DNA from: Myxococcota bacterium
Lineage (GTDB): Bacteria; Myxococcota_A; SURF-8
Reading direction: 5' to 3'
Length of the DNA stretch: 64,000 nucleotides
NCBI GenBank assembly: GCA_965140415.1
Contig: OZ223209.1
Coordinates: 4,992,001-5,056,000, forward strand
A program made the position numbers and the translations under genes. Positions 1 to 64,000 of the stretch are shown one piece after another. Every line of letters begins with the position of its first letter. The first letter of the stretch is position 1. A model generated the notes under the pieces. It did not search any database and had not been told where the DNA came from. It saw only the letters and a program-made list of their open reading frames with translations.

Positions 1-1073
1 GCTTCGCTGGCCGTACGCAGAATCTGAAGGTCTTCTTGTTTCCATTGTTTTGAATAGCCGGTCGTATCGAAACCTAAAAACCCCCAGCGCTTATTCCTGA
101 GCCACAGCGGAATCGCCAGTACCGCCAGAATATTCTGAGAGAGCAGCAACTCGCGTTCGTAACAGGCTTCCTCCGGCAGACTCCGGGTATCTTCAATCAG
201 GACCATTCCCTTTTCGGAGATCTGTTTGTACCACCAATTGTCCTGCTTGACCTTCAAATCCTGCATGATGCCGGTTTTGACTTCGACACCTGGAGAGCAC
301 CATTGATACAGGCTGCTCATTCGCATACCGTCATCGTGAAGTCGTACCAGATGCGCCCGGCTTGCTTGAACGACTTTGCCGAGAATCTCCAGAATTTCGT
401 TCATATCGACATCACCGGAGCCTGCCAACAATGAAGAAACATTGGAAACGGCGTGTTCTATTTTCAGCCGATGATTCAAATCGTCGACCGCTTGTTTCCA
501 GTCGGTGATGTCACGCCCGTAACAATTGATGTGCTTCAGGTCGCTACCGTCTTCCAGGTAATGAAAACGCAGGGTAACGCGGGTGTAGTGAATTTTACCT
601 TTGGTGTCGATCAACCGCAGGTCCAGGTGTCCGTTTTCCTTATGTTGTGCCTTCAATTCGTCGATACTAACATCCGCCAGATTGCGATCTTCCGGTGCGA
701 TGAGTTCGAAGACACTGGTACCGATTAAATCCGTTTCCAACCTTCCCAGCATGGAACGGGAATTCGGGTTGATATAGAGAATTTCACCATTGCGCGTCAG
801 GTTGGCAAAGAGATCGCTGGTACCCTCGACGAGTTCCCGGTATTGCGCCTCGCGCTCGGTGAGTTTTTTCTCGGATACGTCAAGTTTTCGGAAATAGAAA
901 TGCAGAACAAGAAACAGCACGATAGCGCTTGCAAGAATAAAGAACCAGCCTTTGTAGGTCTGGGCTAGATGCAAACCGTCCAAGGTAGGGAAAAGAGAAT
1001 AGGCCAATTGATCCGAGAACAGAATCCACAATCCCCCTAAAACAATGTAAATAATCGCAATTCGAAAGGCCAT
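1..1073 (-). CDS. Membrane-anchored PAS + GAF sensor protein (probable histidine kinase or diguanylate cyclase); 3' end runs out of the window
   Basis: Manual translation from ATG at 1073 (not in the ORF track): MAFRIAIIYIVLGGLWILFSD...QTYKGWFFIL (two TM helices), a PAS segment (YRELVE...ILYINPN...GRDITDWK), then a GAF segment (LAIPLW...WGFLGFD). Open to base 1. Confidence 0.85.
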   Translation of the reverse strand, partial: MAFRIAIIYIVLGGLWILFSDQLAYSLFPTLDGLHLAQTYKGWFFILASAIVLFLVLHFYFRKLDVSEKKLTEREAQYRELVEGTSDLFANLTRNGEILYINPNSRSMLGRLETDLIGTSVFELIAPEDRNLADVSIDELKAQHKENGHLDLRLIDTKGKIHYTRVTLRFHYLEDGSDLKHINCYGRDITDWKQAVDDLNHRLKIEHAVSNVSSLLAGSGDVDMNEILEILGKVVQASRAHLVRLHDDGMRMSSLYQWCSPGVEVKTGIMQDLKVKQDNWWYKQISEKGMVLIEDTRSLPEEACYERELLLSQNILAVLAIPLWLRNKRWGFLGFDTTGYSKQWKQEDLQILRTASE

Positions 1074-1291
1074 AGAATACAACCCAGAGAAATAGTGCCT
1101 CCCGTCTTGAGGAGGCGTTTACAACTTATTCGCATCATACCTGATGCCTGACGTTTGTTGTAGTTCAATTTCCAAGTCGTGACAAGTGGTTTTCTTGTAA
1201 GGATGACAGACCGACTGGCATGTTGTGTGATTGAGCGGATATCCCAAGTAACCTGGCGAACAAACCCAATCGATCTTTTAGCCGAAGCTTG

Positions 1292-1320
1292 TTGACTCTG
1301 TAACAGCGACCCGCTATGAT
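1292..1320 (+). promoter_or_regulatory. Sigma70-type promoter for the leader/DCCP operon
   Basis: TTGACT (1292-1297), 17-nt spacer, TATGAT (1315-1320). Confidence 0.7.
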
Positions 1321-1361
1321 TCTCCCGGTGTCAATTCATATTTACCAAAGGAAGATGTGAA

Positions 1362-1466
1362 ATGAGCGATCGCATCATGGCATTAAGCCGCTCAAAAACC
1401 TGAACTGCGTTTCGGAAGCCCGTGGGGCTTCGACGCACACAAACTCGCCGGATTCTACCTGCCTGA
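1362..1466 (+). promoter_or_regulatory. Putative leader peptide (uORF) with an in-frame UGA at 1401 followed by a SECIS-like hairpin
   Basis: AAGGAAG upstream of ATG 1362. Reads MSDRIMALSRSKT-TGA-TAFRKPVGLRRTQTRRILPA-TGA(1464). Hairpin GAAGCCC-GTG-GGGCTTC at 1415-1431 begins 11 nt after the UGA. Confidence 0.5.
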
Positions 1467-1526
1467 TACATAACGACCTCCGGTCAGCAGGCGGGAGCAT
1501 CCGCCACTGCATGAAGGAGGACATTC

Positions 1527-2807
1527 ATGGCCACGGATTATCGACCAATGTGGACCGAACTGGGCTTGGACCTGGAAAAGCACGATGCACTGCTAAACGT
1601 ACTTGGGGATGCTTACCAAAGTCTTTTCATGACCCAGCAGAATCGTCCGGAATCGATGGGATATTTCGATTTCGTAATGAGTGAGGTACACGGATTACGC
1701 ATCCAGGAATTGATGGAAGCCAAGGCTGCCGGACGACTGGTGATCGGCTCGTTCTGCACCTTCGTGCCGGAAGAACTGATTCTGGCGGTGGATGGCGTTT
1801 CCGTCGGATTGTGTGCGGGTGCCGAGTTCGGCACGGAAGCAGCCGAGCGCTTTTTGCCACGCAACACCTGCGCACTGATTAAAAGCGCTTTCGGTTTCGT
1901 TCAGGAACGGGTTTGCCCTTACATCGCCGCCAGCGACTTGATCGTGGGAGAAAACACCTGCGACGGCAAGAAGAAATCCTACGAACAGTTCAAAGACATG
2001 GTGAAGGCTTTCTATGCGATGGATCTTCCGCAAACCAAGAGCGCGGCGGGCCGCACTTTGTTGCAGGCCGAATACGAACGCTTCGCCAAGGAACTGGAGC
2101 AGCGCTCGGGCAAGCAGATTACGACGGAAAGCCTGAAACGCGGAATCGAGATCGTCAACAACAAGCGTAAGGCCATGCATCGCTTGACCAAGCTGCGCCA
2201 GGCCAATCCGGCTCCGATTTCCGGTTTGGACGCCCTGCTGATCAATCAGGTGTTTTTCTATGACGATCCTCTGCGCTTTACCGATTCGGTCAACAAAGTT
2301 TGCGACGAATTAGAAGCACGCATCGAACAAAAACAAGGCGTAACCCCGGAAAACACACCGCGTCTGTTGGTATCCGGTTGCCCGATGGCGGTGCCGAACT
2401 GGAAGCTGCATTCGATCGTGCAGGAGGCCGGAGCGGTGGTAATCGGAGACGAATCCTGCGTAGGCGATCGAGGCACCCAGGTCTTGACCGATGATTCCGC
2501 CGATAGCGTGCAGGGACTGTTGGATGCCGTATGTGAACGCTATCTGAACATCGACTGCGCCATCTTCACACCCAATCCCACTCGGCTCGAACACGTGCAG
2601 CAATTGAATAAAGATGCCAAAGCGGACGGTGTTCTGCACTATTCGATACAGTTCTGCACGCCGTATCAGATGGAAGCGAACGTCTTTGAACCGGAGCTGG
2701 AAAATTCCGGTGTACCGACGTTGCGCATCGACACCGATTACAGCATGGAAGACGCCGAGCAGCTTCGCACACGCCTGGAAGCTTTCATCGAACGGATTAA
2801 AGGCTGA
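1527..2807 (+). CDS. Double-cubane-cluster-containing anaerobic reductase (DCCP-like; HgdB/2-hydroxyacyl-CoA dehydratase superfamily)
   Basis: N-terminus MW..LGLDLEKHD..L, plus FC.FVPEELI, LPRNTCALIKS, GENTCDGKKK, ESCVG, QFC.PY and QLRTRLEAF. Strong RBS GAAGGAGG. Followed by an activator ATPase. Confidence 0.85.
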   Translation: MATDYRPMWTELGLDLEKHDALLNVLGDAYQSLFMTQQNRPESMGYFDFVMSEVHGLRIQELMEAKAAGRLVIGSFCTFVPEELILAVDGVSVGLCAGAEFGTEAAERFLPRNTCALIKSAFGFVQERVCPYIAASDLIVGENTCDGKKKSYEQFKDMVKAFYAMDLPQTKSAAGRTLLQAEYERFAKELEQRSGKQITTESLKRGIEIVNNKRKAMHRLTKLRQANPAPISGLDALLINQVFFYDDPLRFTDSVNKVCDELEARIEQKQGVTPENTPRLLVSGCPMAVPNWKLHSIVQEAGAVVIGDESCVGDRGTQVLTDDSADSVQGLLDAVCERYLNIDCAIFTPNPTRLEHVQQLNKDAKADGVLHYSIQFCTPYQMEANVFEPELENSGVPTLRIDTDYSMEDAEQLRTRLEAFIERIKG

Positions 2808-2809
2808 AT

Positions 2810-3565
2810 ATGAAAACGGCTGGAATCGATATCGGTTCGCGAACCGTGAAACTGGTGGTACTGGAAGATGGCGAAGTGATACTGCAACGTGTGGAATACA
2901 ATTCGCACGATCCGATTGCCATCTGTCGCGCGATGCTGGAAGAAGTGCAAACCGACAACCTGGTGGCAACCGGCTATGGCCGTCACCTGTTCGAGCAGTA
3001 CTGGTCCTGCAAAACCATTACAGAAATCAAGGCTGTAGCTTTGGGTGCACAAGCTCTGCATCCGGAGTGCCGCCAGATTCTGGATATCGGCGGTCAGGAT
3101 ACAAAGGTCGTAGAACTGATGGAAAACGGCTCGGTCGGCAAGTTTGAAATGAACGACAAATGCGCTGCCGGCACCGGGCGTTTTCTGGAAGTGATGGCGA
3201 CCGCCCTGGGTTACAGCATGGAAGATTTCGTATCGCAGGCAAACGAGGCTGAAGAAGCCAAAAAAATCAACGCGATGTGTACGGTTTTCGCCGAAAGTGA
3301 AGTCATTTCCATGGTCGCCCGTGGAATCCCACGCGAGCAACTGGCGTTGGGACTGCATCAGGCTGTCTCCAAACGCTCCCTGGCGATGCTGAGGCGACTG
3401 CGAGGTCGACACGACGTGCTGTTCTGCGGCGGCGCAGCACACAACTCCTGTCTGCACCGTTTACTTCAATCCACTGCAAAACGAACGATCACCGTTCCCG
3501 AACATCCTCAAACGGTGGCGGCATTGGGATGCGCCAGAGCTGCCATGGAACCATCATCAGCCTGA
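2810..3565 (+). CDS. ATP-dependent [4Fe-4S] activator/reductase (acyl-CoA dehydratase activase, DCCP-R-like, ASKHA)
   Basis: GIDIGSRTVK, ATGYGR, LDIGGQDTK, MNDKCAAGTGRFLE and MCTVFAESEVIS motifs. Confidence 0.92.
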   Translation: MKTAGIDIGSRTVKLVVLEDGEVILQRVEYNSHDPIAICRAMLEEVQTDNLVATGYGRHLFEQYWSCKTITEIKAVALGAQALHPECRQILDIGGQDTKVVELMENGSVGKFEMNDKCAAGTGRFLEVMATALGYSMEDFVSQANEAEEAKKINAMCTVFAESEVISMVARGIPREQLALGLHQAVSKRSLAMLRRLRGRHDVLFCGGAAHNSCLHRLLQSTAKRTITVPEHPQTVAALGCARAAMEPSSA

Positions 3566-3598
3566 TCGAAACGAATCAAGCCTTACCATTTTTCCTTT

Positions 3599-3636
3599 CC
3601 GCCGGAGTCGAAAATGAATTCGATTCCGGCGGTTTC
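3599..3636 (+). terminator. Stem-loop after the DCCP operon (possible intrinsic terminator)
   Basis: CCGCCGGAGTCGAA...TTCGATTCCGGCGG followed by TTTC. Confidence 0.5.
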
Positions 3637-3688
3637 ATGTTGTATTGGCAAAAGGGCAAGTCTATTTTGAACCGATACAACTTGAGCA

Positions 3689-3716
3689 TTGCATTTTTCG
3701 GATCCCCTTATATAAT
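3689..3716 (+). promoter_or_regulatory. Sigma70-type promoter for the giant lipoprotein gene
   Basis: TTGCAT (3689-3694), 16-nt spacer, TATAAT (3711-3716). Confidence 0.5.
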
Positions 3717-3827
3717 GAGTCTGGGAAATATTTGTATTCAGCAAAACAAGGGAATTTCGGAAAAGGTCCGAAGTCTTTCGTCTGTTAGCTTACTAAGGGG
3801 TAAGTAGGATTGAGAAAGGGGTTGATT

Positions 3828-6800
3828 ATGCCATCGATTAGATATCTGCTGCTAGTGTGGATCATCGTTATGCTTTCCATATACGGGGTTGGATGCGGAG
3901 GCGATGACGATCCTCAAGAAGACGGAGACCTCTCCGAGGCTGAAAGCGATGCGACCCAGCCGGATGGAGACGACGATATGCCCGTCATTCCTCCCGATGG
4001 TGACACCGCAGACGGTGACACCGCAGACGGTGACACAGCAGATGGAGATACCGCTGACGGCGACCTGATCGATGGAGACAAAGTAGACGGAGACTGGATC
4101 GACGGCGATGGAACCGATGGGGACATGGTCGATGGCGATGGAAGCGACGGAGACTGGATCGACGGCGACTGGATTGACGGTGATGGCGAACAGTTTTGTA
4201 GCGGCTGCGAAGAATTCGCCGGAACCTATTGCGTAGCTGAAGCCACTGGGAGCAATTGCGATGCCTATCCGGTGGAAATGGTGAGTATCGAAGAAGACGA
4301 CGAAATCGAGTGCGGATACACGGTAACCGTCTTCATCACCGGCTACAGCCCTCAATCAGTCGATGTAGTCGGCTGTGATTTCCAGGACGAAAGCGTGCTT
4401 GGAGTGTGTTCGGTCAGCGTCGATCAGGGAGAGATCCTGGTGGATTGCTCCACCATTTGTTCCGCCGTACTGAATCAGGAAGCCTGCTTAACCGACGGCG
4501 ACGGTATCGACGGCGACTTTATTGACGGCGATGTCATCGACGGCGATGTAATTGATGGCGACGTGGTTGACGGCGATGTGATCGACGGCGACGTAATCGA
4601 TGGTGACATGATCGATGGCGATGTGATCGACGGCGACGTGATCGACGGCGATGTGATCGATGGCGATGTGATTGACGGCGATGTGATTGACGGCGACGTG
4701 ATTGATGGCGATATAATTGATGGCGATATAATTGAGTATCCCGCTCCTGCACCAGGCGACGTTATTTTCACGGAATTTCTGGCCAACACCACCGGCTCGG
4801 TTGCAGAGCAACTCGGCGAATGGATGGAAGTCGTCAACCTCACCAATGAAACCTTCGGGCTGGGCGGACTGAACCTTTGTGATGCCGTAGACGGGAATTG
4901 CGAAGTACTACCGGCGAATCTTGTGATCGGTCCGTATGAAGCTTTGATTTTTGCCGGTTCCGATGACTCCGGTGTAAATGGCGGATTGACAAATGTCGCT
5001 TATGACTTCGGATTCTCGCTAAACAACAGCGGCGACAAACTGCGCCTGATCGATGGTAGCCCGGCGGATGGTGTCTTGATCGATGAAGTGGATGCCTCCA
5101 CCTGGGATCAGATTGCCGGTGTTTCCTGGCAGCTTGACCCGGCGCATTTCGATGTTCTGGAAAACGACGATGCAAGTTATTGGTGCCTGGGATCCTTGCA
5201 ATACCTCGCAGACGGTCCTCACTACGGCACCCCCGGAACGATGAATGTCAGCTGTGAAATCGTCGATGGCGATGGTGTTGATGGCGACGTAATTGATGGC
5301 GACATGGTCGACGGTGATATCGTCGATGGTGATATCGTCGATGGTGATATCGTCGATGGCGATATGGTCGACGGCGACATGATCGATGGTGATATCGTCG
5401 ATGGTGATATTGTTGATGGCGACATGGTCGACGGTGATATTGTTGATGGCGACATCATTGATGGCGATGTCGTTGATGGTGACGTGGTCGACGGTGACAT
5501 GATCGACGGTGACATGATCGACGGAGATATGGTCGATGGTGATGTCATCGATGGCGATGTAGTGGATTGCTACGGCTACGGCGATTGCAATGCCGCCTGC
5601 ATCAATGCCGGATACGATTCCGGTGTGTGTGTAGACGCCATTCAAGGTTGTACCTGTAACTATGCAAGCTGCGAAGCTTATGTCTGTGGCACCTACTACG
5701 ACAACTGCTCCTGCGCGGCGGCGGACCCCTGCAACTGGCAGGGCGATGACTACTGTGATGATTTCTGCGCCCTGGTGTACCCGGACGATCACTTTGACGA
5801 CAGTGCCGACTGTTCGGTCGACGGTGATATTGTCGATGGTGATATGGTCGACGGCGACATCATTGATGGCGATGTCGTTGATGGTGACGTGGTGGACGGC
5901 GATGTTATTGATGGTGACATAATTGACGGTGACATAATTGACGGTGATGTCATCGATGGCGATGTGGTGGATTGCTACGGCTACGGCGATTGCAACGCCG
6001 CCTGCATCGATGCCGGATACGATTCCGGTGTGTGTGTAGACGCCATTCAAGGTTGTACCTGCAACTATGCAAGCTGCGAAGCTTATGTCTGTGGCACCTA
6101 CTACGACAACTGCTCCTGCGCGGCGGCGGACCCCTGCAACTGGCAGGGCGATGATTACTGTGACGATTTCTGCGCCCTGGTATACCCGGACGATCATTTT
6201 GACGACAGTGCCGACTGTTCGGTGGACGGCGATGTCATCGACGGTGACGTGGTGGATGGCGACATCGTAGACGGTGACATCATTGACGGCGATGTCGTGG
6301 ATGGCGATATCGTACCGCTGTCCGGTGAGAATTGCGGAAATGCCATTGCGATTACCGGTCTTCCTTACTCGGATACCGGTGAGATGGCGAACTACATGAA
6401 CGACGTCTTTTTCTCTACCAATGGTGAAAGCTGCACGGGCTACACCAACTATGGAAAAGATGTCCTCTACGCGGTGGAGTTGGAAGCCGGACAGATCCTG
6501 AATGCATCGCTGGATGCCAATTTCGATAGCGCCCTGTATCTCTTGAATAATTGCGTTAACGGCGAATTGCCTGCCGAAATGTGTGTGGAAGGTTCCGACA
6601 GCGGAAACCCGGAAACGCTTTCCGTGGAAATTCAAGACGCCGGCACCTACTACCTGGTGGTGGACTACTGGAACTCAAGCGGACCTTCTTCGGGAAGTTA
6701 CGAGTTGAGCGTCTGGACAGGCAGTGCAGACGGCGACGTCGTGGATGGTGACATCGGGCCGCTGTCCGGTGACAATTGCGGAAATGCAATCTCGATTACC

Positions 6801-9800
6801 GGTCTTCCTTACTCCGATACCGGCGAAATGGCAAACTACTTGAACGATGTCTTTTTCTCCTCCAACGATGAAAGCTGTACGGGTTACGTCAACAGCGGAA
6901 AAGATGTCATTTACGCGGTGGAACTGGAAGCCGGGCAGGCTCTGAATGCGTCACTTGATGCCGATTTCGACAGCGCCCTTTATCTGCTCAGCAACTGTTT
7001 GAACGGCGAATTAGCCTCTGAACTATGTGTTGAAGGTTCCGACAGCGGAAACCCGGAAACACTTTCCGTAGTCATTCAAAACGCTGGCACTTACTACCTC
7101 GTAGTGGATTACTGGAATTCCGGCGGACCATCTTCGGGAAGTTATGAACTGAGTGTTTGGTCGGGCAGCGTAGACGGCGACGTGATCGACGGTGACGTGA
7201 TCGACGGTGACGTGGTCGACGGTGACGTGATCGACGGTGACGTGGTCGACGGCGATGTGGTGGACGGCGATGTCGTTTCTCCTTTCTGTCCGGGCTACAC
7301 CGGAACGAGCGATTGCTGCCGCCTGGACAACTCCTGCGACTGGGCGGAAGACGGCTGGTGCGATTGCGGCGGAACTTGCCCCTGGGATGTCGTAGATTGC
7401 AGCGTCGATGGTGACATTATCGACGGCGATGTGGTCGATGGCGATATGGTCGATGGAGATGTCATCGACGGTGACATGGTTGACGGCGATGTGATCGATG
7501 GCGACATTATCGACGGTGATGTACATCCTGATGACAACTATGAAGACAATGATTCTTTCGAAGAAGCCGTAGAGGGACCGCTTAGTATCACCCCGCTCTT
7601 CCTGGCCGACAACGACGACGATTATTTCTACTACGATGTCTGTCCGGGTGGCACCATCACCACGGACGTGTACTTCCTCCACGAGGATCTGGATATCGAT
7701 ATTATTCTTAGGGATTCCAGTAGCTCTGCCATTGGGTATGGAACGAGCAGTGATGACAATGAACACATTACCTGGATAAACAGCGGCGCAGAAACAGAAC
7801 GGGTCGTTCTTCAAATTGGACGTGCGGAAAGCGGTTGGGCAGAGTACATCCTGATGGTTACTATTGAGGATTGCGATGTTGATGGTGATGTGATCGATGG
7901 GGATGTGGTCGACGGTGATATTGAACCTGCATTGAACTGGGTACGACTATACCCCGACACGGTTCCCACCGCACGCTTCGGTCATAACATGGCCTATAAT
8001 CCGGATACCGGCAACACGCTGATGGCCTTTGGGCAAGGTAGCTATACAACCATGTACGAATGGGATGGTAGCAACTGGAATTCCGTGGTTCCAGCTCATC
8101 GTCCTACCGCATATCGATTCAACAGCATGGTTTATCACGAAGGGCTTGGAAAAATGGTGCTGTTCGGCGGCAATACCTGCTGCCCGAACGTATCCTACGC
8201 TGAAACCTGGCTTTTCGATGGAACGGACTGGGAACAGCTGATTACGGCGACCACACCGCCGGAGCGGCAAAATGCCGTGATGGCGTATGATTCCATCCGC
8301 GATGTCATTGTGATGCATGGCGGTTCCAACTACGACGACACCACCATTGTTGAGCTGAACGACACCTGGGAATTCGATGGAACCGACTGGAACCAGGTTG
8401 TCACAGACACAACGGGGCCAACCACAAACAGTGCCGCCATGGCATTCGATCCCATACTTGAGAAAATGGTCCTGGTGGATGGCACGGACACTTGGTTATA
8501 CGATGGAACAGACTGGGAAATGATTTCCCCGGCAACGGTCATTGGCCACCGCAGTTCGCCCGTATTGGCTTTTGATACCTGGCGTGGTGTAACGGTGCTG
8601 TTCGGCGGCAATTCCAGCTACGGCACGTTTGAGTTCGATGGCACGGACTGGACAGAAATCACCACGGAAGATTCACCACCTCTGACGTTAAACAATGGCT
8701 TCATGGTGTTCGATCCCATTGCGGGTCACATGTTGTTGTTCGGTGGTTCAGGTTGCGACTCCGGCTACTGTAACGAAACCTGGATCTACGGACCGGAAAG
8801 CATTGTAGACGGAGATGTCGTTGATGGTGATATTGTCGATGGAGACATTGTAGACGGCGACATCGTGGATGGTGATATTGTCGATGGAGACATTGTAGAC
8901 GGCGACGTGGTCGATGGTGACGTGATTGACGGCGACATTGTGGATGGCGACATGGTGGACGGTGATGTGGTAGATGGCGACGTGGTGGATGGCGATATTG
9001 TAGACGGTGATGTGGACAACAGTTGCATCGATGATTTGTATGAACCGAACGACAACGATGCGGAAGCAACGAGTGGCAACTGGTACGACTGGTCGGATCT
9101 GGTCATTTGCGGCGAGAACGAAGACTGGTTCGAGGTGTACATCGATCATTCCCATTACACCAATCATTATGCAGGCGATTCCACGATCGTCTACCTGTAC
9201 AATTCCAGCTTGACCCTGCTCGGCTCAACCGCTGACGATCCAGGCAGTTTCTTGAATGTTCAAGATTGCTTGCCTGCTGGAAACTACCTGTTGAAAGTAG
9301 TTTCAGCCACAGGAAGTGACGTTTCTAACTACTCTGTGTACATCGGAACATCTTCCTGCACGATTGACGGCGACATTGTAGATGGTGATGTGGTAGACGG
9401 AGATATCGTAGACGGTGATATCGTTGACGGAGACGTAGTGGATGGAGATGTCGTGGATTGCAGCGGATCTTGTAATCTCGGCGAATCCGACTTCTGTTCC
9501 GATGCAGACACCATCTGCACCTGCGAATTCAGCAAAGCTGTTTCAGGCTCCTGGACTGCATACAATTGCAATGACATCTGTGAATTTGGGGCACTGGGAT
9601 GCGGGTTTGATCCGGACACAGGAGCCTATTGCATGTGCAATGAACCCGATGGAGATGTGGTCGACGGCGACATCGTAGACGGCGACATTGTAGACGGTGA
9701 CATCGTGGATGGTGACATTGTGGATGGTGACATTGTTGATGGTGATGTCGTGGATGGAGATATTGTAGACGGCGATGCAGGACCTTGCCCAGAATGTGCG

Positions 9801-11312
9801 GACTTCCCCGGCCAGTATTGCATTTTGTCGCAGGAGGGCGCCGGTTGTGCTGCCTTAGGCGTACAGTATATTGTGGTTTCGGAAGATCCGGATACGGAAT
9901 GTGGATTCATTGTCACTTCCGTTCTGGATGGCCAGCCCAATGCAGACATACCAATGCAAGGATGTACCTTCGTCAACACACCATTCGGTGATTTCTGTAC
10001 GATTACCAGTCTTCCGGATGGAACTTTTACTGCGGATTGTTCCGGTATGTGCTCCTATGTTTTCAGTAAAGATGTCTGCGTTCCGGACGGCGATGTCGTC
10101 GATGGTGATGTCGCAGACGGTGATGTAGATACCACACTGGGTTTGCCCACAGAAGCGGGACAGTTGGTTATTACTGAAATCATGAATAACCCCAGTGTCA
10201 TTTCGGATACGTTTGGGGAATGGTTTGAAGTCTACAATCCAACATCCTTAACCTTCGATCTGAATGGCTTGTCAATCCAAGACGCTGGTTCCGACAACGT
10301 TACCGTAGAAGGCAGCCTGCTGATCGGTCCGCATGAATATCTGGTATTTGGAAACAACAGCGACACCGGAACCAATTCCGGCGTTGTTTTAGACTACGCC
10401 TACGCACCTGATGCATTTTATTTAGGTAACAGCGACGACGAAATCCACCTATATAGCGGGGATACATTAATCGATGCAGTCGAATACGATAACGGAGCAA
10501 CATTCCCGGACCCGATCGGACATTCGATGTATCTCGATGCTCTGAAAATTGGAGATGACAACAACGACGGAACGAATTGGTGCCAGGACTTGGAAAACCC
10601 ATACGGCGTTGGCGATAATTATGGAACGCCGGGAGTCGTCAACCCGCGCTGCCCCATGGGTGAAATCCTATGTGGTGAAGGCATAGCGATAGACCTGATC
10701 AATGGAACGAGAATGTGGGAAAACTACTCGCAATCTCATGCCGGCTTCGTGGGCCCTGAAAGTGTATACGCATTTACCGTACCGGATTGTCCGTTCCAAC
10801 TTTCCGTGGATGCCACTTTAATTACCAGTGGCTTCCCGGCAAGTTTGTTGGTACTGGAAAAGTTGGATCCCGGTACATTTATGGCTGGTACAGATTTGCA
10901 GGTGGCGGATCCTACGTTGAATCTGTATCTTACGCCGGGAGAGACCTATTATTTTGTCATTGACACCCCAATTGTCGACGTTTCCTTCTCATTGCAGCTC
11001 AGTATTGCATGTAATTGCCTTCCACCAACCTATCGCGTTCATTATTTTTCGGGTTGGACACCGCCCTACATGCACTACAGCCCCGATCTTGGTACAACAT
11101 GGACAGACCTTCCGGGAGCAGCCATGACCGCTGAAGGTAATGGTTGGTGGTTCAAGGATGTATATAGTTCCCTCGTCCTTCCATTGACTTTTGTTTTCAA
11201 TGATGGTGCCGACAACTGGGACAATCCTCCCGGAGGCGGAAACTACACGACCCTGGACCCGGAAGTCTGGGTGAAAGATGGAGTTATCTACACGTCGATG
11301 CCTGTTCGCTAG
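3828..11312 (+). CDS. Giant acidic modular surface lipoprotein: DGDxx repeat linkers, 2 lamin-tail-like domains, Cys-rich repeats, PPC-like modules, Kelch-like propeller, C-terminal CBM25/26-like starch-binding module
   Basis: ATG 3828 follows a purine-rich RBS. Signal peptide ends GVG-C. LTD-like segments (VIFTEFLAN..GEWMEVVN..GTPG; LVITEIMNNP..GEWFEVYN..GTPG). Propeller repeats (MVLFGG..ETWLFDGTDW). C-terminus PYMHY..WT.LPG.AM..GWW..FVFNDG..WDN. Confidence 0.85.
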   Translation: MPSIRYLLLVWIIVMLSIYGVGCGGDDDPQEDGDLSEAESDATQPDGDDDMPVIPPDGDTADGDTADGDTADGDTADGDLIDGDKVDGDWIDGDGTDGDMVDGDGSDGDWIDGDWIDGDGEQFCSGCEEFAGTYCVAEATGSNCDAYPVEMVSIEEDDEIECGYTVTVFITGYSPQSVDVVGCDFQDESVLGVCSVSVDQGEILVDCSTICSAVLNQEACLTDGDGIDGDFIDGDVIDGDVIDGDVVDGDVIDGDVIDGDMIDGDVIDGDVIDGDVIDGDVIDGDVIDGDVIDGDIIDGDIIEYPAPAPGDVIFTEFLANTTGSVAEQLGEWMEVVNLTNETFGLGGLNLCDAVDGNCEVLPANLVIGPYEALIFAGSDDSGVNGGLTNVAYDFGFSLNNSGDKLRLIDGSPADGVLIDEVDASTWDQIAGVSWQLDPAHFDVLENDDASYWCLGSLQYLADGPHYGTPGTMNVSCEIVDGDGVDGDVIDGDMVDGDIVDGDIVDGDIVDGDMVDGDMIDGDIVDGDIVDGDMVDGDIVDGDIIDGDVVDGDVVDGDMIDGDMIDGDMVDGDVIDGDVVDCYGYGDCNAACINAGYDSGVCVDAIQGCTCNYASCEAYVCGTYYDNCSCAAADPCNWQGDDYCDDFCALVYPDDHFDDSADCSVDGDIVDGDMVDGDIIDGDVVDGDVVDGDVIDGDIIDGDIIDGDVIDGDVVDCYGYGDCNAACIDAGYDSGVCVDAIQGCTCNYASCEAYVCGTYYDNCSCAAADPCNWQGDDYCDDFCALVYPDDHFDDSADCSVDGDVIDGDVVDGDIVDGDIIDGDVVDGDIVPLSGENCGNAIAITGLPYSDTGEMANYMNDVFFSTNGESCTGYTNYGKDVLYAVELEAGQILNASLDANFDSALYLLNNCVNGELPAEMCVEGSDSGNPETLSVEIQDAGTYYLVVDYWNSSGPSSGSYELSVWTGSADGDVVDGDIGPLSGDNCGNAISITGLPYSDTGEMANYLNDVFFSSNDESCTGYVNSGKDVIYAVELEAGQALNASLDADFDSALYLLSNCLNGELASELCVEGSDSGNPETLSVVIQNAGTYYLVVDYWNSGGPSSGSYELSVWSGSVDGDVIDGDVIDGDVVDGDVIDGDVVDGDVVDGDVVSPFCPGYTGTSDCCRLDNSCDWAEDGWCDCGGTCPWDVVDCSVDGDIIDGDVVDGDMVDGDVIDGDMVDGDVIDGDIIDGDVHPDDNYEDNDSFEEAVEGPLSITPLFLADNDDDYFYYDVCPGGTITTDVYFLHEDLDIDIILRDSSSSAIGYGTSSDDNEHITWINSGAETERVVLQIGRAESGWAEYILMVTIEDCDVDGDVIDGDVVDGDIEPALNWVRLYPDTVPTARFGHNMAYNPDTGNTLMAFGQGSYTTMYEWDGSNWNSVVPAHRPTAYRFNSMVYHEGLGKMVLFGGNTCCPNVSYAETWLFDGTDWEQLITATTPPERQNAVMAYDSIRDVIVMHGGSNYDDTTIVELNDTWEFDGTDWNQVVTDTTGPTTNSAAMAFDPILEKMVLVDGTDTWLYDGTDWEMISPATVIGHRSSPVLAFDTWRGVTVLFGGNSSYGTFEFDGTDWTEITTEDSPPLTLNNGFMVFDPIAGHMLLFGGSGCDSGYCNETWIYGPESIVDGDVVDGDIVDGDIVDGDIVDGDIVDGDIVDGDVVDGDVIDGDIVDGDMVDGDVVDGDVVDGDIVDGDVDNSCIDDLYEPNDNDAEATSGNWYDWSDLVICGENEDWFEVYIDHSHYTNHYAGDSTIVYLYNSSLTLLGSTADDPGSFLNVQDCLPAGNYLLKVVSATGSDVSNYSVYIGTSSCTIDGDIVDGDVVDGDIVDGDIVDGDVVDGDVVDCSGSCNLGESDFCSDADTICTCEFSKAVSGSWTAYNCNDICEFGALGCGFDPDTGAYCMCNEPDGDVVDGDIVDGDIVDGDIVDGDIVDGDIVDGDVVDGDIVDGDAGPCPECADFPGQYCILSQEGAGCAALGVQYIVVSEDPDTECGFIVTSVLDGQPNADIPMQGCTFVNTPFGDFCTITSLPDGTFTADCSGMCSYVFSKDVCVPDGDVVDGDVADGDVDTTLGLPTEAGQLVITEIMNNPSVISDTFGEWFEVYNPTSLTFDLNGLSIQDAGSDNVTVEGSLLIGPHEYLVFGNNSDTGTNSGVVLDYAYAPDAFYLGNSDDEIHLYSGDTLIDAVEYDNGATFPDPIGHSMYLDALKIGDDNNDGTNWCQDLENPYGVGDNYGTPGVVNPRCPMGEILCGEGIAIDLINGTRMWENYSQSHAGFVGPESVYAFTVPDCPFQLSVDATLITSGFPASLLVLEKLDPGTFMAGTDLQVADPTLNLYLTPGETYYFVIDTPIVDVSFSLQLSIACNCLPPTYRVHYFSGWTPPYMHYSPDLGTTWTDLPGAAMTAEGNGWWFKDVYSSLVLPLTFVFNDGADNWDNPPGGGNYTTLDPEVWVKDGVIYTSMPVR
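4492..4733 (+). repeat. 15-bp tandem coding repeat, DGD(V/I/M)(V/I); one of ~13 such tracts in the gene (e.g. also ~5265-5565 and ~8808-9015)
   Basis: Visible GAYGGHGAYRTNRTN periodicity with varied synonymous codons. Confidence 0.95.
5568..6224 (+). repeat. Near-identical ~250-bp intragenic duplication (Cys-rich module at 5568-5819 and 5973-6224)
   Basis: CYGYGDCNAACI(N/D)AGYDSGVCVDAIQGC...DSADCSV occurs twice with a 405-bp period and almost identical DNA. Confidence 0.95.
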
Positions 11313-11334
11313 CTCGTTTTAAGCGAAACGCACC

Positions 11335-11367
11335 AAGGCCGATCCTTTTCAGGGTCGGCTTTTTTTT
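11335..11367 (+). terminator. Rho-independent terminator
   Basis: AAGGCCGATCCT-TTTC-AGGGTCGGCTT followed by a T-run, just after the giant gene. Confidence 0.85.
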
Positions 11368-11477
11368 GTATTTTGAGTGGGTATCACTTGAAATTGGTTA
11401 CGGTTATGACCCTTCGTTCTGAGGCGAAGCCGAAGAATCTCTTATATACGAATTATTGTTCATCATTAGCGATGTAG

Positions 11478-11640
11478 TCTTGTAGCGGCGAGGCGTAAGC
11501 CCGCCGAAAAGCACTAGTTGATTTCAGGGTGGCGCGGGCTAAACCGCAGGTTTGCCCGTGTTCGAGGGCCACATGGGCAAGCTTCGTTTCCCTCCGCTTG
11601 GCCCATGCCACACGTCGGCTTACGCCTCGCCGCTACAAGA
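11478..11640. repeat. REPIN-like element: perfect 24-bp inverted GTAG-type REP arms enclosing a second (GTGGC...GCCAC) palindrome pair
   Basis: TCTTGTAGCGGCGAGGCGTAAGCC (11478-11501) is the reverse complement of 11617-11640. Inner hairpins at 11533-11560 and 11572-11607. Confidence 0.8.
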
Positions 11641-11682
11641 AGTCAAGAAAACACATATCGTTAAAAATGATTAAAAATCGCT

Positions 11683-12648
11683 CTACAACTCCCCATCACC
11701 ATCCGAAGTCGATTCCACTTCCGGCCAGAAATGCGCGTTACCGGCTGCATCCACCGGCTGGTGCCCACTCAAGTGACAGTTGTAGCAAGCTAGCTTGCTG
11801 CGAGCGGCGTAGGCGTCGTCTTCATAATGACAATACGAACAACTCGGCATGCCATCCGATTCCGGGTCCAGTGTGCCACGGCGCTGCTCGATGACATCCA
11901 GGTGCACCCCGTGCAACTCGTCGGAAATCGAACCGAAAAGATGGCAATAGGTGCAGGTGAGAATGTCACCGTGATATTCGGATGAGATCTGGTGACAGCC
12001 GCCGCAACCGGGATTGAGAGCCGAAAGGTTGAGACTCGCCAACTCGCTACGGAATCCGTTATTGAAAAACGTGCTGTGGCCGGTTTCGTGGTCGCTGAGC
12101 AGGTCATAGGGCTTCAACGAACCGGTAAAGGAAGGGGCATCTCCTTGCGAAGGCTCCATACCACTTACCGTTGCACTATCAGGTAACCAGTTGTGACATG
12201 AGGCAGCACAGTTCGCACCACCGGTAAATGCTGCCTGCCGGGCAGCATCACGGAAAGTCTTGACGGAATGTCCCAGGCCCAGTTCATCCACCGGATGACA
12301 ACCACTGCAATCGGAAAGTTCCGCCTCGCTGTGATAGCCGCGCTGGGGCCAGGTGATGCCTAAGTGAACGCCGGGAGCGGGCATAACCGGCTGTTCCCAC
12401 TCCAATCCGTTCCCTGCCTGCGCCATCCAGTCGCGCGCACCCAGTCCTGCCGTATCGACGATTTGAGACAGCGAACTCTGACTGTGACAGTCGGTACAGT
12501 TCGTGGACAGCGTCGGCAACACGATGGTTTCGCTTTCGGATTCTTCGTTGCCATCCATATCGCCATCGATACTCTCGCCGTTGTCGTCACCACAGGCCGG
12601 TAGACACAGCAGCAGCAACAGCAGCAAAAACGGAAGATGCCTTTTCAT
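11683..12648 (-). CDS. Multiheme cytochrome c lipoprotein (6 CxxCH + 1 CxxxCH)
   Basis: Signal MKRHLPFLLLLLLLCLPA-C. Heme motifs CTDCH, CSGCH, CAASCH, CGGCH, CTYCH, CSYCH, CYNCH. Start moved to ATG 12648. Confidence 0.85.
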   Translation of the reverse strand: MKRHLPFLLLLLLLCLPACGDDNGESIDGDMDGNEESESETIVLPTLSTNCTDCHSQSSLSQIVDTAGLGARDWMAQAGNGLEWEQPVMPAPGVHLGITWPQRGYHSEAELSDCSGCHPVDELGLGHSVKTFRDAARQAAFTGGANCAASCHNWLPDSATVSGMEPSQGDAPSFTGSLKPYDLLSDHETGHSTFFNNGFRSELASLNLSALNPGCGGCHQISSEYHGDILTCTYCHLFGSISDELHGVHLDVIEQRRGTLDPESDGMPSCSYCHYEDDAYAARSKLACYNCHLSGHQPVDAAGNAHFWPEVESTSDGDGEL

Positions 12649-12680
12649 ATGATTTCCCTTTTTGGGGTTACATTGTGTTT

Positions 12681-13292
12681 TCATGGCATCCAGCCATCCT
12701 TGGTCATTTCCTGGCAGACCGCACGCCGGAAAGAACATTCCTCGATGTGCCGATATCCCAGGTTCGGTCCTGGATACTTCATGTAGTCCAAGCCGACGCC
12801 GTTATATGCCCCGCCGAAAAAGGCCGAGCGGATGGCGCGGTAGGCCATCGTTAAAAGAGGCATGGAAAGTTCCGCCTGCAATAACACCTGCAAGCGTTGG
12901 TCGTAACTACACTCCAAAAACGTTTTCTGATACTCGCCTTTTGCGGTCAGATCCATCAGCGTGGCTAGCGCCGCCGCCTGCTCTTTGAAAGGATAGTTTC
13001 CATCCAGCAGCATGTTCACGGCACAGGCATCCAGTCCGCCAGGCGCTCCGGTTGGGTCGATCTCCGCTCCCGGTACGATGGTATTGACGACTTCCGCCAG
13101 AATCTGCTCGGTTTCGCCTTCTGGAGTCATACAGGCATTGGGCAGCGGCGCACGAGTAAAACCGGGCGACTGGAACTCGGAAGCGGAAAGCACCTGTTGA
13201 GCGGCCATCGATCCGAGCAATAATCCCAATGACCAACCGCCCATCTTGTGCAGGAAGGCGCGCCGGTCGCAGGTGGTGTTTAATTCGGTCAT
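12681..13292 (-). CDS. TAT-exported small subunit (gluconate 2-dehydrogenase subunit 3-like)
   Basis: DRRAFL twin-arginine signal; TIVPG...PGGLDA, F...S..QR..VL and YMKYPGP motifs. Lies directly downstream of a GMC flavoprotein. Confidence 0.75.
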   Translation of the reverse strand: MTELNTTCDRRAFLHKMGGWSLGLLLGSMAAQQVLSASEFQSPGFTRAPLPNACMTPEGETEQILAEVVNTIVPGAEIDPTGAPGGLDACAVNMLLDGNYPFKEQAAALATLMDLTAKGEYQKTFLECSYDQRLQVLLQAELSMPLLTMAYRAIRSAFFGGAYNGVGLDYMKYPGPNLGYRHIEECSFRRAVCQEMTKDGWMP

Positions 13293-13321
13293 GATATTCT
13301 GTCCTTTTACCCAAGACATTA

Positions 13322-14761
13322 TCAGCGCGACTTGACGATGTACGCCGCGATGCGTTCGGCATTGGCCGCAATGGTATGTGCCGGATTGACGCCCGTGCCT
13401 CCGGGAATCGCCGAACCATCGGTGCAGAAGATCCCGGGATGACTACGCAATTCTCCGTTTGCATCGCAGGGTGCCTTGTCCGCGTCATCGCCGATGCGGC
13501 AGGTCGCCAGCGGATGCGCGTCGCCGTGCTCGAAGGTGTCGTAGGCGGTACGCATCAGTTTCGCTCCGTTTTCGTTGGCGATACGCCGCCCGATTGCAGC
13601 GACTTTCTCAATATAATCGCGCATATGATCGGTCATCGGAATGTCGAATTCGAGCATTCCCTTGCTGTTGACCGTCACTTCGCCCTGACCATCCACCAAT
13701 CCGATGGCGAGGGTGGAAATCAAGCGGTCGGGATAGTTGTCTTTAAGAAACTGCTTGAATTCCAAGCCGAAGGGGATTTTCGGGGCGCTGCCGTCATCGG
13801 GCACGACATCCATTGCTGCAAATAGCGCAGGTGGTCCCGCGCCCGCGTGAATGGTTACCTTGGCTTCTTCCCAGAACGCATAGGTAATGACTCCGGCATT
13901 ATTACGCCCCATATAGGAGTAGGCTTTAGGGAACGTGTCGGGCAAGAGGAAAACCAGGGCTACATCCCCGTTTTGATTGAAGTTCTTCCCAACCTGCGGA
14001 TGCAAATCGGTCAAATAAGACTTGCTGCGCAGTAAAATCGCCGGGGTTTCCAGCGCACTTGCCGCCATAATGACGGTGTCGGAAAACGCCTTCTGCTCCA
14101 GGTTATGCGAATCCTTATAATATACGGCATAACCGGCTCCCTCTTTTTCAAGATGATCGACCCGGCAATTGACGCGAAATTCGGCACCTTTGGCCTCCGC
14201 CTGGGGAATGTAATTCTCTCCCAAATGCTTTTTCCGACCAAAGGGACAGCCGCACATGCAGAATCCGCATTGCAGACAATCCACAATCGGATACATAGTG
14301 CGGTCGCAGGTCAACCCCATATTATCCAGCAGCATGGCGAAGACACCTCCCGCCTTGGGCACGTCCGCCCAACTTGCGCGGGAAATCTGCATTTTCTCTT
14401 CGACCATCTTATAATATGGATCCAGCACCGAACGAGTGACGGATTTCGGCCATACCGAATATCCATTCTGATCCTTATAATCGAAGACTTCACTGGGAGC
14501 GCGCAACGATGCCGCTGCATAGGTCAACGAGCCACCTCCCAAGCCGCGACCATAGCGCATAAATACCTTGTAATCCTTGGAAGTATAGGCGACCGTCAAT
14601 TTTCCCTGGTTGAGCAGACTCCAGTCCATTTTGAAGTCTTTGGTGCTCATCCTGGGGCCTTGTTCCAAAACCAGCACCTTGCGGCCATCATCGGCCAGGC
14701 GTAATGCGGGAATGGAGCCGCCGAAACCGGAACCCACTATAATTGCGTCAAAGGTTTCCAC
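13322..14761 (-). CDS. GMC family FAD oxidoreductase (cholesterol-oxidase-like) with a Cys-rich Fe-S motif
   Basis: IVGSGFGGS..ALRLA..VLVLEQG, GRGLGGGSL, CLQCGFCMCGCP, HPLATCRIG, DGSAIP..GVNPAHTIAANAER. Confidence 0.9.
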   Translation of the reverse strand: METFDAIIVGSGFGGSIPALRLADDGRKVLVLEQGPRMSTKDFKMDWSLLNQGKLTVAYTSKDYKVFMRYGRGLGGGSLTYAAASLRAPSEVFDYKDQNGYSVWPKSVTRSVLDPYYKMVEEKMQISRASWADVPKAGGVFAMLLDNMGLTCDRTMYPIVDCLQCGFCMCGCPFGRKKHLGENYIPQAEAKGAEFRVNCRVDHLEKEGAGYAVYYKDSHNLEQKAFSDTVIMAASALETPAILLRSKSYLTDLHPQVGKNFNQNGDVALVFLLPDTFPKAYSYMGRNNAGVITYAFWEEAKVTIHAGAGPPALFAAMDVVPDDGSAPKIPFGLEFKQFLKDNYPDRLISTLAIGLVDGQGEVTVNSKGMLEFDIPMTDHMRDYIEKVAAIGRRIANENGAKLMRTAYDTFEHGDAHPLATCRIGDDADKAPCDANGELRSHPGIFCTDGSAIPGGTGVNPAHTIAANAERIAAYIVKSR

Positions 14762-15132
14762 CAGTTGCCGTCCTTTGATAGAAGGTGTAAATAAAATCTG
14801 TCTATTTGGGAAACGATGTGCAGAATTCTAACAAGATTAGCGTTATGCGTCAAGCTTGAGAATTTCAAATGGTGTTTATATACTGTGTCGAAATGGCAAA
14901 AATCAGGCGATTTCGTCTCATTCGGAACTGATTTATTTACCGATTGCAACCATTTCTATTTTGCTCCGAAATAAGGAGTTGATAATTTGTAATAAATCCA
15001 GTTGGTTACCTATGGGGGGAGATTAGAAATATTGCGGCTTTGCCTTGACTTTTCCGCTTCGACACATATATTATTCGGGTGCAATCGAAGTATAGGTTTT
15101 GCACTGTTGTACAGCTAACCAGAGGTGCGTGA

Positions 15133-15591
15133 ATGAAGTTGTCCCAAACGAGTGAAATGGCGATACATGGATTATGGGAATTAGCCCAGTCGGAAGACAA
15201 TCAAAGAGTGTTAGTGTCGGAGATTGCCAAACGGCAAAGTGTGTCTGAAAGCTATTTGGCCAAGATTTTCCATCGCTTAGGAAAAGAAGGCCTCGTACAG
15301 TCCCGACGCGGAAAAGTTGGTGGATTTATGTTGGCCAAGCCGGCCAAGGAAATTACCCTGGGTGAGATCGTTCGGATCTTCGAAAGCGACTTCCAAGAGT
15401 CGGAAACGAGTCCGAAAAAGTTCGTAAACCCACGGAAAATGGTTTTACATGGCGTTATGGAAGACGCAACAAGCAAGGCTTTCGGTGTGTTGGATAACGT
15501 CTCGCTGGCAGATTTGCAGCGGGAATCTCCTTCATCGGAAAGCCCGACATTGAGTAAACGGAAATATACTCGCCGAGAGGGCAAAGCATGA
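15133..15591 (+). CDS. Rrf2 family transcriptional regulator (contains no Cys)
   Basis: IA.RQ.VSESYLAKIF..L...GLV.S.RG..GGF.LA.P..EITLGEIVR; first gene of the iscS-iscU operon. Confidence 0.9.
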   Translation: MKLSQTSEMAIHGLWELAQSEDNQRVLVSEIAKRQSVSESYLAKIFHRLGKEGLVQSRRGKVGGFMLAKPAKEITLGEIVRIFESDFQESETSPKKFVNPRKMVLHGVMEDATSKAFGVLDNVSLADLQRESPSSESPTLSKRKYTRREGKA

Positions 15592-16814
15592 GTGACAACA
15601 AGGTTTTCTTCGATCACGTTTCCACTACCCCCTGCGATCAGCGCGTAGTGGACGCCATGCTGCCGTATTTTACGGAACGTTTCGGGAATCCGTCCAGTCA
15701 TGTTCATGAAGCCGGAGTACTCGCCGCACAAGGAGTGGATCTGGCGCGCGAGCAGGTTGCGGCATTGGTTAACGCCAAACCGTTCGAAGTCATCTTTACT
15801 TCCGGCGCTACCGAGGCGAACAACCTGGCATTATTGGGAATTCCCGGATCGGGCGATACCACGCGCAAGCACATCCTGATTTCGCAGATCGAGCATTTTT
15901 CGATCGTGAATACAGCGGCGATGCTGCGCGCACATGGCTACACCGTCGAAGAAATCCCTGTCGATGATAATGGGGTAGTCACCCCGCAGGCCCTGGAAGC
16001 CAAACTGACCGACGATACCCTGCTGGTATCGGTGATGCATGCCAATGCCGAAATCGGCACCATTCAACCGATTGCCGAACTGGCCAAACTGGCGCACGCC
16101 AAAGGTGCATTGTTCCACACCGACGCCACGATCTCAGCGGGTTTGTTACCGCTGGATATGCATACAATGGAACTGGATGCAATCACCTTGTCGGCACATA
16201 ACTTCTACGGTCCCAAAGGCGTCGGAGCGCTGGTATTGCGCGATGGTCTTCGTCCCCGCGCCAGAAGCTACGGCGGCTGGCAGGAAAAAGGTCTGCGCTG
16301 CGGCACGGAAAACGTTCCGGGTATCGTAGGTATGGGAGCGGCGGCCGCATTGGCTACGGAAGAAGGTTCGCAACGAGCCGCTCATCTGCATGAGCTGGGG
16401 AAGATGTTGAAAGAGGGTCTGGCGGAAAAGATTCGTTTTATCCGCTTCACCGGACATGACGATCTCCAGCAACGTCTTCCGGGTCACGTCAGTTTCTGGG
16501 TGGAGCATGTAGAAGGTGAATCGCTGATTCTCTTTTTGAATGTTAAAGGCGTGATGGCCGCATCCGGTTCCGCCTGTAGCAGCAATTTGAAAGCCGATGA
16601 TGAAGACGGTCTGGTGTCCAGCCACGTGCTGGCAGCTGTGGGAGTACCCACCGACATCTGCGCCGGATCGGTCGCCTTCAGCCTTGGCAAAGATAATACG
16701 AAAGACGATGTGGAGAAAACCTTGGCCGAACTGCCCCCGATTGTGGAGCGGCTGCTGAGCATGTCTCCCAGCTATGCTGATTATGTGAAAGCCAACAAAG
16801 GAGAGGGTTCATGA
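15588..16814 (+). CDS. iscS: IscS/NifS-like cysteine desulfurase homologue (PLP Lys replaced by Asn)
   Basis: FGNPSS, FTSGATEANN, NAEIGTIQP, SAHNFYGPKG, GTENVPG, SGSACSS. Confidence 0.88.
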   Translation: MSDNKVFFDHVSTTPCDQRVVDAMLPYFTERFGNPSSHVHEAGVLAAQGVDLAREQVAALVNAKPFEVIFTSGATEANNLALLGIPGSGDTTRKHILISQIEHFSIVNTAAMLRAHGYTVEEIPVDDNGVVTPQALEAKLTDDTLLVSVMHANAEIGTIQPIAELAKLAHAKGALFHTDATISAGLLPLDMHTMELDAITLSAHNFYGPKGVGALVLRDGLRPRARSYGGWQEKGLRCGTENVPGIVGMGAAAALATEEGSQRAAHLHELGKMLKEGLAEKIRFIRFTGHDDLQQRLPGHVSFWVEHVEGESLILFLNVKGVMAASGSACSSNLKADDEDGLVSSHVLAAVGVPTDICAGSVAFSLGKDNTKDDVEKTLAELPPIVERLLSMSPSYADYVKANKGEGS

Positions 16815-17194
16815 GCACCATTGCACCATACAACCCCAAAGTCATGGATCATTTTATGTCTCCCCGCAACATGGGAGAAATCGAAAATCCCGATGGCGTG
16901 GGAGAAGTAGGCAACCCGTCGTGCGGCGATATGATGCGCCTGTTCTTGAAGATCGACGACAACCGCATCACCGATGTGAAATTTCAGACCTTCGGGTGCG
17001 GAGCGGCAATTGCCAGCAGCAGCATGCTCACCGAGATCATCAAGGGCATGACCTTGGAAGAAGCCAAAACCGTCACCAATGAAAACATCTCGGAAGCATT
17101 GGACGGTTTGCCCGCAGCCAAGATTCATTGTTCGGTAATGGCTGAAGAGGCGATTCAAAAGGCGATCGACGATTACGAAAGCAAACGAAAGTAG
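16811..17194 (+). CDS. iscU: IscU/NifU-N Fe-S scaffold
   Basis: HF..PRN.G, GNPSCGD, FQTFGCGAAIASSS, LPAAKIHCS. Confidence 0.95.
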   Translation: MSTIAPYNPKVMDHFMSPRNMGEIENPDGVGEVGNPSCGDMMRLFLKIDDNRITDVKFQTFGCGAAIASSSMLTEIIKGMTLEEAKTVTNENISEALDGLPAAKIHCSVMAEEAIQKAIDDYESKRK

Positions 17195-17222
17195 CTTAAT
17201 GATCCGTCTGCCTGACTTATGG

Positions 17223-17267
17223 GGGCGTAGCGAACAGCAGCATGTCTGTTGGGCTACGCCCTTTTTT
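17223..17267 (+). terminator. Rho-independent terminator after iscU
   Basis: GGGCGTAGC...GCTACGCCC followed by TTTTTT. Confidence 0.7.
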
Positions 17268-17542
17268 CATTCTTTGAAACAAGGTGGCAGTCATCGTTTT
17301 TTTCAAAGTGAATCGAGTCGAAAGCCCGATTCTTCTTGCTTTAAAATTTTAACATGTTACTCTCGGACCGATTTCCGAGGGGGAATTTCCTTGTCGCAAT
17401 GCTAAAAAACATGGAAATTACGACGGAAATCGTTGAAAATAATTGACTGTGCGCCGTGGATAAGCCTACAGCTTGCTTATCCCTTGGACCTTGGAATTCG
17501 TACCTAGTTCATGATGCAAACATGTAAAGGACCATAGGTGAC

Positions 17543-19282
17543 ATGGAAAGCCTGACGCTTCGGATTGGTGGAGAAGGCGGAGAAGGTGTAATCAGTTGCG
17601 GTGAAATCTTGACCCGGTCGGCAGCGCGTTCCGGGTATCATGCATTTACCTACCGCACGTATCCCGCCGAGATTCGCGGCGGACTGTCGATGTTTCAATT
17701 GCGGGTGGATTCGAAAGCCGTTTTATCAGCCGGTGACAAACTGGATGTGCTGGTGGCTTTCAATCAGGAAGCGCTGGACAATTACCTGTCCGACGTGCGC
17801 TCCACCGGGGTAGTGCTTTACGACCCTGCATCCTGCCCGGAAACCGGCGCGCTTCGGTCGTATGACTCTTACGAAGTTCCCTTAAACGAAATCTGCAAAG
17901 AAGCCACGGAATCCATCCGTGGCAAAAACGTCGTCGCCATGGGCGTGCTGGGATATTTGCTTAGCATCCCCATGGAAAAAGCGGCGGCAACCGTCAAGCA
18001 GCAGTTCGCCAAAAAAGGCAGCAAGATCGTGGGCAGCAACACATTGGCGTTGGTTGCCGGCTATCAGTATGCCTCGGAAAAGCTAGCCCTTGACCGTCTG
18101 TCGAGTTTGCCACCCAAAGGAAAAAACAATGGCGTGGGCGAACGACTGATTCTTTCGGGAAATCAGGCGGTGGCGATGGGCGCGCTGGCAGCGGGAGTAC
18201 GCTTCTGCGGCGGTTATCCGATCACACCGGCTACCCCCATCTTCGAGTTCATGGCGCGAGAATTGCCTCGTTTCGGAGGTTACGTCATTCAATTCGAAGA
18301 CGAAATCTCGGCAATCGGCGCCTGTTTGGGTGCAAGCTATTCCGGAAACAAAGTGATCATCCCCACCTCGGGACCGGGCATGGCGTTGATGAGCGAGTTC
18401 ATCAGCCTGGCTTCCATGGCGGAATTGCCGATTCTGATCGTCGATGTGCAGCGCTCGGGACCGAGTACGGGCATGCCGACCAAGAGTGAACAAGGCGATT
18501 TGAACTTTGCATTGTACGGCACTCCGGGTGAATCGCCTCGCGTCGTGCTGGCACCCGCTTCGGTAGAAGAATGTTTCGATTTGGCAGCACTGGCAGTAAA
18601 CGTGGCTGAACGCTATCAATTGCCGGTCGTGCTGCTTTCCGATGCCTCACTGGCTTATCGCACGGAGACGGTCAATCGCTTCGACGTCAAGAAGATGGTC
18701 GTCAACGAGCGCGAAGAGTGGAGCCAGCAGAAAGAAACATTGGGGTATCGGCGCTACGCATTAACCGACAGCGGTGTCTCTCCGATGGCGCGCCCCGGCA
18801 CGGAGCATGGTGAATATCAGGCAACGGGTCTCGAACACGACGAATTCGGGCATCCCAACTACACACCTGAATTCCACGAAGCCATGCAGAAGAAGCGTTA
18901 TCAGAAACTGGAGAGGATGGAAGCGGAACTGGGTGACTCGATGTTTTACCAGTCGCGCCCGGTCGGAGCTCGCGTCGGCATCATCAGTTGGGGATCAACC
19001 CAGGGCACCGTGCGCGAAGCGATCCGCATGGCCGAAGCGGAAAAAATCAAGGTCGCGCATTTTCATCCCAAGGTCATCAACCCTCTACCGAAGAAAGCTC
19101 TCAAGAAATTCGTTTCCCACGTACGGAAGCTGATCGTAGTAGAGGAAAACTTCACCGGACAGTTAGCCAACGTTATCCGGGCGGAACTGCAAGTAGACCT
19201 GAAAGTCTTTACCAAGGCGCAGGGCATCCCGTTCTCCCCGGATGAAATTTACGATGCGATTCGAAAAACGGTAGGCAAATAA
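17543..19282 (+). CDS. korA: 2-oxoacid:ferredoxin oxidoreductase alpha subunit (gamma-alpha fused, KorA type)
   Basis: GGEGGEG, YPAEIRGG, GYPITPAT, EDEISA, TSGPG, QRSGPSTGMPTK.EQ. Substrate cannot be determined from sequence. Confidence 0.88.
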   Translation: MESLTLRIGGEGGEGVISCGEILTRSAARSGYHAFTYRTYPAEIRGGLSMFQLRVDSKAVLSAGDKLDVLVAFNQEALDNYLSDVRSTGVVLYDPASCPETGALRSYDSYEVPLNEICKEATESIRGKNVVAMGVLGYLLSIPMEKAAATVKQQFAKKGSKIVGSNTLALVAGYQYASEKLALDRLSSLPPKGKNNGVGERLILSGNQAVAMGALAAGVRFCGGYPITPATPIFEFMARELPRFGGYVIQFEDEISAIGACLGASYSGNKVIIPTSGPGMALMSEFISLASMAELPILIVDVQRSGPSTGMPTKSEQGDLNFALYGTPGESPRVVLAPASVEECFDLAALAVNVAERYQLPVVLLSDASLAYRTETVNRFDVKKMVVNEREEWSQQKETLGYRRYALTDSGVSPMARPGTEHGEYQATGLEHDEFGHPNYTPEFHEAMQKKRYQKLERMEAELGDSMFYQSRPVGARVGIISWGSTQGTVREAIRMAEAEKIKVAHFHPKVINPLPKKALKKFVSHVRKLIVVEENFTGQLANVIRAELQVDLKVFTKAQGIPFSPDEIYDAIRKTVGK

Positions 19283-20343
19283 TGGCGAAAAGCACCGAGA
19301 AAGACGAGCGAGAGCAGCAATCGGAACAGCCGCAAACCGAATCGGATTTGGGCTCATCCCAGGCTGTAGAAACCAAAGCCAGCCCTGCTGCTAAACGGAA
19401 AAACAATTCAAAAAGCGGTCAAAAGCGCACGGTTGCCAAGCGCGGCAGCGCTTCGAAGGCTGCCGCACCGGATGTCAATTCCAGTGAATCCATCTGGAAA
19501 ACGAATGACTATAAAAGCGGCGTCAAGCCGGTCTGGTGTCCGGGCTGCGGTCACTACGGATCGTTGTCCGCCTTTTACAAAGGTCTGGCAGCCTGTGATG
19601 TCGATCCGAAGAACCTGGTCATCGTCAGCGGAATTGGCTGTTCGGGACGGTTTTCCCATTTCGTGAAGGGATACTGTTTCCACGTCCTGCACGGTCGTGT
19701 GCTACCTGTCTGCCAGGGCATTGCCGCTTCGACGGGCGGCTACGATCTGAAGGTCTTTGGCATTTCCGGCGACGGCGATGCGTTGGCCATCGGTGGCGGT
19801 CATCTGCCCCACGCGGCGCGGCGAAATCCGAACATGGTGTACATGATCCTGGATAATGCCATTTACGGTCTGACCAAAGGCCAGTTCAGCCCAACCACCA
19901 GGCAAAGCGCCATCACCAGTTCTTCGCCTTTCGGAGTAACGGAAAACCGCTTGGACCCGCTCTCCCTGCTGCTGGGCTACAATGTTTCTTTTGTGGCACG
20001 CGGATTCAGCGCCAACAATAAGCAACTGGGTACGATCATGAGCCAGGCGATTCAGCATCGCGGCTTCTCGGTCGTGCATGTGCTCTCGCCCTGTGTGTCG
20101 TTCAACAAGGAAATCAGTTACGACTTCCTCTCCGAACGGGTCAAACCGCTGCCGGATGACTTCGACTCCTCCAACAAAGTTGCAGCATTCCGTTTTGCGC
20201 AGGATACGGAAAAGATTTACACTGGAGTGTTTTACAAGGAAGATCGTCCGACGTTGCAGGAATATCACACCAACGCCATCAAACAGGCGCAGAAAAAGAA
20301 AAACGCCGGGGACATCGACGCGCTGCTGGATACCTTCCGGTAA
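19282..20343 (+). CDS. korB: 2-oxoacid:ferredoxin oxidoreductase beta subunit (TPP-binding) with a ~70-aa N-terminal extension
   Basis: WCPGCG, SGIGCS, HGR, GDGD..AIGG, IYGLTKGQ.SPT, SPC..FN. Confidence 0.88.
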   Translation: MAKSTEKDEREQQSEQPQTESDLGSSQAVETKASPAAKRKNNSKSGQKRTVAKRGSASKAAAPDVNSSESIWKTNDYKSGVKPVWCPGCGHYGSLSAFYKGLAACDVDPKNLVIVSGIGCSGRFSHFVKGYCFHVLHGRVLPVCQGIAASTGGYDLKVFGISGDGDALAIGGGHLPHAARRNPNMVYMILDNAIYGLTKGQFSPTTRQSAITSSSPFGVTENRLDPLSLLLGYNVSFVARGFSANNKQLGTIMSQAIQHRGFSVVHVLSPCVSFNKEISYDFLSERVKPLPDDFDSSNKVAAFRFAQDTEKIYTGVFYKEDRPTLQEYHTNAIKQAQKKKNAGDIDALLDTFR

Positions 20344-20366
20344 ACCAACAACGCACACTAGGGACG

Positions 20367-20398
20367 AAAGACGGGCAATGTAGCCCGTCTTTTTTTTT
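20367..20398 (+). terminator. Rho-independent terminator between convergent genes
   Basis: AAAGACGGGC-AATGTA-GCCCGTCTTT followed by a T-run. Confidence 0.85.
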
Positions 20399-22232
20399 AC
20401 AACTGCTTCGTACCACCGCCACTGACGGTGAACATCTGGTTTTGCTCGATACGGGCATTCTCGGAAATGATAAACTGGCCATCGTCCAGAATGTTAACTT
20501 CCACCCGAACACCTTTCGCGATGGTGACGTTTCCACCGATCCAGACTTTGGCCGCGCTTAGCGCCTGTTCTGAAATGTCGCGGGTATCTTCGTCATATTC
20601 GATTTCGCCGTACGGCTTGTTCGCACGTACGATCAACGTTGCGCCCTCTTCCAGATGTAATCCGGCAGACAGCGGCGGGGTGCGCTCGTCCAGTCCATGC
20701 CGTAAGCACAGATACAGGCGGCTACCTTCTTCCAACTTCCAATCTTTGCCGACGCCACGAGTTGTCAAAGCTTCCTGGGTCATACCAAGGCAGGGATGTA
20801 ATTCGACATAGGCTTTCGGTTCGGAAGAAGCTCCCGCCACTTCTCCACCGAGTTGCTCGATACAACGCGCGCCCTGACGAGCCAGGGCCTGGAAGCTGGT
20901 CGTGATCGAGTCGCGCCCGACAATGGCCTTTGTGGGAACGAAAATATGGTCACGCTCATCGGCGTAGACTTCCACGCCGTCCGGGTCCAGTTTGGCCGTA
21001 AGATGCTGATTCAGAAATTCATAGGTGCTGGATTGGATAGTTTTCTCTTCAAGCTGGATGGGCTTGTTCGTATACAGCGTACCCGGTAGATCGGTTCGCA
21101 ACGCCTCCAACGAAAGCAGGTTGGTATTGATATGCGCCGCATCGAACAGCAAGTCACCCTGTTCATTCTTCTCGGCGGAAAGCGCCGGGTCCAACACGCT
21201 GTATTCAATGACTTCCACGCGACGATCCTTTTTCCGGCGACAAGCCATGCCGACTTTCTCCGTCGGATCGGTGCGCGTCACAACGGAAAGGGTGAACTGG
21301 TTTTTCTTGCGCAGATGGAATCCCAGCCGTTGCGGAGCCAACGGATTCAATGCGGCGTTATCCACATTACCCATAACGACATGTTCGATACCACGTTCGG
21401 CCAGGCGCGCCTTGATGCTGGTTTCACCCAGGTTTCTGGCCAGTGCATGGTAAAAACCGCCATGGCCATCGCCCGTCCAGAACAACCCGCCTTCCGAGCT
21501 GACGATCAGGTCGCCGTCTTCATCCAAACGAGGAATTTCACCCTGTTTGAAGATCACCGCTCCCGAACGCGGGAACCCCCAGAGCTTGTCGCCTTCCAAC
21601 CACAGAACCGTATTGGTGAAGGTATTGGAACTGGTCATAAATAGCGGCAGACCCAGCCGGCCATACTCGATTCCGCTTTCCAGAATCTGCGCCATCAGCA
21701 ACTGGTAAAAACTGAGTCCCTCTACCACGGTAATCGGGAACAGCCCTTTCGGGTTGTAGCGATCGGGCGGGCTTTTGGAGAGTCGTTCACTTTTTATCGG
21801 AGTCGACTCGCCGATCCGATCCCATTCGGTGAAGAAACGCGTTCCCGAACCACCGGCGAAAACACCGATCGCCCATTTCCCCTGCCGCAACGAAACCTCT
21901 CCTCGTTCACGATCCTGTTGAGCGAAATCGTTCTGGTCGGGATCCGCATTGACCGGCTCTAAGTCGTCTTTCGTCAAGATTTCACCGAGTCGTCCCGCAC
22001 GAAAATCCGCCAGCGCCTGTCGATGCCTGGCCAGATGCTCGAAATCCAGGCGAGTGATTTCGCGCAGAAAACGATCCCACTCCTTCTCTCCGGCTTGCTT
22101 CAGATATTTATCGAAAATTCCCGAAAAGCCTTCGGATAGCAGATGCTCCAGAGCCTTTGCAACTTCCGGTGCATTGGCAAGCTTTTGTTTAAGAAAAGGA
22201 TGGCTATCGGTTAGTTCTTGAATCGTCGTCAC
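20397..22232 (-). CDS. UDP-sugar pyrophosphorylase, eukaryote-type UDPGP/UAP/USP family
   Basis: AGGSGTR, KGLFP, FKQG.IP, GDGHGG, NVDN, IEYS, INTN and F.PTK motifs; beta-helix-like C-terminus. GTG start at 22232 with RBS GGGGAGG. Confidence 0.8.
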   Translation of the reverse strand: MTTIQELTDSHPFLKQKLANAPEVAKALEHLLSEGFSGIFDKYLKQAGEKEWDRFLREITRLDFEHLARHRQALADFRAGRLGEILTKDDLEPVNADPDQNDFAQQDRERGEVSLRQGKWAIGVFAGGSGTRFFTEWDRIGESTPIKSERLSKSPPDRYNPKGLFPITVVEGLSFYQLLMAQILESGIEYGRLGLPLFMTSSNTFTNTVLWLEGDKLWGFPRSGAVIFKQGEIPRLDEDGDLIVSSEGGLFWTGDGHGGFYHALARNLGETSIKARLAERGIEHVVMGNVDNAALNPLAPQRLGFHLRKKNQFTLSVVTRTDPTEKVGMACRRKKDRRVEVIEYSVLDPALSAEKNEQGDLLFDAAHINTNLLSLEALRTDLPGTLYTNKPIQLEEKTIQSSTYEFLNQHLTAKLDPDGVEVYADERDHIFVPTKAIVGRDSITTSFQALARQGARCIEQLGGEVAGASSEPKAYVELHPCLGMTQEALTTRGVGKDWKLEEGSRLYLCLRHGLDERTPPLSAGLHLEEGATLIVRANKPYGEIEYDEDTRDISEQALSAAKVWIGGNVTIAKGVRVEVNILDDGQFIISENARIEQNQMFTVSGGGTKQL

Positions 22233-23397
22233 ATTTTCCTCCCCGTGCGCCACCGGATGGGGTCAATAACAGGGCTTGCCCTTTGTTCGCCCATTGTTGG
22301 TAGCGCAGTTGCAATGCTGCCTGAAATTCTTCTGCCAATTCCGCCGAAACCAGATTGACGGTGCAGCCGCCAAATCCACCTCCGGTCATGCGCGCCCCGA
22401 TCAGTCCGGGAAGATCCTGCGCCAACTCGACTGCCCGATCCAGTTCGATGCAGGAAACATTGTAGTCGTCTCGCAGACCCGCATGCGAGGCGGCCAGCAA
22501 TTCCCCGGCACGTTCTTTGTCGGCATTGGCCAACGCCTCCGTAAAACGGCCTACTCGGTCGTTTTCCGCCAGAACGTAACCGCAGCGCCGGAAACTCAAC
22601 TCCGGCATGTCGCCTTTTGCAGCGTCGAGCATGTCGCGATCGACGTCGCGTAGCAGTTCCACTTGTGGAAACCGCCGCCGCACCGCCTCCAATCCGATCG
22701 CGCATTCCTGCTGGCGTTTCGCATATTCCGAACTGGCCAGTTCGTGATGAACTCCGGTATCCAGTACCACCAGTTTCCAGTCTTTCGGAATCGGCGTCAT
22801 CTGCACCTTCAGGCTGCGACAGTCCAGCTTCATGGCATGACCGTCTTCACAGACCGCAGAAGCAAACTGATCCATAATACCACACGGCACGCCGACGAAT
22901 CCATTTTCGGCCTGCTGACCAAGTTGGGCCAATTCACTGGAATGGAGTCCGAGTCCTTGAATCGTATTCCACAAAGTTAAACATGCCACTTCCAACGAAG
23001 CGGAACTGGATAACCCACCACCAAAAGGAATCGTACCGAGCATGACGATATCCAGCCCGCAGGGTTCGTAACCACGCTGCTGCAATGACCAGGCACAAGC
23101 TGCTACGTAACGCACCCAGCCATCCACCGCTTCGGGAAGCAACGTCTTTAGTGAAAAGCTTTTCGTTTCTTTCTGATTGATCGAATAGCAACGTACCTGA
23201 TCGTCATTGCGAACCGAAGCCAGCAGATAAGTCTTTAAATCGATTGCCGCCGGTAATACGAATCCCCCGTGATAATCTGTATGTTCACCGATCAGGTTGA
23301 CTCTTCCCGGTGCGATGGACCAGTACGAATCAGCCGCAACAACACCGAAGCGCTCTCGCCACACACGTTGCAACTGCTGCAAGGGAAAACCATCCAT
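22204..23397 (-). CDS. galK: Galactokinase
   Basis: APGRVNLIGEHTDY, GGLSSSASLE, CGIMDQF, GARMTGGGFGG. Confidence 0.93.
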   Translation of the reverse strand: MDGFPLQQLQRVWRERFGVVAADSYWSIAPGRVNLIGEHTDYHGGFVLPAAIDLKTYLLASVRNDDQVRCYSINQKETKSFSLKTLLPEAVDGWVRYVAACAWSLQQRGYEPCGLDIVMLGTIPFGGGLSSSASLEVACLTLWNTIQGLGLHSSELAQLGQQAENGFVGVPCGIMDQFASAVCEDGHAMKLDCRSLKVQMTPIPKDWKLVVLDTGVHHELASSEYAKRQQECAIGLEAVRRRFPQVELLRDVDRDMLDAAKGDMPELSFRRCGYVLAENDRVGRFTEALANADKERAGELLAASHAGLRDDYNVSCIELDRAVELAQDLPGLIGARMTGGGFGGCTVNLVSAELAEEFQAALQLRYQQWANKGQALLLTPSGGARGGKCDDDSRTNR

Positions 23398-23544
23398 CGC
23401 CGCCTCCACATCGAAAGGTACTTTATTCTACTGATTTACCATGGATTCGGCATGACAACAAATAAAAGTAGGTGGATGCTTGCTTGTAGTATAACCGGTA
23501 CGAATCACGGGCAAGTATTACCCGCTTCAAGCGAAGTAAAGCGA

Positions 23545-24357
23545 TCAGGAGTCAGATCCCGTGGCGCGACGGCGCAATTTCTGGCGTTGGGCTTGAAACA
23601 CGAAACGGATCAACGCTTCGCGGTCGTTCTCCTCCAATTCTTCGAAGGTACAGCTAATCGTCGTGCTAGCACCACCTGCACCACCAAATTCCGAGTCTAC
23701 GCGGATAACTTTGGCATTGGCGACAATGGGTTGATTATGACCGGGTAATTGTACATAAATCCGTAATCTGTCACCCTTGTTATGCTCACGCGATGTGGAA
23801 AACTGAATACCGGACCCCGAAATGTTGACCACACGCTGAATCAAGGTTTCAGTTTCACATTCACTGGTTTTCGACATCTCCTTGCGTAGTTCGCGCAGTT
23901 CGCCGTACATGCCGGCGATCAGCGTTGCCATGGAACGTTCAAATTCTCCGACATTATTCAGCTTATCCAAGATCTGACCGATATTAGTGCCTTTAAGATC
24001 TTCCTCTCCCTTCTGACTGGGCACGGCTTCGCGCAACACTTCATAACCAAGCATAATGACAGTATCGGCACGAAAGTGATTACGGGCTTCGTGTCGCCCC
24101 AACAAGGAAACGGTCGCCATTCCGTTGTTTACAGACACGATTTTCGCTTTGTAAGCATAACCACGTTTGGAATCGGCAACAATCGCTTCACTGGTTGAAT
24201 TCAGCTTATTCAGCAGGTTTTCACTGATGCTTTGAAGAATTTCCAGGGAAATCGGTTCGGTGCTTACAACTCGAGTTGTAACAGAGGTCGAGCCGCTTTT
24301 ACCTTCCAGCAGCATTTCCAGTTTATCGCCTTTAAAAAATAGATTCCGGGTTTCCAT
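23545..24357 (-). CDS. PilZ-domain (c-di-GMP binding) protein
   Basis: RxxxR (RNHFR), NISGSG, and C-terminal F..L...DRE.LIRFVF..QR. Confidence 0.8.
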   Translation of the reverse strand: METRNLFFKGDKLEMLLEGKSGSTSVTTRVVSTEPISLEILQSISENLLNKLNSTSEAIVADSKRGYAYKAKIVSVNNGMATVSLLGRHEARNHFRADTVIMLGYEVLREAVPSQKGEEDLKGTNIGQILDKLNNVGEFERSMATLIAGMYGELRELRKEMSKTSECETETLIQRVVNISGSGIQFSTSREHNKGDRLRIYVQLPGHNQPIVANAKVIRVDSEFGGAGGASTTISCTFEELEENDREALIRFVFQAQRQKLRRRATGSDS

Positions 24358-24595
24358 CGTTGTTGATTCCCCTTTGTACCGTTACAGATTACATCACAAA
24401 TAAACGCAGCACACCTTGAACATGATAGAGTATCGGAAATCGAAAGATATTCCAAACGAGTAGTCGCTTGAAAACCGATAAGCTATGAGAATACTATGAA
24501 TTTAATATCGATGTCAAATTTTGAGTGAAAGCAGATTTAGAGATGGGCGGGAATTTTAAAAGTGCGTTATCTTTCATTTATTGGCGCAACGTACG

Positions 24596-24658
24596 ATGTC
24601 ATTCCGGCCTTGACCCGGAATCCATGCCTTTAACCCCGGATCAAGTCCGGGGTGACAT
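24596..24658. repeat. GTCA-type palindromic repeat pair
   Basis: ATGTCATTCCGGCCTTGACCCGGAATCC...ACCCCGGATCAAGTCCGGGGTGACAT: two inverted hairpin units bounded by ATGTCA/TGACAT. Confidence 0.75.
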
Positions 24659-24729
24659 TTCGGTGTGATGTGGTAATTTCGGAGAATGAACGCACTAGTT
24701 TAAATTCCACCCGTTGGAGATTACTAGTT

Positions 24730-27228
24730 CTAGTTTCCATGTCCGTCGGGGACGACCATGGTTCCCTGTTCGAAAATGGTGGCATCGCCGAAGCCCCAAC
24801 GGATGTTGGCGACATACCAGCGTTTATGTTCTTCGGTAAATAAAACTTCTTCTTGATAGCGCAGTTCTCCCAACACATAAATACGTACTTTGGCCGTTGT
24901 CGGTCCGGCGTCGAAGGCATCCCAGAAATGCACGTATAACTCGTAATCGCCTTCGCAGGGATCGTTTAAGTTGATGTTCTCCGGACCATAGCCGTTCTGA
25001 TCGTCGATATCCAGCGAAGGATGCCCGCAACTGCTCCAATCCACCGGGTTTCCGCTCGGCTCGTATTCCTGCTTGCAGGTGCTGAAGAAACAATCGTCAT
25101 AACTGACGGGATAATCGCTGCCGCCATGCGCCAGCCCATCCCACAATGCTCCTCCCGGTCGCACCAGATGCAGATCCATATCCGAATTCGGCGTATCCCA
25201 GATCAGTTGAATGTGAATCGTCTCCCCCGGAACGGCGGTATAGGTCACCGTAGCCGGTTCGCAGCTTTCCATGCCCTGATTGTCCCAAACCCGCAGTTGC
25301 AACGTATAAGTGCCTGCTATATCGAAAAAGAAATTCGGCTGGGCGATATTCATCGGAATCGGAATCGAGCGACTATCCGATGGCTTGTCGATCACCGTCC
25401 ACAAATACTGCTCGACTGTCCCATCCGGGTCCGATGAGCCGGTGCCATCCAGTTGAACACGCGCCAAGGGCTCCACTTCCTGGTCTTCGCCCGCATCGGC
25501 AATGGGACACTGGTTGGTGCTGACGCCATCGCCGCTTAACGGAATCGAGAGCACTGCGTCTTCCGGGTCGGGATCGTTGCTGTAAATCACCAGCGTACCG
25601 GTATCGGGCAGGGTATCGTCTGGAGCATAACCGATTTTGTAGAAGAACTGACCACCAGGCGCGAGTTGATCGGGAGGAATGGTGCCTTTGTAGAACACGG
25701 TGCCTTCCGTGATCAGTTCGAAGCGATGTAGAATCAACAAGCCGCCGGTGCTGACATTCTTGATCGTCAAGGTCTTCAGGATCGATGCGCCTTCGCTTAG
25801 TGCATCGAAGTGCAGCGAATCGGGGGTCACTTCGATCTGCGCCGGGACCGGCTCGGCGATGAAGGGAATCACCACGTGCTCTTCGTCGCGGTCGTTGGTA
25901 TCCAGCACGATACTGCCGACATCCGCCGCCTCCGATCCATCCGGCGCATAGCGCACTTCGATTTCCGTCGTCTCGTTTTGCTGCAATACCAGACCGTCAT
26001 CCGGGCGCGTCTCCACGCTGAAATCTTCCGTGGTGGCCGAACCCAGCGCAATAGTCGTCAACTCCAACGGATAACAACCGCTGTTTTCAATGGTGACGCT
26101 GCGCGTTTCCGACTCGCCCAGATGCACACCGGTGAAATCGTATTCTTCCGGATCGATCTCCAACTCCGGTTCACAGATGGTTACCGTAATCGGCACGAAA
26201 TATTGCGGTTCCTCCAGATCGTCGCTGTGCACTTCCAAGGTTCCACTTAAACTCTCCTGCTCCTCCGGGGTCAACACGAGTTGAATCGTGTATTGCTCGT
26301 GCGCTTCGACAATGATGGGAGCCAGCGGAGAAAGATCCAGCGGCACTCCGGCCAGACTCAATTCGGGATCGGAGTCGCCGGTCAGTTGAACCGCAGTGAT
26401 GCTCAATGGCGCACCGCCGTCGTTTTCCAACTGCACGTCGAAGCTGGCCGTTTCCAGTCGCTGTAATCCCAGATCGATCGGATTGGGTTCTACGCCGATC
26501 TGAGCACGTTCCTTGATGGCGGTGAAAATCTGCACGCGCACATTCGGTGTGGCGGGGTCGTTACTTGAAACGATGAGATAATTGTGATCGGAAACTTCAT
26601 CGATCGGATTGTAATTGACGGTAACCGTCGCATCTTTGGTCGGTTCGATCGAAATCGGCAGAGTATCGTGTTCGAGGCTGAACTCAGCGGAATTGACATA
26701 CAGGAACAGATCACGCACTTCCAGGGTTTGCCCGCCGATATTCATCAGCAGCAGCTCTCGCGCGTTTTCGCTGCCGACAGGTACCGCGCCAAAATCGATG
26801 GCAACCGGATCGACCTGAATCCAGGGATTCTGGGCGCTGTGCTCAATATCGGTTTCATAAATCAGATCGTACTCCAGATCGGTTTCCAGATTCGACCAGG
26901 GATCATCGCCTTCGGTGTCCAGATCGCCGTCGGTCGGGAAAACGGGGTCGTCGCCGTCTGCATCCAGATCGCCGTCGATTGGAATGCTGGACTGGATGCA
27001 CAGTCCCGTTTCCTGCTCGCAGATCTGTCCGCTGGGACAATCGGTATTTTCGATGCAGTCGGGAATGCAGTTGCCCAGGCTGTCGCAACTCTGCTCGCCG
27101 GGACAATCGCAAACGGTGCCTTGATCTCCGTCCGTGGTATCTTCCGAGGAACTGGAACATCCCGCCATCAAAGCGAACAGCATCAATAGAACTAAGAACC
27201 GTACAGACAATGTATCGGTGGCACGCAT
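24730..27228 (-). CDS. Surface lipoprotein with tandem Ig-like (ASH/choice-of-anchor D-like) domains, a PKD domain and a YfaP-like C-terminal domain
   Basis: Lipobox MAG-C. About 4 repeats of P..IDFG.V...N.GG..L.V...SND. PIADAGEDQ..LDGTGSSDPDG. W....DMDLHL...LDIDD..GYGPENI. Confidence 0.8.
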   Translation of the reverse strand: MRATDTLSVRFLVLLMLFALMAGCSSSSEDTTDGDQGTVCDCPGEQSCDSLGNCIPDCIENTDCPSGQICEQETGLCIQSSIPIDGDLDADGDDPVFPTDGDLDTEGDDPWSNLETDLEYDLIYETDIEHSAQNPWIQVDPVAIDFGAVPVGSENARELLLMNIGGQTLEVRDLFLYVNSAEFSLEHDTLPISIEPTKDATVTVNYNPIDEVSDHNYLIVSSNDPATPNVRVQIFTAIKERAQIGVEPNPIDLGLQRLETASFDVQLENDGGAPLSITAVQLTGDSDPELSLAGVPLDLSPLAPIIVEAHEQYTIQLVLTPEEQESLSGTLEVHSDDLEEPQYFVPITVTICEPELEIDPEEYDFTGVHLGESETRSVTIENSGCYPLELTTIALGSATTEDFSVETRPDDGLVLQQNETTEIEVRYAPDGSEAADVGSIVLDTNDRDEEHVVIPFIAEPVPAQIEVTPDSLHFDALSEGASILKTLTIKNVSTGGLLILHRFELITEGTVFYKGTIPPDQLAPGGQFFYKIGYAPDDTLPDTGTLVIYSNDPDPEDAVLSIPLSGDGVSTNQCPIADAGEDQEVEPLARVQLDGTGSSDPDGTVEQYLWTVIDKPSDSRSIPIPMNIAQPNFFFDIAGTYTLQLRVWDNQGMESCEPATVTYTAVPGETIHIQLIWDTPNSDMDLHLVRPGGALWDGLAHGGSDYPVSYDDCFFSTCKQEYEPSGNPVDWSSCGHPSLDIDDQNGYGPENINLNDPCEGDYELYVHFWDAFDAGPTTAKVRIYVLGELRYQEEVLFTEEHKRWYVANIRWGFGDATIFEQGTMVVPDGHGN

Positions 27229-27499
27229 ACAACGCCTCCTGGAAATGGAACCCGCCTATCGGGCGGTCAGTCATCGATTGGTGTGGCGAATCCGTTCCCT
27301 ATGGAACGTTCTATAAGTATAAAGGCGGCTGCCTGCTGCGGCAAGCGAAAAGGAAAGGTTTGAAAAATGGAGATGGGAGTTCGTACTTTCAACATCCACC
27401 TCCTTTCACTATACGACTTTCAAGAGATTCTGCTGGCATTTCAGCGCATCTGCCCCTAAAATGTCGATAGACTTGAATTGCTACGGACTGGAGGACAGC

Positions 27500-28033
27500 A
27501 TGGTGCGCCGTTTGATTTCGGCAACAATACTGATTTTGTGGCTCTGCACGAACGCCATCGCCGCCGAACCGGCTCCCGTCTCATCATCCACAACGGAAAA
27601 GAAAACGGACGACGACGGCTACAAGCGCGTGTATCAATCGCAGGAAGAAATTCCGAACTGGGTCGAACATCCCGTGGCAGACGATGAAAAATGGGTTTAC
27701 GGTGTCGGCAAAGGCAATAATTTAAAGGGCGTTTTCGAAGCGCAATATCTGGCGGTGCAGGAAGCCGTCGCCCAGTTGATGGACAAGCATCTCGGCAAAG
27801 ACACCAAACGGGAAATCAACATCGACTGGCTCAGGCAAGGCCGCAAAATGACTATGATTATCCTGGTACGCATTCCATTGCAAAGAGGTGCGCTGGAAAT
27901 CGAAGACGTTCACCTGGTGGGTAGCTATACTGAAACCTGGGAACAGGCGGGACAGCGGGTTTTCGTGGCCTGGGCCAAGGTAAGCTGGTCGCGCCGCACA
28001 CTTAAGCGCGCCTTGCAGGAATTGTCGATTTAA
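27500..28033 (+). CDS. Secreted hypothetical protein (LPP20-like segment)
   Basis: RBS GGAGG before ATG 27500; signal peptide; P.WV...YGVG...A...A...A motif. Confidence 0.6.
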   Translation: MVRRLISATILILWLCTNAIAAEPAPVSSSTTEKKTDDDGYKRVYQSQEEIPNWVEHPVADDEKWVYGVGKGNNLKGVFEAQYLAVQEAVAQLMDKHLGKDTKREINIDWLRQGRKMTMIILVRIPLQRGALEIEDVHLVGSYTETWEQAGQRVFVAWAKVSWSRRTLKRALQELSI

Positions 28034-28046
28034 CCGCGATTGACGT

Positions 28047-29738
28047 TCACCGGCTGCCGGATCGGTCCAGTCGCCTGTCTGTTACATGCCAGTAACTCAC
28101 ACTTTGCACCCACTGCGGCCAGCCTTGCTCGTCGCGGTAGAGAATCTGCCTGATCACCGGCGACTCCAATTCGTACAAATAAGAGATCATCCGGCACGAG
28201 CCAGGCGTCGGTAGTTTTTCCGGCTTTTCTTCGTCGCAGCGCGGTTCGCGATACCAATACCGCTCACCGAATTCTTCCGGGTCGGCAATCAAACTGTCCA
28301 TTGGGCGCAGGCATAAGGAAGCACCCACCGGTGCCAGCACGGGAGAAAACGCGCTTTCCGATTCCGGTCTGGCGGGATCTGCATACAAACGGATGCGCTC
28401 ACCTTGGTTTAATTGCAGCGCCTCGCGTTGAGCGGAGAGTATTTGATGAAAAACGGTTGGAGGCGCAAAGCCATCCGCCATCAAGGAAGGCAGCAGCACA
28501 AGCGCCACGAATCCGAGGGTGAGCCGTTCTTTTCCATCGCTGATCATTCGAGACAAGTTCGTTGCGCCAAGCGCCACTAAGGGAGCCGAAAGCAACCAAG
28601 CCAATACCCAGCCTGTCGCCGGATCGCCGTTCCAGTCGCCACTGTCCGGCCACAGAAACGGCATCATCCCACCCAATACCGCACTTAATACAAGCAGCGG
28701 TTTATGCAGTGTTACGGCAAAGGTTGCCCCGGCAAGCCATAGCGCCACCGCAAACAACGAGGCACCCTGTCCGTGTACCGAAACACCCCATCCCACGGGC
28801 ATAGGCCATACGTCCCCGGACTGCCAACGTAGCCAGAAACCGACAGCCAATCCAAGCAGGAGCAGGCTTGCCGTCTGCCACCAGCGTTTCGGAGTGTGAC
28901 CGGAACGAATCAGGATAACTACATAACAAGCCAGCCACACAACACTTGCCAGGGAGGCATTGGGAAGAAACGCCAAACCAAACGCGGTTAGCGGAGCCAG
29001 TAAAACCAACGCGATGATGCTGCCGGTTTCAAGTGTCAGCGTCATAGCCAGAAGCAGTGTCAGTTGCAGTGCGACCAGCCGCATGAAGGAAGTATCGGAA
29101 GCGAAATGCAGTAATAGCGGAGCAGAACACGCCGCCAGTAGCGCTGCCCAGCGCGCGATACGGACCTCACCACTCCACGTTCGTGCAAGAGCATAGACCA
29201 GCGCAATACAGAGCAATGAATACAACCTGCTCACATGGGCCAGCACTTCAAAGGGGTCCGTAACCGGCCACAGCAGCGAAAGCAAGTACGACAAGCCACC
29301 CTGTCCCAGTTGCCACAACAACGGCTGTTGCGCATTCGGAATCAGCGACTCGCGCAGCAGCCAGGCTGAAGACGGCAGCGTGGAAACGGCGTCCTCGCGG
29401 CCCAGCGCCCAGCCGAGAATTCCCAGTATCGCCAGCCAGAGCAGCGTAACACCCTTCCCATAGAATGTGCTGCTTTCCGAATCCTGCGCCTTTTTCAAGC
29501 AAGCCGCAGCGATCAGCAAACCGGCAACAAGCGGCAACGTCGCCCACAACCAGAAAGAAAGCTTGCTCCATAGCGGAATCTTGGAAAACGCCGGTCTGAG
29601 CCACTGGCAGTTAGAGAGCCACTCGACCGGAATATCCGCCGCAAACAGATTTTGTTGAAAAGCCAAAAGATAGAAAGCGAGCGCCAGCGAAATCGGGCTC
29701 ACTTTCCAGAACAACGATTGGGAAGGAAGGGTCTTCAT
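28047..29738 (-). CDS. Polytopic membrane protein, possibly a GT-C (ArnT/PMT-like) glycosyltransferase
   Basis: More than 10 hydrophobic segments; the LYSLL.IALVYALAR...A..AALLAA.S.P pattern typical of the family. Confidence 0.55.
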   Translation of the reverse strand: MKTLPSQSLFWKVSPISLALAFYLLAFQQNLFAADIPVEWLSNCQWLRPAFSKIPLWSKLSFWLWATLPLVAGLLIAAACLKKAQDSESSTFYGKGVTLLWLAILGILGWALGREDAVSTLPSSAWLLRESLIPNAQQPLLWQLGQGGLSYLLSLLWPVTDPFEVLAHVSRLYSLLCIALVYALARTWSGEVRIARWAALLAACSAPLLLHFASDTSFMRLVALQLTLLLAMTLTLETGSIIALVLLAPLTAFGLAFLPNASLASVVWLACYVVILIRSGHTPKRWWQTASLLLLGLAVGFWLRWQSGDVWPMPVGWGVSVHGQGASLFAVALWLAGATFAVTLHKPLLVLSAVLGGMMPFLWPDSGDWNGDPATGWVLAWLLSAPLVALGATNLSRMISDGKERLTLGFVALVLLPSLMADGFAPPTVFHQILSAQREALQLNQGERIRLYADPARPESESAFSPVLAPVGASLCLRPMDSLIADPEEFGERYWYREPRCDEEKPEKLPTPGSCRMISYLYELESPVIRQILYRDEQGWPQWVQSVSYWHVTDRRLDRSGSR

Positions 29739-29816
29739 GTCATTCGACCCCGAAAGCAGGGTCGAAGAGGCGATAAAACATGTAACCAGTTGGTATCATA
29801 GATGATTCCGACAGGG

Positions 29817-31943
29817 TTATTCGCCCATGATGATATGATAGCCTTTTCCGTAGTCGCCATCCTTCGGATCGATCTCCAACGGCTCCTCTTCGTCGTTCTC
29901 CTGCTCGTTCGCCGGTTCGTTAGGGGTGATAATGAGATATTTTTCTTCGCCGCTCTGTTTGGCCAGTTCTTTTTGTTCTTCCAGCAATTGCCGTACACCT
30001 TCTACGATACCCACGCGGTCGTGGAAATCCTGCGGAACGTCGTAGTCCATGAACTCGTCGCCGTACAAATCTCGAATATATTCACTGCGTTCCTTGAGTT
30101 TGTCGCGGAAGATTTTTTTAATCTCCTCCGGCGTTTCGATGATGTGCGGCGTGATGACGACCATCAGGTTGGTCTTTTCGGAACGGCCACTGTCGGTACG
30201 GAACAAGCGCCCGATAATGGGCAAATCCCCGAAGAACGGAACCTTTTCAACATCCTTGGCATCCAGATCACGCATCAAACCGCCGATTGCCACCCTTGAA
30301 CCGGTCAACGCGGTGGCGGTGGTCTTCACCGCACGCTTGGATGTGGTGGGGCCGAGCACTTCGCTTACAGCCTGTAAATCTTCGATGGTGATTTCAATCT
30401 TCAACTTGACGCGCCGGTTTTCGTTGATTTCCGGCTTGATTTTGACCGTCAGCGCCACATCCTGCCGTTGAATCGAGAGCACCGGCTGGTTGTAATTGTC
30501 CATCGACGATCCCGTGATGAAGGGAACGTTACTACCGACAATGACTTCCGCTTCTTCGTTGTCCACGCCCATCAAGTAGGGATTGGCAACCACGTTGACA
30601 TTACTGGTGCTCTGCAACATCTTGATCAGCACACCGAAAGAAGGAAATGTAAAGCCCAGACCGAACGCATCGCCCGCCCCGTCCACAGCAGGCCCCTGCG
30701 CTCCAAAAGCCAGGCCCATCAACGAAGTGGCACTGATCGAGACGGCATTTAACGAGCCGTAGCTGGTCGAACCGATAACGTAGGTATCATCGGCGGATTT
30801 CAGCTTTTTCCCCGCCGCAAGCGCCAGACCGATCTGCTCCGAATCGTTGACCGTAACTTCCAGAATAACGGCCTCCAAGAACACCTGACGCGGGAAGCGA
30901 TCCAACTTCTTGATCACACTTTGTAATTCCCTGATGCCACGCGGTGGTCCCACCAGAATCAGGGCGTTGTTCTGTTTGTCGGCGGTAACTTTAACTTCCA
31001 AGTCTTCGTTGAATTCATGCCGACGGCTTTTTTTCGTACTGCCTTTTTTCGAAACGATGTTCTGTAGCGTTGTACTCAGTTCCTCTGCTTTGGCGAACTG
31101 CAAAAAGCTGACCTTCATTTCAATCGAGCGGTCGATGGTCACATCCAGTTTGGGAACGAACGCCATCACGCGCTGACAGGCTTCCTCGTCCCCAACCACA
31201 TACAGCGAATTCGTGCGGTCGTCGGTCACGATCTGGTCCAGGCCGACGGCGGCGTCCTTGCCCTTTCCACCTTTTAAAAAGAGTTCTTCAAGGATTTTAG
31301 CGACATCGGCGATGTCTGAATGCTGCGCCTTCCAATAATAAACGCGGGTGGTATCGTCGCCGACATCCAGCTTTTTTAAAATTTCGAGCATACGGGGCAA
31401 GCGATGCTGTAATTCGATGAACAGCAGAAAGTCGTTGAACGCATAGATTTTTCCATTACCCGAACGAAGTTCGTTCATCAAGCTCATGGCATCGCTGGAT
31501 TCCAAGTGCTTCAGATGATAGAGCAGCGTCACCTGCGGGCTGCTGCTGTCGAGTTCGGGAAGACTCTGGATGTAAAGCGCGCTGGGAAAGTCGTTGAAGT
31601 TTTTTTCCATGCGCGCTTTCCGGTACGGACCCACGGTTTCATAGGTCACGCCGATGCTGTCCAGCATCCACAACAGGCTGTCCCAGATTTCCGTACGCCC
31701 CAGGCCATCCGGCGCGATGACGTACATCTTGGCGCGTTCCTTGATTTTTTCGGGCATCAGAACATTGACCTTGGTGAATTCCGCCACCGTGCTCATGAAC
31801 TGATCGAATTCAATCACTTCCTCGCCGAAATACAGGCGGTCGTTCTCGACTTTCACCTGGGCAGAAGCCAAAGAAGGCACAAGCAGCAATACTGCAAAAA
31901 AGGTCAAGAATAGCGCGACTTTATTCAGGATGCATCGTTTCAT
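29817..31943 (-). CDS. gspD: Type II secretion system secretin
   Basis: N-domains (DDRTNSL, ADKQNNALI, LDRFPRQVFLEAVILEV) and secretin motifs (DNEEAEVIVG, KVPFFGDLPIIGRLFR, VITPHII). Confidence 0.88.
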   Translation of the reverse strand: MKRCILNKVALFLTFFAVLLLVPSLASAQVKVENDRLYFGEEVIEFDQFMSTVAEFTKVNVLMPEKIKERAKMYVIAPDGLGRTEIWDSLLWMLDSIGVTYETVGPYRKARMEKNFNDFPSALYIQSLPELDSSSPQVTLLYHLKHLESSDAMSLMNELRSGNGKIYAFNDFLLFIELQHRLPRMLEILKKLDVGDDTTRVYYWKAQHSDIADVAKILEELFLKGGKGKDAAVGLDQIVTDDRTNSLYVVGDEEACQRVMAFVPKLDVTIDRSIEMKVSFLQFAKAEELSTTLQNIVSKKGSTKKSRRHEFNEDLEVKVTADKQNNALILVGPPRGIRELQSVIKKLDRFPRQVFLEAVILEVTVNDSEQIGLALAAGKKLKSADDTYVIGSTSYGSLNAVSISATSLMGLAFGAQGPAVDGAGDAFGLGFTFPSFGVLIKMLQSTSNVNVVANPYLMGVDNEEAEVIVGSNVPFITGSSMDNYNQPVLSIQRQDVALTVKIKPEINENRRVKLKIEITIEDLQAVSEVLGPTTSKRAVKTTATALTGSRVAIGGLMRDLDAKDVEKVPFFGDLPIIGRLFRTDSGRSEKTNLMVVITPHIIETPEEIKKIFRDKLKERSEYIRDLYGDEFMDYDVPQDFHDRVGIVEGVRQLLEEQKELAKQSGEEKYLIITPNEPANEQENDEEEPLEIDPKDGDYGKGYHIIMGE

Positions 31944-32134
31944 TATTTTCACCGTCGTTCGGCCAACCTTCTTACTCTTTATAAGGCGCACAGCATAGCG
32001 TATTGTTACCCGAAACACAACCAAATGCTCGTCTGTTCGGCAACAGATGATAAATTCTGAGTATGGGGTTTTAGCTGCGTATCCGCTAAGAGAGGCTGCG
32101 CAGGATCTTTCAAGATTCGAAGATCACGCGAAAC

Positions 32135-33196
<1,062 letters not shown>

Positions 33197-33281
33197 TTAC
33201 CAGTCGAACCGGGGTAGCATAGCACCCCAATTCCGCGATATGCAAGGGAATTTTCGGGGAGTAAAAACCGCTTGTTCAGCT

Positions 33282-34079
33282 TTATCCGAGCGCGTTATTG
33301 AACAGATCGTCGGCGCGTTGCAGGCGATAGGCTTCTGCGTAGGCGAAACCTGCTGATTTCCCAACCGATTCGGCCCATTGACGAATCAGGACTTCCAACG
33401 CCGGACGGTAGTTGTCCGGGTCCAATAAGGGGATCAATTCCTGGTGTCTGCCGGTAGCCTTCAAGGTCTGTTGCAGATCGGTCATCATGGCGCGGATCTG
33501 GCTTTCGTGGACGTCCAAGGCGGCGATTTTATCCTCGATGCTGTCGCTGATATCCTCGATATGATTGGCGTTCTGGTTGTCCTTGGCGAACCAGTAGGCG
33601 GTGGGTGTCAGATGCGGCAGCAACCCGGCCTGTACCTGTTCGGGGTGGAACAGGGGCATTTTCGCAAATTCGAAGGCTTCCAGTGCGGCCATGGCAACGT
33701 GTCGATGGTCGGGATGCGGCTCGTAGGGAGCGAAAAGGTCGAAACTCATCAGAATGTCCGGGCGAAAACGGCGAATCCATTCGATGTAGATTTTGCGCAG
33801 CTCGTTTTTCGGAAATTCATCCAGGAAACCGTCCGGATGACCCAGGAAATGCACTTCTTTCTTTCCCAGCAGCTTTGCTGCCGCCTTGGCTTCCCGCTCG
33901 CGGCTCTGCGCGATCAGTTCGGCCTGATCCAGTTCGTAGGAACCGCGCCCGTTGTCGGTGGCGATCACTTCAACGATCTCCGCTCCGGCTTTGGCCAGCT
34001 TCGCTACCAAACCACCGGCGAAAAACTCGCAATCATCCGCATGTGCGCTAAGAATCAGAACTCTCATCGCCTGGCTCAT
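33282..34079 (-). CDS. PIG-L family deacetylase
   Basis: AHADD.E, R..EA..AA..LG, HPDH, H.SQ. Confidence 0.9.
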   Translation of the reverse strand: MSQAMRVLILSAHADDCEFFAGGLVAKLAKAGAEIVEVIATDNGRGSYELDQAELIAQSREREAKAAAKLLGKKEVHFLGHPDGFLDEFPKNELRKIYIEWIRRFRPDILMSFDLFAPYEPHPDHRHVAMAALEAFEFAKMPLFHPEQVQAGLLPHLTPTAYWFAKDNQNANHIEDISDSIEDKIAALDVHESQIRAMMTDLQQTLKATGRHQELIPLLDPDNYRPALEVLIRQWAESVGKSAGFAYAEAYRLQRADDLFNNALG

Positions 34080-36396
34080 CTGCGTTACTCCCTGCTTGCT
34101 GTTCTGAAGAATCGATCTGACAACTTTTCTTTTTATCCGCCTTGGCAATGGGCAGGATCACCTTGAAGGTCGCTCCCCAGCCCAATTCGCTACTGACGCG
34201 GATCTCACCGTCGTAGCGCTTGACAATGCCGTAACAAATCGACAGCCCCAGCCCCGTTCCCTGACCCGGCGCCTTGGTGCTGACAAAGGGGTCGAATAAT
34301 TTGTCCAACAATTCCGCTGCAATACCAGGACCATCGTCCCGAATCGAGATCGTCACTTTGCCGTCGTGCTGCGAAGTGGCAATCCAGATGTTGCCGGAAT
34401 CGTTTTCGATCGCCTGAATGGAATTGTGAATAATGTTGATGAAAATTTCCTGTAACTGCATTTCCTCGATGCAGACCTTGGGCAACGCAGGATCGTAGTT
34501 ACGGTGGAAGATGATGCGCCCCAGCCGCACTTCCTTGTCCCAGAAGGTCAGAATCTCATCGAGCGAGGCATTGACGTCCGCCTCTTCCACACGCGCCTCG
34601 CTCTTTCGGGCGAAGCTAAGCAGGCGATGGGTAATATCCCGGCAACGCCGCACCTGTGCGCGGATTTTGGGCAGACTCTGGTTCAATTCCTCTAGCGTGT
34701 CCGCCTGATTCACCAACGGATCATCTTCCAGTAATTCCGAAAGATAACCACTGATTTCGCCGATGACCGCCAGCGGATTATTGATTTCATGCGCCACACC
34801 CGCCGCAAGTCGTCCTACCGCCGCAAGTCGTTCCGACTGCATGATCTGGTTGATCAGAGCCTTACGGTGCGTGATGTCGCGACATGCTCCCACCGTGCCG
34901 ATCATGTTGCCGTCTTCGTCTTTCAGTTGCGAAAGTGTAATCGTAACGGAAACATCGTGACCGTCTTTGTGGATCAGCTTGGTTTCGTAGTCGGCTACGG
35001 TGCCTTCGTTCTTCACACGACGTAGCAGCGATTCCCGCTCTAGCTTGGTGTGATATAAAATCCACACTGGCTTGCCGAAAACGTCTTCCTGGCTGTAACC
35101 CAAGCTGGCCTGCGCACCGGGATTGAATTGCACGATACGGTTTTGAAGATCGGTGGTGATAATGATGATCGGACTGTGATCGAGAATGTTCTGCAAATAG
35201 TCGCGCGTCGATTTCAATTCGATTTCAGCGAGTTTGAAATCGGTCACATCCTGCATGATGCCGCACACCGCCGTCACCGCTCCGTTTTCATCGAGCACGG
35301 GATACTTGACCGTAGACAGGTAGACCTCACGACCATTAAGCAGCATCTGCTCTTCCAGCGTGATTTCCTTGCGCGTCTCCAGTACGGTGCGGTCGCTGTG
35401 GCGAATGATCTCCGCCGTTGGGGCATCCAGAATTTCAAGGTCGCTGCGCCCCAGAATCTCGTTTTTACTGCGACCATACAAGGTGCAGGCCGCCGGATTG
35501 ACTTCCTCATACACGCCGCGCGGCGTTTTGATATAGGTCGCCATCGGCGCGCTTTCCATAAACTGGTGCAGCTGAATTTCGGTGGCCTTTAACTGCTGAT
35601 CCAGTTGAATGCGCTGCGTGATATCGCGGGTGGATTCGATCATGCCGCTAACGGTGCCGTCTTTTTCGATCAACGGAGCGGCAACAATCGTGGCGTAGCG
35701 CCGGTTGCCGTCTTTATCGAAATGCTTGCGAACGAGCGTGATGGTCTGGCGCGTATTCAACACATTGGAAAACGGGCAGTTTCCCACCGCCACCTGGCAT
35801 TCGCCGCGAATATTCTGTTCTACGTCGTAGCAGTGCCGCCCTACGACTTCCTGGATGGAATAGTTGTTGTTTTTCAGAAAGCCTGCATTGGCGTCCTGAA
35901 TACGCATATTCAGATCCACCACCACGATTTCATCCGGTAGGCTGTCGAAAATCTGGCTGAACCAGTTGCGCTCTTTTTCCACGCGCTCGCGCGTTTCGTT
36001 TTTATGGCGGATCACCGCCTCTTCCGCCTGAAACAATTCCCAGAACAAGCTGGCTCCGAAATGGTCGATCAACGGGACATGGCGCGGACGTTCGCGCTCC
36101 AGTTCATCGCGAATGGCGATATCTCCGGTGAGTTCGATAATCAGATCCAGATCCGGGAGATTGAACAGATCCCGGTAGTCGTTGGTCACGATGGCACCTT
36201 CAATCTGGTGGGCGTGCAGCAGGCCGGGAGCTTTCGGGTCGATATCCGCCACGCCGCGAATCGAAAACCGCCATTGCCCCAGGCGATCGCCCTCGATCAT
36301 GCGCAAAAAGGATTCGCATCCCCTGCCACCACCGACGATCACGATGTTCAACGGCTTGTTTTTCTGCTTCTGTATTTGCGTGAATGCTTGTGACAT
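34048..36396 (-). CDS. Cytoplasmic multi-PAS sensor histidine kinase (NtrB-like) with an N-terminal Rossmann-like domain
   Basis: IVIVGGG N-terminus, three PAS/PAC repeats, AHEINNPL, DDGPG, FDPF.STK, GTGLGLS. Confidence 0.92.
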   Translation of the reverse strand: MSQAFTQIQKQKNKPLNIVIVGGGRGCESFLRMIEGDRLGQWRFSIRGVADIDPKAPGLLHAHQIEGAIVTNDYRDLFNLPDLDLIIELTGDIAIRDELERERPRHVPLIDHFGASLFWELFQAEEAVIRHKNETRERVEKERNWFSQIFDSLPDEIVVVDLNMRIQDANAGFLKNNNYSIQEVVGRHCYDVEQNIRGECQVAVGNCPFSNVLNTRQTITLVRKHFDKDGNRRYATIVAAPLIEKDGTVSGMIESTRDITQRIQLDQQLKATEIQLHQFMESAPMATYIKTPRGVYEEVNPAACTLYGRSKNEILGRSDLEILDAPTAEIIRHSDRTVLETRKEITLEEQMLLNGREVYLSTVKYPVLDENGAVTAVCGIMQDVTDFKLAEIELKSTRDYLQNILDHSPIIIITTDLQNRIVQFNPGAQASLGYSQEDVFGKPVWILYHTKLERESLLRRVKNEGTVADYETKLIHKDGHDVSVTITLSQLKDEDGNMIGTVGACRDITHRKALINQIMQSERLAAVGRLAAGVAHEINNPLAVIGEISGYLSELLEDDPLVNQADTLEELNQSLPKIRAQVRRCRDITHRLLSFARKSEARVEEADVNASLDEILTFWDKEVRLGRIIFHRNYDPALPKVCIEEMQLQEIFINIIHNSIQAIENDSGNIWIATSQHDGKVTISIRDDGPGIAAELLDKLFDPFVSTKAPGQGTGLGLSICYGIVKRYDGEIRVSSELGWGATFKVILPIAKADKKKSCQIDSSEQQAGSNADEPGDESSDS

Positions 36397-36511
36397 GCCA
36401 CTTCCGTTTCGGATCAACCGCTTCGCTACTAAAAGAAACGGGATGAGTTTCCCATCCCGAATCGGTTCAATTCATCTCTTTCATGCAGGCGTGAAAGATC
36501 GCAGATCCGAT

Positions 36512-36970
36512 CTAGTCCTCATGATCTTTCAGAGCTTCTCGCGGGGAGAGAATGGCCATATGGAATTTTTCATCCAGCTCATCATCGATTTGAGCTTCTT
36601 TTTGCTCGAAAGCTTTTTCAATCGCCTGGGTCAGATCGTCGAATTCGCAGGGTTTAAGCAGGTAATCAAACGCCCCTTTCTTCAACCCTTTCACCGCCGA
36701 TTCGATCGTCCCATGACCGGTCAGCATAATCACTTCCACATGGGGAAACTGCTTTTTGATTTCCAACAGCGTTTCCGAGCCACCCATACCGGGCATCAGG
36801 ATATCCAGCACAACGACGTCGACTTCATGCTGCGGGATTTTTTCCAGCGCTTCTTCGCCACTATTGGCCACATCTACGCGATAACCGCGCTTGACCAGGC
36901 GCTTGCTCATGTATTCGACGAATTCCTTTTCATCGTCCACCAGCATCACGGATATTTTTCTCATCTTCAT
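36512..36970 (-). CDS. Response regulator, receiver domain only
   Basis: LVDDE, LDILMPG, MLTGHG, YLLKP. Confidence 0.93.
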   Translation of the reverse strand: MKMRKISVMLVDDEKEFVEYMSKRLVKRGYRVDVANSGEEALEKIPQHEVDVVVLDILMPGMGGSETLLEIKKQFPHVEVIMLTGHGTIESAVKGLKKGAFDYLLKPCEFDDLTQAIEKAFEQKEAQIDDELDEKFHMAILSPREALKDHED

Positions 36971-37160
36971 GATCGCGATCCTCTGCTATTCGAACTCGCT
37001 TAATTCTAGGACAGACTCGTTGTCACGTCAACATTCCACTATTTACCGCATATTATTTCCAACGTTTTTTTCTTTCGAAACCAAACGTTCGGCTCTTCTT
37101 TGTTCTTCCAATTTTATCGACCTAATGCAAGATATTTCTTTCTTTGTCTTGCTTCCCAAT

Positions 37161-39761
37161 TTAACGAGTAAATTCCTCAATAAATTCATCCCAAGTTGTA
37201 CGCACGCTCCAGATGGCTCCATCTCCCCGATAGCGGCTGTCCATACCGTAGTCGCGTTCCGGAAAATAGATCGAAAGTCCATATGCTCTGGGATGACTGT
37301 CCTGAGCCCGGCTATGCAGAATCGTTTCATCGAGCTGGGCAAGCAGGCTCGCCGCGGATCTGCCAACATCCACCGGGGCACTGTTTAAGTTCATCACTCG
37401 TCGGGCAAAATCACGCAGATCCCGGAATTCATCCGTATAGTCGAAATCCTGTGTGTTTCTGCGAATTTGTTCAAAAGTGGAATGCATTTCCGGATGCGCG
37501 AGCATGACATTGGCAAAGGTGCTCAACCGCCGATCCAGGTTATCCAGGCTGTCCAGGTCGCTCAATGACAAGGTGGAGTCTTCGTAATCGTAGTTATAAT
37601 AAGCATTTACAACATTAGTTCCCAGTTGCTCCGCGCTCATGCTCGGATCGGCGATCAGAGCCGGTAGGAAGCGTTGGTAGGGCCAGCCCGCTAGCGGTTC
37701 GGTTTCCTGCGACGCCAGCAGCAAATGGCTGTAAGGCGCACTGGCCTCGGCCACCTCCCACATACCCATCAAGCAGGCATCGAAACCGACTAGATCCAGC
37801 TTTGCGCCTACTGTGCTGTGAATCCGCGCCAATGCACGGGCGTAATCGCCGTTGGAAATGGAGATTTCTCCTGCCGTTCCATGGTCGTCGTTTGAAAATC
37901 CCTTGAACAACGGAGACTCGCCGGGAGCGGCTTTCGTCCAGCCATCGCCGTGATCCCACAAGATCAAAGCATAATGTCGCGCGGGATAGGCTTGCACTGC
38001 CCATTCTCCGAATTCCGCCAGAACGCGCCAGTCGCTCATATCCACTTCGCCAACCGTTTCCAGCACGTCGTAACCGCCTTGGGTAACATACACACGTTTG
38101 GCGGGGTTACTTAGAGTATCGAAGAGCGCTACGATGTTCACATCTTCCGTACTGCCTGCCTGTCCCATTTCCTGTAGATCTTCATAACCATCCGGTTCCA
38201 GGTTGTTATCGGCGTTCATGAAAACCATGAAGGTCCATTCCTTGGCCTGTGGGTCGGGGACGCAAGCTCCTTGTCCGTCACCGATGTACCCAGGATTGCA
38301 GTCGCAGTGATAGGAATCGGGAAGGTCCATGACGCAGCGGGTCTGGTTGGGCGTTGTGCAGGGATTGTCACTACACAGATCCGTCACACAGGATTCTTCG
38401 AACAGAATCGTCCCATCCGGGCAAACGCAATCGAATGCGCTCCAGTCTTCATTCGGTTGGCAGACCGGGTCACCGGGGCAGGCGGTTTCTTCATCTTCAC
38501 AGGGATCGGGAGTGAGCGTGTAATCGATCTGAAAACCACCGGGTTGATCGTAGCTGTCTGCGAACAAATAATAGGTTCCACGTTGCAACACCATGCTGAT
38601 CACTGCCGACTGGCTGATGGTGTCGTCGTTACAGGCGATTTCGGTTTCCGGGTCGTCGCACTGCGTGCGCATATGCAATACCGTGTCATACCCGCTCATG
38701 TAGAAATAGCCTTTGTGCGGACCGGGTAGATTAAAGGTGTAAATCAATTCCTTGCCGTCTCCGGCGCATTCTCCGCTATAAGCAGACGAACCCGAATTGG
38801 TGTAGTTGGTGACTTCGTCACCTTCGATATCCAACAGCAACGGATCGTCGCAACTCAAACCCGTACCGCTTGTTACATCGCCATCAGGCAACTGGCATCC
38901 CTGCATTTCCGGACAGGCAAGGCAGATATCCGGACAGCAATCGTCGTATTGAAAACACAATTCGTCGCAATTGCAGCCGTCGACATTCGAATTACCGCAC
39001 ATGCCCTCGCAGGCATAGGTCACGATTTCCGGTTCCGTTTCCTTGTCCAGATCGAATTCGATTTCAATCTCTATTTCAACATCGATGTCACCATCTGGCA
39101 TGTCACCGTCAGGTGTATCGCCATCGGACATGTCACCGTCAGGTGTATCGCCGTCGGGAGTATCACCATCGGGCAGGTCGCCGTCGGGCGTGTCGCCATC
39201 GGGCGTATCACCATCGGGCGTGTCACCATCGGGTAGGTCGCCGTCGGGCGTGTCGCCATCGGGCGTATCACCATCGGTCATGTCACCATCGGGCAGATCA
39301 CCATCAGGCGTATCGCCGTCGGGAGTATCACCATCGGGCAGATCGCCGTCGGGCGTGTCGCCATCGGGCGTATCGCCGTCGGGCGTATCACCATCGGGCG
39401 CGTCGCCATCGGGAGTATCACCGTCGGGCGTGTCACCATCGGACGTGTCACCATCGGACGTATCGCCATCGGGAGTATCACCGTCGGACGTGTCACCATC
39501 GGACGTGTCACCATCGGGCATATCGCCATCGGGCGTATCACCGTCGAGGGTATCGGCTTGTTCGAACACATCCTGATCGGTGTCGGCATCGGGAAGATTG
39601 TCGTTATCGGAGGAAGAACAGCCTGCTCCTGTCAACAGAATGATGGAAATCAGCGCGATGAGTAGATTTTGTTGAATCCTTTTGAGCAAAGTGAACAAGG
39701 AGCATTGCTGAGAGTTGTTACGTTTCCCGATGATCATGTGTAAAGCCTCCATTGCCGTCAT
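37161..39761 (-). CDS. Clostripain-family (C11) cysteine peptidase lipoprotein with a DGDTP tether and SMB-like, PPC-like and EGF-like modules (start uncertain)
   Basis: Lipobox GAG-C. WTFMVFMNADNNL, LILWDHGDGW (His), FDACLM (Cys), GLSIYFP. Confidence 0.88.
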   Translation of the reverse strand: MTAMEALHMIIGKRNNSQQCSLFTLLKRIQQNLLIALISIILLTGAGCSSSDNDNLPDADTDQDVFEQADTLDGDTPDGDMPDGDTSDGDTSDGDTPDGDTSDGDTSDGDTPDGDTPDGDAPDGDTPDGDTPDGDTPDGDLPDGDTPDGDTPDGDLPDGDMTDGDTPDGDTPDGDLPDGDTPDGDTPDGDTPDGDLPDGDTPDGDTPDGDMSDGDTPDGDMPDGDIDVEIEIEIEFDLDKETEPEIVTYACEGMCGNSNVDGCNCDELCFQYDDCCPDICLACPEMQGCQLPDGDVTSGTGLSCDDPLLLDIEGDEVTNYTNSGSSAYSGECAGDGKELIYTFNLPGPHKGYFYMSGYDTVLHMRTQCDDPETEIACNDDTISQSAVISMVLQRGTYYLFADSYDQPGGFQIDYTLTPDPCEDEETACPGDPVCQPNEDWSAFDCVCPDGTILFEESCVTDLCSDNPCTTPNQTRCVMDLPDSYHCDCNPGYIGDGQGACVPDPQAKEWTFMVFMNADNNLEPDGYEDLQEMGQAGSTEDVNIVALFDTLSNPAKRVYVTQGGYDVLETVGEVDMSDWRVLAEFGEWAVQAYPARHYALILWDHGDGWTKAAPGESPLFKGFSNDDHGTAGEISISNGDYARALARIHSTVGAKLDLVGFDACLMGMWEVAEASAPYSHLLLASQETEPLAGWPYQRFLPALIADPSMSAEQLGTNVVNAYYNYDYEDSTLSLSDLDSLDNLDRRLSTFANVMLAHPEMHSTFEQIRRNTQDFDYTDEFRDLRDFARRVMNLNSAPVDVGRSAASLLAQLDETILHSRAQDSHPRAYGLSIYFPERDYGMDSRYRGDGAIWSVRTTWDEFIEEFTR
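39081..39545 (-). repeat. 31 x 15-bp tandem coding repeat, DGD(T/L/M/A)(P/S)
   Basis: 465-bp uninterrupted pentapeptide-coding array. Confidence 0.95.
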
Positions 39762-39997
39762 CTCGGATGCGATTGCGCAGAGCGCGAACCAGTCTGCAAT
39801 CCATTGTTACCATTGAAGGCAAAAAGGCAAGAACAGAACGAATTTTTACCGAAATTCGCTCTTCTTGACTGCGGGTTCGAATTCAACAAAGGAAAGTGAG
39901 AACCGGTATTTGAACATCGGCTTTCTTTTGTAAATCGAGTGGGATTCGGTTACAATAGCCGCACTTATCTGGGAACGAAGTATATAAAGGACGCCCG

Positions 39998-41392
39998 ATG
40001 CGATTGCCCAAGCCATTTCCGTACCTGCTGCTGGTCGCGGTTTCGATAGCGTCCCTTATTCTTTCCTGTAACAGCGAAGATGCCTTTTCCCCGCAGGGCG
40101 ATAGCGACGAAGAATCCATCATCGACGGCGATCTGGACGCCATCGATACGGAAGATGCACTGCAACTTCCCGTAGACGATCCAAGCTTCTCCTGCACACC
40201 CGTTTCCTGCCGCGAAGGTTTCCTGCAAGCGCCGGGTTGCATTCTTCCAGATGCCGAACTCTTCCCCGATATGGAGGATGAAGAATCCTGTAGCGAAAAT
40301 GCGGATTGCTCCTCGGAACAAAGCTGCGTGCAGGCCGGATCGGAAAAGATCTGCGTTCCTTCCGCTCTGCCAAACTGGGTCGGCTTGTACCAATGGGATG
40401 GAGCCTGCGGCTGGGAAAACGCCGGTCAACGCAGCACGACCTGCGCCGTAGTAGGCGGTTGGCTGCAATCGGGAGAAATCACGCTGCTGGAGCAATGCCG
40501 CAACAGCGACCGGGGACGCTTATGCCAGGGCAATGATTGTTTGACCACGATTTCCTTTTTCGGACGCACCCTGCTCGACATCAGCACCTGCACCCCGGAT
40601 AACAACCGATTACTATTGATGTTGGATGAGTACGATTGGCCCCCGCGTTACTTCGTGCTGCGCGTTTCACAGGGCGGCTTGACCGAAATCGCAAGTATCA
40701 CCAATCAAACCTACTACTCCAGCGATACCATTCGAGCGCACTTCACTTGTTTGCCAAATGGCGAACTGCTTCTGGTTACACCATCCGAAATTCTGCGCTA
40801 CCAAGACCCGGACTCATTCGTTTCGGTCGAACATATCGAAAATCTGTCGTCGCTAGGCAATCAGGTTTATGGCGCTTTCGACCGCATCTGGGTGAATCCA
40901 GACGATTCTGACCAAATCTATGTAGGGATTGCGGGAAGTTATACAGTCTGGTTCAGCCGCATCGATGTCGAACAGGGACTACAGAAAATCCGTCCCTTTT
41001 CCACGCAGAACTGGCAAACCCGTGTGATTCCAGTGAATCAGAATCGCTGGTTGCTTATCGACGGGCAGAACCTGCAATCCGTCGTCAATGAAGTCGCCAC
41101 CCCGCTATTTACATTGGCAGAGAACGAACGTATCCTTGGAGTCATTGACGATCAATACCTGCTCACGGCGACCCTTACACGCCTGTTCCGCTACCCATTA
41201 GAGGAAAACCCGACCCCTTCCGCGTTGGATCGCGGTCTGCCCTTCCCGGCTTCCTATCGCTACTATGTTCCGGCCATTCGCGGCTTTCAGTGGCAACCTT
41301 CCGGCGATTCGCCACAGGGTCAGGTGATCCTGCAATACCGCAGTACTTCCGATAGCAGTAACGGAGGAATCGATGCTGGTTGGGAAGATTGA
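39998..41392 (+). CDS. Hypothetical lipoprotein with an acidic DGDLD tether and a Cys-rich N-terminal region
   Basis: Signal ends ILS-C; 464-aa open frame; no family recognised. Confidence 0.7.
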   Translation: MRLPKPFPYLLLVAVSIASLILSCNSEDAFSPQGDSDEESIIDGDLDAIDTEDALQLPVDDPSFSCTPVSCREGFLQAPGCILPDAELFPDMEDEESCSENADCSSEQSCVQAGSEKICVPSALPNWVGLYQWDGACGWENAGQRSTTCAVVGGWLQSGEITLLEQCRNSDRGRLCQGNDCLTTISFFGRTLLDISTCTPDNNRLLLMLDEYDWPPRYFVLRVSQGGLTEIASITNQTYYSSDTIRAHFTCLPNGELLLVTPSEILRYQDPDSFVSVEHIENLSSLGNQVYGAFDRIWVNPDDSDQIYVGIAGSYTVWFSRIDVEQGLQKIRPFSTQNWQTRVIPVNQNRWLLIDGQNLQSVVNEVATPLFTLAENERILGVIDDQYLLTATLTRLFRYPLEENPTPSALDRGLPFPASYRYYVPAIRGFQWQPSGDSPQGQVILQYRSTSDSSNGGIDAGWED

Positions 41393-41623
41393 ATCGCCGC
41401 TCATTTTACCGGTATGCGCTGGTTGATCAAATTGTGTTAATTCATTGCATCTATTCGCACATATCGATTGAGTTTCGCGTTTTTTCTAGTGAATCATCAT
41501 CCAATTTTCCTTGCGTTAGCTATGGCGTGGCGTTATGCTCGTAGCCCGAATCAGGGTGGAGTCAGCCACCCCTTCCCGAAGTCCAGGTAGTGCAATTTTA
41601 TCATGTAGAATGGTTCTTTCGAC

Positions 41624-42340
41624 ATGGACATACGACTACAACCGGTCGTCATCTTTATTGGGAATTATGGGAGCGGAAAAACGGAAGTATCCGTCAATTT
41701 CGCCCTTCATCAAATAGAAAAAAACATGCCCGTTCGCATTGTCGATCTGGATATCGTCAACCCCTACTTCCGCAGTCGCGAAGTGCGCGAAACCATGAAG
41801 GAATACGGCATTGAGGTCATCGTTCCGCAGGATCAGTTCCTGCAAGCGGACCTGCCGGTTGTCGTTCCACAGATGAAGGGTGCGATCCAGAACGAAAACG
41901 GCTGTTCGATATTGGATGTCGGTGGCGACGACGTCGGCGCCACGGTGCTGGGTAGCTTCAAACAAGCCATTTCCCAAGCGCACGTGGATCTGTTGCAGGT
42001 CGTCAATGTCAAGCGCCCCTTCACCGAAACGGTAGAAGGTGCCTTGCGAATTTCCGCCGAAATCGAACAGGCTGCCAAGCAAAATGTCACCGGCATTGTG
42101 GGAAATTCCCACCTGATGGGTGATACCGATGTAGCCACGATTCGCGAAGGATATGAATATGCACAAGAGGTTGCGGCGGCAAAAGGCGTGCCGTTGGCCT
42201 TTATCACGTGTGAAAAGCGATTATTACCGGAACTGGACCCCGGCGAATTCGCCTGCCCGGTCCTTCCGATTGAACGACTGCTGCTGCCTCCATGGCAACG
42301 GCGCGAAAAGCTGGGCAGTCAGAATTTCCTGTTGTCGTAA
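41624..42340 (+). CDS. P-loop ATP-binding protein at the head of the vor-like cluster
   Basis: GNYGSGKT, DLDIVNPYFRSRE, DVGGDD.GA..LG. Confidence 0.8.
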   Translation: MDIRLQPVVIFIGNYGSGKTEVSVNFALHQIEKNMPVRIVDLDIVNPYFRSREVRETMKEYGIEVIVPQDQFLQADLPVVVPQMKGAIQNENGCSILDVGGDDVGATVLGSFKQAISQAHVDLLQVVNVKRPFTETVEGALRISAEIEQAAKQNVTGIVGNSHLMGDTDVATIREGYEYAQEVAAAKGVPLAFITCEKRLLPELDPGEFACPVLPIERLLLPPWQRREKLGSQNFLLS

Positions 42341-42371
42341 TCCGGCGTTATCCGGCTTTTAGGAGGACACC

Positions 42372-43340
42372 ATGCCGAAGGTGATTATCGATCAAGACCG
42401 CTGCAAAGGCTGCGAGTTATGCGTCCATGCCTGCCCGAAGGACGTACTCGCCATGTCCAAGGACATTAATGTTAAGGGCTATTTCTTCTCTCAGGTCGTC
42501 AATCCCGACGACTGCATCGGCTGTCGCAACTGCGCCATAACCTGTCCCGATGTGGCTATCGAAGTGCAGAAGGAAGACAAGAAAACCGGCGAATTGAAAA
42601 CGGTTTTTTCGCGACCCGAATCGCTGACGACCAACGTGACCCACTACTGCCCCGGCTGCACGCATGGCATCGCCCATCGTCTGGTAGCCGAAGTTCTGGA
42701 TGAACTGGGTTTGCGGGAAAGCGCTGTAGGCATCGCCCCGGTGGGCTGCTCGGTGCTTGCCTATAATTACTTCAACTGCGATTTTCAGGAAGCGGCGCAT
42801 GGACGCGCACCGGCCTTTGCCACCGGCATCAAGCGGGTGCGTCCGGATCTGACCGTCTTCACCTATCAGGGTGATGGCGATCTGGCCAGCATCGGCGGCA
42901 ACGAAATCCTGCACGCTGCCAATCGCGGCGAAAAATTCACCACGATTTTCGTAAATAACGCCATATACGGCATGACCGGCGGCCAGATGGCCCCGACCAC
43001 GCTTCCTGGAATGGTCACCACGACCTGTCCTGCGGGGCGCGATGTTGATGACGTCGGCTATCCGATTCGCGTTGCCGAATTACTTTCCACCTTGCGTACT
43101 CCCGCTTATATCGCGCGCGTGGCGCTGCATGAGCCGAAATACGTGGTGCAGGCGAAAAAGGCCATCAAGAAGGCTTTCACCTATCAAATGGAAAATCGCT
43201 GTTATTCCCTGGTCGAGGTGCTCTCCACCTGTCCGACCAACTGGGGTAAAACACCCAAGCAGGCCTGCGAATGGCTGGCAGAGCACATGATGCCCTACTT
43301 CCCGCTGGGTGAATTCAAAACCCCCGAAGACGAAGCATAG
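42372..43340 (+). CDS. 2-oxoacid (probably 2-oxoisovalerate):ferredoxin oxidoreductase, fused delta (2x[4Fe-4S]) and beta (TPP) subunits
   Basis: CKGCELCVHACP and CIGCRNCAITCP, then YCPGC.HG, PVGCS, HGRAPA, YQGDGD, YGMTGGQMAPT, CPTNW. Confidence 0.88.
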   Translation: MPKVIIDQDRCKGCELCVHACPKDVLAMSKDINVKGYFFSQVVNPDDCIGCRNCAITCPDVAIEVQKEDKKTGELKTVFSRPESLTTNVTHYCPGCTHGIAHRLVAEVLDELGLRESAVGIAPVGCSVLAYNYFNCDFQEAAHGRAPAFATGIKRVRPDLTVFTYQGDGDLASIGGNEILHAANRGEKFTTIFVNNAIYGMTGGQMAPTTLPGMVTTTCPAGRDVDDVGYPIRVAELLSTLRTPAYIARVALHEPKYVVQAKKAIKKAFTYQMENRCYSLVEVLSTCPTNWGKTPKQACEWLAEHMMPYFPLGEFKTPEDEA

Positions 43341-43349
43341 GAGGCGAGC

Positions 43350-43889
43350 ATGCAAGCGGAAATTATGTGTGCCGGTTTTGGTGGTCAGGGAATCATGGTA
43401 ATCGGAAAACTGCTGGCGCTGGCAGCGTTGGATCAAGGACGGGAAGTCGCCTGGATTCCTTCTTATGGACCGGAAATGCGCGGCGGTACGGCCTATTGTA
43501 CGGTCGTTCTGGCGGATCGCCCGATCGGCTCGCCGATCATCGAGAATCCCTCGCATCTGGTTATCATGAACCGACCCTCGCTGGAGAAATTCGCACCGAA
43601 GATGAAAACCAAGGGTGTGTGCATGATCAACAGCTCGCTGATTCCCATCGATGCCGGGCGCGAGGATATCGATCAACTCAACGTGCCGTGCAATGACATC
43701 GCCATCGAGATGGGCAACCCGCGTATGGCCAACATCGTTGCCCTGGGTGCATTCGCTCAGCGCAGCGGCCTGTTCGATATGGACTTGATCCGCAAAGCGG
43801 TGTCGTACAATTTCGAAAAGAAACCCAAGCTGATCGAGCCGAACATGAAGGCACTGCAACGCGGTATCGATATCGCCAACGGCAACTGA
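43350..43889 (+). CDS. 2-oxoacid:ferredoxin oxidoreductase gamma subunit
   Basis: AGFGGQG, PSYGPEMRGGTA, NIVALGA. Confidence 0.92.
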   Translation: MQAEIMCAGFGGQGIMVIGKLLALAALDQGREVAWIPSYGPEMRGGTAYCTVVLADRPIGSPIIENPSHLVIMNRPSLEKFAPKMKTKGVCMINSSLIPIDAGREDIDQLNVPCNDIAIEMGNPRMANIVALGAFAQRSGLFDMDLIRKAVSYNFEKKPKLIEPNMKALQRGIDIANGN

Positions 43890-43971
43890 GGCGAAACGGG
43901 ATTTCGTACTATGAAAACGCGCCGCTACGAATGACATAGCGGCCTTGAGCTGATAGCTGGAGGATGTGACC

Positions 43972-45030
43972 ATGGCGAAGAAACTCATGAAGGGAGCCGA
44001 AGCGATTGGCGAAGCCGCCATCTGGGCCGGATGCAAATCCTACTTCTGCTACCCGATCACGCCGCAAACCGAAGTGGCCGAATACCTGGCCCGGCGTATG
44101 CCCGAAGTCGATGGCGTATTTCTACAGGCGGAAAGCGAACTGGCTGCAAGCAACATGCTCTTCGGAGCCGCCGCAACCGGCACGCGCGTCTTTACGACCT
44201 CATCTTCGCCGGGCATCAGCCTGATGCAGGAAGCCATTTCCTACATCGCCGCCGCCGAACTGCCGGTGGTGATCGTCAACATCGTGCGTTCCGGCCCCGG
44301 TCTGGGCGGCATTCTACCGGCGCAGTCGGACTATTTCCAGTCCACCAAGGGTGGCGGTCATGGTGATTACCGCACGATCGTACTGGCTCCCAGCACGGTG
44401 CAGGAAGCGGTCAGCATGATGATGAAAGCCTTCGATATCGCCGATCAATACCGCAATCCGGTGATCATGGTAGGTGACGGCCTGATCGGACAGATGATGG
44501 AACCGGTGGAGTTCCCGGAAAACTACCAGCCCAAGGTGGTCGATCATACCGGTTGGGCCACCGATGGCTGCAAGGGTCGCAAACCGCATCTGGTCAAGAC
44601 CCTGTTCCTGGACGCCCAGCTTTGCGATCTGCACAATCAGAACCTCGAAAAGAAATACAAAGAAATCGAAGCGAATGAAAAAGACTGGGAAGACTGGAAC
44701 CTGGACGACAACTATGAGTTGTTGATCGTGAGCTACGGCACGATGAGCCGCATCTGTAAAACCGCCATCGAAGATCTGGCCAAAGAAGGCATCAAAGTCG
44801 GCATGGTGCGTCCCAAAACCCTGTGGCCCTTCCCCGGCGAAGCCATTGCACGCGCTGCGGACAAACCGGAAGTCAAGGCGGTATTGTCGGTGGAAATGAG
44901 CATGGGTCAAATGATAGAAGACATCGAACGTGCACTGCACGGCATCAAGCCGGTGCATTTTTACGGACGCGCCGGTGGCGTTGTGCCAACGGTAGAAGAA
45001 GTAACCACCAAAATCAAAAGCCTGTTCTAA
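43972..45030 (+). CDS. vorB: 2-oxoisovalerate:ferredoxin oxidoreductase alpha-type subunit
   Basis: YPITPQTE, QAESE, SSSPG.SL.QE, GPGLG.I.P.Q.DY..STKGGGHGDY. Confidence 0.85.
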   Translation: MAKKLMKGAEAIGEAAIWAGCKSYFCYPITPQTEVAEYLARRMPEVDGVFLQAESELAASNMLFGAAATGTRVFTTSSSPGISLMQEAISYIAAAELPVVIVNIVRSGPGLGGILPAQSDYFQSTKGGGHGDYRTIVLAPSTVQEAVSMMMKAFDIADQYRNPVIMVGDGLIGQMMEPVEFPENYQPKVVDHTGWATDGCKGRKPHLVKTLFLDAQLCDLHNQNLEKKYKEIEANEKDWEDWNLDDNYELLIVSYGTMSRICKTAIEDLAKEGIKVGMVRPKTLWPFPGEAIARAADKPEVKAVLSVEMSMGQMIEDIERALHGIKPVHFYGRAGGVVPTVEEVTTKIKSLF

Positions 45031-45055
45031 AACGAAAGCGAATTGAGTTTTCACG

Positions 45056-45084
45056 CGCCGTCGGTTTTTCCGACGGCGTTTTTC
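45056..45084 (+). terminator. Rho-independent terminator
   Basis: CGCCGTCGG-TTTTT-CCGACGGCG followed by TTTTT. Confidence 0.75.
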
Positions 45085-45337
45085 GTTTTCCCAAGACGCG
45101 GCTCTTTTTCCCATTCATCTTGCAGACAAAGTCCTCGCCATCCGGTTGAAATTTTGCTATTTTCAAGACTTATCATGCGCTTGGAAGACTCAAGGCTCCA
45201 GTCTTGAACCAGCGCTTTCCGGTCTGGATTCCCATCCCGACCAAGATGACAAAAAACGGAAGAGCAGGACGGCAGCCCTGTTCCAACTTAGAACCCTGTT
45301 GATATTGCAACCGGATCGATAGAATGGAATTGCAACG

Positions 45338-46351
45338 ATGAAAATCATTTATTCCGAGCAGCAAAAGTCGCACAAACCACGCTGGGAATGGAACTTCGGG
45401 CGTAAAGTGCCCTATCCTGAAAAGTCGAGCCGGATACAGGAGATACTAAAGGGCTTGCACAAACAGGGGTTGGGCGACACGATCATCAAGTCAAAAACCT
45501 TTTCGAAAGCGCATATTTACAAGGTTCACGACCGTGGCATGGTCAATCACATCAAATCCTGTGAGCAAATGCCCGAGGGTGAGAAGGTGCATGCCCACAT
45601 CTTTCCCTATCGTTCGTATGATCCGCATCCCAAAACAAATCTCAAGCGCGCCGGGTATTATTGCTTCGATGTCGGTACCCAGATCGACCGGCACACCTAC
45701 GCTGCCGCCAAATCGGCGGTCGATGTCGCCCTGCACGGTGCGAAACTGATTTACGACGGTAACCAGCAGCGAGTCTTTTCACTCTGTCGACCACCGGGAC
45801 ATCACGCCGCACGCGCCATTTACGGTGGGTATTGCTATTTCAACAATGTGGCCATCGCCGCGTTGTATCTGTCGCAGATGGGACGCATCGCCATTTTGGA
45901 TCTGGACTTTCACCACGGCAACGGCACACAGGGTGTTTTTTACCAGGTACCCAATGTGCTGGTGATTTCCATCCATGGTGACCCGCGCAATCACTACCCG
46001 TATTTCTGCGGCTTCAAAGGAGAAAAGGGAGAGTACCTGGGCGCCGGATTCAATCGCAACGTCCCGCTGCCCGATGGTGTGGATGATGACGCCTACCTGC
46101 ATGTCCTGGAGCGCGAGTTGAAACGGATTCGCGCGTTTCGTCCCAAATGCCTACTTGTGTCGATGGGCTTCGATACCTTCAAGGGAGACCCGGTCGGTTC
46201 TTTCACGCTCAGTTCAGACTTTTACGGGGTGATCGGGGAGGTGCTGTCGCAGCAAAAATTCCCGGTGCAGGCTTGCCTGGAAGGTGGCTATCTGATCGAC
46301 AAGCTCGCCGAGAACGCCTCTAATTTCGCCGTTGGATTGAATGGCGGGTAG
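45338..46351 (+). CDS. Histone deacetylase family / acetylpolyamine amidohydrolase-like
   Basis: RPPGHHA, GGYCYFNN, DLDFHHGNGTQ, GFDTF..DP, EGGY. Confidence 0.92.
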   Translation: MKIIYSEQQKSHKPRWEWNFGRKVPYPEKSSRIQEILKGLHKQGLGDTIIKSKTFSKAHIYKVHDRGMVNHIKSCEQMPEGEKVHAHIFPYRSYDPHPKTNLKRAGYYCFDVGTQIDRHTYAAAKSAVDVALHGAKLIYDGNQQRVFSLCRPPGHHAARAIYGGYCYFNNVAIAALYLSQMGRIAILDLDFHHGNGTQGVFYQVPNVLVISIHGDPRNHYPYFCGFKGEKGEYLGAGFNRNVPLPDGVDDDAYLHVLERELKRIRAFRPKCLLVSMGFDTFKGDPVGSFTLSSDFYGVIGEVLSQQKFPVQACLEGGYLIDKLAENASNFAVGLNGG

Positions 46352-46453
46352 AACACCTTCCTCAAATTGGTTTATGCCGTGTTGCAAAAAGTCCAAAGTT
46401 TTTGTTGAAATCTCTGCAATAGGGAGCTAGAAATGGGGTGGAGGTTGTTACCG

Positions 46454-47935
46454 ATGCCTGTTGTAGTTGACCGCGAATCGTCCATTCCACTTCATTTGCA
46501 GGTGCGTCGCGGATTACGTGATGCCATCGTTCGGGGAGATTTTCCACCGGGGCAGGCGTTGCCTTCGTTGCGCACCTTGGCGCAACAAACCGGTGTCAAT
46601 AAACTCACCATGTTAAAAGCCGTCGAAGGACTCAAGCGCATCGGTCTTGTAGAGGCGGTGCGCGGTAAAGGCGTGTTTGTATGCGATCCGCTACCCGAAG
46701 TTGAAGAGCGTTTCGATATCGAGCCGGCGGAAAAAAATCGCTTTTACGAAGGCGCCGCTGAAGGTCCGGAGCCGGAGGAACTGGCGGACGGCATCATGGA
46801 AACGGTGGACAAGGGAATGCGCACCGACCAGATCTCCTTTGCCGCCGCTTTCCCACCTGCCGAATTCCTCCCGGCCAATCACATTCGCTTGCGCATGGCC
46901 GCTCTGCTCAAAGAGCAGCAAGGTGCTGCGCTGGCCTACAGTCAAACTCACGGCGTTCCCGGTTTGCGGGAATCGCTCTGTGACTGGTTGACGACCCGCA
47001 ACCTGCGGATCTCGGATCACGATCAGGTGCTGATCGTTTCCGGTGCACAGCAGGCGATTACGCTGGCGTTACAGGTACTGGTAAGACCGGGCGAATCGGT
47101 ATTGGTGGAAAGCCCCGGTTATCTGGGTGTGATTTTCGCCTGCCGCCAATTGGGAATCCGCATGGAATCGGTGCCGCTGGACAAGCGCGGGCTGGACTGC
47201 GACCGCTTGGAAACCCGCCTGAAGCGCGGAGAATTCCGGGCGCTGTTTTGCGTACCCAATTTCCAGAATCCGACCGGCATCACGATGTCGGAGGTTCGTC
47301 GGCGACGCGTGCTGGATCTGGCGCGCAGTGCGGGCGTGTACGTCATCGAGGACGATGCCTGCGGCGACTTGCGTTTCACCGGCAAGATCATTCCGCCGAT
47401 CAAGGCATTGGAAGGCAACGAGCACGTGTTGTACGTGGGCAGCTTTTCCAAATCGATCGCGCCGGGGCTGCGTGTCGGCTACATGGTCGCCCACCGCGAC
47501 CTGGCCGCCAAACTGCGGCGTATGAAAGAGGTGCATGATATCTGTGCGCCGACATTATCCCAGCATGTGATGGACGACATGCTGCGCTCGGGCATGTACG
47601 CCAGACATCTGCGCAAAACGCGGCGCGCTTTCCGCAAGCGTTGCAACACCATGATTCGTGCGCTACAGGAACATCTGCCGGAGCAGGCGCGTTTTACCGA
47701 ACCCAAGGGCGGTTTGCACCTTTGGGTAGTGCTGCCTGAATCGGTGGATGTAATGCAGTTGCAAAAGCAAGCTGAAAAGCAGCACATTTATTTCAGTCCT
47801 GGAAACCTGTTCTTTGCCGATCGACGCGGCAATAACTGTTTACGTTTGAATTTCGCCAGCAATCCGTCCTCCCAGATCGAGGAGGGCATCTCCCGGCTCG
47901 GACAGTTGATCCGGGAGGCCGAAAGGAGACACTGA
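46454..47935 (+). CDS. MocR/GntR-family PLP-dependent transcriptional regulator
   Basis: N-terminal wHTH (LPSLR.LA..GV..RGKG.FV) plus an aminotransferase domain (PNFQNPTG, IEDD, SFSK.IAPGLR.G). Confidence 0.93.
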   Translation: MPVVVDRESSIPLHLQVRRGLRDAIVRGDFPPGQALPSLRTLAQQTGVNKLTMLKAVEGLKRIGLVEAVRGKGVFVCDPLPEVEERFDIEPAEKNRFYEGAAEGPEPEELADGIMETVDKGMRTDQISFAAAFPPAEFLPANHIRLRMAALLKEQQGAALAYSQTHGVPGLRESLCDWLTTRNLRISDHDQVLIVSGAQQAITLALQVLVRPGESVLVESPGYLGVIFACRQLGIRMESVPLDKRGLDCDRLETRLKRGEFRALFCVPNFQNPTGITMSEVRRRRVLDLARSAGVYVIEDDACGDLRFTGKIIPPIKALEGNEHVLYVGSFSKSIAPGLRVGYMVAHRDLAAKLRRMKEVHDICAPTLSQHVMDDMLRSGMYARHLRKTRRAFRKRCNTMIRALQEHLPEQARFTEPKGGLHLWVVLPESVDVMQLQKQAEKQHIYFSPGNLFFADRRGNNCLRLNFASNPSSQIEEGISRLGQLIREAERRH

Positions 47936-49011
47936 TGGATATCCGTATCGAGCCGATGAAACCCGAATTGAAAAAAGATCCGAAGGAAATCCTGGCCGGA
48001 GAACTTGGATTCGGGCAGGTATTCTGCGATCAAATGTTCACCGTGGAATACAATCCGGAACAGGGCTGGCACAATGCCCGTATCCGTCCTTACGAACCAT
48101 TTCAACTCGATCCCGCCGCATTGGTGCTGCACTACGCCCAGGAAATTTTCGAAGGACTCAAAGCCTATCGCCTGCCCGACGGCGGCGTGGGCATGTTCCG
48201 CCCCGAAATGAACGCCGAGCGCATGAACAATTCGGCCCGCCGCCTGGTTATGCCGGAATTACCGGTGGAAGGTCAACTGAAAGCCATGCATTGGCTGGTC
48301 AAGGAATTGAAAGACTGGGTGCCCGATAAGGCCGGGTATTCGCTGTATTTGCGACCCACCATGATCGCCACCACGCCCGTGCTGGGCGTCAGGCCCTCCA
48401 ACGATTACCTGTATTACATCATCTGTTCCCCGGTAGCCGGGTATTTCTCCGGCGGCTTCAAGCCGGTGCGCATCGCCACCAGCCAGCAATACGTTCGTGC
48501 AGCAGTGGGCGGTGTTGGAGCAGCCAAAACCGGCGGCAACTATGCGGCCAGCCTGCTTGCCGCCAAGGCCGCCAAGGAAGAAGGCTTCGATCAGGTGGTC
48601 TGGCTCGACGCCAAGGAACATCGCTACATCGAGGAAATGGGCGGCATGAACATCTTCTTCGTCAGCGGTAAGAAGCTGATGACCTGCCCCTTGACCGGCT
48701 CGATTCTGCCGGGCATCACCCGCAACTCGATTTTAACGCTTGCACCCGAACTGGGCTATGAAGTCGAGGAAACCCTGCTGGATGCAAACGAGGTCTGCGC
48801 CAAAATCGACAGCGGCGAAATCGGCGAGATCTTCGCCTGCGGCACGGCGGCGGTAATTACGGCGGTCGGCGAATTCAGCCATGGCGGAACGAATCACAAG
48901 GTGGGCGACGGCCAACCTGGGGAAATCACGAAACATCTGCACGAAACACTGACCGGTATCCAGAACGGCAAGCTGGAAGACCGTCACAACTGGACCGCGC
49001 GCGTGCTGTAA
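47935..49011 (+). CDS. ilvE: Branched-chain amino acid aminotransferase
   Basis: LHYAQEIFEGLKAY, LYLRP, KTGGNYA, EE.G.MN.F, ILPGITR, GTAAVI. Confidence 0.95.
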   Translation: MDIRIEPMKPELKKDPKEILAGELGFGQVFCDQMFTVEYNPEQGWHNARIRPYEPFQLDPAALVLHYAQEIFEGLKAYRLPDGGVGMFRPEMNAERMNNSARRLVMPELPVEGQLKAMHWLVKELKDWVPDKAGYSLYLRPTMIATTPVLGVRPSNDYLYYIICSPVAGYFSGGFKPVRIATSQQYVRAAVGGVGAAKTGGNYAASLLAAKAAKEEGFDQVVWLDAKEHRYIEEMGGMNIFFVSGKKLMTCPLTGSILPGITRNSILTLAPELGYEVEETLLDANEVCAKIDSGEIGEIFACGTAAVITAVGEFSHGGTNHKVGDGQPGEITKHLHETLTGIQNGKLEDRHNWTARVL

Positions 49012-49033
49012 CGCAAACCTGTGTGTCATCGAC

Positions 49034-49060
49034 AAGCCCGGCGCTCTGCCGGGCTTTTTT
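49034..49060 (+). terminator. Rho-independent terminator
   Basis: AAGCCCGGC-GCTCT-GCCGGGCTT followed by a T-run. Confidence 0.85.
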
Positions 49061-49220
49061 GGTGGGGTAAAGCCTTTTAGAATCATCGGTTGGGCAAGAT
49101 TTTCTTCCGCTTTTTTACACCCTGTAAGTAACACATGAATCACTATTGAATGAATCCGCTTGACAAGCTCCCGTCGCGTATGGTACTTGTTACATACTCG
49201 CCACGAAAGTCGTAGTCGTA

Positions 49221-49304
49221 GACATTTTCAATATTCACTCACCATCGATATCATCATCCATCGGCTGTTTTGTCGGACAGAAAATCTGTCCGAACTACAA
49301 TACT
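49221..49304. repeat. 84-bp direct repeat, copy 1 (truncated REPIN)
   Basis: Identical to 50382-50465. Confidence 0.92.
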
Positions 49305-49364
49305 AATATAATAATGCAGTGCAACAACGATCATTTGTCCTGCTTCTGAAAAAAGGAGACGAAA

Positions 49365-50342
49365 ATGCGAATTAACCGATTGAAAGTATTCTTTTTTGCA
49401 GGAATCATCGCTCTGCTTTTTTGCGCCTGCAACGAATCGGATACAAACAGCGACGGCGATAGCAAGACCGATGGTGATTTGGACATGGAATTCACAGAGA
49501 ATTTCGATGCAGAGCAGGAACCGGAAGCCGAGTTGGATCTGTACGAGGGCAACTGCGAGGAATATATTGTTCCGAGAAGACTGACGGCCTGTTGGGATAC
49601 AAACGCTTGGCCCGATAATTGGAGCGTATTCAAAGATCCAAGTTATGGTGAAAATGTTTTAGTGTTCAATGGCCAGATCTTAGACATCGGTCAAGAACCG
49701 GAACGCATAGGATTTTGTTCAAGCCAAATCAGTTCCATTTCTGGGATACATGAAGATTACGCCTTTGAACCTGGTTCAAAGTGCTGGATCTCCTTAAAAG
49801 ATCAACTGGATACAGTCTGGTCCCTAGGGCTCCTGGGAGCAGGCTTGAACCCAAACCTGCAAACCGGACAAAACGTGAAAATCCTGATGTGGCAGGAACG
49901 GGATTGGGGATTGGGTTGGCTGGATTTGTACGTTGAAGACGAACTCGTATACCAAATTTTCAACACCAGCACAGCTAGAATTGCTGAAGGTTTGCAACAC
50001 CCGGATGAGCTGGAGTTTACGACGGACACCATCTGCCAGCAAACACGCGGCACGCAGGCAAATGGTCGTAGTGATGCTTACCATGAGTTGTGGGTCAAGC
50101 ACGAACAATGCTGGTATGTTTTACAACCCGGCGAAGTGCGCTATATTCCAAACACGGATTGGGTGGTCGTTTTCGAACAATCCAGCAGCATATCGGTTTG
50201 GGGAGAAGACAATCCGTACAACGAAACACTGTACACCAAAAGCCCCGTAGCCCTGTACAAGGTCGATTCCGACCCGACCGGTACGCCGCTGCTAAACGGC
50301 TTCTCCTGGAGCAACGCCCCCTGCCAGCCGGTGGAAGAGTAA
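49365..50342 (+). CDS. Hypothetical lipoprotein with an acidic DGD tether
   Basis: RBS AAGGAG; signal ends FCA-C; followed by NESDTNSDGDSKTDGDLD. Confidence 0.75.
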   Translation: MRINRLKVFFFAGIIALLFCACNESDTNSDGDSKTDGDLDMEFTENFDAEQEPEAELDLYEGNCEEYIVPRRLTACWDTNAWPDNWSVFKDPSYGENVLVFNGQILDIGQEPERIGFCSSQISSISGIHEDYAFEPGSKCWISLKDQLDTVWSLGLLGAGLNPNLQTGQNVKILMWQERDWGLGWLDLYVEDELVYQIFNTSTARIAEGLQHPDELEFTTDTICQQTRGTQANGRSDAYHELWVKHEQCWYVLQPGEVRYIPNTDWVVVFEQSSSISVWGEDNPYNETLYTKSPVALYKVDSDPTGTPLLNGFSWSNAPCQPVEE

Positions 50343-50357
50343 GGAAAAGCCGTAGCC

Positions 50358-50465
50358 GTAGGTCGGACAAATTTCTTGTCCGACATTTTCAATATTCACT
50401 CACCATCGATATCATCATCCATCGGCTGTTTTGTCGGACAGAAAATCTGTCCGAACTACAATACT
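50358..50465. repeat. GTAG-type REPIN (contains copy 2 of the 84-bp repeat), flanked by a 23-bp direct duplication
   Basis: GTAGGTCGGACAAATTTCTTGTCCGAC...TGTCGGACAGAAAATCTGTCCGAACTAC. CTGCCAGCCGGTGGAAGAGTAAG occurs at 50321-50343 and 50464-50486. Confidence 0.88.
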
Positions 50466-50498
50466 GCCAGCCGGTGGAAGAGTAAGACACCCACACAC

Positions 50499-50533
50499 AA
50501 ACGGGGATGACCTTGCCGGTTCATCCCCGTTTT
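50499..50533. terminator. Bidirectional terminator between convergent genes
   Basis: AAACGGGGATGA-loop-TCATCCCCGTTTT. Confidence 0.75.
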
Positions 50534-50557
50534 AAAAACAATCGTGTTTGTTTAAAA

Positions 50558-52663
50558 TCAGAGCGTGCGCAGCAAGGTCAATCCCTTTTTCGTGCCGCTG
50601 CGGTCGGCGTCGGTCGAGTAACAGATGGTGCCGCAACGCAGGCAACGCGAGGCTTCACGCAACAGGTCTTCGTGAGTGATGGTCTGATCCACTTCGTCGT
50701 AGGAGTAGATGCGCTCGGCGGGATTCAATTCGTCGAAATGCACGCGCTGGCTGCGATCCACACCGTTCAATTCCGCCAGTTTCGATAAAGTCAGCGGCTT
50801 TTTCTGGATGTTGGCGGGAACGCTCATGTCTTCGCCATTCAGGAAACAATGGATGGCGCGCGCCGCTTTGCGGCCTGAACCGATGGCCGTGACCGCCAGC
50901 GCCGGACCGGTGAAACCGTCGCCTGCGGCGAAGATCTTGGGAACGCCGGTCTGGCAGGTATCGTCGTTGCCGTCCAACGTCCCCCAACGGGTGACTTCCA
51001 ACCCGCGCTCTTTCAAGGATTCCGGCACGAAAGAGGGGTCCACTTTCTGTCCGATGGCGGCGATAACCGTATCCAGTTCGATCACGTGCTCGGAACCTTC
51101 TTTGGGCACCGGGCGACGGCGACCGCTGGCGTCGGGTTCTCCCAGTTCCATTTCGATGACTTCCAAGCCGGTCAGCACGTTGTTCTCGTCGGCGACCAAT
51201 TTCGTGGGTGCGTTCAGGAACAGCAGCTTTACACCCTCTTCCTTGGCGGCATGGATTTCGACCGGGTTGGCGGGCATTTCCTTTTCGGTGCGGCGATAAA
51301 TGATACTCACCTCTTCCGCGCCTTCACGTAGCGCCGAACGGGATGCGTCGATGGCGGTATTGCCGCCGCCGATGACCGCAACGCGTTTGCCCATCGTTAC
51401 AGAGATGCCCTGCTCGCGCTTGGCCAGGAAATTGATGCCGCCCCATACGCCTTCGATGCTGTCTTCGCCTTCCAGTCGCATGGTGCTGTTGATCCAGGCA
51501 CCGATCGCCACCAGCACGGCGTCGTATTTCTCCTCCAGGCCATCCAGCGTGATGTCGCGTCCCAGGCGAACGCCGGTTTTGGCGGTCACACCCATGTCCA
51601 AAATTCCCTGGATATCCCAGTCCAGAATCTTTTTCGGCAGGCGATATTCCGGGATGCCGTAGCGCAGCATGCCGCCAAGGTGGTCTTCGCTCTCGAAGAT
51701 GGTCACATCGTGTCCGAGCCGACGCAGGAAGTAGGCGGCTGTCAAGCCTGCCGGACCACCACCTACAACGGCGATGTGCTTGCCGGTATCGGGCAGAACG
51801 GGCAACTTGATGTGCTGATCGTCCAGCCGTTCCCAGTCCGCCACGTAACGCTTAATCACATTATGAAACACCGGATCGTCACCAGCCGCCGAACGGCGGC
51901 AGCCTTCTTCACAGGGAGCGGGGCAGATGCGCCCGCACACGCTGGGCAAGGGGTTGCGATCCTTAATGATGGTCAACGCTCCTTCGAAATCGCCTTCGGC
52001 GGCGGCTTTGACATAGTTGGGAATATCGATCTGTGCCGGGCAGATCTGGCGGCAGGGAGCCAGGCATTCGTCTACGGTATTCAGATGCAACAGCGAGGAA
52101 CTCAGCGTTTCCAGTTGAATGACGCCGTGCGGGCAGACGCGCACGCAGGCTCCGCAGCCTCTACAAGCTTCGGCGTTGAAACGCGGATAACCGTCCGGTC
52201 CCATGCGAATGGCGTCGAATGCGCAGGCTTCCACACAGGAACCGAATCCCAAGCAACCCAGGGTACAGTTGCTGTCGCCGTCGTAAAATTCCGCCACCGC
52301 CTGGCAGGAAAGTGCGCCATCGTAATGGAACAGTTCGCCCGCGCGCTGGTTGCTGGAGCAGTAGCGCTTGGCCAGCGACGGCTCCTTGACTTCGACCTTG
52401 ATGCCCATAATGGCTCCAACCGCCTGGGCAATGTCCGGGCCTCCGGCCACGCAGCCATCGACGGGCGCTTCTCCTTTGACGATGGCTTCGGCCATCGCGC
52501 CGCAACCCGGCATGCCGCAGCCGCCGCAATTGGCTCCCACCAACGCATCGGCCACCTGATCGATACGCGGGTCCTGTTCCACATAAAATACCTTGGAGGC
52601 AAACGCCAGCCCGGCGGCTGCCGCTAGTCCTAATCCCAGCATCAACAAGGTTGCGCTAATCAT
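50558..52663 (-). CDS. rnfB: RnfB fused to a GltD/NfnB-like FAD/NAD(P)H oxidoreductase
   Basis: N-terminal TM helix, NCGGCG.PGC, GCLGFGSC..AC and CRGCGAC..VCP (RnfB). Then APC...CP, CGRICPAPCE..C, VGGGPAG, IGGGNTAID, YRR, EA.RCL.C. Confidence 0.88.
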   Translation of the reverse strand: MISATLLMLGLGLAAAAGLAFASKVFYVEQDPRIDQVADALVGANCGGCGMPGCGAMAEAIVKGEAPVDGCVAGGPDIAQAVGAIMGIKVEVKEPSLAKRYCSSNQRAGELFHYDGALSCQAVAEFYDGDSNCTLGCLGFGSCVEACAFDAIRMGPDGYPRFNAEACRGCGACVRVCPHGVIQLETLSSSLLHLNTVDECLAPCRQICPAQIDIPNYVKAAAEGDFEGALTIIKDRNPLPSVCGRICPAPCEEGCRRSAAGDDPVFHNVIKRYVADWERLDDQHIKLPVLPDTGKHIAVVGGGPAGLTAAYFLRRLGHDVTIFESEDHLGGMLRYGIPEYRLPKKILDWDIQGILDMGVTAKTGVRLGRDITLDGLEEKYDAVLVAIGAWINSTMRLEGEDSIEGVWGGINFLAKREQGISVTMGKRVAVIGGGNTAIDASRSALREGAEEVSIIYRRTEKEMPANPVEIHAAKEEGVKLLFLNAPTKLVADENNVLTGLEVIEMELGEPDASGRRRPVPKEGSEHVIELDTVIAAIGQKVDPSFVPESLKERGLEVTRWGTLDGNDDTCQTGVPKIFAAGDGFTGPALAVTAIGSGRKAARAIHCFLNGEDMSVPANIQKKPLTLSKLAELNGVDRSQRVHFDELNPAERIYSYDEVDQTITHEDLLREASRCLRCGTICYSTDADRSGTKKGLTLLRTL

Positions 52664-52733
52664 GCTCGTGCCTCTCGTATAGCCATAATCATCGTAGAAA
52701 ACCTTCCCTGGCGGTCGTGGCAGACCACCTGGA

Positions 52734-53306
52734 TCAGATCATCCCTTTGAACGCGAAAAAGGTCAATGACATCATACCGGCTGTGATCAATCCCAGAGCA
52801 GTGCCTCTCAGCGGTCGGGGAACGGGAGCGAATTCGAATTTCTCCCGGATACCCGCAAACAATACCAATGCCAACCCGAAACCCGCCGCAGCGGAGAAGG
52901 AATACACTAAGCATTGCACGAAGGTATGGTCATTCTTGATGTTCAACAGCGCCGCACCCAGCACCGCGCAGTTGGTGGTAATCAGCGGTAAAAAGATCCC
53001 CAACGCCTGATACAGGGTCGGCAGGGTTTTTCGCAGAAACATTTCAACCAGTTGCACCAGCGCCGCAATCACCAGAATAAACGCCAGCGTACGCAGATAT
53101 TGCAGATCGTAGGGAACGAGCAGGAAATGCTCGACGATCCAGGCGATGGCCGCCGCCAATACCAGAATGAACTGCACCGCAAGCGCCATGCCGATGGCGG
53201 TATCCATCTTCTTGGAAACACCAAGGAATGGGCAGTTTCCAAGGAATTGCGCCAACAAAATGTTGTTGACGAAAATCGCGCTGATGATCATAAGGAAGTA
53301 GTCCAT
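52734..53306 (-). CDS. rnfA: Rnf subunit A
   Basis: [32 protein letters not shown]. Confidence 0.93.
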
Positions 53307-53356
53307 CGAAACCCTCTATCCGATTAGGTTAGCGAATCCGTATTCTTTTCAATTAC

Positions 53357-53959
53357 TTAAGCCTTCGCCACCTTGGGACGTCCCAAAGCGTTCATGATAC
53401 CCAGCATCAGACCCAGGCAGATAAAGGCGCCCGGTGCCTGCTGCATGAAAGTAAATGGTTCGAAGCTGGAACCGAACAGGCTAATTCCCATGAAGGTTCC
53501 CGCTCCCAGTACCTCTCGCAAGGAAGCCAAGGCGATCAAGGACATGGTAAATCCGGTACCGATGCCCAGACCATCGGCAGCAGAGAGCAACACGCCGTTT
53601 TTACTGGCAAAAGCTTCCGCTCGTCCCAAGACAATGCAGTTCACGACAATCAGTGGAATAAAGATTCCAAGACTCTCGGAAAGACTGAAGAAATAGGCTT
53701 TCATCAGGATTTCCACCGCCACCACGAACGTCGCAATGATGACGATATAGGCCGCAATGCGCACCTCTTTGGGAATGATCTTGCGCACGGCGGAAATAAT
53801 CATGTTGGAACAGGCCAGCACGAAAATGACCGCCACACCCATACCGATGGCGTTTTCCACCTTGGTGGTGACAGCCAATGTCGGACAGAGACCGAGCACC
53901 AACCGGAAGGGCGGAAGTTCTTTCCATAAGCCTTTTGTGAATTCTTTGCCGAAACCCAC
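53357..53959 (-). CDS. rnfE: Rnf subunit E
   Basis: LGLCPTLAVT, IPLIVVNCIVLGRAEAFA, PGAF. Confidence 0.93.
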   Translation of the reverse strand: MGFGKEFTKGLWKELPPFRLVLGLCPTLAVTTKVENAIGMGVAVIFVLACSNMIISAVRKIIPKEVRIAAYIVIIATFVVAVEILMKAYFFSLSESLGIFIPLIVVNCIVLGRAEAFASKNGVLLSAADGLGIGTGFTMSLIALASLREVLGAGTFMGISLFGSSFEPFTFMQQAPGAFICLGLMLGIMNALGRPKVAKA

Positions 53960-53992
53960 AGTATGTCTCCTTCTTCGAAGGTTATCAGCCGC

Positions 53993-54574
53993 TTATTGGG
54001 CTGCCTTGAGAATCTCGTCTTTATGTTCTTCAAACAGCTTAATGCCGTCAGCCAGTGCCTGACAGACCGCACGCGAAGTGACCGTTGCACCGGTCACGGC
54101 GTCCACGCCGCCACCATCGGCTTTGACCTTGAAAACGGTTTGCGTGCTCATGCCTTTGAATTGCTTGGTGAAAGTCGCTTCCTTGGCGCGGGTACCGACA
54201 CCGGGCGTTTCACTCATGGTGGTAATGCCGATGCCGGTCAACTTGCCGGTATTCAACTCGAAACCGATCATCACGCCGACCGTGCCGCCAAAGCCTTTTC
54301 CGAACGATTCCAGCGCCACCGCATACGGTTTGCCGTCTTTCTTGGCCGGGAAAAGCAATACGGGATTTTTCTGCCCGACATCCAGTTTCTTGCGGTCGTT
54401 GAGCAGGTCGTTGGAAGCATCTTGCAAAACGGCCTTGACCGCCGGCATCTGCTTGTTTTCCAGCACCTGGATTTCAATGCGCTCCTTGGTGCCGTTGTTC
54501 AGTGCAGCCAGCGAAAAACCGCTGATCAACGAAATGATCGAAAGCGATAAAATGATGTGCAACCACTTAGGCAT
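53993..54574 (-). CDS. rnfG: Rnf subunit G (FMN-binding)
   Basis: ATG 54574; TM anchor, GFGG, ETPG.G, DAVTGATVTS (FMN-Thr motif). Confidence 0.9.
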   Translation of the reverse strand: MPKWLHIILSLSIISLISGFSLAALNNGTKERIEIQVLENKQMPAVKAVLQDASNDLLNDRKKLDVGQKNPVLLFPAKKDGKPYAVALESFGKGFGGTVGVMIGFELNTGKLTGIGITTMSETPGVGTRAKEATFTKQFKGMSTQTVFKVKADGGGVDAVTGATVTSRAVCQALADGIKLFEEHKDEILKAAQ

Positions 54575-55415
54575 GGATCTTCTCCATCGGAATCGATTTG
54601 GGGCGAATGCGGTCGAACATGGGAGCCGCCATGTTTCCAAGCAGTACCGCAAAAGGAACCACTTCCATCCAGATGCCATAGACCCGGATCAACACGACCA
54701 GAACTCCGGCCATCAAACCGAACAGAATCTTGGACAGCAGATTGGCAGGACTTGTGGTTTCGTCGGTCACCAGGAAGAATGCGCCCAGCATGACGTTGCC
54801 GGTGAGTAGCTGCTCCACGGCAGTCAGTGTCGTTTCGGGATACACCGCATGGAAAATCAACCCACCAATAAAGACTCCTGCCAGAAACGCGATCGGCACG
54901 ATGCGGTTGACCAGTCCCAATAGCACAAGCAACAATCCCCCGGCAGCCATCGCGTAGGGACAGGCGGTTCCCAATGTGACACCACCCACCGGTTGCAAAT
55001 GCAGTGGCCAGGAGAGCAGCACCATCAGGTAGCCGATCATCGCCGGGTGGAAGGGATAGCAACCCAAGCCGCCGAAAATCTGTTTGGCCACCACCGAAGC
55101 CAGCGCCGCGCCGATGATAATAATCCAGAAAGGCACCGACGGCGGCATCAGCAGGCCGAAAACCAGACCCATCACCACTGCATGGCCATCCAGCGCATAG
55201 ATAGGCTGGCGCATGAAGTGCTGTGCCAATGCCTCGGCGGCCACACTGGAAAATACGGCCAGCGCCAGGATGAGAACGGCGTTTAAGCCATGCAATACCA
55301 CTGCCGCCGCAACTGCGGGCAACAGCGCCAGCGCCATGGCATAGTGGGAAGCGACGGTACTTGCGCCGATCTTTCGATGTGGCGGCGGTCCGACGGTTAA
55401 AATAGGATCAGACAT
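54567..55415 (-). CDS. rnfD: Rnf subunit D, shortened (FMN loop apparently missing)
   Basis: PPH, DG.A.V.G...GL..P, K..FGGLG..PF.PA, GAFF..TD.TTSP, FAVL.GN...P..D; only 282 aa. Confidence 0.85.
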   Translation of the reverse strand: MSDPILTVGPPPHRKIGASTVASHYAMALALLPAVAAAVVLHGLNAVLILALAVFSSVAAEALAQHFMRQPIYALDGHAVVMGLVFGLLMPPSVPFWIIIIGAALASVVAKQIFGGLGCYPFHPAMIGYLMVLLSWPLHLQPVGGVTLGTACPYAMAAGGLLLVLLGLVNRIVPIAFLAGVFIGGLIFHAVYPETTLTAVEQLLTGNVMLGAFFLVTDETTSPANLLSKILFGLMAGVLVVLIRVYGIWMEVVPFAVLLGNMAAPMFDRIRPKSIPMEKIHA

Positions 55416-55486
55416 AGTGATTCGCTCCTCGATTTCGATTCACTGCCCATGCACGATGACTCGAACATGGACGTTGTAAGCGAAGG

Positions 55487-56722
55487 TCAATCGTTTAGTT
55501 TTCGCGCGTTTTTGGCCAGCCGGAACCATTGCACCAAAGGACGTGCGCTGGGACAGACGTAGGCGCACAAGCCGCAGTCGATGCAATACTGCAAATCCGG
55601 GGCATCGTCGTATTGGCCATATTCACAAATACGACCCATATTCTGCACCTGTAACTTGGCCGGGCAGACCTCGATACAAGCACCGCAATTGACGCAAGGA
55701 CGTGAAATTACTTCATCTTGAGAAGTAGCAGCCAGCACCGTCACGCCTTCGATTCCCGGCAGCACCGGAGTATCGAGTGAAAACGTCGGCGTTCCGGCCA
55801 TCGGACCACCCAGCAGAACGCGATCGTGAGTGTCGATCTGAGCGCCGCAGGCGTCCAATGCCGCACGTAACGACGCTCCATAAGGAATACGCACGTTCTG
55901 CGACTTGCCATCCCGTGTAACTACCGTTAAATGCTGGAAAGCCGGTGGCGCTCCGGTGGTTGCCAGGATAAAGAGCGCGCGCGCCAATCCGAACGGAATC
56001 ACGCGCAACCCCTTGGAATCGGCTCCCTGTCGCACCAAGTTGCTCTTTAAAACCCTATCGTGCGCTTCGGGGTAACGTAAACCGACCGGCAGCACTTCGA
56101 CATCGGCATTACCCAATGCCTCCTGCACCGCAGATACGGCAGGCTTCGGCACAGCCAGCAGCATGCGCTGCGCGCCGGAAAGATCCCGGCAAAGCTGCAT
56201 GATGGCGGCCAACCCTTCCAGGCTGTCCTGCAACAGTTGGGCGCGCGAGATCAAGCCCAGATCCTGATCGCAGGCATTGACAACCAGAATCTGCACGTCG
56301 CCTTTCAGCGGCAGCAGTTCTTCACGCACCAGACCGGGCAGATAAGCCTGTAAGGCACTTTCCGTTACCCGCTGACGGATCGTCGCCGAATCGGGCAGCA
56401 CCAGCTTTCCCAGTTTCAGTGGCGCGGGAAGCTCTCCCGGCGTCACCTTAAAAGCCTGAGCCGCTCTCAAGCGGGGTGGAAAGGGCGCTTCACCAACGGC
56501 GCTCACCGTACCGTCTAATGGAGCGATCAGCTTGACATCCTCGTCCTGAGCCAAGACCGCTCCCGCCTCAATGGCATCGCCTTCGGCCACGACCGCAGGG
56601 AACAGGCGTCCACGATCATCAACCAGCGGCCACAGCAACTCCTTGGCCGACACGGTTTTAAAAGGCGATTGGTGATTTGCGTAAGAAAGTCTAGGCTTGC
56701 TAAATCCTCGAAACCATTGCAT
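55487..56722 (-). CDS. rnfC: Rnf subunit C, divergent
   Basis: RnfC-N pattern (V..GD.I..G..LA...AP..GTV), GGPM.G, CVNCGACIEVCP, CIDCGLCAYVCPS; first gene of the C-D-G-E-A-B operon. Confidence 0.8.
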   Translation of the reverse strand: MQWFRGFSKPRLSYANHQSPFKTVSAKELLWPLVDDRGRLFPAVVAEGDAIEAGAVLAQDEDVKLIAPLDGTVSAVGEAPFPPRLRAAQAFKVTPGELPAPLKLGKLVLPDSATIRQRVTESALQAYLPGLVREELLPLKGDVQILVVNACDQDLGLISRAQLLQDSLEGLAAIMQLCRDLSGAQRMLLAVPKPAVSAVQEALGNADVEVLPVGLRYPEAHDRVLKSNLVRQGADSKGLRVIPFGLARALFILATTGAPPAFQHLTVVTRDGKSQNVRIPYGASLRAALDACGAQIDTHDRVLLGGPMAGTPTFSLDTPVLPGIEGVTVLAATSQDEVISRPCVNCGACIEVCPAKLQVQNMGRICEYGQYDDAPDLQYCIDCGLCAYVCPSARPLVQWFRLAKNARKLND

Positions 56723-57383
56723 GGATTATCGTCCTAGCGTCTGAAGTTGAAAGGCTCTCGACTGCACTAGCCGCCCCTGCCGGGTGCGGCGCTACAACGA
56801 ATGATCAGTCATCGATCTAGTTTGCTAAACGGTTTGGATCTTTTCGATATTCGACACTCTTTACGGCCTGAATCGCAAGGTGAACCCTTTCGATTCCGCC
56901 CATTTATGAATACGACAGTCTCTGGAAGGCGTCAATAAAAACCTCGACGGCACCCGATGCGGTTTTTGCCTTTCCATTTGGTAAAAAAGCTTTTTCGGTT
57001 AAAAGTGCCGATCGCGGATTTCCACAGCAGCAGGCTTTCTTTCGGATATTGCAAGTGTCCGAACCTGTTGAAATCATACAGTCTGGGCGATTTCCCGGCT
57101 ACCATTCGATTTTCATTCTCCAGCCTTTGGAGATGAAAGTCTTTAATATTTCAGGCATAATCAATCTTACATATTCCACACACGAATAGATCATATAAGT
57201 AAATACAATAACTCACTAAAGGCTTTTTCTTGAGCTTGCCCGGCAACCGTGCAATCATAACTCGCAATGTGTCGGTGTGTTTTTCTGGAGAGGAAAACAC
57301 GTCGCATTCGTAATCTGCCGGGAAATCCCGGAATCAAAACGGTAGTCTCCCCACAACTTGTCAATTGGAACGGAGTGCATGCG

Positions 57384-59129
57384 TTGAAACCGATCAAAGC
57401 CGTTCATCTCGTTTGGATTCTTGGAGTTTGGGCCGTTACGATCGCCTTGGGCGGATGGGTGCTGGGCGAACAGGACAGCGGTGACCAACTTGCCAACCGT
57501 TTCGGTCCAGTCCCCTGGAACCATGAACTTCACGCACGCCAGGCGGTGCGGAATTGTCAGATCTGCCACCACAAGTCCAAAGCAGGCACCAGTGATCCGC
57601 AAGCCTGCTCCGAATGCCATACAAAACCCGACGTTTCCGATTCCATCTTCGCCGTGGCTCCATTAAGAGGAGAAGTCAAGGTTGTACCAGGTGAAAAGAA
57701 ACCCAAGCCGCGCCGGGTCGCTTTTCACAAAAGTTGCCAGGGCTGCCACAAAGCCGTCGGCAAAGGACCGACTTCCTGTCGTGACTGCCACCAGTCCATT
57801 ATGGTTTCCGAAGGCGGCGGTACTAAAATGGAACACATAACCTATGCCGTCGATCACGATCTGGCCTGCACACGCTGTCACGAAGAAAACCGCCCCACGC
57901 TGATTCCCGGCGATGCCTGGGAAGATTGTGCATCCTGCCACGACGGCGCAGGTCATCTGCATCAGGTGTGGCCTGACGATGCAAAATACGATCACAGCGC
58001 CTTGTTTAAAGGAAAAGCCAGCGAGGTAGTCTGGGATCACCGCGCCCATAAATCCTATGAACTCGACGCGGATGGTGAACAGGTGAACTGCCTGAGCTGT
58101 CACCATCAAGAGCAGGATACAGACCCGCAAGAATACCGCAAATGCGGCGACTGCCACAAGGAACGCGACGGAGCCATGCAATTCGACGGCAAAGCGGCGC
58201 CTTCGCGTGCAGATGCTCTACATAAGGTCTGCTTGCGCTGCCACAACGCGCAGAAAGAACAGCCGGAAGAAATACCCGGCAACTGCCATGATTGTCACCG
58301 CACCAGCGCCAGCAATCGTCCCACAGATTTCGGAATCGCCACCTGGTCGCATAACGGTCATGCACAAGGGCTTGGAGACGATTGCACCGTCTGCCACCAT
58401 ACCGATGAGCCAGACAGCGAGACGATGACCGCTTGCCGTTCTTGCCATTTCGAAGCGGAGGCCTCGGATTTCGCTGCGCTGAAGCACAGCACCAATACCA
58501 CTTGTATCACCTGCCACGAGCAGGAATCGGTGGAAGGAATCCCTGCTGCTCAATGGAAAAACATCCAGATTTGCGATGCCTGTCATCAGCCTGTCGGAGC
58601 CGACCGGGAACAAAGCAGAGCCACTTTTGTAAAGAAACATTCCCCGCTGCAACTGAAGAACGTGATTCACGAGCAGTGCTGGGCCTGCCACAAACAGGAA
58701 GGCAAAGGACCGCAGGCCGGAGAATGCCGAGTCTGCCACGCACTGCCGCGCAGCCGTCAGATGGTGCTGCAATACGGCGACGATTCCCAGCCGCTTAAAG
58801 AGAAGCTGAATCATCTGGCACCCGACACCTACAACACGCATCGCTTGCACGTCGATGCAGGCGGCTTCCCCTGTGCGGATTGCCACCACAACATGAAACC
58901 GAGCGAGGAAGTCACGCAAAAACTGGCGAAGCTGGTCATTCCGGAAGGTAAAAACTGCAACAGCTTGCAGGCCAAAGCGGATGACTGTCTGCCGGGCAAG
59001 ACAGCCCCGCAGCACTGCGCCAACTGCCACGACAATCCCGAGCTTTCCCTGCCACAGGCGGTGACGGTGCGCAAAACGTTGTGCAACGACTGCCACACGG
59101 AGTTCGGTCTGGAAGCCCCCGTGAAATAA
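57384..59129 (+). CDS. 19-heme cytochrome c (cytochrome c3-type repeats, Hmc-like)
   Basis: 19 CxxCH motifs counted; c3-like W.H..H and CxxCHH patterns. N-terminal hydrophobic signal/anchor after TTG 57384 (GGAG upstream); start uncertain. Confidence 0.9.
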   Translation: MKPIKAVHLVWILGVWAVTIALGGWVLGEQDSGDQLANRFGPVPWNHELHARQAVRNCQICHHKSKAGTSDPQACSECHTKPDVSDSIFAVAPLRGEVKVVPGEKKPKPRRVAFHKSCQGCHKAVGKGPTSCRDCHQSIMVSEGGGTKMEHITYAVDHDLACTRCHEENRPTLIPGDAWEDCASCHDGAGHLHQVWPDDAKYDHSALFKGKASEVVWDHRAHKSYELDADGEQVNCLSCHHQEQDTDPQEYRKCGDCHKERDGAMQFDGKAAPSRADALHKVCLRCHNAQKEQPEEIPGNCHDCHRTSASNRPTDFGIATWSHNGHAQGLGDDCTVCHHTDEPDSETMTACRSCHFEAEASDFAALKHSTNTTCITCHEQESVEGIPAAQWKNIQICDACHQPVGADREQSRATFVKKHSPLQLKNVIHEQCWACHKQEGKGPQAGECRVCHALPRSRQMVLQYGDDSQPLKEKLNHLAPDTYNTHRLHVDAGGFPCADCHHNMKPSEEVTQKLAKLVIPEGKNCNSLQAKADDCLPGKTAPQHCANCHDNPELSLPQAVTVRKTLCNDCHTEFGLEAPVK

Positions 59130-59151
59130 AACACAGAAATTACATCACGTT

Positions 59152-59190
59152 AAAAGGGTGGACGCAGTCTGGCGTTCACCCTTTTCTTAT
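59152..59190 (+). terminator. Rho-independent terminator (possibly bidirectional)
   Basis: AAAAGGGTGGACGC-AGTCTG-GCGTTCACCCTTTT. Confidence 0.8.
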
Positions 59191-59234
59191 TCGCGAACAG
59201 ATTTGTATGAGATCTTGAAAGCAGCGGCAGTATT

Positions 59235-59297
59235 ATGTTGGATAAAATTTTGTCCGACATTAATAGGATTGTCGGTCAGAAAACCGGACCGACCTCA
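59235..59297. repeat. Degenerate copy of the 50358 REPIN family
   Basis: ATGTTGGATAAAATTTTGTCCGACAT...TGTCGGTCAGAAAACCGGACCGACC. Confidence 0.55.
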
Positions 59298-59380
59298 ATC
59301 TTTAATCGCGTAAGACAATAGGGACTATTCTTCGAACCAATGGATCAAGTCTAAACGATCTGTCTGGGATCCTCAGATGC

Positions 59381-60964
59381 TTATTGCCACATCAGCGCCA
59401 TGGTGCCCATGACTTTGTATACGCCATCGGGTTTGTCGCCGTTGGGATCGGCCAGCGCCATACCAGGAATGAAATAGGCTTGCTCGATGCCAAAACGCAG
59501 ACCCACATGTTCCTTCTGCGGCCAGATGTCCAAGCGTACCGCGCCTAAGACTTCCGTTCCGATATAGCGGCTGTCGGTGGGACGACGCAAGTGGTTGACC
59601 GGCGTCCCTCCTTTTTCGAAGGAGTAATAGGCGTGAGAGAAATAAGACGGCGTGGTGATGACCAGCGCACCCGCCAGGAAAGTCAGATGTTCTTTCAAGC
59701 CCAGGTTGAGATGGGGGCTGTAGCGCAATTGCGGCAGATAATAAATGGTGTTGGTAACACGTCCCTGCGTCGCGACCAGATCGATGCCCTTGGGCGCTTT
59801 GGCGGTGCGGTTGGGATTGTCCAGCACTTCAACGCTGCGCGCGGTAATCAGCGGCAGCATTTCATCGAAGAAGATCATACCCACATTGAAATCGGGGTCG
59901 AAGAAAAAGGCGTGGCTGGTATCGTCGTAGGGATCGTTGTCGCCGGAAGCGTAACCGACTTCGAATTCGATGTTGAAACCGACCTCGACGAACTCCAGTT
60001 TGGCCTGTGCGACGGCTCCGTAGGAGAAGAGATCCAGACCGTCCGGAGTGGATTCCTGCACCCAGCGGGTGGTGTTTCCTATAATCAAGGCAGCTTCGTA
60101 GTTCAATTCAAAGGCCATCTCCAACTCGTTGGGCGCGAAGGTGAAGCGGTTCTGCCCGTTGATATTGAAAACGTAGGTTTTCAGCTTGTCGCCGTCGTCG
60201 TCTTCCTGCCAGCGGTACGTAAAGGAAAAACCGTTACTGAATTCAGGCATGCGATAGTATAGGCCCACCGTGGCCATCGCAGCGATGTCGCCGTCGCGCA
60301 GTTTGGCGTTTTCATCCTGGTATACCAGATCTCCGGCCAGCACCAGGGTCAGGTATTCACCCCAGGCACCTTCGCCGGTTAGCGGTAAAAACGGAGTGGT
60401 GGCAAAGAGCACGCGGTCCACGATGTCACCGCGACTGGTAGTGCCGAAGCGCTCGTGGTTGTCTTCGCCGCTATTACCCAGTACTCCCAAGCCATAACCG
60501 CTGGTCATCTGACCAACTTTCAGCAGGCCGATGGGAGAATACCATTGGATGTAGGCGTTGCGCGGCAGGATTTCTTCGATATGTGTGCCTTCGTTTTCTT
60601 CGCGACGGTCGTAGCGCCAGTAGCCTTCCGCGAAATTCTCGTGATCGCCATACAACTGGCCGTGCAGAATATCCAGATCGACCTTGAAATACAGATCTTT
60701 CCAGTTCAACGACGGCGACCAGCGGATGCGATGCTCACCCCAACTGTGGATGGGATTCTGGGTCTGCGGCGTTTCTGCGTCCAGCGCGAAGTCGCTGAGA
60801 TAGAAGAACTCGCGGCGATACTCACCGGCGACCGGATTCCAATGTACTTCGCCGTCGGTGGAACGCGGTTTCACTTCGGCGGTATAGCCCGCTTGCGCAG
60901 CTTGCAGCGGAAGCAGCCAGAGAATGGCAAGACACATCAGCAGGGTACGATTCACATGTTTCAT
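59381..60964 (-). CDS. Outer-membrane beta-barrel (porin/alginate-export-like)
   Basis: Signal peptide (AQA), amphipathic strands, G...VG.M...YGLG motif, GYASGD, F.FDPD, C-terminal LMWQ. Confidence 0.65.
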   Translation of the reverse strand: MKHVNRTLLMCLAILWLLPLQAAQAGYTAEVKPRSTDGEVHWNPVAGEYRREFFYLSDFALDAETPQTQNPIHSWGEHRIRWSPSLNWKDLYFKVDLDILHGQLYGDHENFAEGYWRYDRREENEGTHIEEILPRNAYIQWYSPIGLLKVGQMTSGYGLGVLGNSGEDNHERFGTTSRGDIVDRVLFATTPFLPLTGEGAWGEYLTLVLAGDLVYQDENAKLRDGDIAAMATVGLYYRMPEFSNGFSFTYRWQEDDDGDKLKTYVFNINGQNRFTFAPNELEMAFELNYEAALIIGNTTRWVQESTPDGLDLFSYGAVAQAKLEFVEVGFNIEFEVGYASGDNDPYDDTSHAFFFDPDFNVGMIFFDEMLPLITARSVEVLDNPNRTAKAPKGIDLVATQGRVTNTIYYLPQLRYSPHLNLGLKEHLTFLAGALVITTPSYFSHAYYSFEKGGTPVNHLRRPTDSRYIGTEVLGAVRLDIWPQKEHVGLRFGIEQAYFIPGMALADPNGDKPDGVYKVMGTMALMWQ

Positions 60965-61212
60965 GGTACATCCCATCGTGAATGGATTGTTTCGGTCTAT
61001 CCTTAGACCACACAGCCATCTATAAGACAGATGATCTTATCTCTCACCACGAACCCCCATCGACGAGCCTCATGCTCGTTTTTCGGGAATGTTTGCCGGT
61101 GAGGCGCACGTTACAAAGAAATAGTAAGGCGTTTATAACATACGTTCGGGAAAGCTGTAAACTTTTTGTTGCTGCATGTAGTCAGAAAAGGGATTCTTTC
61201 CGGCACCCGGAA

Positions 61213-61983
61213 TCAATCGAAGGAGGATGGTGCACTGTTGACATGATAGCCGGTAAAGGCAATCGTCAAGCCGTACAATCGCCAATTGTCGCGGTCGGTG
61301 GTGTGCCAGATCTGACTGAAGGTCAATCCAATTGCAAGACCGCCACGCTTGTTCAAGCCGAATTCATAACCGATGCCGCCGTCTAGTGACCAGCGATTGA
61401 CATAGGAAGAATCCCAACCCGCTCCGGCACGCAAATACAGTCCTTTGACGGGAAAAAACGTGCTCATCAAATGCAGAATCTGCGAGCCTCCGGCGTTGCC
61501 CTGCTCCAGACTGTCGATCAGCACATCCAGCGAGTAATCCACACCCAATAAAGCCCAGGGGCGGATGCACCAGCCGATACGAAAGTTGGCGCGAAACAGA
61601 ATAGAAGGTTTGTCGCCGCCGGATTCCTGTAGAATAACGCCGGGGTCCAACCCTGCGTACAATTCCTTTCGGGCGGGAAAGTCGGTGTTCTTGCGTTCGG
61701 TGGGCTGCAAAACGCCATCGTCGGAATACGCATTGTAGCCCGATTGCTCGTCGTCTGAAGAATCGGTAGAAGGCGAAAGCTCTTCTTGCTGTTCTACAAT
61801 TTCACCTGGATCATTCGCCTTTTCAGGGGCAATCTGTTGCCCCTGCGAGCGCACGATGGATTCCGGGGTTACCTCTTGCGCCAATGCCGACAAAGAAAAC
61901 ATGGAGATTGTCAGCATTAGCAGACAGACACAAAGAACGCTTTTTGCCGGATGCAAAAAACTGAATGAAGAAATGTGATACAT
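61213..61983 (-). CDS. Small outer-membrane beta-barrel protein with an acidic N-terminal region
   Basis: Signal peptide (ALA); strands GLYLRAGAGW, GGIGYEF; start uncertain. Confidence 0.55.
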   Translation of the reverse strand: MYHISSFSFLHPAKSVLCVCLLMLTISMFSLSALAQEVTPESIVRSQGQQIAPEKANDPGEIVEQQEELSPSTDSSDDEQSGYNAYSDDGVLQPTERKNTDFPARKELYAGLDPGVILQESGGDKPSILFRANFRIGWCIRPWALLGVDYSLDVLIDSLEQGNAGGSQILHLMSTFFPVKGLYLRAGAGWDSSYVNRWSLDGGIGYEFGLNKRGGLAIGLTFSQIWHTTDRDNWRLYGLTIAFTGYHVNSAPSSFD

Positions 61984-61997
61984 CAGACTCCGCTATT

Positions 61998-64000
61998 CTA
62001 CTCGAAGGGATCAACGGTGTGGTGCATGACTTCGTCCATGGTGGTCAATCCCTCTTTAACCTTGGATAAACCGTATTCACGCAAAGTCATGAAACCGTCT
62101 TCACGCGCCTGCAACAGCATTTCTTCTTCAGTGGCGCGCTCGATAATCATGCGCCGCAGAACACGATTGACATTCAGGTATTCGTAAAAACCCAGACGGC
62201 CTTTGTACCCACGCTGATTGCAGCGATCGCAACCGGTTCCATGAGTGAACGTGTACCCGCTACGCTCGTGTGCCGGAATCATGGCCATCAGTTTTTTGTT
62301 CGGAGTATATTCCTCAACGCAATTCGAACAGATGCGCCGCGCCAGTCGCTGGTTCATAACCGCCAACAGGGTATCCGCAACCATGAAAGGTTCGATTCCC
62401 ATATTGACCAAACGAGCAATCGTAGCAACGGAAGTGTTGGTATGCAGGGTGCTTAACACCAAGTGGCCCGTCTGGCTGGCTTTGATTGCCAGCCCCGCCG
62501 TTTCCAGATCGCGGATTTCGCCGACCAGAATAATGTCCGGATCCTGACGCAGCAGGGCTTTCAAAATCCTGGGGAAGGTCAACCCGACCTTTTCGCTCAA
62601 CTGCGACTGGTTCAATCCCTCCAGTTTGTATTCGATCGGATCTTCGGCGGTGCTGATGTTCATCTCTTTGCCGCGCGTCTCCAGCAGGTAAATGAGCGAA
62701 GAGTACAGCGTCGTCGATTTACCGGAGCCGGTCGGCCCGGTGATCAGCACCATGCCCTGCGGGCGCGTGATTTTATCGATGTAGCTTTCCAGAATGGGTT
62801 CCGGCAAGCCGATCATGTCCAGTGACAGATCGTGCAGCTTGTTGCTGTCCAGAATACGCAGAACGATTTTTTCGTTGCCGCTGGCAGGCAGGGTGCTGAC
62901 ACGGAAATCCATCACGCCGTGACCTTCGATGCCCAGGCGGATGTTGCCGTCCTGAGGAACACGTCGTTCGGAGATATCCAACTCGGACATAATCTTGAAA
63001 CGCGACACCACCGCCGGGTAATCTTCCGTGCTGATCCAGCCGCCTTCCTGCAACAAGCCGTCCACGCGGTAACGTACACGCGGCACTTCGCCATATTCCA
63101 CGTGAATATCGCTGGCACCCAACTTGACGCCATCGTAGATGATTTTATCGACGATGCGCGAGATGTAGTTGTCTTCCTTGCCACGCTTGATGGCGTCGGA
63201 ATCGACGTTTTCCTCGTCCGGTACGGTCAGCACCGTGATGCGGTCGCCCGATTCCGGTTGAATTTCAGCGGCCTTGGTTTTTTGTATTTCGCTGATCAAA
63301 TGTTTTAACAGCGATTTATCGAAATTCCCGACCGGGCGCACTTTGCCGACGTTGAAAATGGCGGCGAGTTCATCGAGCTTGAACAGATCGGCGTCGTTTT
63401 CGATGTACACTTCCAATGTACGCATGCCGCGATCTTCAATGATGCGTAACGGGAAGAAAAGTTCCTTTTCAAGCCGCGAGAGTTTCAGTCGGTCGCTCAA
63501 ACTGAAGTTGATGAACTGTCCGACTTCCGTCAGATCGGAATTGCCGCTTTGCAGTTGTCCCATCAAGGCTTTCACGAGCAAGCCGTATTTATCGTTGGAA
63601 ATCAGGTTAAGTTGGGCTAATAACGCCCCGATCTTCTTGTCGCGCGCATGATCGGCCTGGTATTTCAATGCATAATCCAGATCGGCACGTGTAATCACAC
63701 CGTGCTTGATCAGGATTTCACCGATCGGCTGCTTTTTCTTGAACAGACTCGGTTTCTGCTCCGCCGGTGGCGCTTCGGTGTCAGCTTTTTCTTCTTTCTC
63801 GGCCTTTTCCTGCTCTTCCGGTAGAGGAGGTGGTAATTCCAGTTCATCCGGCAAGGGTGGCGGCGTTTCTTCTTCAGGCAGGGGAGGAGGCTCCGGCGGC
63901 AGTTCTCCTTCGGTGAGCAGCGTCAATGCGGGATCATACCCCGGTTGCTCCTCTTCTTCCTCTTCCACCGGTTGCCCCGGCACTTCGGTTTTGGACAAGA
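61998..64000 (-). CDS. GspE/PilB family secretion ATPase (5' end probably outside the window)
   Basis: MshEN-like IGEILI..G.I, ASDIH, R.PQDG, TGPTGSGKSTT, EDPIEY, LRQDPD, GEIRD, TGHLVLSTLHT, C..C...GC..C...GY.GR. Confidence 0.92.
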   Translation of the reverse strand, partial: LSKTEVPGQPVEEEEEEQPGYDPALTLLTEGELPPEPPPLPEEETPPPLPDELELPPPLPEEQEKAEKEEKADTEAPPAEQKPSLFKKKQPIGEILIKHGVITRADLDYALKYQADHARDKKIGALLAQLNLISNDKYGLLVKALMGQLQSGNSDLTEVGQFINFSLSDRLKLSRLEKELFFPLRIIEDRGMRTLEVYIENDADLFKLDELAAIFNVGKVRPVGNFDKSLLKHLISEIQKTKAAEIQPESGDRITVLTVPDEENVDSDAIKRGKEDNYISRIVDKIIYDGVKLGASDIHVEYGEVPRVRYRVDGLLQEGGWISTEDYPAVVSRFKIMSELDISERRVPQDGNIRLGIEGHGVMDFRVSTLPASGNEKIVLRILDSNKLHDLSLDMIGLPEPILESYIDKITRPQGMVLITGPTGSGKSTTLYSSLIYLLETRGKEMNISTAEDPIEYKLEGLNQSQLSEKVGLTFPRILKALLRQDPDIILVGEIRDLETAGLAIKASQTGHLVLSTLHTNTSVATIARLVNMGIEPFMVADTLLAVMNQRLARRICSNCVEEYTPNKKLMAMIPAHERSGYTFTHGTGCDRCNQRGYKGRLGFYEYLNVNRVLRRMIIERATEEEMLLQAREDGFMTLREYGLSKVKEGLTTMDEVMHHTVDPFE

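Follow-up and report, generated by a model that had tools for sequence, protein, structure and literature searches.

A candidate selenium-sensing mRNA leader with a putatively recodable UGA ahead of double-cubane cluster protein genes

The mRNA leader of an operon for a double-cubane cluster protein (DCCP) and its activase looks like a natural selenium sensor. The operon lies in the window, the whole 64,000-nt stretch of Myxococcota DNA that was analysed. Its leader is best read as a ribosome-mediated attenuator in which sensing would consist of a choice, at one UGA, between termination by a release factor and insertion of selenocysteine (Sec) dependent on SelB and a SECIS element; a rough probability of 0.8 is attached to this reading. 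We infer Sec insertion at this UGA, and SelB binding, from sequence. It is conservation across loci, rather than the window copy alone, that shows the leader to be more than a product of chance.

The features of the leader and of the two-gene operon behind it are collected in Table 1. Every leader coordinate in a preliminary description of this DNA agrees with the sequence. The upstream ORF (uORF) has its ribosome-binding site, its ATG at 1362 and its in-frame TGA at 1401, and read-through would end at the TGA at 1464-1466. The hairpin GAAGCCC-GTG-GGGCTTC (1415-1431), on a lower stem TGCGT/ACGCA, begins exactly 11 nt past the first TGA. The first loop nucleotide is 21 nt away from the U of the UGA, and a 48-nt stretch counted from the UGA folds into the SECIS-like structure at -17.9 kcal/mol. 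The UGA at 1401-1403 is proposed to be the codon at which Sec or stop is decided. The hairpin that had been described as burying the DCCP Shine-Dalgarno (SD) sequence is likewise found, with CCUCC (1477-1481) facing GGAGG (1516-1520), at -23.9 kcal/mol and z = -2.4. The alternative pairing of 1458-1465 with 1488-1495 is present in the minimum free energy (MFE) structure of the whole leader. What had been called a good sigma-70 promoter does exist as TTGACT-17-TATGAT at 1292-1320, and transcription from it would give a leader of roughly 200 nt. It is the sole sigma-70-like match in 900-3900, where 2.1 are expected in shuffles, and taken alone it is not significant.

Table 1. Features of the DCCP leader and operon (positions in the window)
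Feature	Position	Strand	Details
Sigma-70-like promoter TTGACT-17 nt-TATGAT	1292-1320	+	Consensus match alone, 10/12 positions
Leader-ORF Shine-Dalgarno AAGGAAG	1348-1354	+	7 nt upstream of the leader-ORF ATG
Leader ORF	1362-1403	+	ATG 1362, 13 sense codons (MSDRIMALSRSKT), then UGA 1401-1403
SECIS-like stem-loop	1406-1437	+	Lower stem 1406-1410/1433-1437; upper stem 1415-1421/1425-1431; loop GUG 1422-1424
Predicted read-through extension	1404-1466	+	20 codons, second stop TGA 1464-1466
Putative anti-sequestrator strand CCUGCCUG	1458-1465	+	Overlaps second stop; partner 1488-1495
SD-sequestering hairpin	1477-1520	+	Anti-SD CCUCC 1477-1481; inner helix 1484-1494/1501-1512; SD GGAGG 1516-1520
Double-cubane cluster protein (DCCP), 426 aa	1527-2807	+	PF06050 3.5e-113; NF040772 446.7 bits, cut-off 350
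ATP-dependent activase / DCCP reductase, 251 aa	2810-3565	+	PF01869; TIGR00241 224 bits, cut-off 125
Terminator-like hairpin and T-run closing the two-gene operon	3599-3632	+	

In the proposed mechanism, ribosomes would initiate on the 13-codon leader ORF and arrive at the UGA at 1401. If charged Sec-tRNA(Sec)-SelB is present, it would dock on the hairpin at 1406-1437 and Sec would be inserted. The ribosome would then read on for 20 codons, reach the second stop at 1464 and cover the strand 1458-1465; with that strand covered, the hairpin 1477-1520 would bury the DCCP SD and keep DCCP off. If selenium or Sec-tRNA is short, the ribosome would be released at 1401. The strand 1458-1465, now free, would pair with 1488-1495, the sequestrator would be blocked and DCCP would be translated.

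This arrangement recurs at DCCP loci of diverse affiliation. In the common layout a short uORF and its SD lead to an invariant UGA, which is followed by a GC hairpin, a second in-frame stop about 60 nt on and a strong SD-sequestering hairpin. All eight DCCP orthologues found among 61 related genomes carry it, and among 81 DCCP loci the leader is clear at 35 and doubtful at 2, spread over about ten phylum-level groups. By record titles, these leader-bearing groups include Myxococcota, Binatia, Eisenbacteria, Cloacimonadota, Spirochaetota/Leptospirales, Syntrophorhabdales, Syntrophus and Thermoanaerobaculia, among others. At the DNA level, a BLAST search with the window leader against 60 relatives returned no match. 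An Rfam scan of window positions 1-6000 (E <= 10) gave no relevant family and no match to a SECIS family; a Gut-1 match in the same stretch falls in coding repeats and was rejected. The Myxococcota model scan gave matches at E <= 0.01 in 11 of 151 genomes. Six of these are DCCP leaders, and the matches in the other five genomes lie in coding DNA and look like chance. A literature search found no description of such a Sec-codon leader. One reason for its being overlooked may be its absence upstream of yedE in E. coli K-12, where the best R2 score (10.1 bits) fell elsewhere in the 30 kb.

The spacing between the UGA and the hairpin behind it is conserved, and the stem covaries, across phyla. A hairpin scan of the 81 DCCP loci, blind to stop codon identity, produced 39 strong hairpins, 33 of them of the leader class. 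All 33 have TGA 19-22 nt before the loop, and TAA or TAG occurs there in none. Since loops of 3, 4 and 5 nt displace the 3' arm, MAFFT with RNAalifold gave a poor consensus on the core, and a hand-given structure was used instead. On that structure 86.5% of cells are paired (at most 68.7% in slid controls), and cells in which both partners have changed number 36, against 11.5 ± 3.6 in shuffles, with none of 500 shuffles as high. Covariation is seen in six of the seven hairpin pairs. The loops are GUG, CGUGN, GGUC or GGU, with an invariant G at a fixed distance from the UGA (alignment column 32) that may be a SelB contact.

The uORF is evidently translated, because 29 of the 35 leaders have an SD-like site and a start codon for it and because the Pro-Leu preceding the UGA is preserved through synonymous codons (CCA/CCG, TTA/TTG/CTG). 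Translation of the site matters for a reading in which the hairpin is a decoding-free SelB operator, at which SelB with Sec-tRNA would repress, the uORF and UGA being incidental. The SECIS-like features of loop and stem would suit such an operator, for which the SECIS-like element of the E. coli selAB leader offers a precedent. However, the window hairpin is not over the DCCP SD but about 95 nt from it, and four features speak for a site that is translated through: the UGA in its fixed register, the SD-equipped uORF, the Pro-Leu kept by synonymous codons and the conserved second stop in frame. Such an operator is considered very improbable. Slightly less credence is given to the idea that uORF and read-through together encode a functional selenopeptide of about 33 residues (a selenium carrier, for example) that is merely co-transcribed with selenium genes. 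The ORF is indeed always upstream of selenium-related genes, and its frame stays open up to a conserved stop. Yet the leader peptide sequences show no conservation between groups, no Cys or redox motif lies close to U, spacers of 11 or 12 nt place the hairpin in differing reading frames, and the second stop is tied to the SD-sequestering hairpin.

The machinery for Sec insertion, which the attenuator reading requires, is encoded in the window genome: selC-selA-selB, two selD genes and four selenoprotein genes. The latter have an in-frame TGA and specify FdhA, two peroxiredoxin-family proteins and FlpD/MvhD. Their SECIS loops (GUC, GGUC, AGGUC and GGC) start 20-23 nt from the UGA, and comparison with them shows the leader hairpin to have the same register and loop type. 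For example, C19 and G21 of the FdhA SECIS of this genome are common to the invariant positions of the leader, and the FdhA SECIS in eight genomes has GGUCU in the same register as the leader loop. A covariance model built from leaders (R1) found only the DCCP leader in the window genome and missed the true SECIS elements.

Among the leader-bearing genomes checked, selB scored above the cut-off in 23 of 26, and two of the other three have Sec-encoding genes, which brings those with either to 25 of 26. In one fragmented metagenome-assembled genome (MAG; G084) selA, selB, tRNA-Sec and a Sec-FdhA were not found; in another leader-bearing genome, G064, selA, selB and tRNA-Sec were not found, though its FdhA has an in-frame TGA. 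The presence or absence of selB is uninformative as a discriminator, 35 of 39 DCCP genomes being positive with or without the leader. A selenium-independent leader, in which a leaky-UGA uORF and hairpin would sense RF2 activity, general translation or something else, could draw on the one leader-bearing MAG that lacks detected Sec machinery and on UGA being the leakiest stop codon. It is the least probable of the alternatives, given that the genes behind the leader are overwhelmingly selenium-linked, that loop and register equal those of true SECIS elements in the same genomes, and that nearly all of the genomes checked have selB or a Sec-encoding gene.

The frame past the UGA is kept as well. 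The first stop in it lies between -85 and -45 from the DCCP ATG in 32 of 37 leaders, compared with 8/37 and 6/37 in the other frames. A second set of 40 leaders, collected without recourse to this feature, has its first in-frame stop at +57 to +86 in 34, versus 2 and 8 in the other frames. The identity of this stop varies (TGA, TAA or TAG). The five exceptions among the 37 are L023, where the frame continues into DCCP, two Cloacimonadota leaders with a tandem in-frame TGA-NNN-TGA, and two Zixibacteria candidates with a stop after 2-4 codons. The sequestrator hairpin reaches z < -2 at 30 of 32 leader-bearing loci as against 2 of 43 leaderless DCCP loci, and the SD window is paired at 31 of the 32.

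Folding of the window leader would allow two alternative states. As had been anticipated, no single fold dominates: two conformers of 1440-1545 are nearly isoenergetic (-31.7 and -30.1 kcal/mol), and the duplex between strand 1458-1465 and the sequestrator has -24.0 kcal/mol (z -3.4). Masking the linker, the region read after read-through, lowers SD accessibility from 0.47 to 0.36. Over the family, the strand that precedes the second stop is complementary to the sequestrator at z < -2 in only 11 of 32 leaders, mostly in the Myxococcota/Binatia group that includes the window. Mean SD accessibility, 0.39 for free RNA, drops to 0.35 when the linker is masked and rises to 0.43 when a ribosome footprint is placed on the second stop. 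Equilibrium folding over the leader family thus shows no consistent switch and does not fix the polarity.

A sensor of the same kind with reversed polarity has to be weighed. A read-through ribosome at the second stop would melt the anti-SD by translational coupling, or shield a C-rich stretch from Rho, and the genes would be on with selenium and off when it is short. Several features of the family would fit. About 22 of 32 leaders have an MFE in which the SD of the free RNA already pairs with sequence 2-28 nt past the second stop. The base of the sequestrator begins 0-17 nt past that stop. With a ribosome footprint there, SD accessibility gains more than 0.1 in 10 of 38 leaders and falls in 5. 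Selenium-gated expression would also be sensible if DCCP had a selenium-requiring cofactor, an idea raised as a possibility by Haft and Gwadz (bioRxiv 10.1101/2022.07.06.499078). Against this stand the lowered accessibility upon masking in the window and the presence of the leader before FdhA and MvhD genes of the Cys type in a genome with a Sec-FdhA and before uptake genes (yedE, ABC transporters), both kinds of gene being expected to be induced by shortage. Reversed polarity is on balance unlikely. If it is a sensor of Sec decoding in the first place, the element is probably on under selenium shortage. This had been the original suggestion; it fits the genes linked to the leader, and family-wide equilibrium folding leaves it unsettled.

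The genes behind the leader elsewhere point to a selenium-starvation regulon. The leader occurs upstream of yedE at four loci (TIGR04112, 416-431 bits), upstream of yedF (TIGR03527, 202 bits), upstream of yedE-yedF-cysteine desulfurase-selD operons, and upstream of SsuA/Sao-like ABC transporters. In a spirochaete MAG it stands before an operon whose genes encode FdhA, HdrA-like, MvhD-like and OS_HP2 proteins. Cys takes the place of Sec in this FdhA and MvhD, and a Sec-FdhA is encoded elsewhere in the same genome. Four metagenome operons have a yedF-like gene directly upstream of DCCP. The link between DCCP and selenium, suggested at the outset from the window leader, is strengthened by this shared leader before yedE, yedF, selD-containing operons and Cys isoforms of selenoenzymes. 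In published work, 955 of 970 double-cubane proteins occur in SelD-containing assemblies (Haft and Gwadz, bioRxiv 10.1101/2022.07.06.499078), yedE mRNA of Methanococcus maripaludis rises by 5.28 log2 upon selenium starvation (PMC11097638), and fdhF-Cys transcripts of Treponema primitia go up under selenium limitation (PMC3892789). Such a regulon would most likely be on when Sec decoding fails.

What DCCP contributes to it can be suggested only tentatively. At somewhat less than even odds, the ribosome-read regulon would comprise genes of selenium uptake and activation, Cys stand-ins and, most frequently, the DCCP-activase pair. In it, DCCP would be either a selenium-free, ATP-driven substitute for a Sec-dependent low-potential reductase or a reductive mobiliser of refractory selenium for SelD. 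Either role would explain the co-occurrence of DCCP and SelD described by Haft and Gwadz. The uptake and activation set in this reading consists of yedE, yedF, a cysteine desulfurase/Sec-lyase-like gene, selD and the Sao-like ABC transporters; the Cys stand-ins are FdhA, HdrA, MvhD and others.

If the reading is true, the leader would be the first natural attenuator to sense by stop-codon recoding and the first bacterial RNA-level selenium sensor. It would provide a sequence signature for spotting selenium-responsive genes in uncultured anaerobes. The function of DCCP, long open, becomes directly testable through a tie to selenium economy that is independent of phylogenetic profiling. Selenium repression of Cys isoforms, spirochaete fdhF-Cys among them, might also work through such a leader.

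Among known systems, leader attenuation in the trp and his operons and in ermC is similar in that a short ORF is translated and the position of the ribosome, set by one charged tRNA, picks between exclusive RNA pairings, as is predicted for the window leader; the regulated genes likewise serve the nutrient that is sensed. Those systems depend on stalling at sense codons, whereas the window leader would depend on recoding versus termination at a stop codon, a choice that requires an elongation factor of its own and a hairpin in cis. The output would also differ, being SD sequestration: an intrinsic-terminator reading of the second hairpin was rejected, since only 5 of 65 leaders had a U-tract terminator in a strict scan. 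In-gene bacterial SECIS elements, for example that of FdhA in this genome, resemble the leader in two ways. Behind the UGA both have a stem-loop whose apical loop contains a G and is equally far from that codon, and both depend (a prediction for the leader) on selA, selB, selC and selD. In contrast to these, the leader ORF has about 33 codons, no conserved protein product, and a conserved stop adjoining a regulatory hairpin.

A SECIS-like SelB operator, reportedly described by Thanbichler and Bock in 2002, lies in the 5' leader of E. coli selAB and likewise links expression to Sec status through a leader hairpin. That operator has no decoded UGA, uORF or second stop and acts at the initiation region of the regulated gene itself, unlike the window hairpin with its distant position, in-frame UGA and uORF.

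A further parallel is selenium control of fdhF-Sec in Treponema primitia, which works by translation-transcription coupling at the in-gene UGA. There, too, failed decoding of UGA as Sec alters downstream expression, but the mechanism operates inside the selenoprotein gene rather than in an upstream leader. The report on it states that a leader-type attenuator for a rare amino acid is unreported in nature (PMC3892789). A leader like the one before the Cys-FdhA operon of the spirochaete MAG could account for the unexplained fdhF-Cys side of that system. In Methanococcus, HrsM (LysR_Se) controls Cys isoforms at the level of transcription (PMC5322559). Its regulon resembles the one proposed here in being governed by selenium status and in including Cys isoforms. 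HrsM is an archaeal protein transcription factor, whereas the proposed sensor here would be the translating ribosome on the mRNA.

The leader of the DCCP (double-cubane cluster protein) operon contains a short upstream ORF ending at an in-frame UGA, a SECIS-like hairpin, a second stop in the same frame, and a hairpin that sequesters the DCCP Shine-Dalgarno (SD) sequence. When the sequence was checked, every feature listed for it in a preliminary description was found in place. The spacer between TGA 1401 and the SECIS-like hairpin is exactly 11 nt, the loop starts 21 nt from the U of the UGA, and the 48 nt starting at the UGA fold into this hairpin (-17.9 kcal/mol). The promoter-like site is the sole such match in 900-3900, but is weak evidence alone because 2.1 matches are expected in shuffles. 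In the window the leader ORF and DCCP share a frame (1362-1529), and the in-frame stops at 1401, 1464 and 1512 are all TGA. Sharing is probably incidental, since the two frames differ in other orthologues.

Features of the DCCP leader, its operon and the flanking genes in the window
Feature	Position	Strand	Evidence or remark
PAS-GAF sensor gene, divergent, membrane-anchored	3-1082	-	cut by window end; own terminator-like hairpin at 1116-1097
Promoter-like site, TTGACT-17-TATGAT	1292-1320	+	consensus match
Leader ORF SD, AAGGAAG	1348-1354	+	sequence
Minimal start-stop ORF (ATG TGA)	1355-1360	+	between leader SD and leader ATG, 2 nt before the ATG
Leader ORF	ATG 1362 to TGA 1401	+	sequence; 13 sense codons
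SECIS-like hairpin, GAAGCCC-GUG-GGGCUUC	1415-1431	+	7 bp, atop a 5-bp lower stem
Second stop (read-through end)	TGA 1464	+	sequence
Sequestrator, CCUCC with DCCP SD GGAGG	1477-1481 with 1516-1520	+	hairpin -23.9 kcal/mol
DCCP	1527-2807	+	PF06050, 3.5e-113; NF040772, 446.7 bits (cut-off 350)
Activase of DCCP	2810-3565	+	PF01869; TIGR00241
Terminator-like hairpin after activase	3599-3632	+	
2500-aa ORF	3810-11312	+	largely tandem repeats of the (V/I)DGD type, between which lie Cys-rich and beta-propeller-like modules; repeats give spurious Rfam Gut-1 and miRNA matches at 5215-5474

The layout is conserved where the DNA is not. Among 61 related genomes, the window's own included (the relatives are labelled Myxococcota MAGs), eight encode a DCCP orthologue (E <= 1e-40), and the layout is kept in all eight; BLAST of the leader DNA against the 60 relatives found no similarity. 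In a wider set of 81 DCCP loci (80 at 63-75% identity, plus the window) there are 35 clear leaders and two doubtful ones from Zixibacteria, a count that, like all leader counts here, is inflated by kinship among the sequences; beyond the motif, no DNA can be aligned between leaders. Record titles assign the leaders to Myxococcota, Binatia, Eisenbacteria, Cloacimonadota, Spirochaetota/Leptospirales, Syntrophorhabdales, Syntrophus, Thermoanaerobaculia and unclassified bins. The remaining loci have other kinds of upstream region. For example, leaderless Smithella/Syntrophaceae loci (L036, L038, L044, L058, L077, L079) have in common a different conserved box, attccttttattcattggcg, which suggests another regulator for DCCP. 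Four loci may have a diverged form of the leader, with tttaccTGA and a hairpin with a CGGGUU loop at a greater upstream distance than usual: L042 and L090 (about -196 from DCCP), and L050 and L080. A covariance model built from the leaders finds only the DCCP copy in the window's genome. In 151 Myxococcota genomes it gave matches at E <= 0.01 in 11, of which six are DCCP leaders; the other five look like chance matches in coding DNA.

The UGA was examined with a hairpin scan blind to stop codons (loop at -128 to -85, 81 DCCP loci). It returned 39 strong hairpins, 33 of them of the leader class, and a TGA lies 19-22 nt before the loop in all 33; neither TAA nor TAG occupies that register in any of the 39. 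The TGA, one C and one G are invariant at fixed distance across leaders. In the model-fitted alignment of 37 hairpins, 86.5% of cells are paired (at most 68.7% in slid controls) and both sides have changed in six of the seven pairs, with 36 double-change cells versus 11.5 ± 3.6 in shuffles (0/500 as high). The first stop in the UGA frame falls at -85 to -45 from the DCCP ATG in 32/37 leaders, versus 8/37 and 6/37 in the other frames, so that five leaders break the rule; stop triplets within -90 to -40 number 39, 12 and 13 by frame. These 37 first in-frame stops are TGA (21), TAA (9) or TAG (7). In an independent set of 40 matches, from the model or a pattern, neither of which includes the second stop, it lies at +57 to +86 in 34/40, versus 2/40 and 8/40, where the six misses are matches judged chance partly by the second-stop criterion itself. 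An invariant UGA followed in frame by a stop of any kind is the signature that would be expected of a Sec codon.

The flanking elements were also conserved. An SD and start codon for the upstream ORF occur in 29/35 leaders (median 10 codons). In one large group Pro-Leu-x precedes the UGA, and because it is spelled with CCA/CCG and TTA/TTG/CTG, selection at the amino-acid level is indicated. The segment from second stop to ATG folds with z < -2 in 30/32 leaders (median -3.6), and the SD window is paired in 31/32; at leaderless DCCP loci z < -2 occurs in just 2/43. Cloacimonadota leaders contain tandem in-frame UGAs. The leader ORFs of L028 and L035 finish with Cys-TGA-AAA/AGA-TGA some 130 nt upstream of the DCCP ATG. 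The two UGAs are in frame at a distance of 6 nt, the hairpin follows the second of them at the usual 11-nt spacing, and there is a frame-0 TAA at -63/-61; a two-Sec or stop-then-Sec variant is possible.

The machinery on which such decoding depends was found in the window's genome, a single 5.98-Mb contig: selA (453 bits) and selB (315 bits) directly behind tRNA-Sec (69.5 bits), plus two selD genes. One selD (G000:C1:1066875-1067798) probably encodes a fusion protein, since it sits within a 734-aa open frame. A search for in-frame TGA codons that have a hairpin downstream, with Pfam as the next step, identified four genes for selenoproteins, namely FdhA, two AhpC/TSA-family proteins and FlpD/MvhD. 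Among the 40 of 80 DCCP loci examined, selB is nearly universal in the genomes, so its co-occurrence does not discriminate for the leader. No Sec machinery was found in one fragmented leader-bearing MAG. In leader-bearing G064, selA, selB and tRNA-Sec were not found; its FdhA nevertheless has an in-frame TGA.

Genes other than DCCP also follow the leader. Those over curated cut-offs are yedE in four genomes (TIGR04112, 416-431 bits), yedF (TIGR03527, 202 bits), a yedE-yedF-cysteine desulfurase family set (TIGR01977, 442 bits) then selD (TIGR00476, 333 bits), and the ArsS radical-SAM (seleno)protein family (422 bits). The model found further copies, and a degenerate pattern gave 27 matches in metagenomes, 23 judged genuine. 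Classed by first recognisable gene (BLAST against a reference set), these precede DCCP or activase (8), a yedF-like gene then DCCP (4), yedE with yedF (4), or genes below curated cut-offs: HdrA-like (1), NF045663-like (2), rhodanese-like (1) and BT_3928-like (2, in L153 followed by a TsoB/rhodanese-like gene). In one the first gene is unknown. No such leader precedes yedE in E. coli K-12. Three metagenome operons (L134, L139, L145) run leader, DCCP, activase, second DCCP, SsuA/SaoX-like binding protein, with an ABC permease also in L145; this leader-controlled order ties DCCP to a Sao-like transporter. In yedE/yedF-type leaders (L122 1631-1882, L126, L124, L053) the sequestered SD belongs to a second small ORF starting TTG-GCN-AAA. 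This ORF runs up to or close to the start of yedE and has 11 codons in L124; those of L122 and L126 (80-83 aa) match no family. A two-step relay is possible.

Two leaders lie on a single contig of the spirochaete genome G447. Behind the first are genes for FdhA (TIGR01591, 814 bits), HdrA2-like, MvhD/VhuD-like and OS_HP2 (seleno)protein-family proteins. In-frame TGA is absent from all four, and FdhA and MvhD have Cys exactly at the Sec positions of the window's own genome; a second FdhA, with in-frame TGA, is encoded elsewhere. The second leader is followed by three ORFs without assignment and a SaoP/SaoA-like ABC transporter.

In the proposed mechanism, ribosomes on the leader ORF would terminate at UGA 1401 or, with SelB-Sec-tRNA on the hairpin, insert Sec and run on to the second stop, where their presence would decide whether the sequestrator forms. 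Because the leader precedes genes for uptake and activation as well as Cys versions of selenoenzymes, the genes are probably on under selenium shortage, when decoding fails (about three chances in four). Two papers describe comparable responses: selenium starvation raises yedE mRNA by 5.28 log2 in M. maripaludis (PMC11097638), and fdhF-Cys goes up in T. primitia when selenium is limiting (PMC3892789). The preliminary description had a strand at the second stop compete with the sequestrator. In the window, strand 1458-1465 does overlap that stop and rival the sequestrator (z -3.4); its pairing with 1488-1495 belongs to the whole-leader MFE (-70.1 kcal/mol, z -2.14), the two conformers of 1440-1545 differ by just 1.6 kcal/mol (-31.7 versus -30.1), and with the strand masked SD accessibility falls from 0.47 to 0.36. 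Across the family, the anti-sequestrator is significant in 11/32 leaders, a ribosome footprint at the second stop raises SD accessibility in 10/38 and lowers it in 5/38, and the sequestrator starts 0-17 nt after that stop, just where the front of a terminating ribosome would sit. Since these equilibrium data do not decide, a kinetic, co-transcriptional competition is a live alternative, as is the reverse polarity, with the genes on when the UGA is decoded.

Full-text searches of the literature gave no description of a Sec-codon leader, and according to PMC3892789 no leader-type attenuator that relies on a rare amino acid had been reported in nature; parts of PMC5322559 and of a 2026 selenoproteome review (PMC13188914) were also considered. 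Haft and Gwadz (2022, bioRxiv 10.1101/2022.07.06.499078) place 955 of 970 NF040772 double-cubane proteins in SelD-containing assemblies, describe the family as without known selenium connection, and suggest the involvement of selenium compounds or of a selenium-bridged cofactor. The leader would be an independent, mechanistic DCCP-selenium link of the same kind as that co-occurrence. At L076 a TusA/YedF-like ORF behind the locus's second leader (1617-1853, minus strand) ends TGA-TAG, resembling the UGA-UAG ends of SaoC that the same preprint reads as C-terminal Sec.

No Rfam family matched the leader, and the leader-derived model did not retrieve the true SECIS elements of the window's genome. 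Those of its four selenoprotein genes have stems of 6-7 bp and loops GUC, GGUC, AGGUC and GGC starting 20-23 nt from the U of UGA, a range that includes the leader's 21 nt. In eight genomes, five with DCCP leaders and three with yedF or Cys-FdhA leaders, a 12-nt spacer separates the FdhA Sec codon from GUCGCC-GGUCU-GGCGGC. Its C19 and G21 (U of UGA = 0) match the invariant C and G of the leader, and leaders with GGUC loops are in identical register. The leader is read as ribosome-mediated attenuation with SECIS-dependent recoding as the proposed sensor, and it is the recoding sensor that would be new.

Follow-up and report, generated by a model that had tools for sequence, protein, structure and literature searches.

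Which route do electrons take through an Rnf complex in which RnfC and RnfD appear to have lost their flavin sites, RnfB is fused to a flavoenzyme module and a 19-haem cytochrome is encoded next door? Such a cluster lies in the window, i.e. the whole 64,000-nucleotide stretch of DNA analysed here, with the gene order rnfC-D-G-E-A-B and the cytochrome gene divergent from rnfC (Table 1). All six rnf ORFs are intact. The translations were read directly, and the sequence observations made on these genes in an earlier note all hold. Two starts were reassigned: rnfG most likely begins at Met36 of its ORF, since its orthologues start at that Met, and the cytochrome gene most likely at TTG 57384 (MKPIK...), because its orthologues begin likewise. 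A promoter scan of the divergent intergenic region gave one sigma-70-like match, which was not above shuffled sequence.

Table 1. Features of the Rnf cluster and the neighbouring cytochrome gene (positions in the window).
Feature	Position	Strand	Remarks
rnfB–NfnB/GltD-type module fusion	50558..52663	-	701 aa
rnfA	52734..53306	-	190 aa
rnfE	53357..53959	-	200 aa, GTG start
rnfG	53993..54574	-	193 aa from the most likely start, Met36 of ORF 53993-54679
rnfD	54567..55415	-	282 aa
rnfC	55487..56722	-	411 aa
Divergent intergenic region, rnfC / cytochrome gene	56723..57383	.	
19-CxxCH cytochrome c gene	57384..59129	+	Most likely start; ORF open from 57267

Comparison with solved RnfC chains confirmed that the GxGGAxFP and ECEP motifs are absent from RnfC: TESALQAYLPGLV is found in place of GGATFP and LVVNACDQDLGLIS in place of (N)GAECEP. 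Both CxxCxxCxxxCP motifs, with eight Fe-S cysteines, are retained. The Complex1_51K profile scored 22.5 (cut-off 31.2) and TIGR01945 148.9 (cut-off 245.95), and a Pfam profile search returned no SLBB match. Alignment of the short RnfD with 9eri_D, 7zc6_D and 8ahx_D likewise confirmed that it has no counterpart of their TTATPL threonine loop. The sequence is continuous (LLSWPLHLQPVGGVTLGTACPY) across the site of the missing loop, PF03116 aligns in two separate stretches with profile positions 135-168 absent, and the whole periplasmic five-helix linker, including the flavinylated threonine, is gone. The flavin contacts have also changed. Arg130 and Glu185, which contact FMN (PMC9588780), are replaced by Tyr and Thr; N123, a riboflavin ligand whose replacement in N123A abolishes the activity of the A. 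woodii enzyme (PMC11889175), is a His, and position 78 is His instead of the canonical Ser. The other riboflavin ligand, D249 (PMC11889175), is retained as the Asp of FFLVTD. Altogether, these comparisons support an RnfC without FMN/NADH site and an RnfD without flavinylation site.

The forward path via RnfA/E and RnfG, on the other hand, appears intact. RnfA (TIGR01943: 272, cut-off 229.3) aligns without gaps to A. woodii 9eri_A, with identical numbering, and keeps C25 and C113 for the membrane [2Fe-2S] cluster together with L108, T111 and N112. RnfE (TIGR01948: 242.8, cut-off 213.4) also aligns without gaps to 9eri_E and keeps C25 and C108 as well as R67, L103 and V106. The cysteine pairs reported earlier are thus in place, and the retained RnfA T111/N112 and RnfE R67/L103/V106 include residues with published roles in the ion site (PMC11889175). 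RnfG is anchored in the membrane and has its FMN domain in the periplasm. The flavinylation motif TGAT of this domain was read within VTGATVTS, and the threonine of GAT is invariant among 11 sequences. With canonical Rnf (A. woodii 9eri, C. tetanomorphum 7zc6, A. vinelandii 8ahx), the cluster therefore shares the gene order rnfCDGEAB, the cluster cysteines and ion-site residues of RnfA/RnfE, the RnfG FMN threonine and the two RnfC [4Fe-4S] motifs. It differs in the flavin sites of RnfC and RnfD, in its cytochrome partner and in RnfB.

RnfB starts with a membrane helix followed by the RnfB Fe-S domain (PF04060, residues 43-72), one 2x[4Fe-4S] ferredoxin domain (137-183), a Fer4_20 domain (201-279), an FAD/NAD(P)H Pyr_redox_2 domain (296-597) and, at the C terminus, a tail alignable with the solved chains 9bov_A and 9n5u_A. 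Residues 1-190 form the RnfB-type N-terminal part: solved RnfB chains 7zc6_B and 9eri_B match residues 6-191, and rnfB models cover residues 2-210. With GGGNTA, YRR and both domains present, the GltD/NfnB-like module recognised in the earlier note is complete. NF009410 scored 520.4 (cut-off 516), and the best solved relatives of the fusion are 9bov_A, 9n5u_A (named NfnA), 8oh5_C and NfnB (4ylf_B, 5jca_L). This flavoenzyme module replaces the distal polyferredoxin part, which accepts ferredoxin in the canonical form.

All 19 CxxCH motifs of the divergent cytochrome were confirmed, and 19/19 are conserved in three orthologues. The protein is a membrane-anchored cytochrome c of the c3/c7 family; its identification as HmcA was rejected (HmcA model 76.9, cut-off 400). 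An orthologue is present in all six genomes of the order with an rnf of this type, adjacent to rnf in four and 51 kb or 1 Mb away in the other two. None was found in three genomes lacking this rnf type.

The earlier note had proposed to test whether degeneration of RnfC and RnfD accompanies the RnfB fusion and the cytochrome across genomes, and a survey of 78 rnf loci shows such an association. The RnfD flavin threonine is absent from 61 loci, in which the Arg and Glu FMN contacts of RnfD are always lost and the RnfC motifs are missing wherever RnfC is visible; the other 17 keep both the threonine and the RnfC motifs, and no locus is mixed. RnfB is a long fusion in every degenerate-class locus with a complete RnfB in the first two survey sets, and in 14/20 loci of the third, Thermodesulfobacteriota set. 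Cytochrome genes (at least three CxxCH) flank 46/61 degenerate-class loci (the window locus, then 13/16, 14/24 new and 18/20 across the three sets) and 0/10 canonical loci; as the loci were retrieved with degenerate queries and many are related, these counts measure association, not independent events. In the remaining 15 loci, some of them on cut contigs, cytochromes are unadjacent. The flanking cytochromes are non-orthologous, with 4, 5, 7, 8, 10, 11, 12, 13, 16, 18 or 19 haems, and their genes lie upstream, downstream or divergent. A cyt16/cyt5 operon type accounts for 13/37 loci of the second set; in L087, the one such locus in which the genes behind rnfB were annotated, the products are a cytochrome with 16 haems, a protein of the Fer4_11 type and an NrfD-like membrane protein that carries five haems as a fusion, together an Hmc-like quinone module. 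In a tree of RnfE+RnfA, one branch (SH-aLRT 99) separates 33 rewired loci from 10 canonical ones. The architecture thus has a single origin and forms one clade across several phyla. The RnfC/RnfD motif losses are not chance decay, since they are found again in five orthologous clusters from the order of this genome and in all other degenerate-class loci examined.

A Tol2-type Rnf of Desulfobacteraceae, named after Desulfobacula toluolica Tol2, was reportedly described by Woehlbrand et al. in 2016 (cited in PMC5109826). According to the accessible parts of two publications (PMC5109826, PMC11887813), this 'Rnf2' has a roughly 700-aa RnfB that includes an NAD(P)-binding flavoenzyme part, an RnfC without Complex1_51K (NADH-dehydrogenase) and SLBB domains, and a cytochrome gene within the cluster; in D. 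multivorans it reportedly coexists with a canonical, A. woodii-type rnf1. Our cluster matches this printed description. We therefore regard it as a member of the Rnf2 lineage, and the rewiring pointed out in the earlier note had, as far as these sources go, already been published for RnfB and RnfC. A second, canonical rnf with apbE, which the note had proposed to look for, is indeed present in the genome, 1.6 Mb away; the genome also carries dsrAB. In the RnfE+RnfA tree, loci titled Thermodesulfobacteriota belong to the rewired clade as well, and the RnfC/RnfD losses are shared by all 20 selected from that phylum. They usually carry a tetrahaem gene of about 125 aa upstream of rnfC instead of a divergent, membrane-anchored 19-haem cytochrome. 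In such tetrahaem-type loci RnfD keeps a threonine-less loop and Asn123, where ours, with 282 aa against about 320, has lost the linker and has His78 and His123. The loss of the membrane flavin site in RnfD appears to have gone unremarked: in the literature searched, we found neither the loss of the flavin threonine in all 61 loci, nor the 78-locus pattern of never-mixed RnfC and RnfD losses, nor the linker deletion and the two His of the riboflavin pocket in the lineage of the window.

The earlier note took the RnfD/RnfC arm to be electronically dead, a reading that its conservation does not support. Of 18 RnfC sequences taken from distant lineages, 17 have both [4Fe-4S] motifs complete, four loci encode RnfC and RnfD as a single fused ORF, and the remodelled RnfD pocket (Ser78 to His, Asn123 to His, Asp kept) is conserved. 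Thus, the arm is under selection and not simply dead. It may have a role in electron transfer, and the linker deletion might allow the RnfG FMN or a haem to reach the riboflavin pocket directly.

Judging from gene content and motifs, the complex is most likely an ion-translocating NAD(P)H:periplasmic-cytochrome oxidoreductase. NAD(P)H would reduce the FAD of the RnfB-fused module, whose two [4Fe-4S] clusters would pass electrons to the retained RnfB clusters and the intramembrane [2Fe-2S] cluster of RnfA/E. Electrons would then cross the membrane to RnfG, whose covalent FMN lies in the periplasm, and from there reach the membrane-anchored 19-haem cytochrome and the periplasmic cytochrome pool. 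The reaction would be reversible, and electron flow would be coupled to the movement of Na+/H+ through RnfA/E, which retain their ion-site residues. Return via RnfD/RnfC to NAD+ is not expected, because the RnfD FMN threonine, Arg130 and Glu185 and the RnfC FMN/NADH motifs are gone; RnfC and RnfD would carry out no NAD+/FMN chemistry and serve at least as scaffold, perhaps as a second wire. Of the one-way conduit proposed earlier, the exit from RnfG to a periplasmic multihaem protein fits the cytochrome counts, and the dead arm is not supported. We give slightly better than even chances to the full reading, i.e. Rnf2 membership with export of NAD(P)H electrons through RnfB, A/E and RnfG to the cytochrome and RnfC/RnfD kept as scaffold or wire. 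Against it stand the loci without adjacent cytochrome and the conserved RnfC/RnfD arm. Moreover, transfer from NAD(P)H to low-potential c3-type haems would have little driving force without an acceptor of higher potential further on.

The conserved arm could also mean that the U-shaped path was kept and its substrates swapped, a reading that we consider possible but rather doubtful. NAD(P)H would react at the RnfB module and ferredoxin or another cytoplasmic carrier at the RnfC [4Fe-4S] pair, RnfD crossing the membrane with riboflavin or another cofactor in its His/His/Asp pocket; the cytochrome would be a side branch or an RnfG-RnfD bridge. The RnfC Fe-S motifs kept across phyla, the RnfC-RnfD fusions and the pocket residues all favor such a path, and with the polyferredoxin part of RnfB replaced, ferredoxin must enter elsewhere. 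The Rabus group, in the accessible part of its work on Rnf2, also sees the complex as linking NADH and ferredoxin pools (PMC11887813). However, every solved complex has the RnfD FMN as the link between RnfG-FMN and riboflavin, and here this FMN lacks a site of attachment; none of the 61 loci retains its Arg and Glu contacts, and the Asn whose replacement kills the A. woodii enzyme is a His. Moreover, the RnfC NAD site is also absent from two loci (L171, L172) that combine an RnfB of the ordinary, short form with a decahaem cytochrome, so that no partners other than ferredoxin and cytochrome are evident for them.

The FAD of NfnB is a bifurcating site, and NfnB (4ylf_B, 5jca_L), 9n5u_A and 8oh5_C are among the best solved relatives of the module. 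Bifurcation or confurcation at this FAD would split NADPH electrons, one going uphill to ferredoxin by way of the [4Fe-4S] pair of the module, the second downhill via RnfA/E and RnfG to the cytochrome. We find this unlikely: the position of the [4Fe-4S] domain, flanked by the RnfB clusters on one side and the FAD domain on the other, suggests a single linear chain, nothing comparable to the NfnA [2Fe-2S] is evident as a second high-potential acceptor site, and GltD-type modules also serve as plain NAD(P)H dehydrogenases. Finally, a decaying, non-functional paralogue of rnf1 might be suspected, as RnfC is the fastest-evolving subunit within the order (37-41% identity, compared with 76-88% for RnfA and RnfE) and one relative (G004) has its rnfB divided between two ORFs. 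This is highly improbable given six intact ORFs, an architecture kept as one clade across several phyla and its status as the only rnfD-bearing cluster in 2/6 genomes of the order; Rnf2 subunits are also abundant in Desulfobacteraceae proteomes, according to the accessible parts of the reports (PMC5109826, PMC11887813).

The preferred route, with NAD(P)H entry and cytochrome exit, resembles parts of other systems. Na+-NQR offers an analogy of architecture only: the entry point for NAD(P)H would be a flavoprotein at the RnfB/NqrF end, an NADH site is missing from the RnfC/NqrA homologue, and in relatives of the cyt16 type electrons could end on a quinone-interacting NrfD-like protein. However, in Na+-NQR the quinone is reduced directly by NqrB, which retains riboflavin and covalent FMN; Fe-S clusters are absent from NqrA, NqrF has no relationship to the GltD module, and NCBIfam Nqr models score far under their cut-offs on the window cluster, as do the Methanosarcina models. 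A multihaem cytochrome is also genetically tied to rnf in Methanosarcina (MmcA) and in the dhcA-rnf operons of Desulfovibrio, both with short RnfB in contrast to the fusion seen here. For M. acetivorans, transfer from RnfG to cytochrome c was proposed and NAD(P) use was not found (PMC4023990); the cofactor sites of its RnfB, C, D and G are conserved according to a preprint, unlike those of RnfC and RnfD in our cluster. RnfG of the window scores above the cut-off of the Desulfovibrio-type model NF045876 RnfG_DVU2794 (223.5, cut-off 205).

All six Rnf subunit genes lie on one strand in the order rnfC-D-G-E-A-B, and their identities were confirmed with Pfam and NCBIfam. The curated NCBIfam cut-offs were exceeded by RnfA, RnfE and RnfG, the top model for RnfG being NF045876 ('RnfG_DVU2794', 223.5 for a cut-off of 205). 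RnfD and RnfC scored under theirs (TIGR01946, 188.9 for a cut-off of 207.05; TIGR01945, 148.9 for a cut-off of 245.95). In RnfC, Complex1_51K reached 22.5 (cut-off 31.2), and Pfam gave no match to an SLBB domain. A cytochrome gene with 19 CxxCH motifs is divergent from rnfC. A promoter scan of the region between these two genes returned one match, equal to the number in shuffled sequence. Two minus-strand ORFs convergent with the cytochrome gene (59381-60976, 531 aa; 61213-61983, 256 aa) had no Pfam match at E<=1e-4.

Genes of the rnf cluster and the adjoining cytochrome gene in the window.
Gene	Position	Strand	Remark
rnfC	55487-56722	minus	
rnfD	54567-55415	minus	
rnfG	53993-54679 (ORF)	minus	probable start Met36
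rnfE	53357-53959	minus	
rnfA	52734-53306	minus	
rnfB	50558-52663	minus	701 aa
cytochrome ORF	57267-59129	plus, divergent from rnfC	19 CxxCH

The cofactor sites were read from alignments to solved chains. The earlier note had described an RnfC and an RnfD devoid of their flavin sites, beside intact RnfA, RnfE and RnfG, an RnfB fused to a flavoenzyme and a divergent cytochrome gene, and every item of this description was right. RnfC reads AYLPGL and NACDQD where A. woodii RnfC has GGATFP and NGAECEP, and it keeps both CxxCxxCxxxCP motifs. The alignment of RnfD falls into two blocks, and the TTATPL-bearing stretch, which forms the FMN-threonine loop, is absent; the threonine concerned is T156 in A. 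woodii and T153 in C. tetanomorphum (PMC11889175, PMC9588780). In the same alignments Arg130 and Glu185, the FMN contacts of C. tetanomorphum RnfD, correspond to Tyr and Thr, and the A. woodii riboflavin ligand N123 corresponds to His; Asp (D249) is retained. RnfA and RnfE align with the A. woodii chains without gaps and share their numbering. The Cys pairs of the membrane [2Fe-2S] cluster are intact (RnfA C25 and C113, RnfE C25 and C108), as are RnfA T111, N112 and L108 and RnfE R67, L103 and V106, residues that PMC11889175 ties to Na+ binding and gating. The flavinylation motif of RnfG, VTGATVTS, is invariant across 11 aligned RnfG.

The 701-aa RnfB combines PF04060, a ferredoxin domain, Fer4_20 (PF14691, 1.7e-23) and Pyr_redox_2 (PF07992, 3.8e-36), the first ~190 residues being RnfB; NF009410 scored 520.4 for a cut-off of 516. 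Fer4_20 with two [4Fe-4S] clusters, together with FAD and NAD(P)H Rossmann folds, characterises NfnB/GltD-type modules, and RnfB contains all of these; its flavoenzyme module is complete. Its closest solved chains are 9bov_A (9.7e-135), 9n5u_A, 8oh5_C and the NfnB chains 4ylf_B (6.7e-96) and 5jca_L.

The cluster shares with canonical Rnf the six-gene set, the RnfA and RnfE Cys pairs and the RnfG (S/T)GAT threonine, but differs from it in the absence of the RnfD flavinylated threonine and of the RnfC FMN/NADH site. It is unlike Methanosarcina-type Rnf: the _Methano equivalog models for rnfA to rnfG, all six, scored far under their cut-offs. It resembles the Tol2-type Rnf (Rnf2) of the Desulfobacteraceae in its ~700-aa RnfB, which includes an NAD(P)-binding part, and in its RnfC without SLBB and with Complex1_51K below cut-off. 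According to Doerries et al. (PMC5109826), the Rnf2 RnfB of ~700 aa carries NAD+-binding sites, D. multivorans has both Rnf1 and Rnf2, the rnf2 cluster including a 15-kDa cytochrome, and D. autotrophicum shares this Rnf1 and Rnf2 repertoire. PMC11887813 counts Rnf2 among the core-genome features of the Desulfobacteraceae, describes it as constitutively abundant and still treats it as a link between NADH and ferredoxin pools. For M. acetivorans, Suharti et al. state that NAD(P) is not used and propose RnfG as donor to cytochrome c (PMC4023990). The cytochrome of a Desulfovibrio rnf operon has been hypothesised to join the periplasmic cytochrome pool with NAD(P)H/ferredoxin (PMC4287179).

In a full-text literature search, whose coverage stopped short of Woehlbrand et al. 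2016 (10.1002/pmic.201500360) and the supplement of PMC11887813, either of which may mention RnfD, no statement was found on loss of the RnfD flavin site in Rnf of this type. Within the same literature, statements on site loss in cytochrome-linked Rnf concern RnfB or RnfC, and none concerns RnfD. As far as searched, several features appear to be new: the family-wide joint loss of the RnfD flavin site and the RnfC site, a linker-less His/His RnfD subclade that includes the window, the breadth of taxa, and the pattern in which non-orthologous cytochromes have been recruited.

An orthologous cluster is present in 6 of 10 genomes of the window's order (G-numbers below), that of the window included. 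Identity to the window is 76-88% for RnfA and RnfE, 72-79% for RnfB, 55-70% for RnfG, 53-66% for RnfD and 37-41% for RnfC. All six RnfC lack both FMN/NADH motifs and retain all eight cysteines, and all six RnfD are 282-285 aa long without the loop. The 19-haem cytochrome has an orthologue divergent from rnfC in two genomes (the window's and G006), immediately upstream of the cluster on the same strand in two (G002, G003) and away from it in two (G005, 51 kb; G004, ~1 Mb). This orthologue was not found in the three genomes G001, G007 (79% complete) and G009, which have no window-type rnf. At the G004 locus (L019, equal to L083; 11373-13468), a frameshift or a sequencing error divides rnfB-gltD into two ORFs, of 87 and 650 aa, that overlap.

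The wider distribution was followed with four sets of fetched loci (L-numbers). The window RnfC and the RnfG_DVU2794 model were each run against the same 400 genomes of the phylum. A search of 185,579 species genomes with the RnfD pattern [GW]xYP[FM]HP[AV][LMV][VI] yielded 37 loci, of which 10 were already in the set. Finally, a threonine-less looped RnfD (P0075) was searched against 300 genomes from the phylum of a Thermodesulfobacteriota-titled match; 51 genomes matched, and the best 20 of the 51 were taken. The resulting 61 loci without the RnfD flavin threonine comprise the window, 16 from the RnfC and RnfG_DVU2794 searches, 24 new ones from the RnfD pattern and 20 from the P0075 search. 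Relatives of the window carry Myxococcota MAG titles. Other RnfD-pattern matches are titled SAR324, Planctomycetaceae, Acidobacteriota, Gemmatimonadetes, Thermodesulfobacteriota or Desulfarculia, and some Rickettsiales, a label that is probably wrong.

In 61/61 of these degenerate loci the threonine at the FMN column of RnfD is absent, as judged by alignment of representatives and of every loose motif match, and GGAxFP and ECEP are absent wherever RnfC is visible. Loose matches to the flavinylation motif in RnfD of L092, L098, L170 and L176 were rejected, since alignment places no threonine at the FMN column; in L092, L170 and L176 they fall at residues 28, 17 and 300, outside it. A further 17 loci (10 + 7) carry both the RnfD threonine and the RnfC motifs. 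The earlier note had asked whether degeneration of RnfC and RnfD goes with the RnfB fusion and the cytochrome. The two losses occur together wherever RnfC is visible (mixed loci, 0/78). The long RnfB fusion is present at every locus from the RnfC, RnfG and RnfD-pattern searches where RnfB is complete; among the 20 P0075-search loci there are 14 long fusions, two short RnfB (L171, L172), one fragment, one contig-cut gene and two loci where none was seen. Genes with at least three CxxCH were detected within the fetched stretch at 46/61 degenerate loci, against 0/10 in the first of the two canonical groups. At the other 15 degenerate loci no cytochrome is visible; five of them lie on contigs that break off inside the cluster or close to it.

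Residues 1-330 of RnfB matched 2899 proteins at E<=0.001. Among the 120 matches listed, nearly all are 680-740 aa long, with a few partial ones of 465-577 aa, and PF04060 and PF14691 are both present as far as these were checked. Names among them include Desulfovibrio inopinatus, Desulfovibrio sp. X2, Pseudodesulfovibrio, Spirochaetota and Acidobacteriota. A tree was built from concatenated RnfE and RnfA, neither of which bears the traits in question. Its rewired rows were the window, 14 loci from the RnfC and RnfG-model searches and the order, and 18 RnfD-pattern loci; duplicates, loci missing rnfE or rnfA and the 20 P0075-search loci were left out. A branch with an SH-aLRT of 99 separates the window and the 32 other rewired loci from 10 canonical loci. 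Thermodesulfobacteriota-titled loci fall inside the rewired clade, the rows including no named Desulfobacula or Desulfococcus strain.

When the genome, a single contig of 5.98 Mb with the window at 4992001-5056000, was searched for a second, canonical rnf and for apbE, both were found. The rnf1 locus (L004, C1:3460001-3478000) reads apbE, rnfC (GMGGATFP, AECEP), rnfD (350 aa, TTATPL), rnfG, rnfE, rnfA, rnfB (295 aa); the second rnfD covers the entire Pfam model (391.6 bits), and another apbE lies elsewhere. L004 has a very long branch in the RnfE+RnfA tree (2.64 changes per column), and canonical rnf from other families in the phylum lie closer to the rewired clade than it does. In 2/6 genomes with the cluster (G004, G006) there is no rnfD besides the window-type one. 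The genome also encodes dsrA (C1:1450456-1452729, 580.9 bits for a cut-off of 392.85) with an adjoining dsrB-like gene, a single haem-copper oxidase and, in 17 frames, at least three CxxCH each; relatives of this dsrA-bearing genome carry Myxococcota MAG titles. Within the window, a minus-strand stop-to-stop frame of 372 aa (11686-12801; C1:5003686-5004801) holds six CxxCH, a further multihaem cytochrome, and an ORF at 43966-45030 carries POR_N and PFOR_II, domains of 2-oxoacid:ferredoxin oxidoreductases and a possible source of ferredoxin.

The cytochromes at the degenerate loci differ in both size and position. The 19-haem type belongs to the window's order, and a 7-haem type is divergent in one Myxococcota family. 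Behind rnfB stands either a 16-haem cytochrome followed by a 5-haem protein (titles Myxococcota, Planctomycetaceae, Acidobacteriota and SAR324, among others) or an 11-haem plus 3-haem pair. Cytochromes of 4, 5 or 8 haems lie immediately upstream of rnfC in most loci of the Thermodesulfobacteriota phylum, and one of 10 haems lies upstream in the two short-RnfB loci. That unrelated cytochromes were recruited at differing positions speaks for a functional link and against inherited gene order. At L087 (6964-11371), rnfB is followed by genes for three proteins: a c3-family cytochrome with 16 haems, a Fer4_11 iron-sulfur protein, and an NrfD-like membrane protein with a five-haem fusion. Together they form an Hmc-like quinone-interacting module; the set also stands behind rnfB at L085, L086, L089, L094, L095, L097 and L099-L102, L087 being the one locus annotated. 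At L066, the 11-haem and 3-haem cytochrome genes flank a gene of the RseC/MucC family (9286-9771; PF04246, 100.7 bits). The window cytochrome itself belongs to the c3/c7 family, and its identification as the HmcA hexadecahaem cytochrome was rejected (NF045713, 76.9 for a cut-off of 400).

With an RnfC devoid of the NAD site and an RnfD devoid of FMN, the sequence gives just one complete cofactor chain. Electrons would pass from NAD(P)H to the FAD and two [4Fe-4S] clusters of the GltD part, then through the RnfB clusters and the RnfA/E [2Fe-2S] cluster to RnfG-FMN. From this periplasmic FMN they would reach the neighbouring membrane-anchored multihaem cytochrome. Since this chain is the sole complete one, and since RnfG-FMN is periplasmic with a cytochrome gene adjoining, we read the complex as a putative reversible NAD(P)H:cytochrome c oxidoreductase. 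Provided that PMC11889175 is right in assigning the ion path to RnfA/E, these subunits would also couple the complex to ion movement. In this dsrAB organism the cytochrome pool could feed membrane complexes of sulfite reduction, and in relatives its electrons could go to a quinone module of the NrfD type, whose genes follow rnfB. The losses in RnfC and RnfD are shared by the decahaem loci with a short RnfB. DVU2794 is the best-fitting model for the RnfG of these loci (287.8 bits), which suggests the same logic with ferredoxin as probable donor.

The main rival explanation retains a U-shaped path, in which ferredoxin would react at the RnfC Fe-S clusters and RnfD would hold a cofactor other than FMN. 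It is kept alive by the conservation of the RnfC/RnfD arm, which the earlier note had inferred to be electronically dead; this is not borne out, and the arm is not inert. Both RnfC Fe-S motifs are complete in 17/18 tails from distant lineages, the exception being a Ser in place of one Cys in L092, and some second motifs end in CT, CI or CV rather than CP. Four loci (L086, L097, L100, L102; titled SAR324 or Deltaproteobacteria TL4) have a single ORF of ~760 aa, in which an RnfC retaining both Fe-S motifs is joined by a short linker to RnfD. RnfD His78 is invariant and His123 occurs in 16/17 aligned sequences of the window's wider clade; the corresponding residues of canonical RnfD are Ser and Asn, the latter also being present in the tetrahaem-type loci. 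From the text of PMC9588780 and PMC11889175, His78 and His123 would head helices III and V, adjoining the riboflavin site. The NAD(P)H:cytochrome c reading, in turn, draws on the one chain for which all cofactor sites are present. The earlier note's interpretation, a one-way conduit from NAD(P)H or ferredoxin to the periplasmic cytochrome, is partly supported, and was largely anticipated in print by Rnf2 and by the RnfG-to-cytochrome proposals.

A broader reading, which taken jointly we consider rather unlikely, would unite all cytochrome-linked bacterial Rnf, the short-RnfB decahaem type with its DVU2794-fitting RnfG included, in one class with neither NAD+ reduction at RnfC nor covalent FMN in RnfD. 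Such complexes would pump ions as ferredoxin:cytochrome c or NAD(P)H:cytochrome c oxidoreductases, not as ferredoxin:NAD+ oxidoreductases, and the RnfC Fe-S pair and the RnfD His/His/Asp pocket would form a new non-FMN wire. As RnfD FMN is absent, any ion pumping within this class would take place in RnfA/E; if true, this would settle the Na+-path dispute in Rnf and NQR.

Among anaerobes, Rnf is of central importance as a site of energy coupling, and its usual annotation is ferredoxin:NAD+ oxidoreductase. Judged from its sites, a widespread lineage, Rnf2 (PMC11887813) included, appears unable to run this reaction as textbooks draw it; therefore metabolic models may be assigning the wrong reaction for sulfate reducers and for uncultured groups titled Myxococcota, SAR324, Planctomycetaceae and Acidobacteriota. 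A 2025 review (PMC12174285) regards the cofactors in RnfD, RnfA, RnfE and RnfG as strictly conserved and makes no mention of Desulfo- taxa; the absence of the RnfD flavin site throughout the degenerate loci contradicts strict conservation as a general rule. Moreover, ion translocation has been placed in RnfD, gated by FMN (PMC9588780), and in RnfA/E (PMC11889175). A complex without RnfD FMN is a natural experiment that, if it still pumps, would decide between the two.

Three loci titled Bipolaricaulota, Pseudohongiella and Gammaproteobacteria (L116-L118) were left out of the counts, having RnfC- and RnfD-like genes only, with no rnfG, rnfE, rnfA or rnfB within 20 kb. Their RnfC-like genes encode 532-768 aa without the FMN/NADH motifs, and the RnfD-like genes of L116 and L117 carry the His signature. 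These loci may represent a different system built from the RnfC/RnfD pair.
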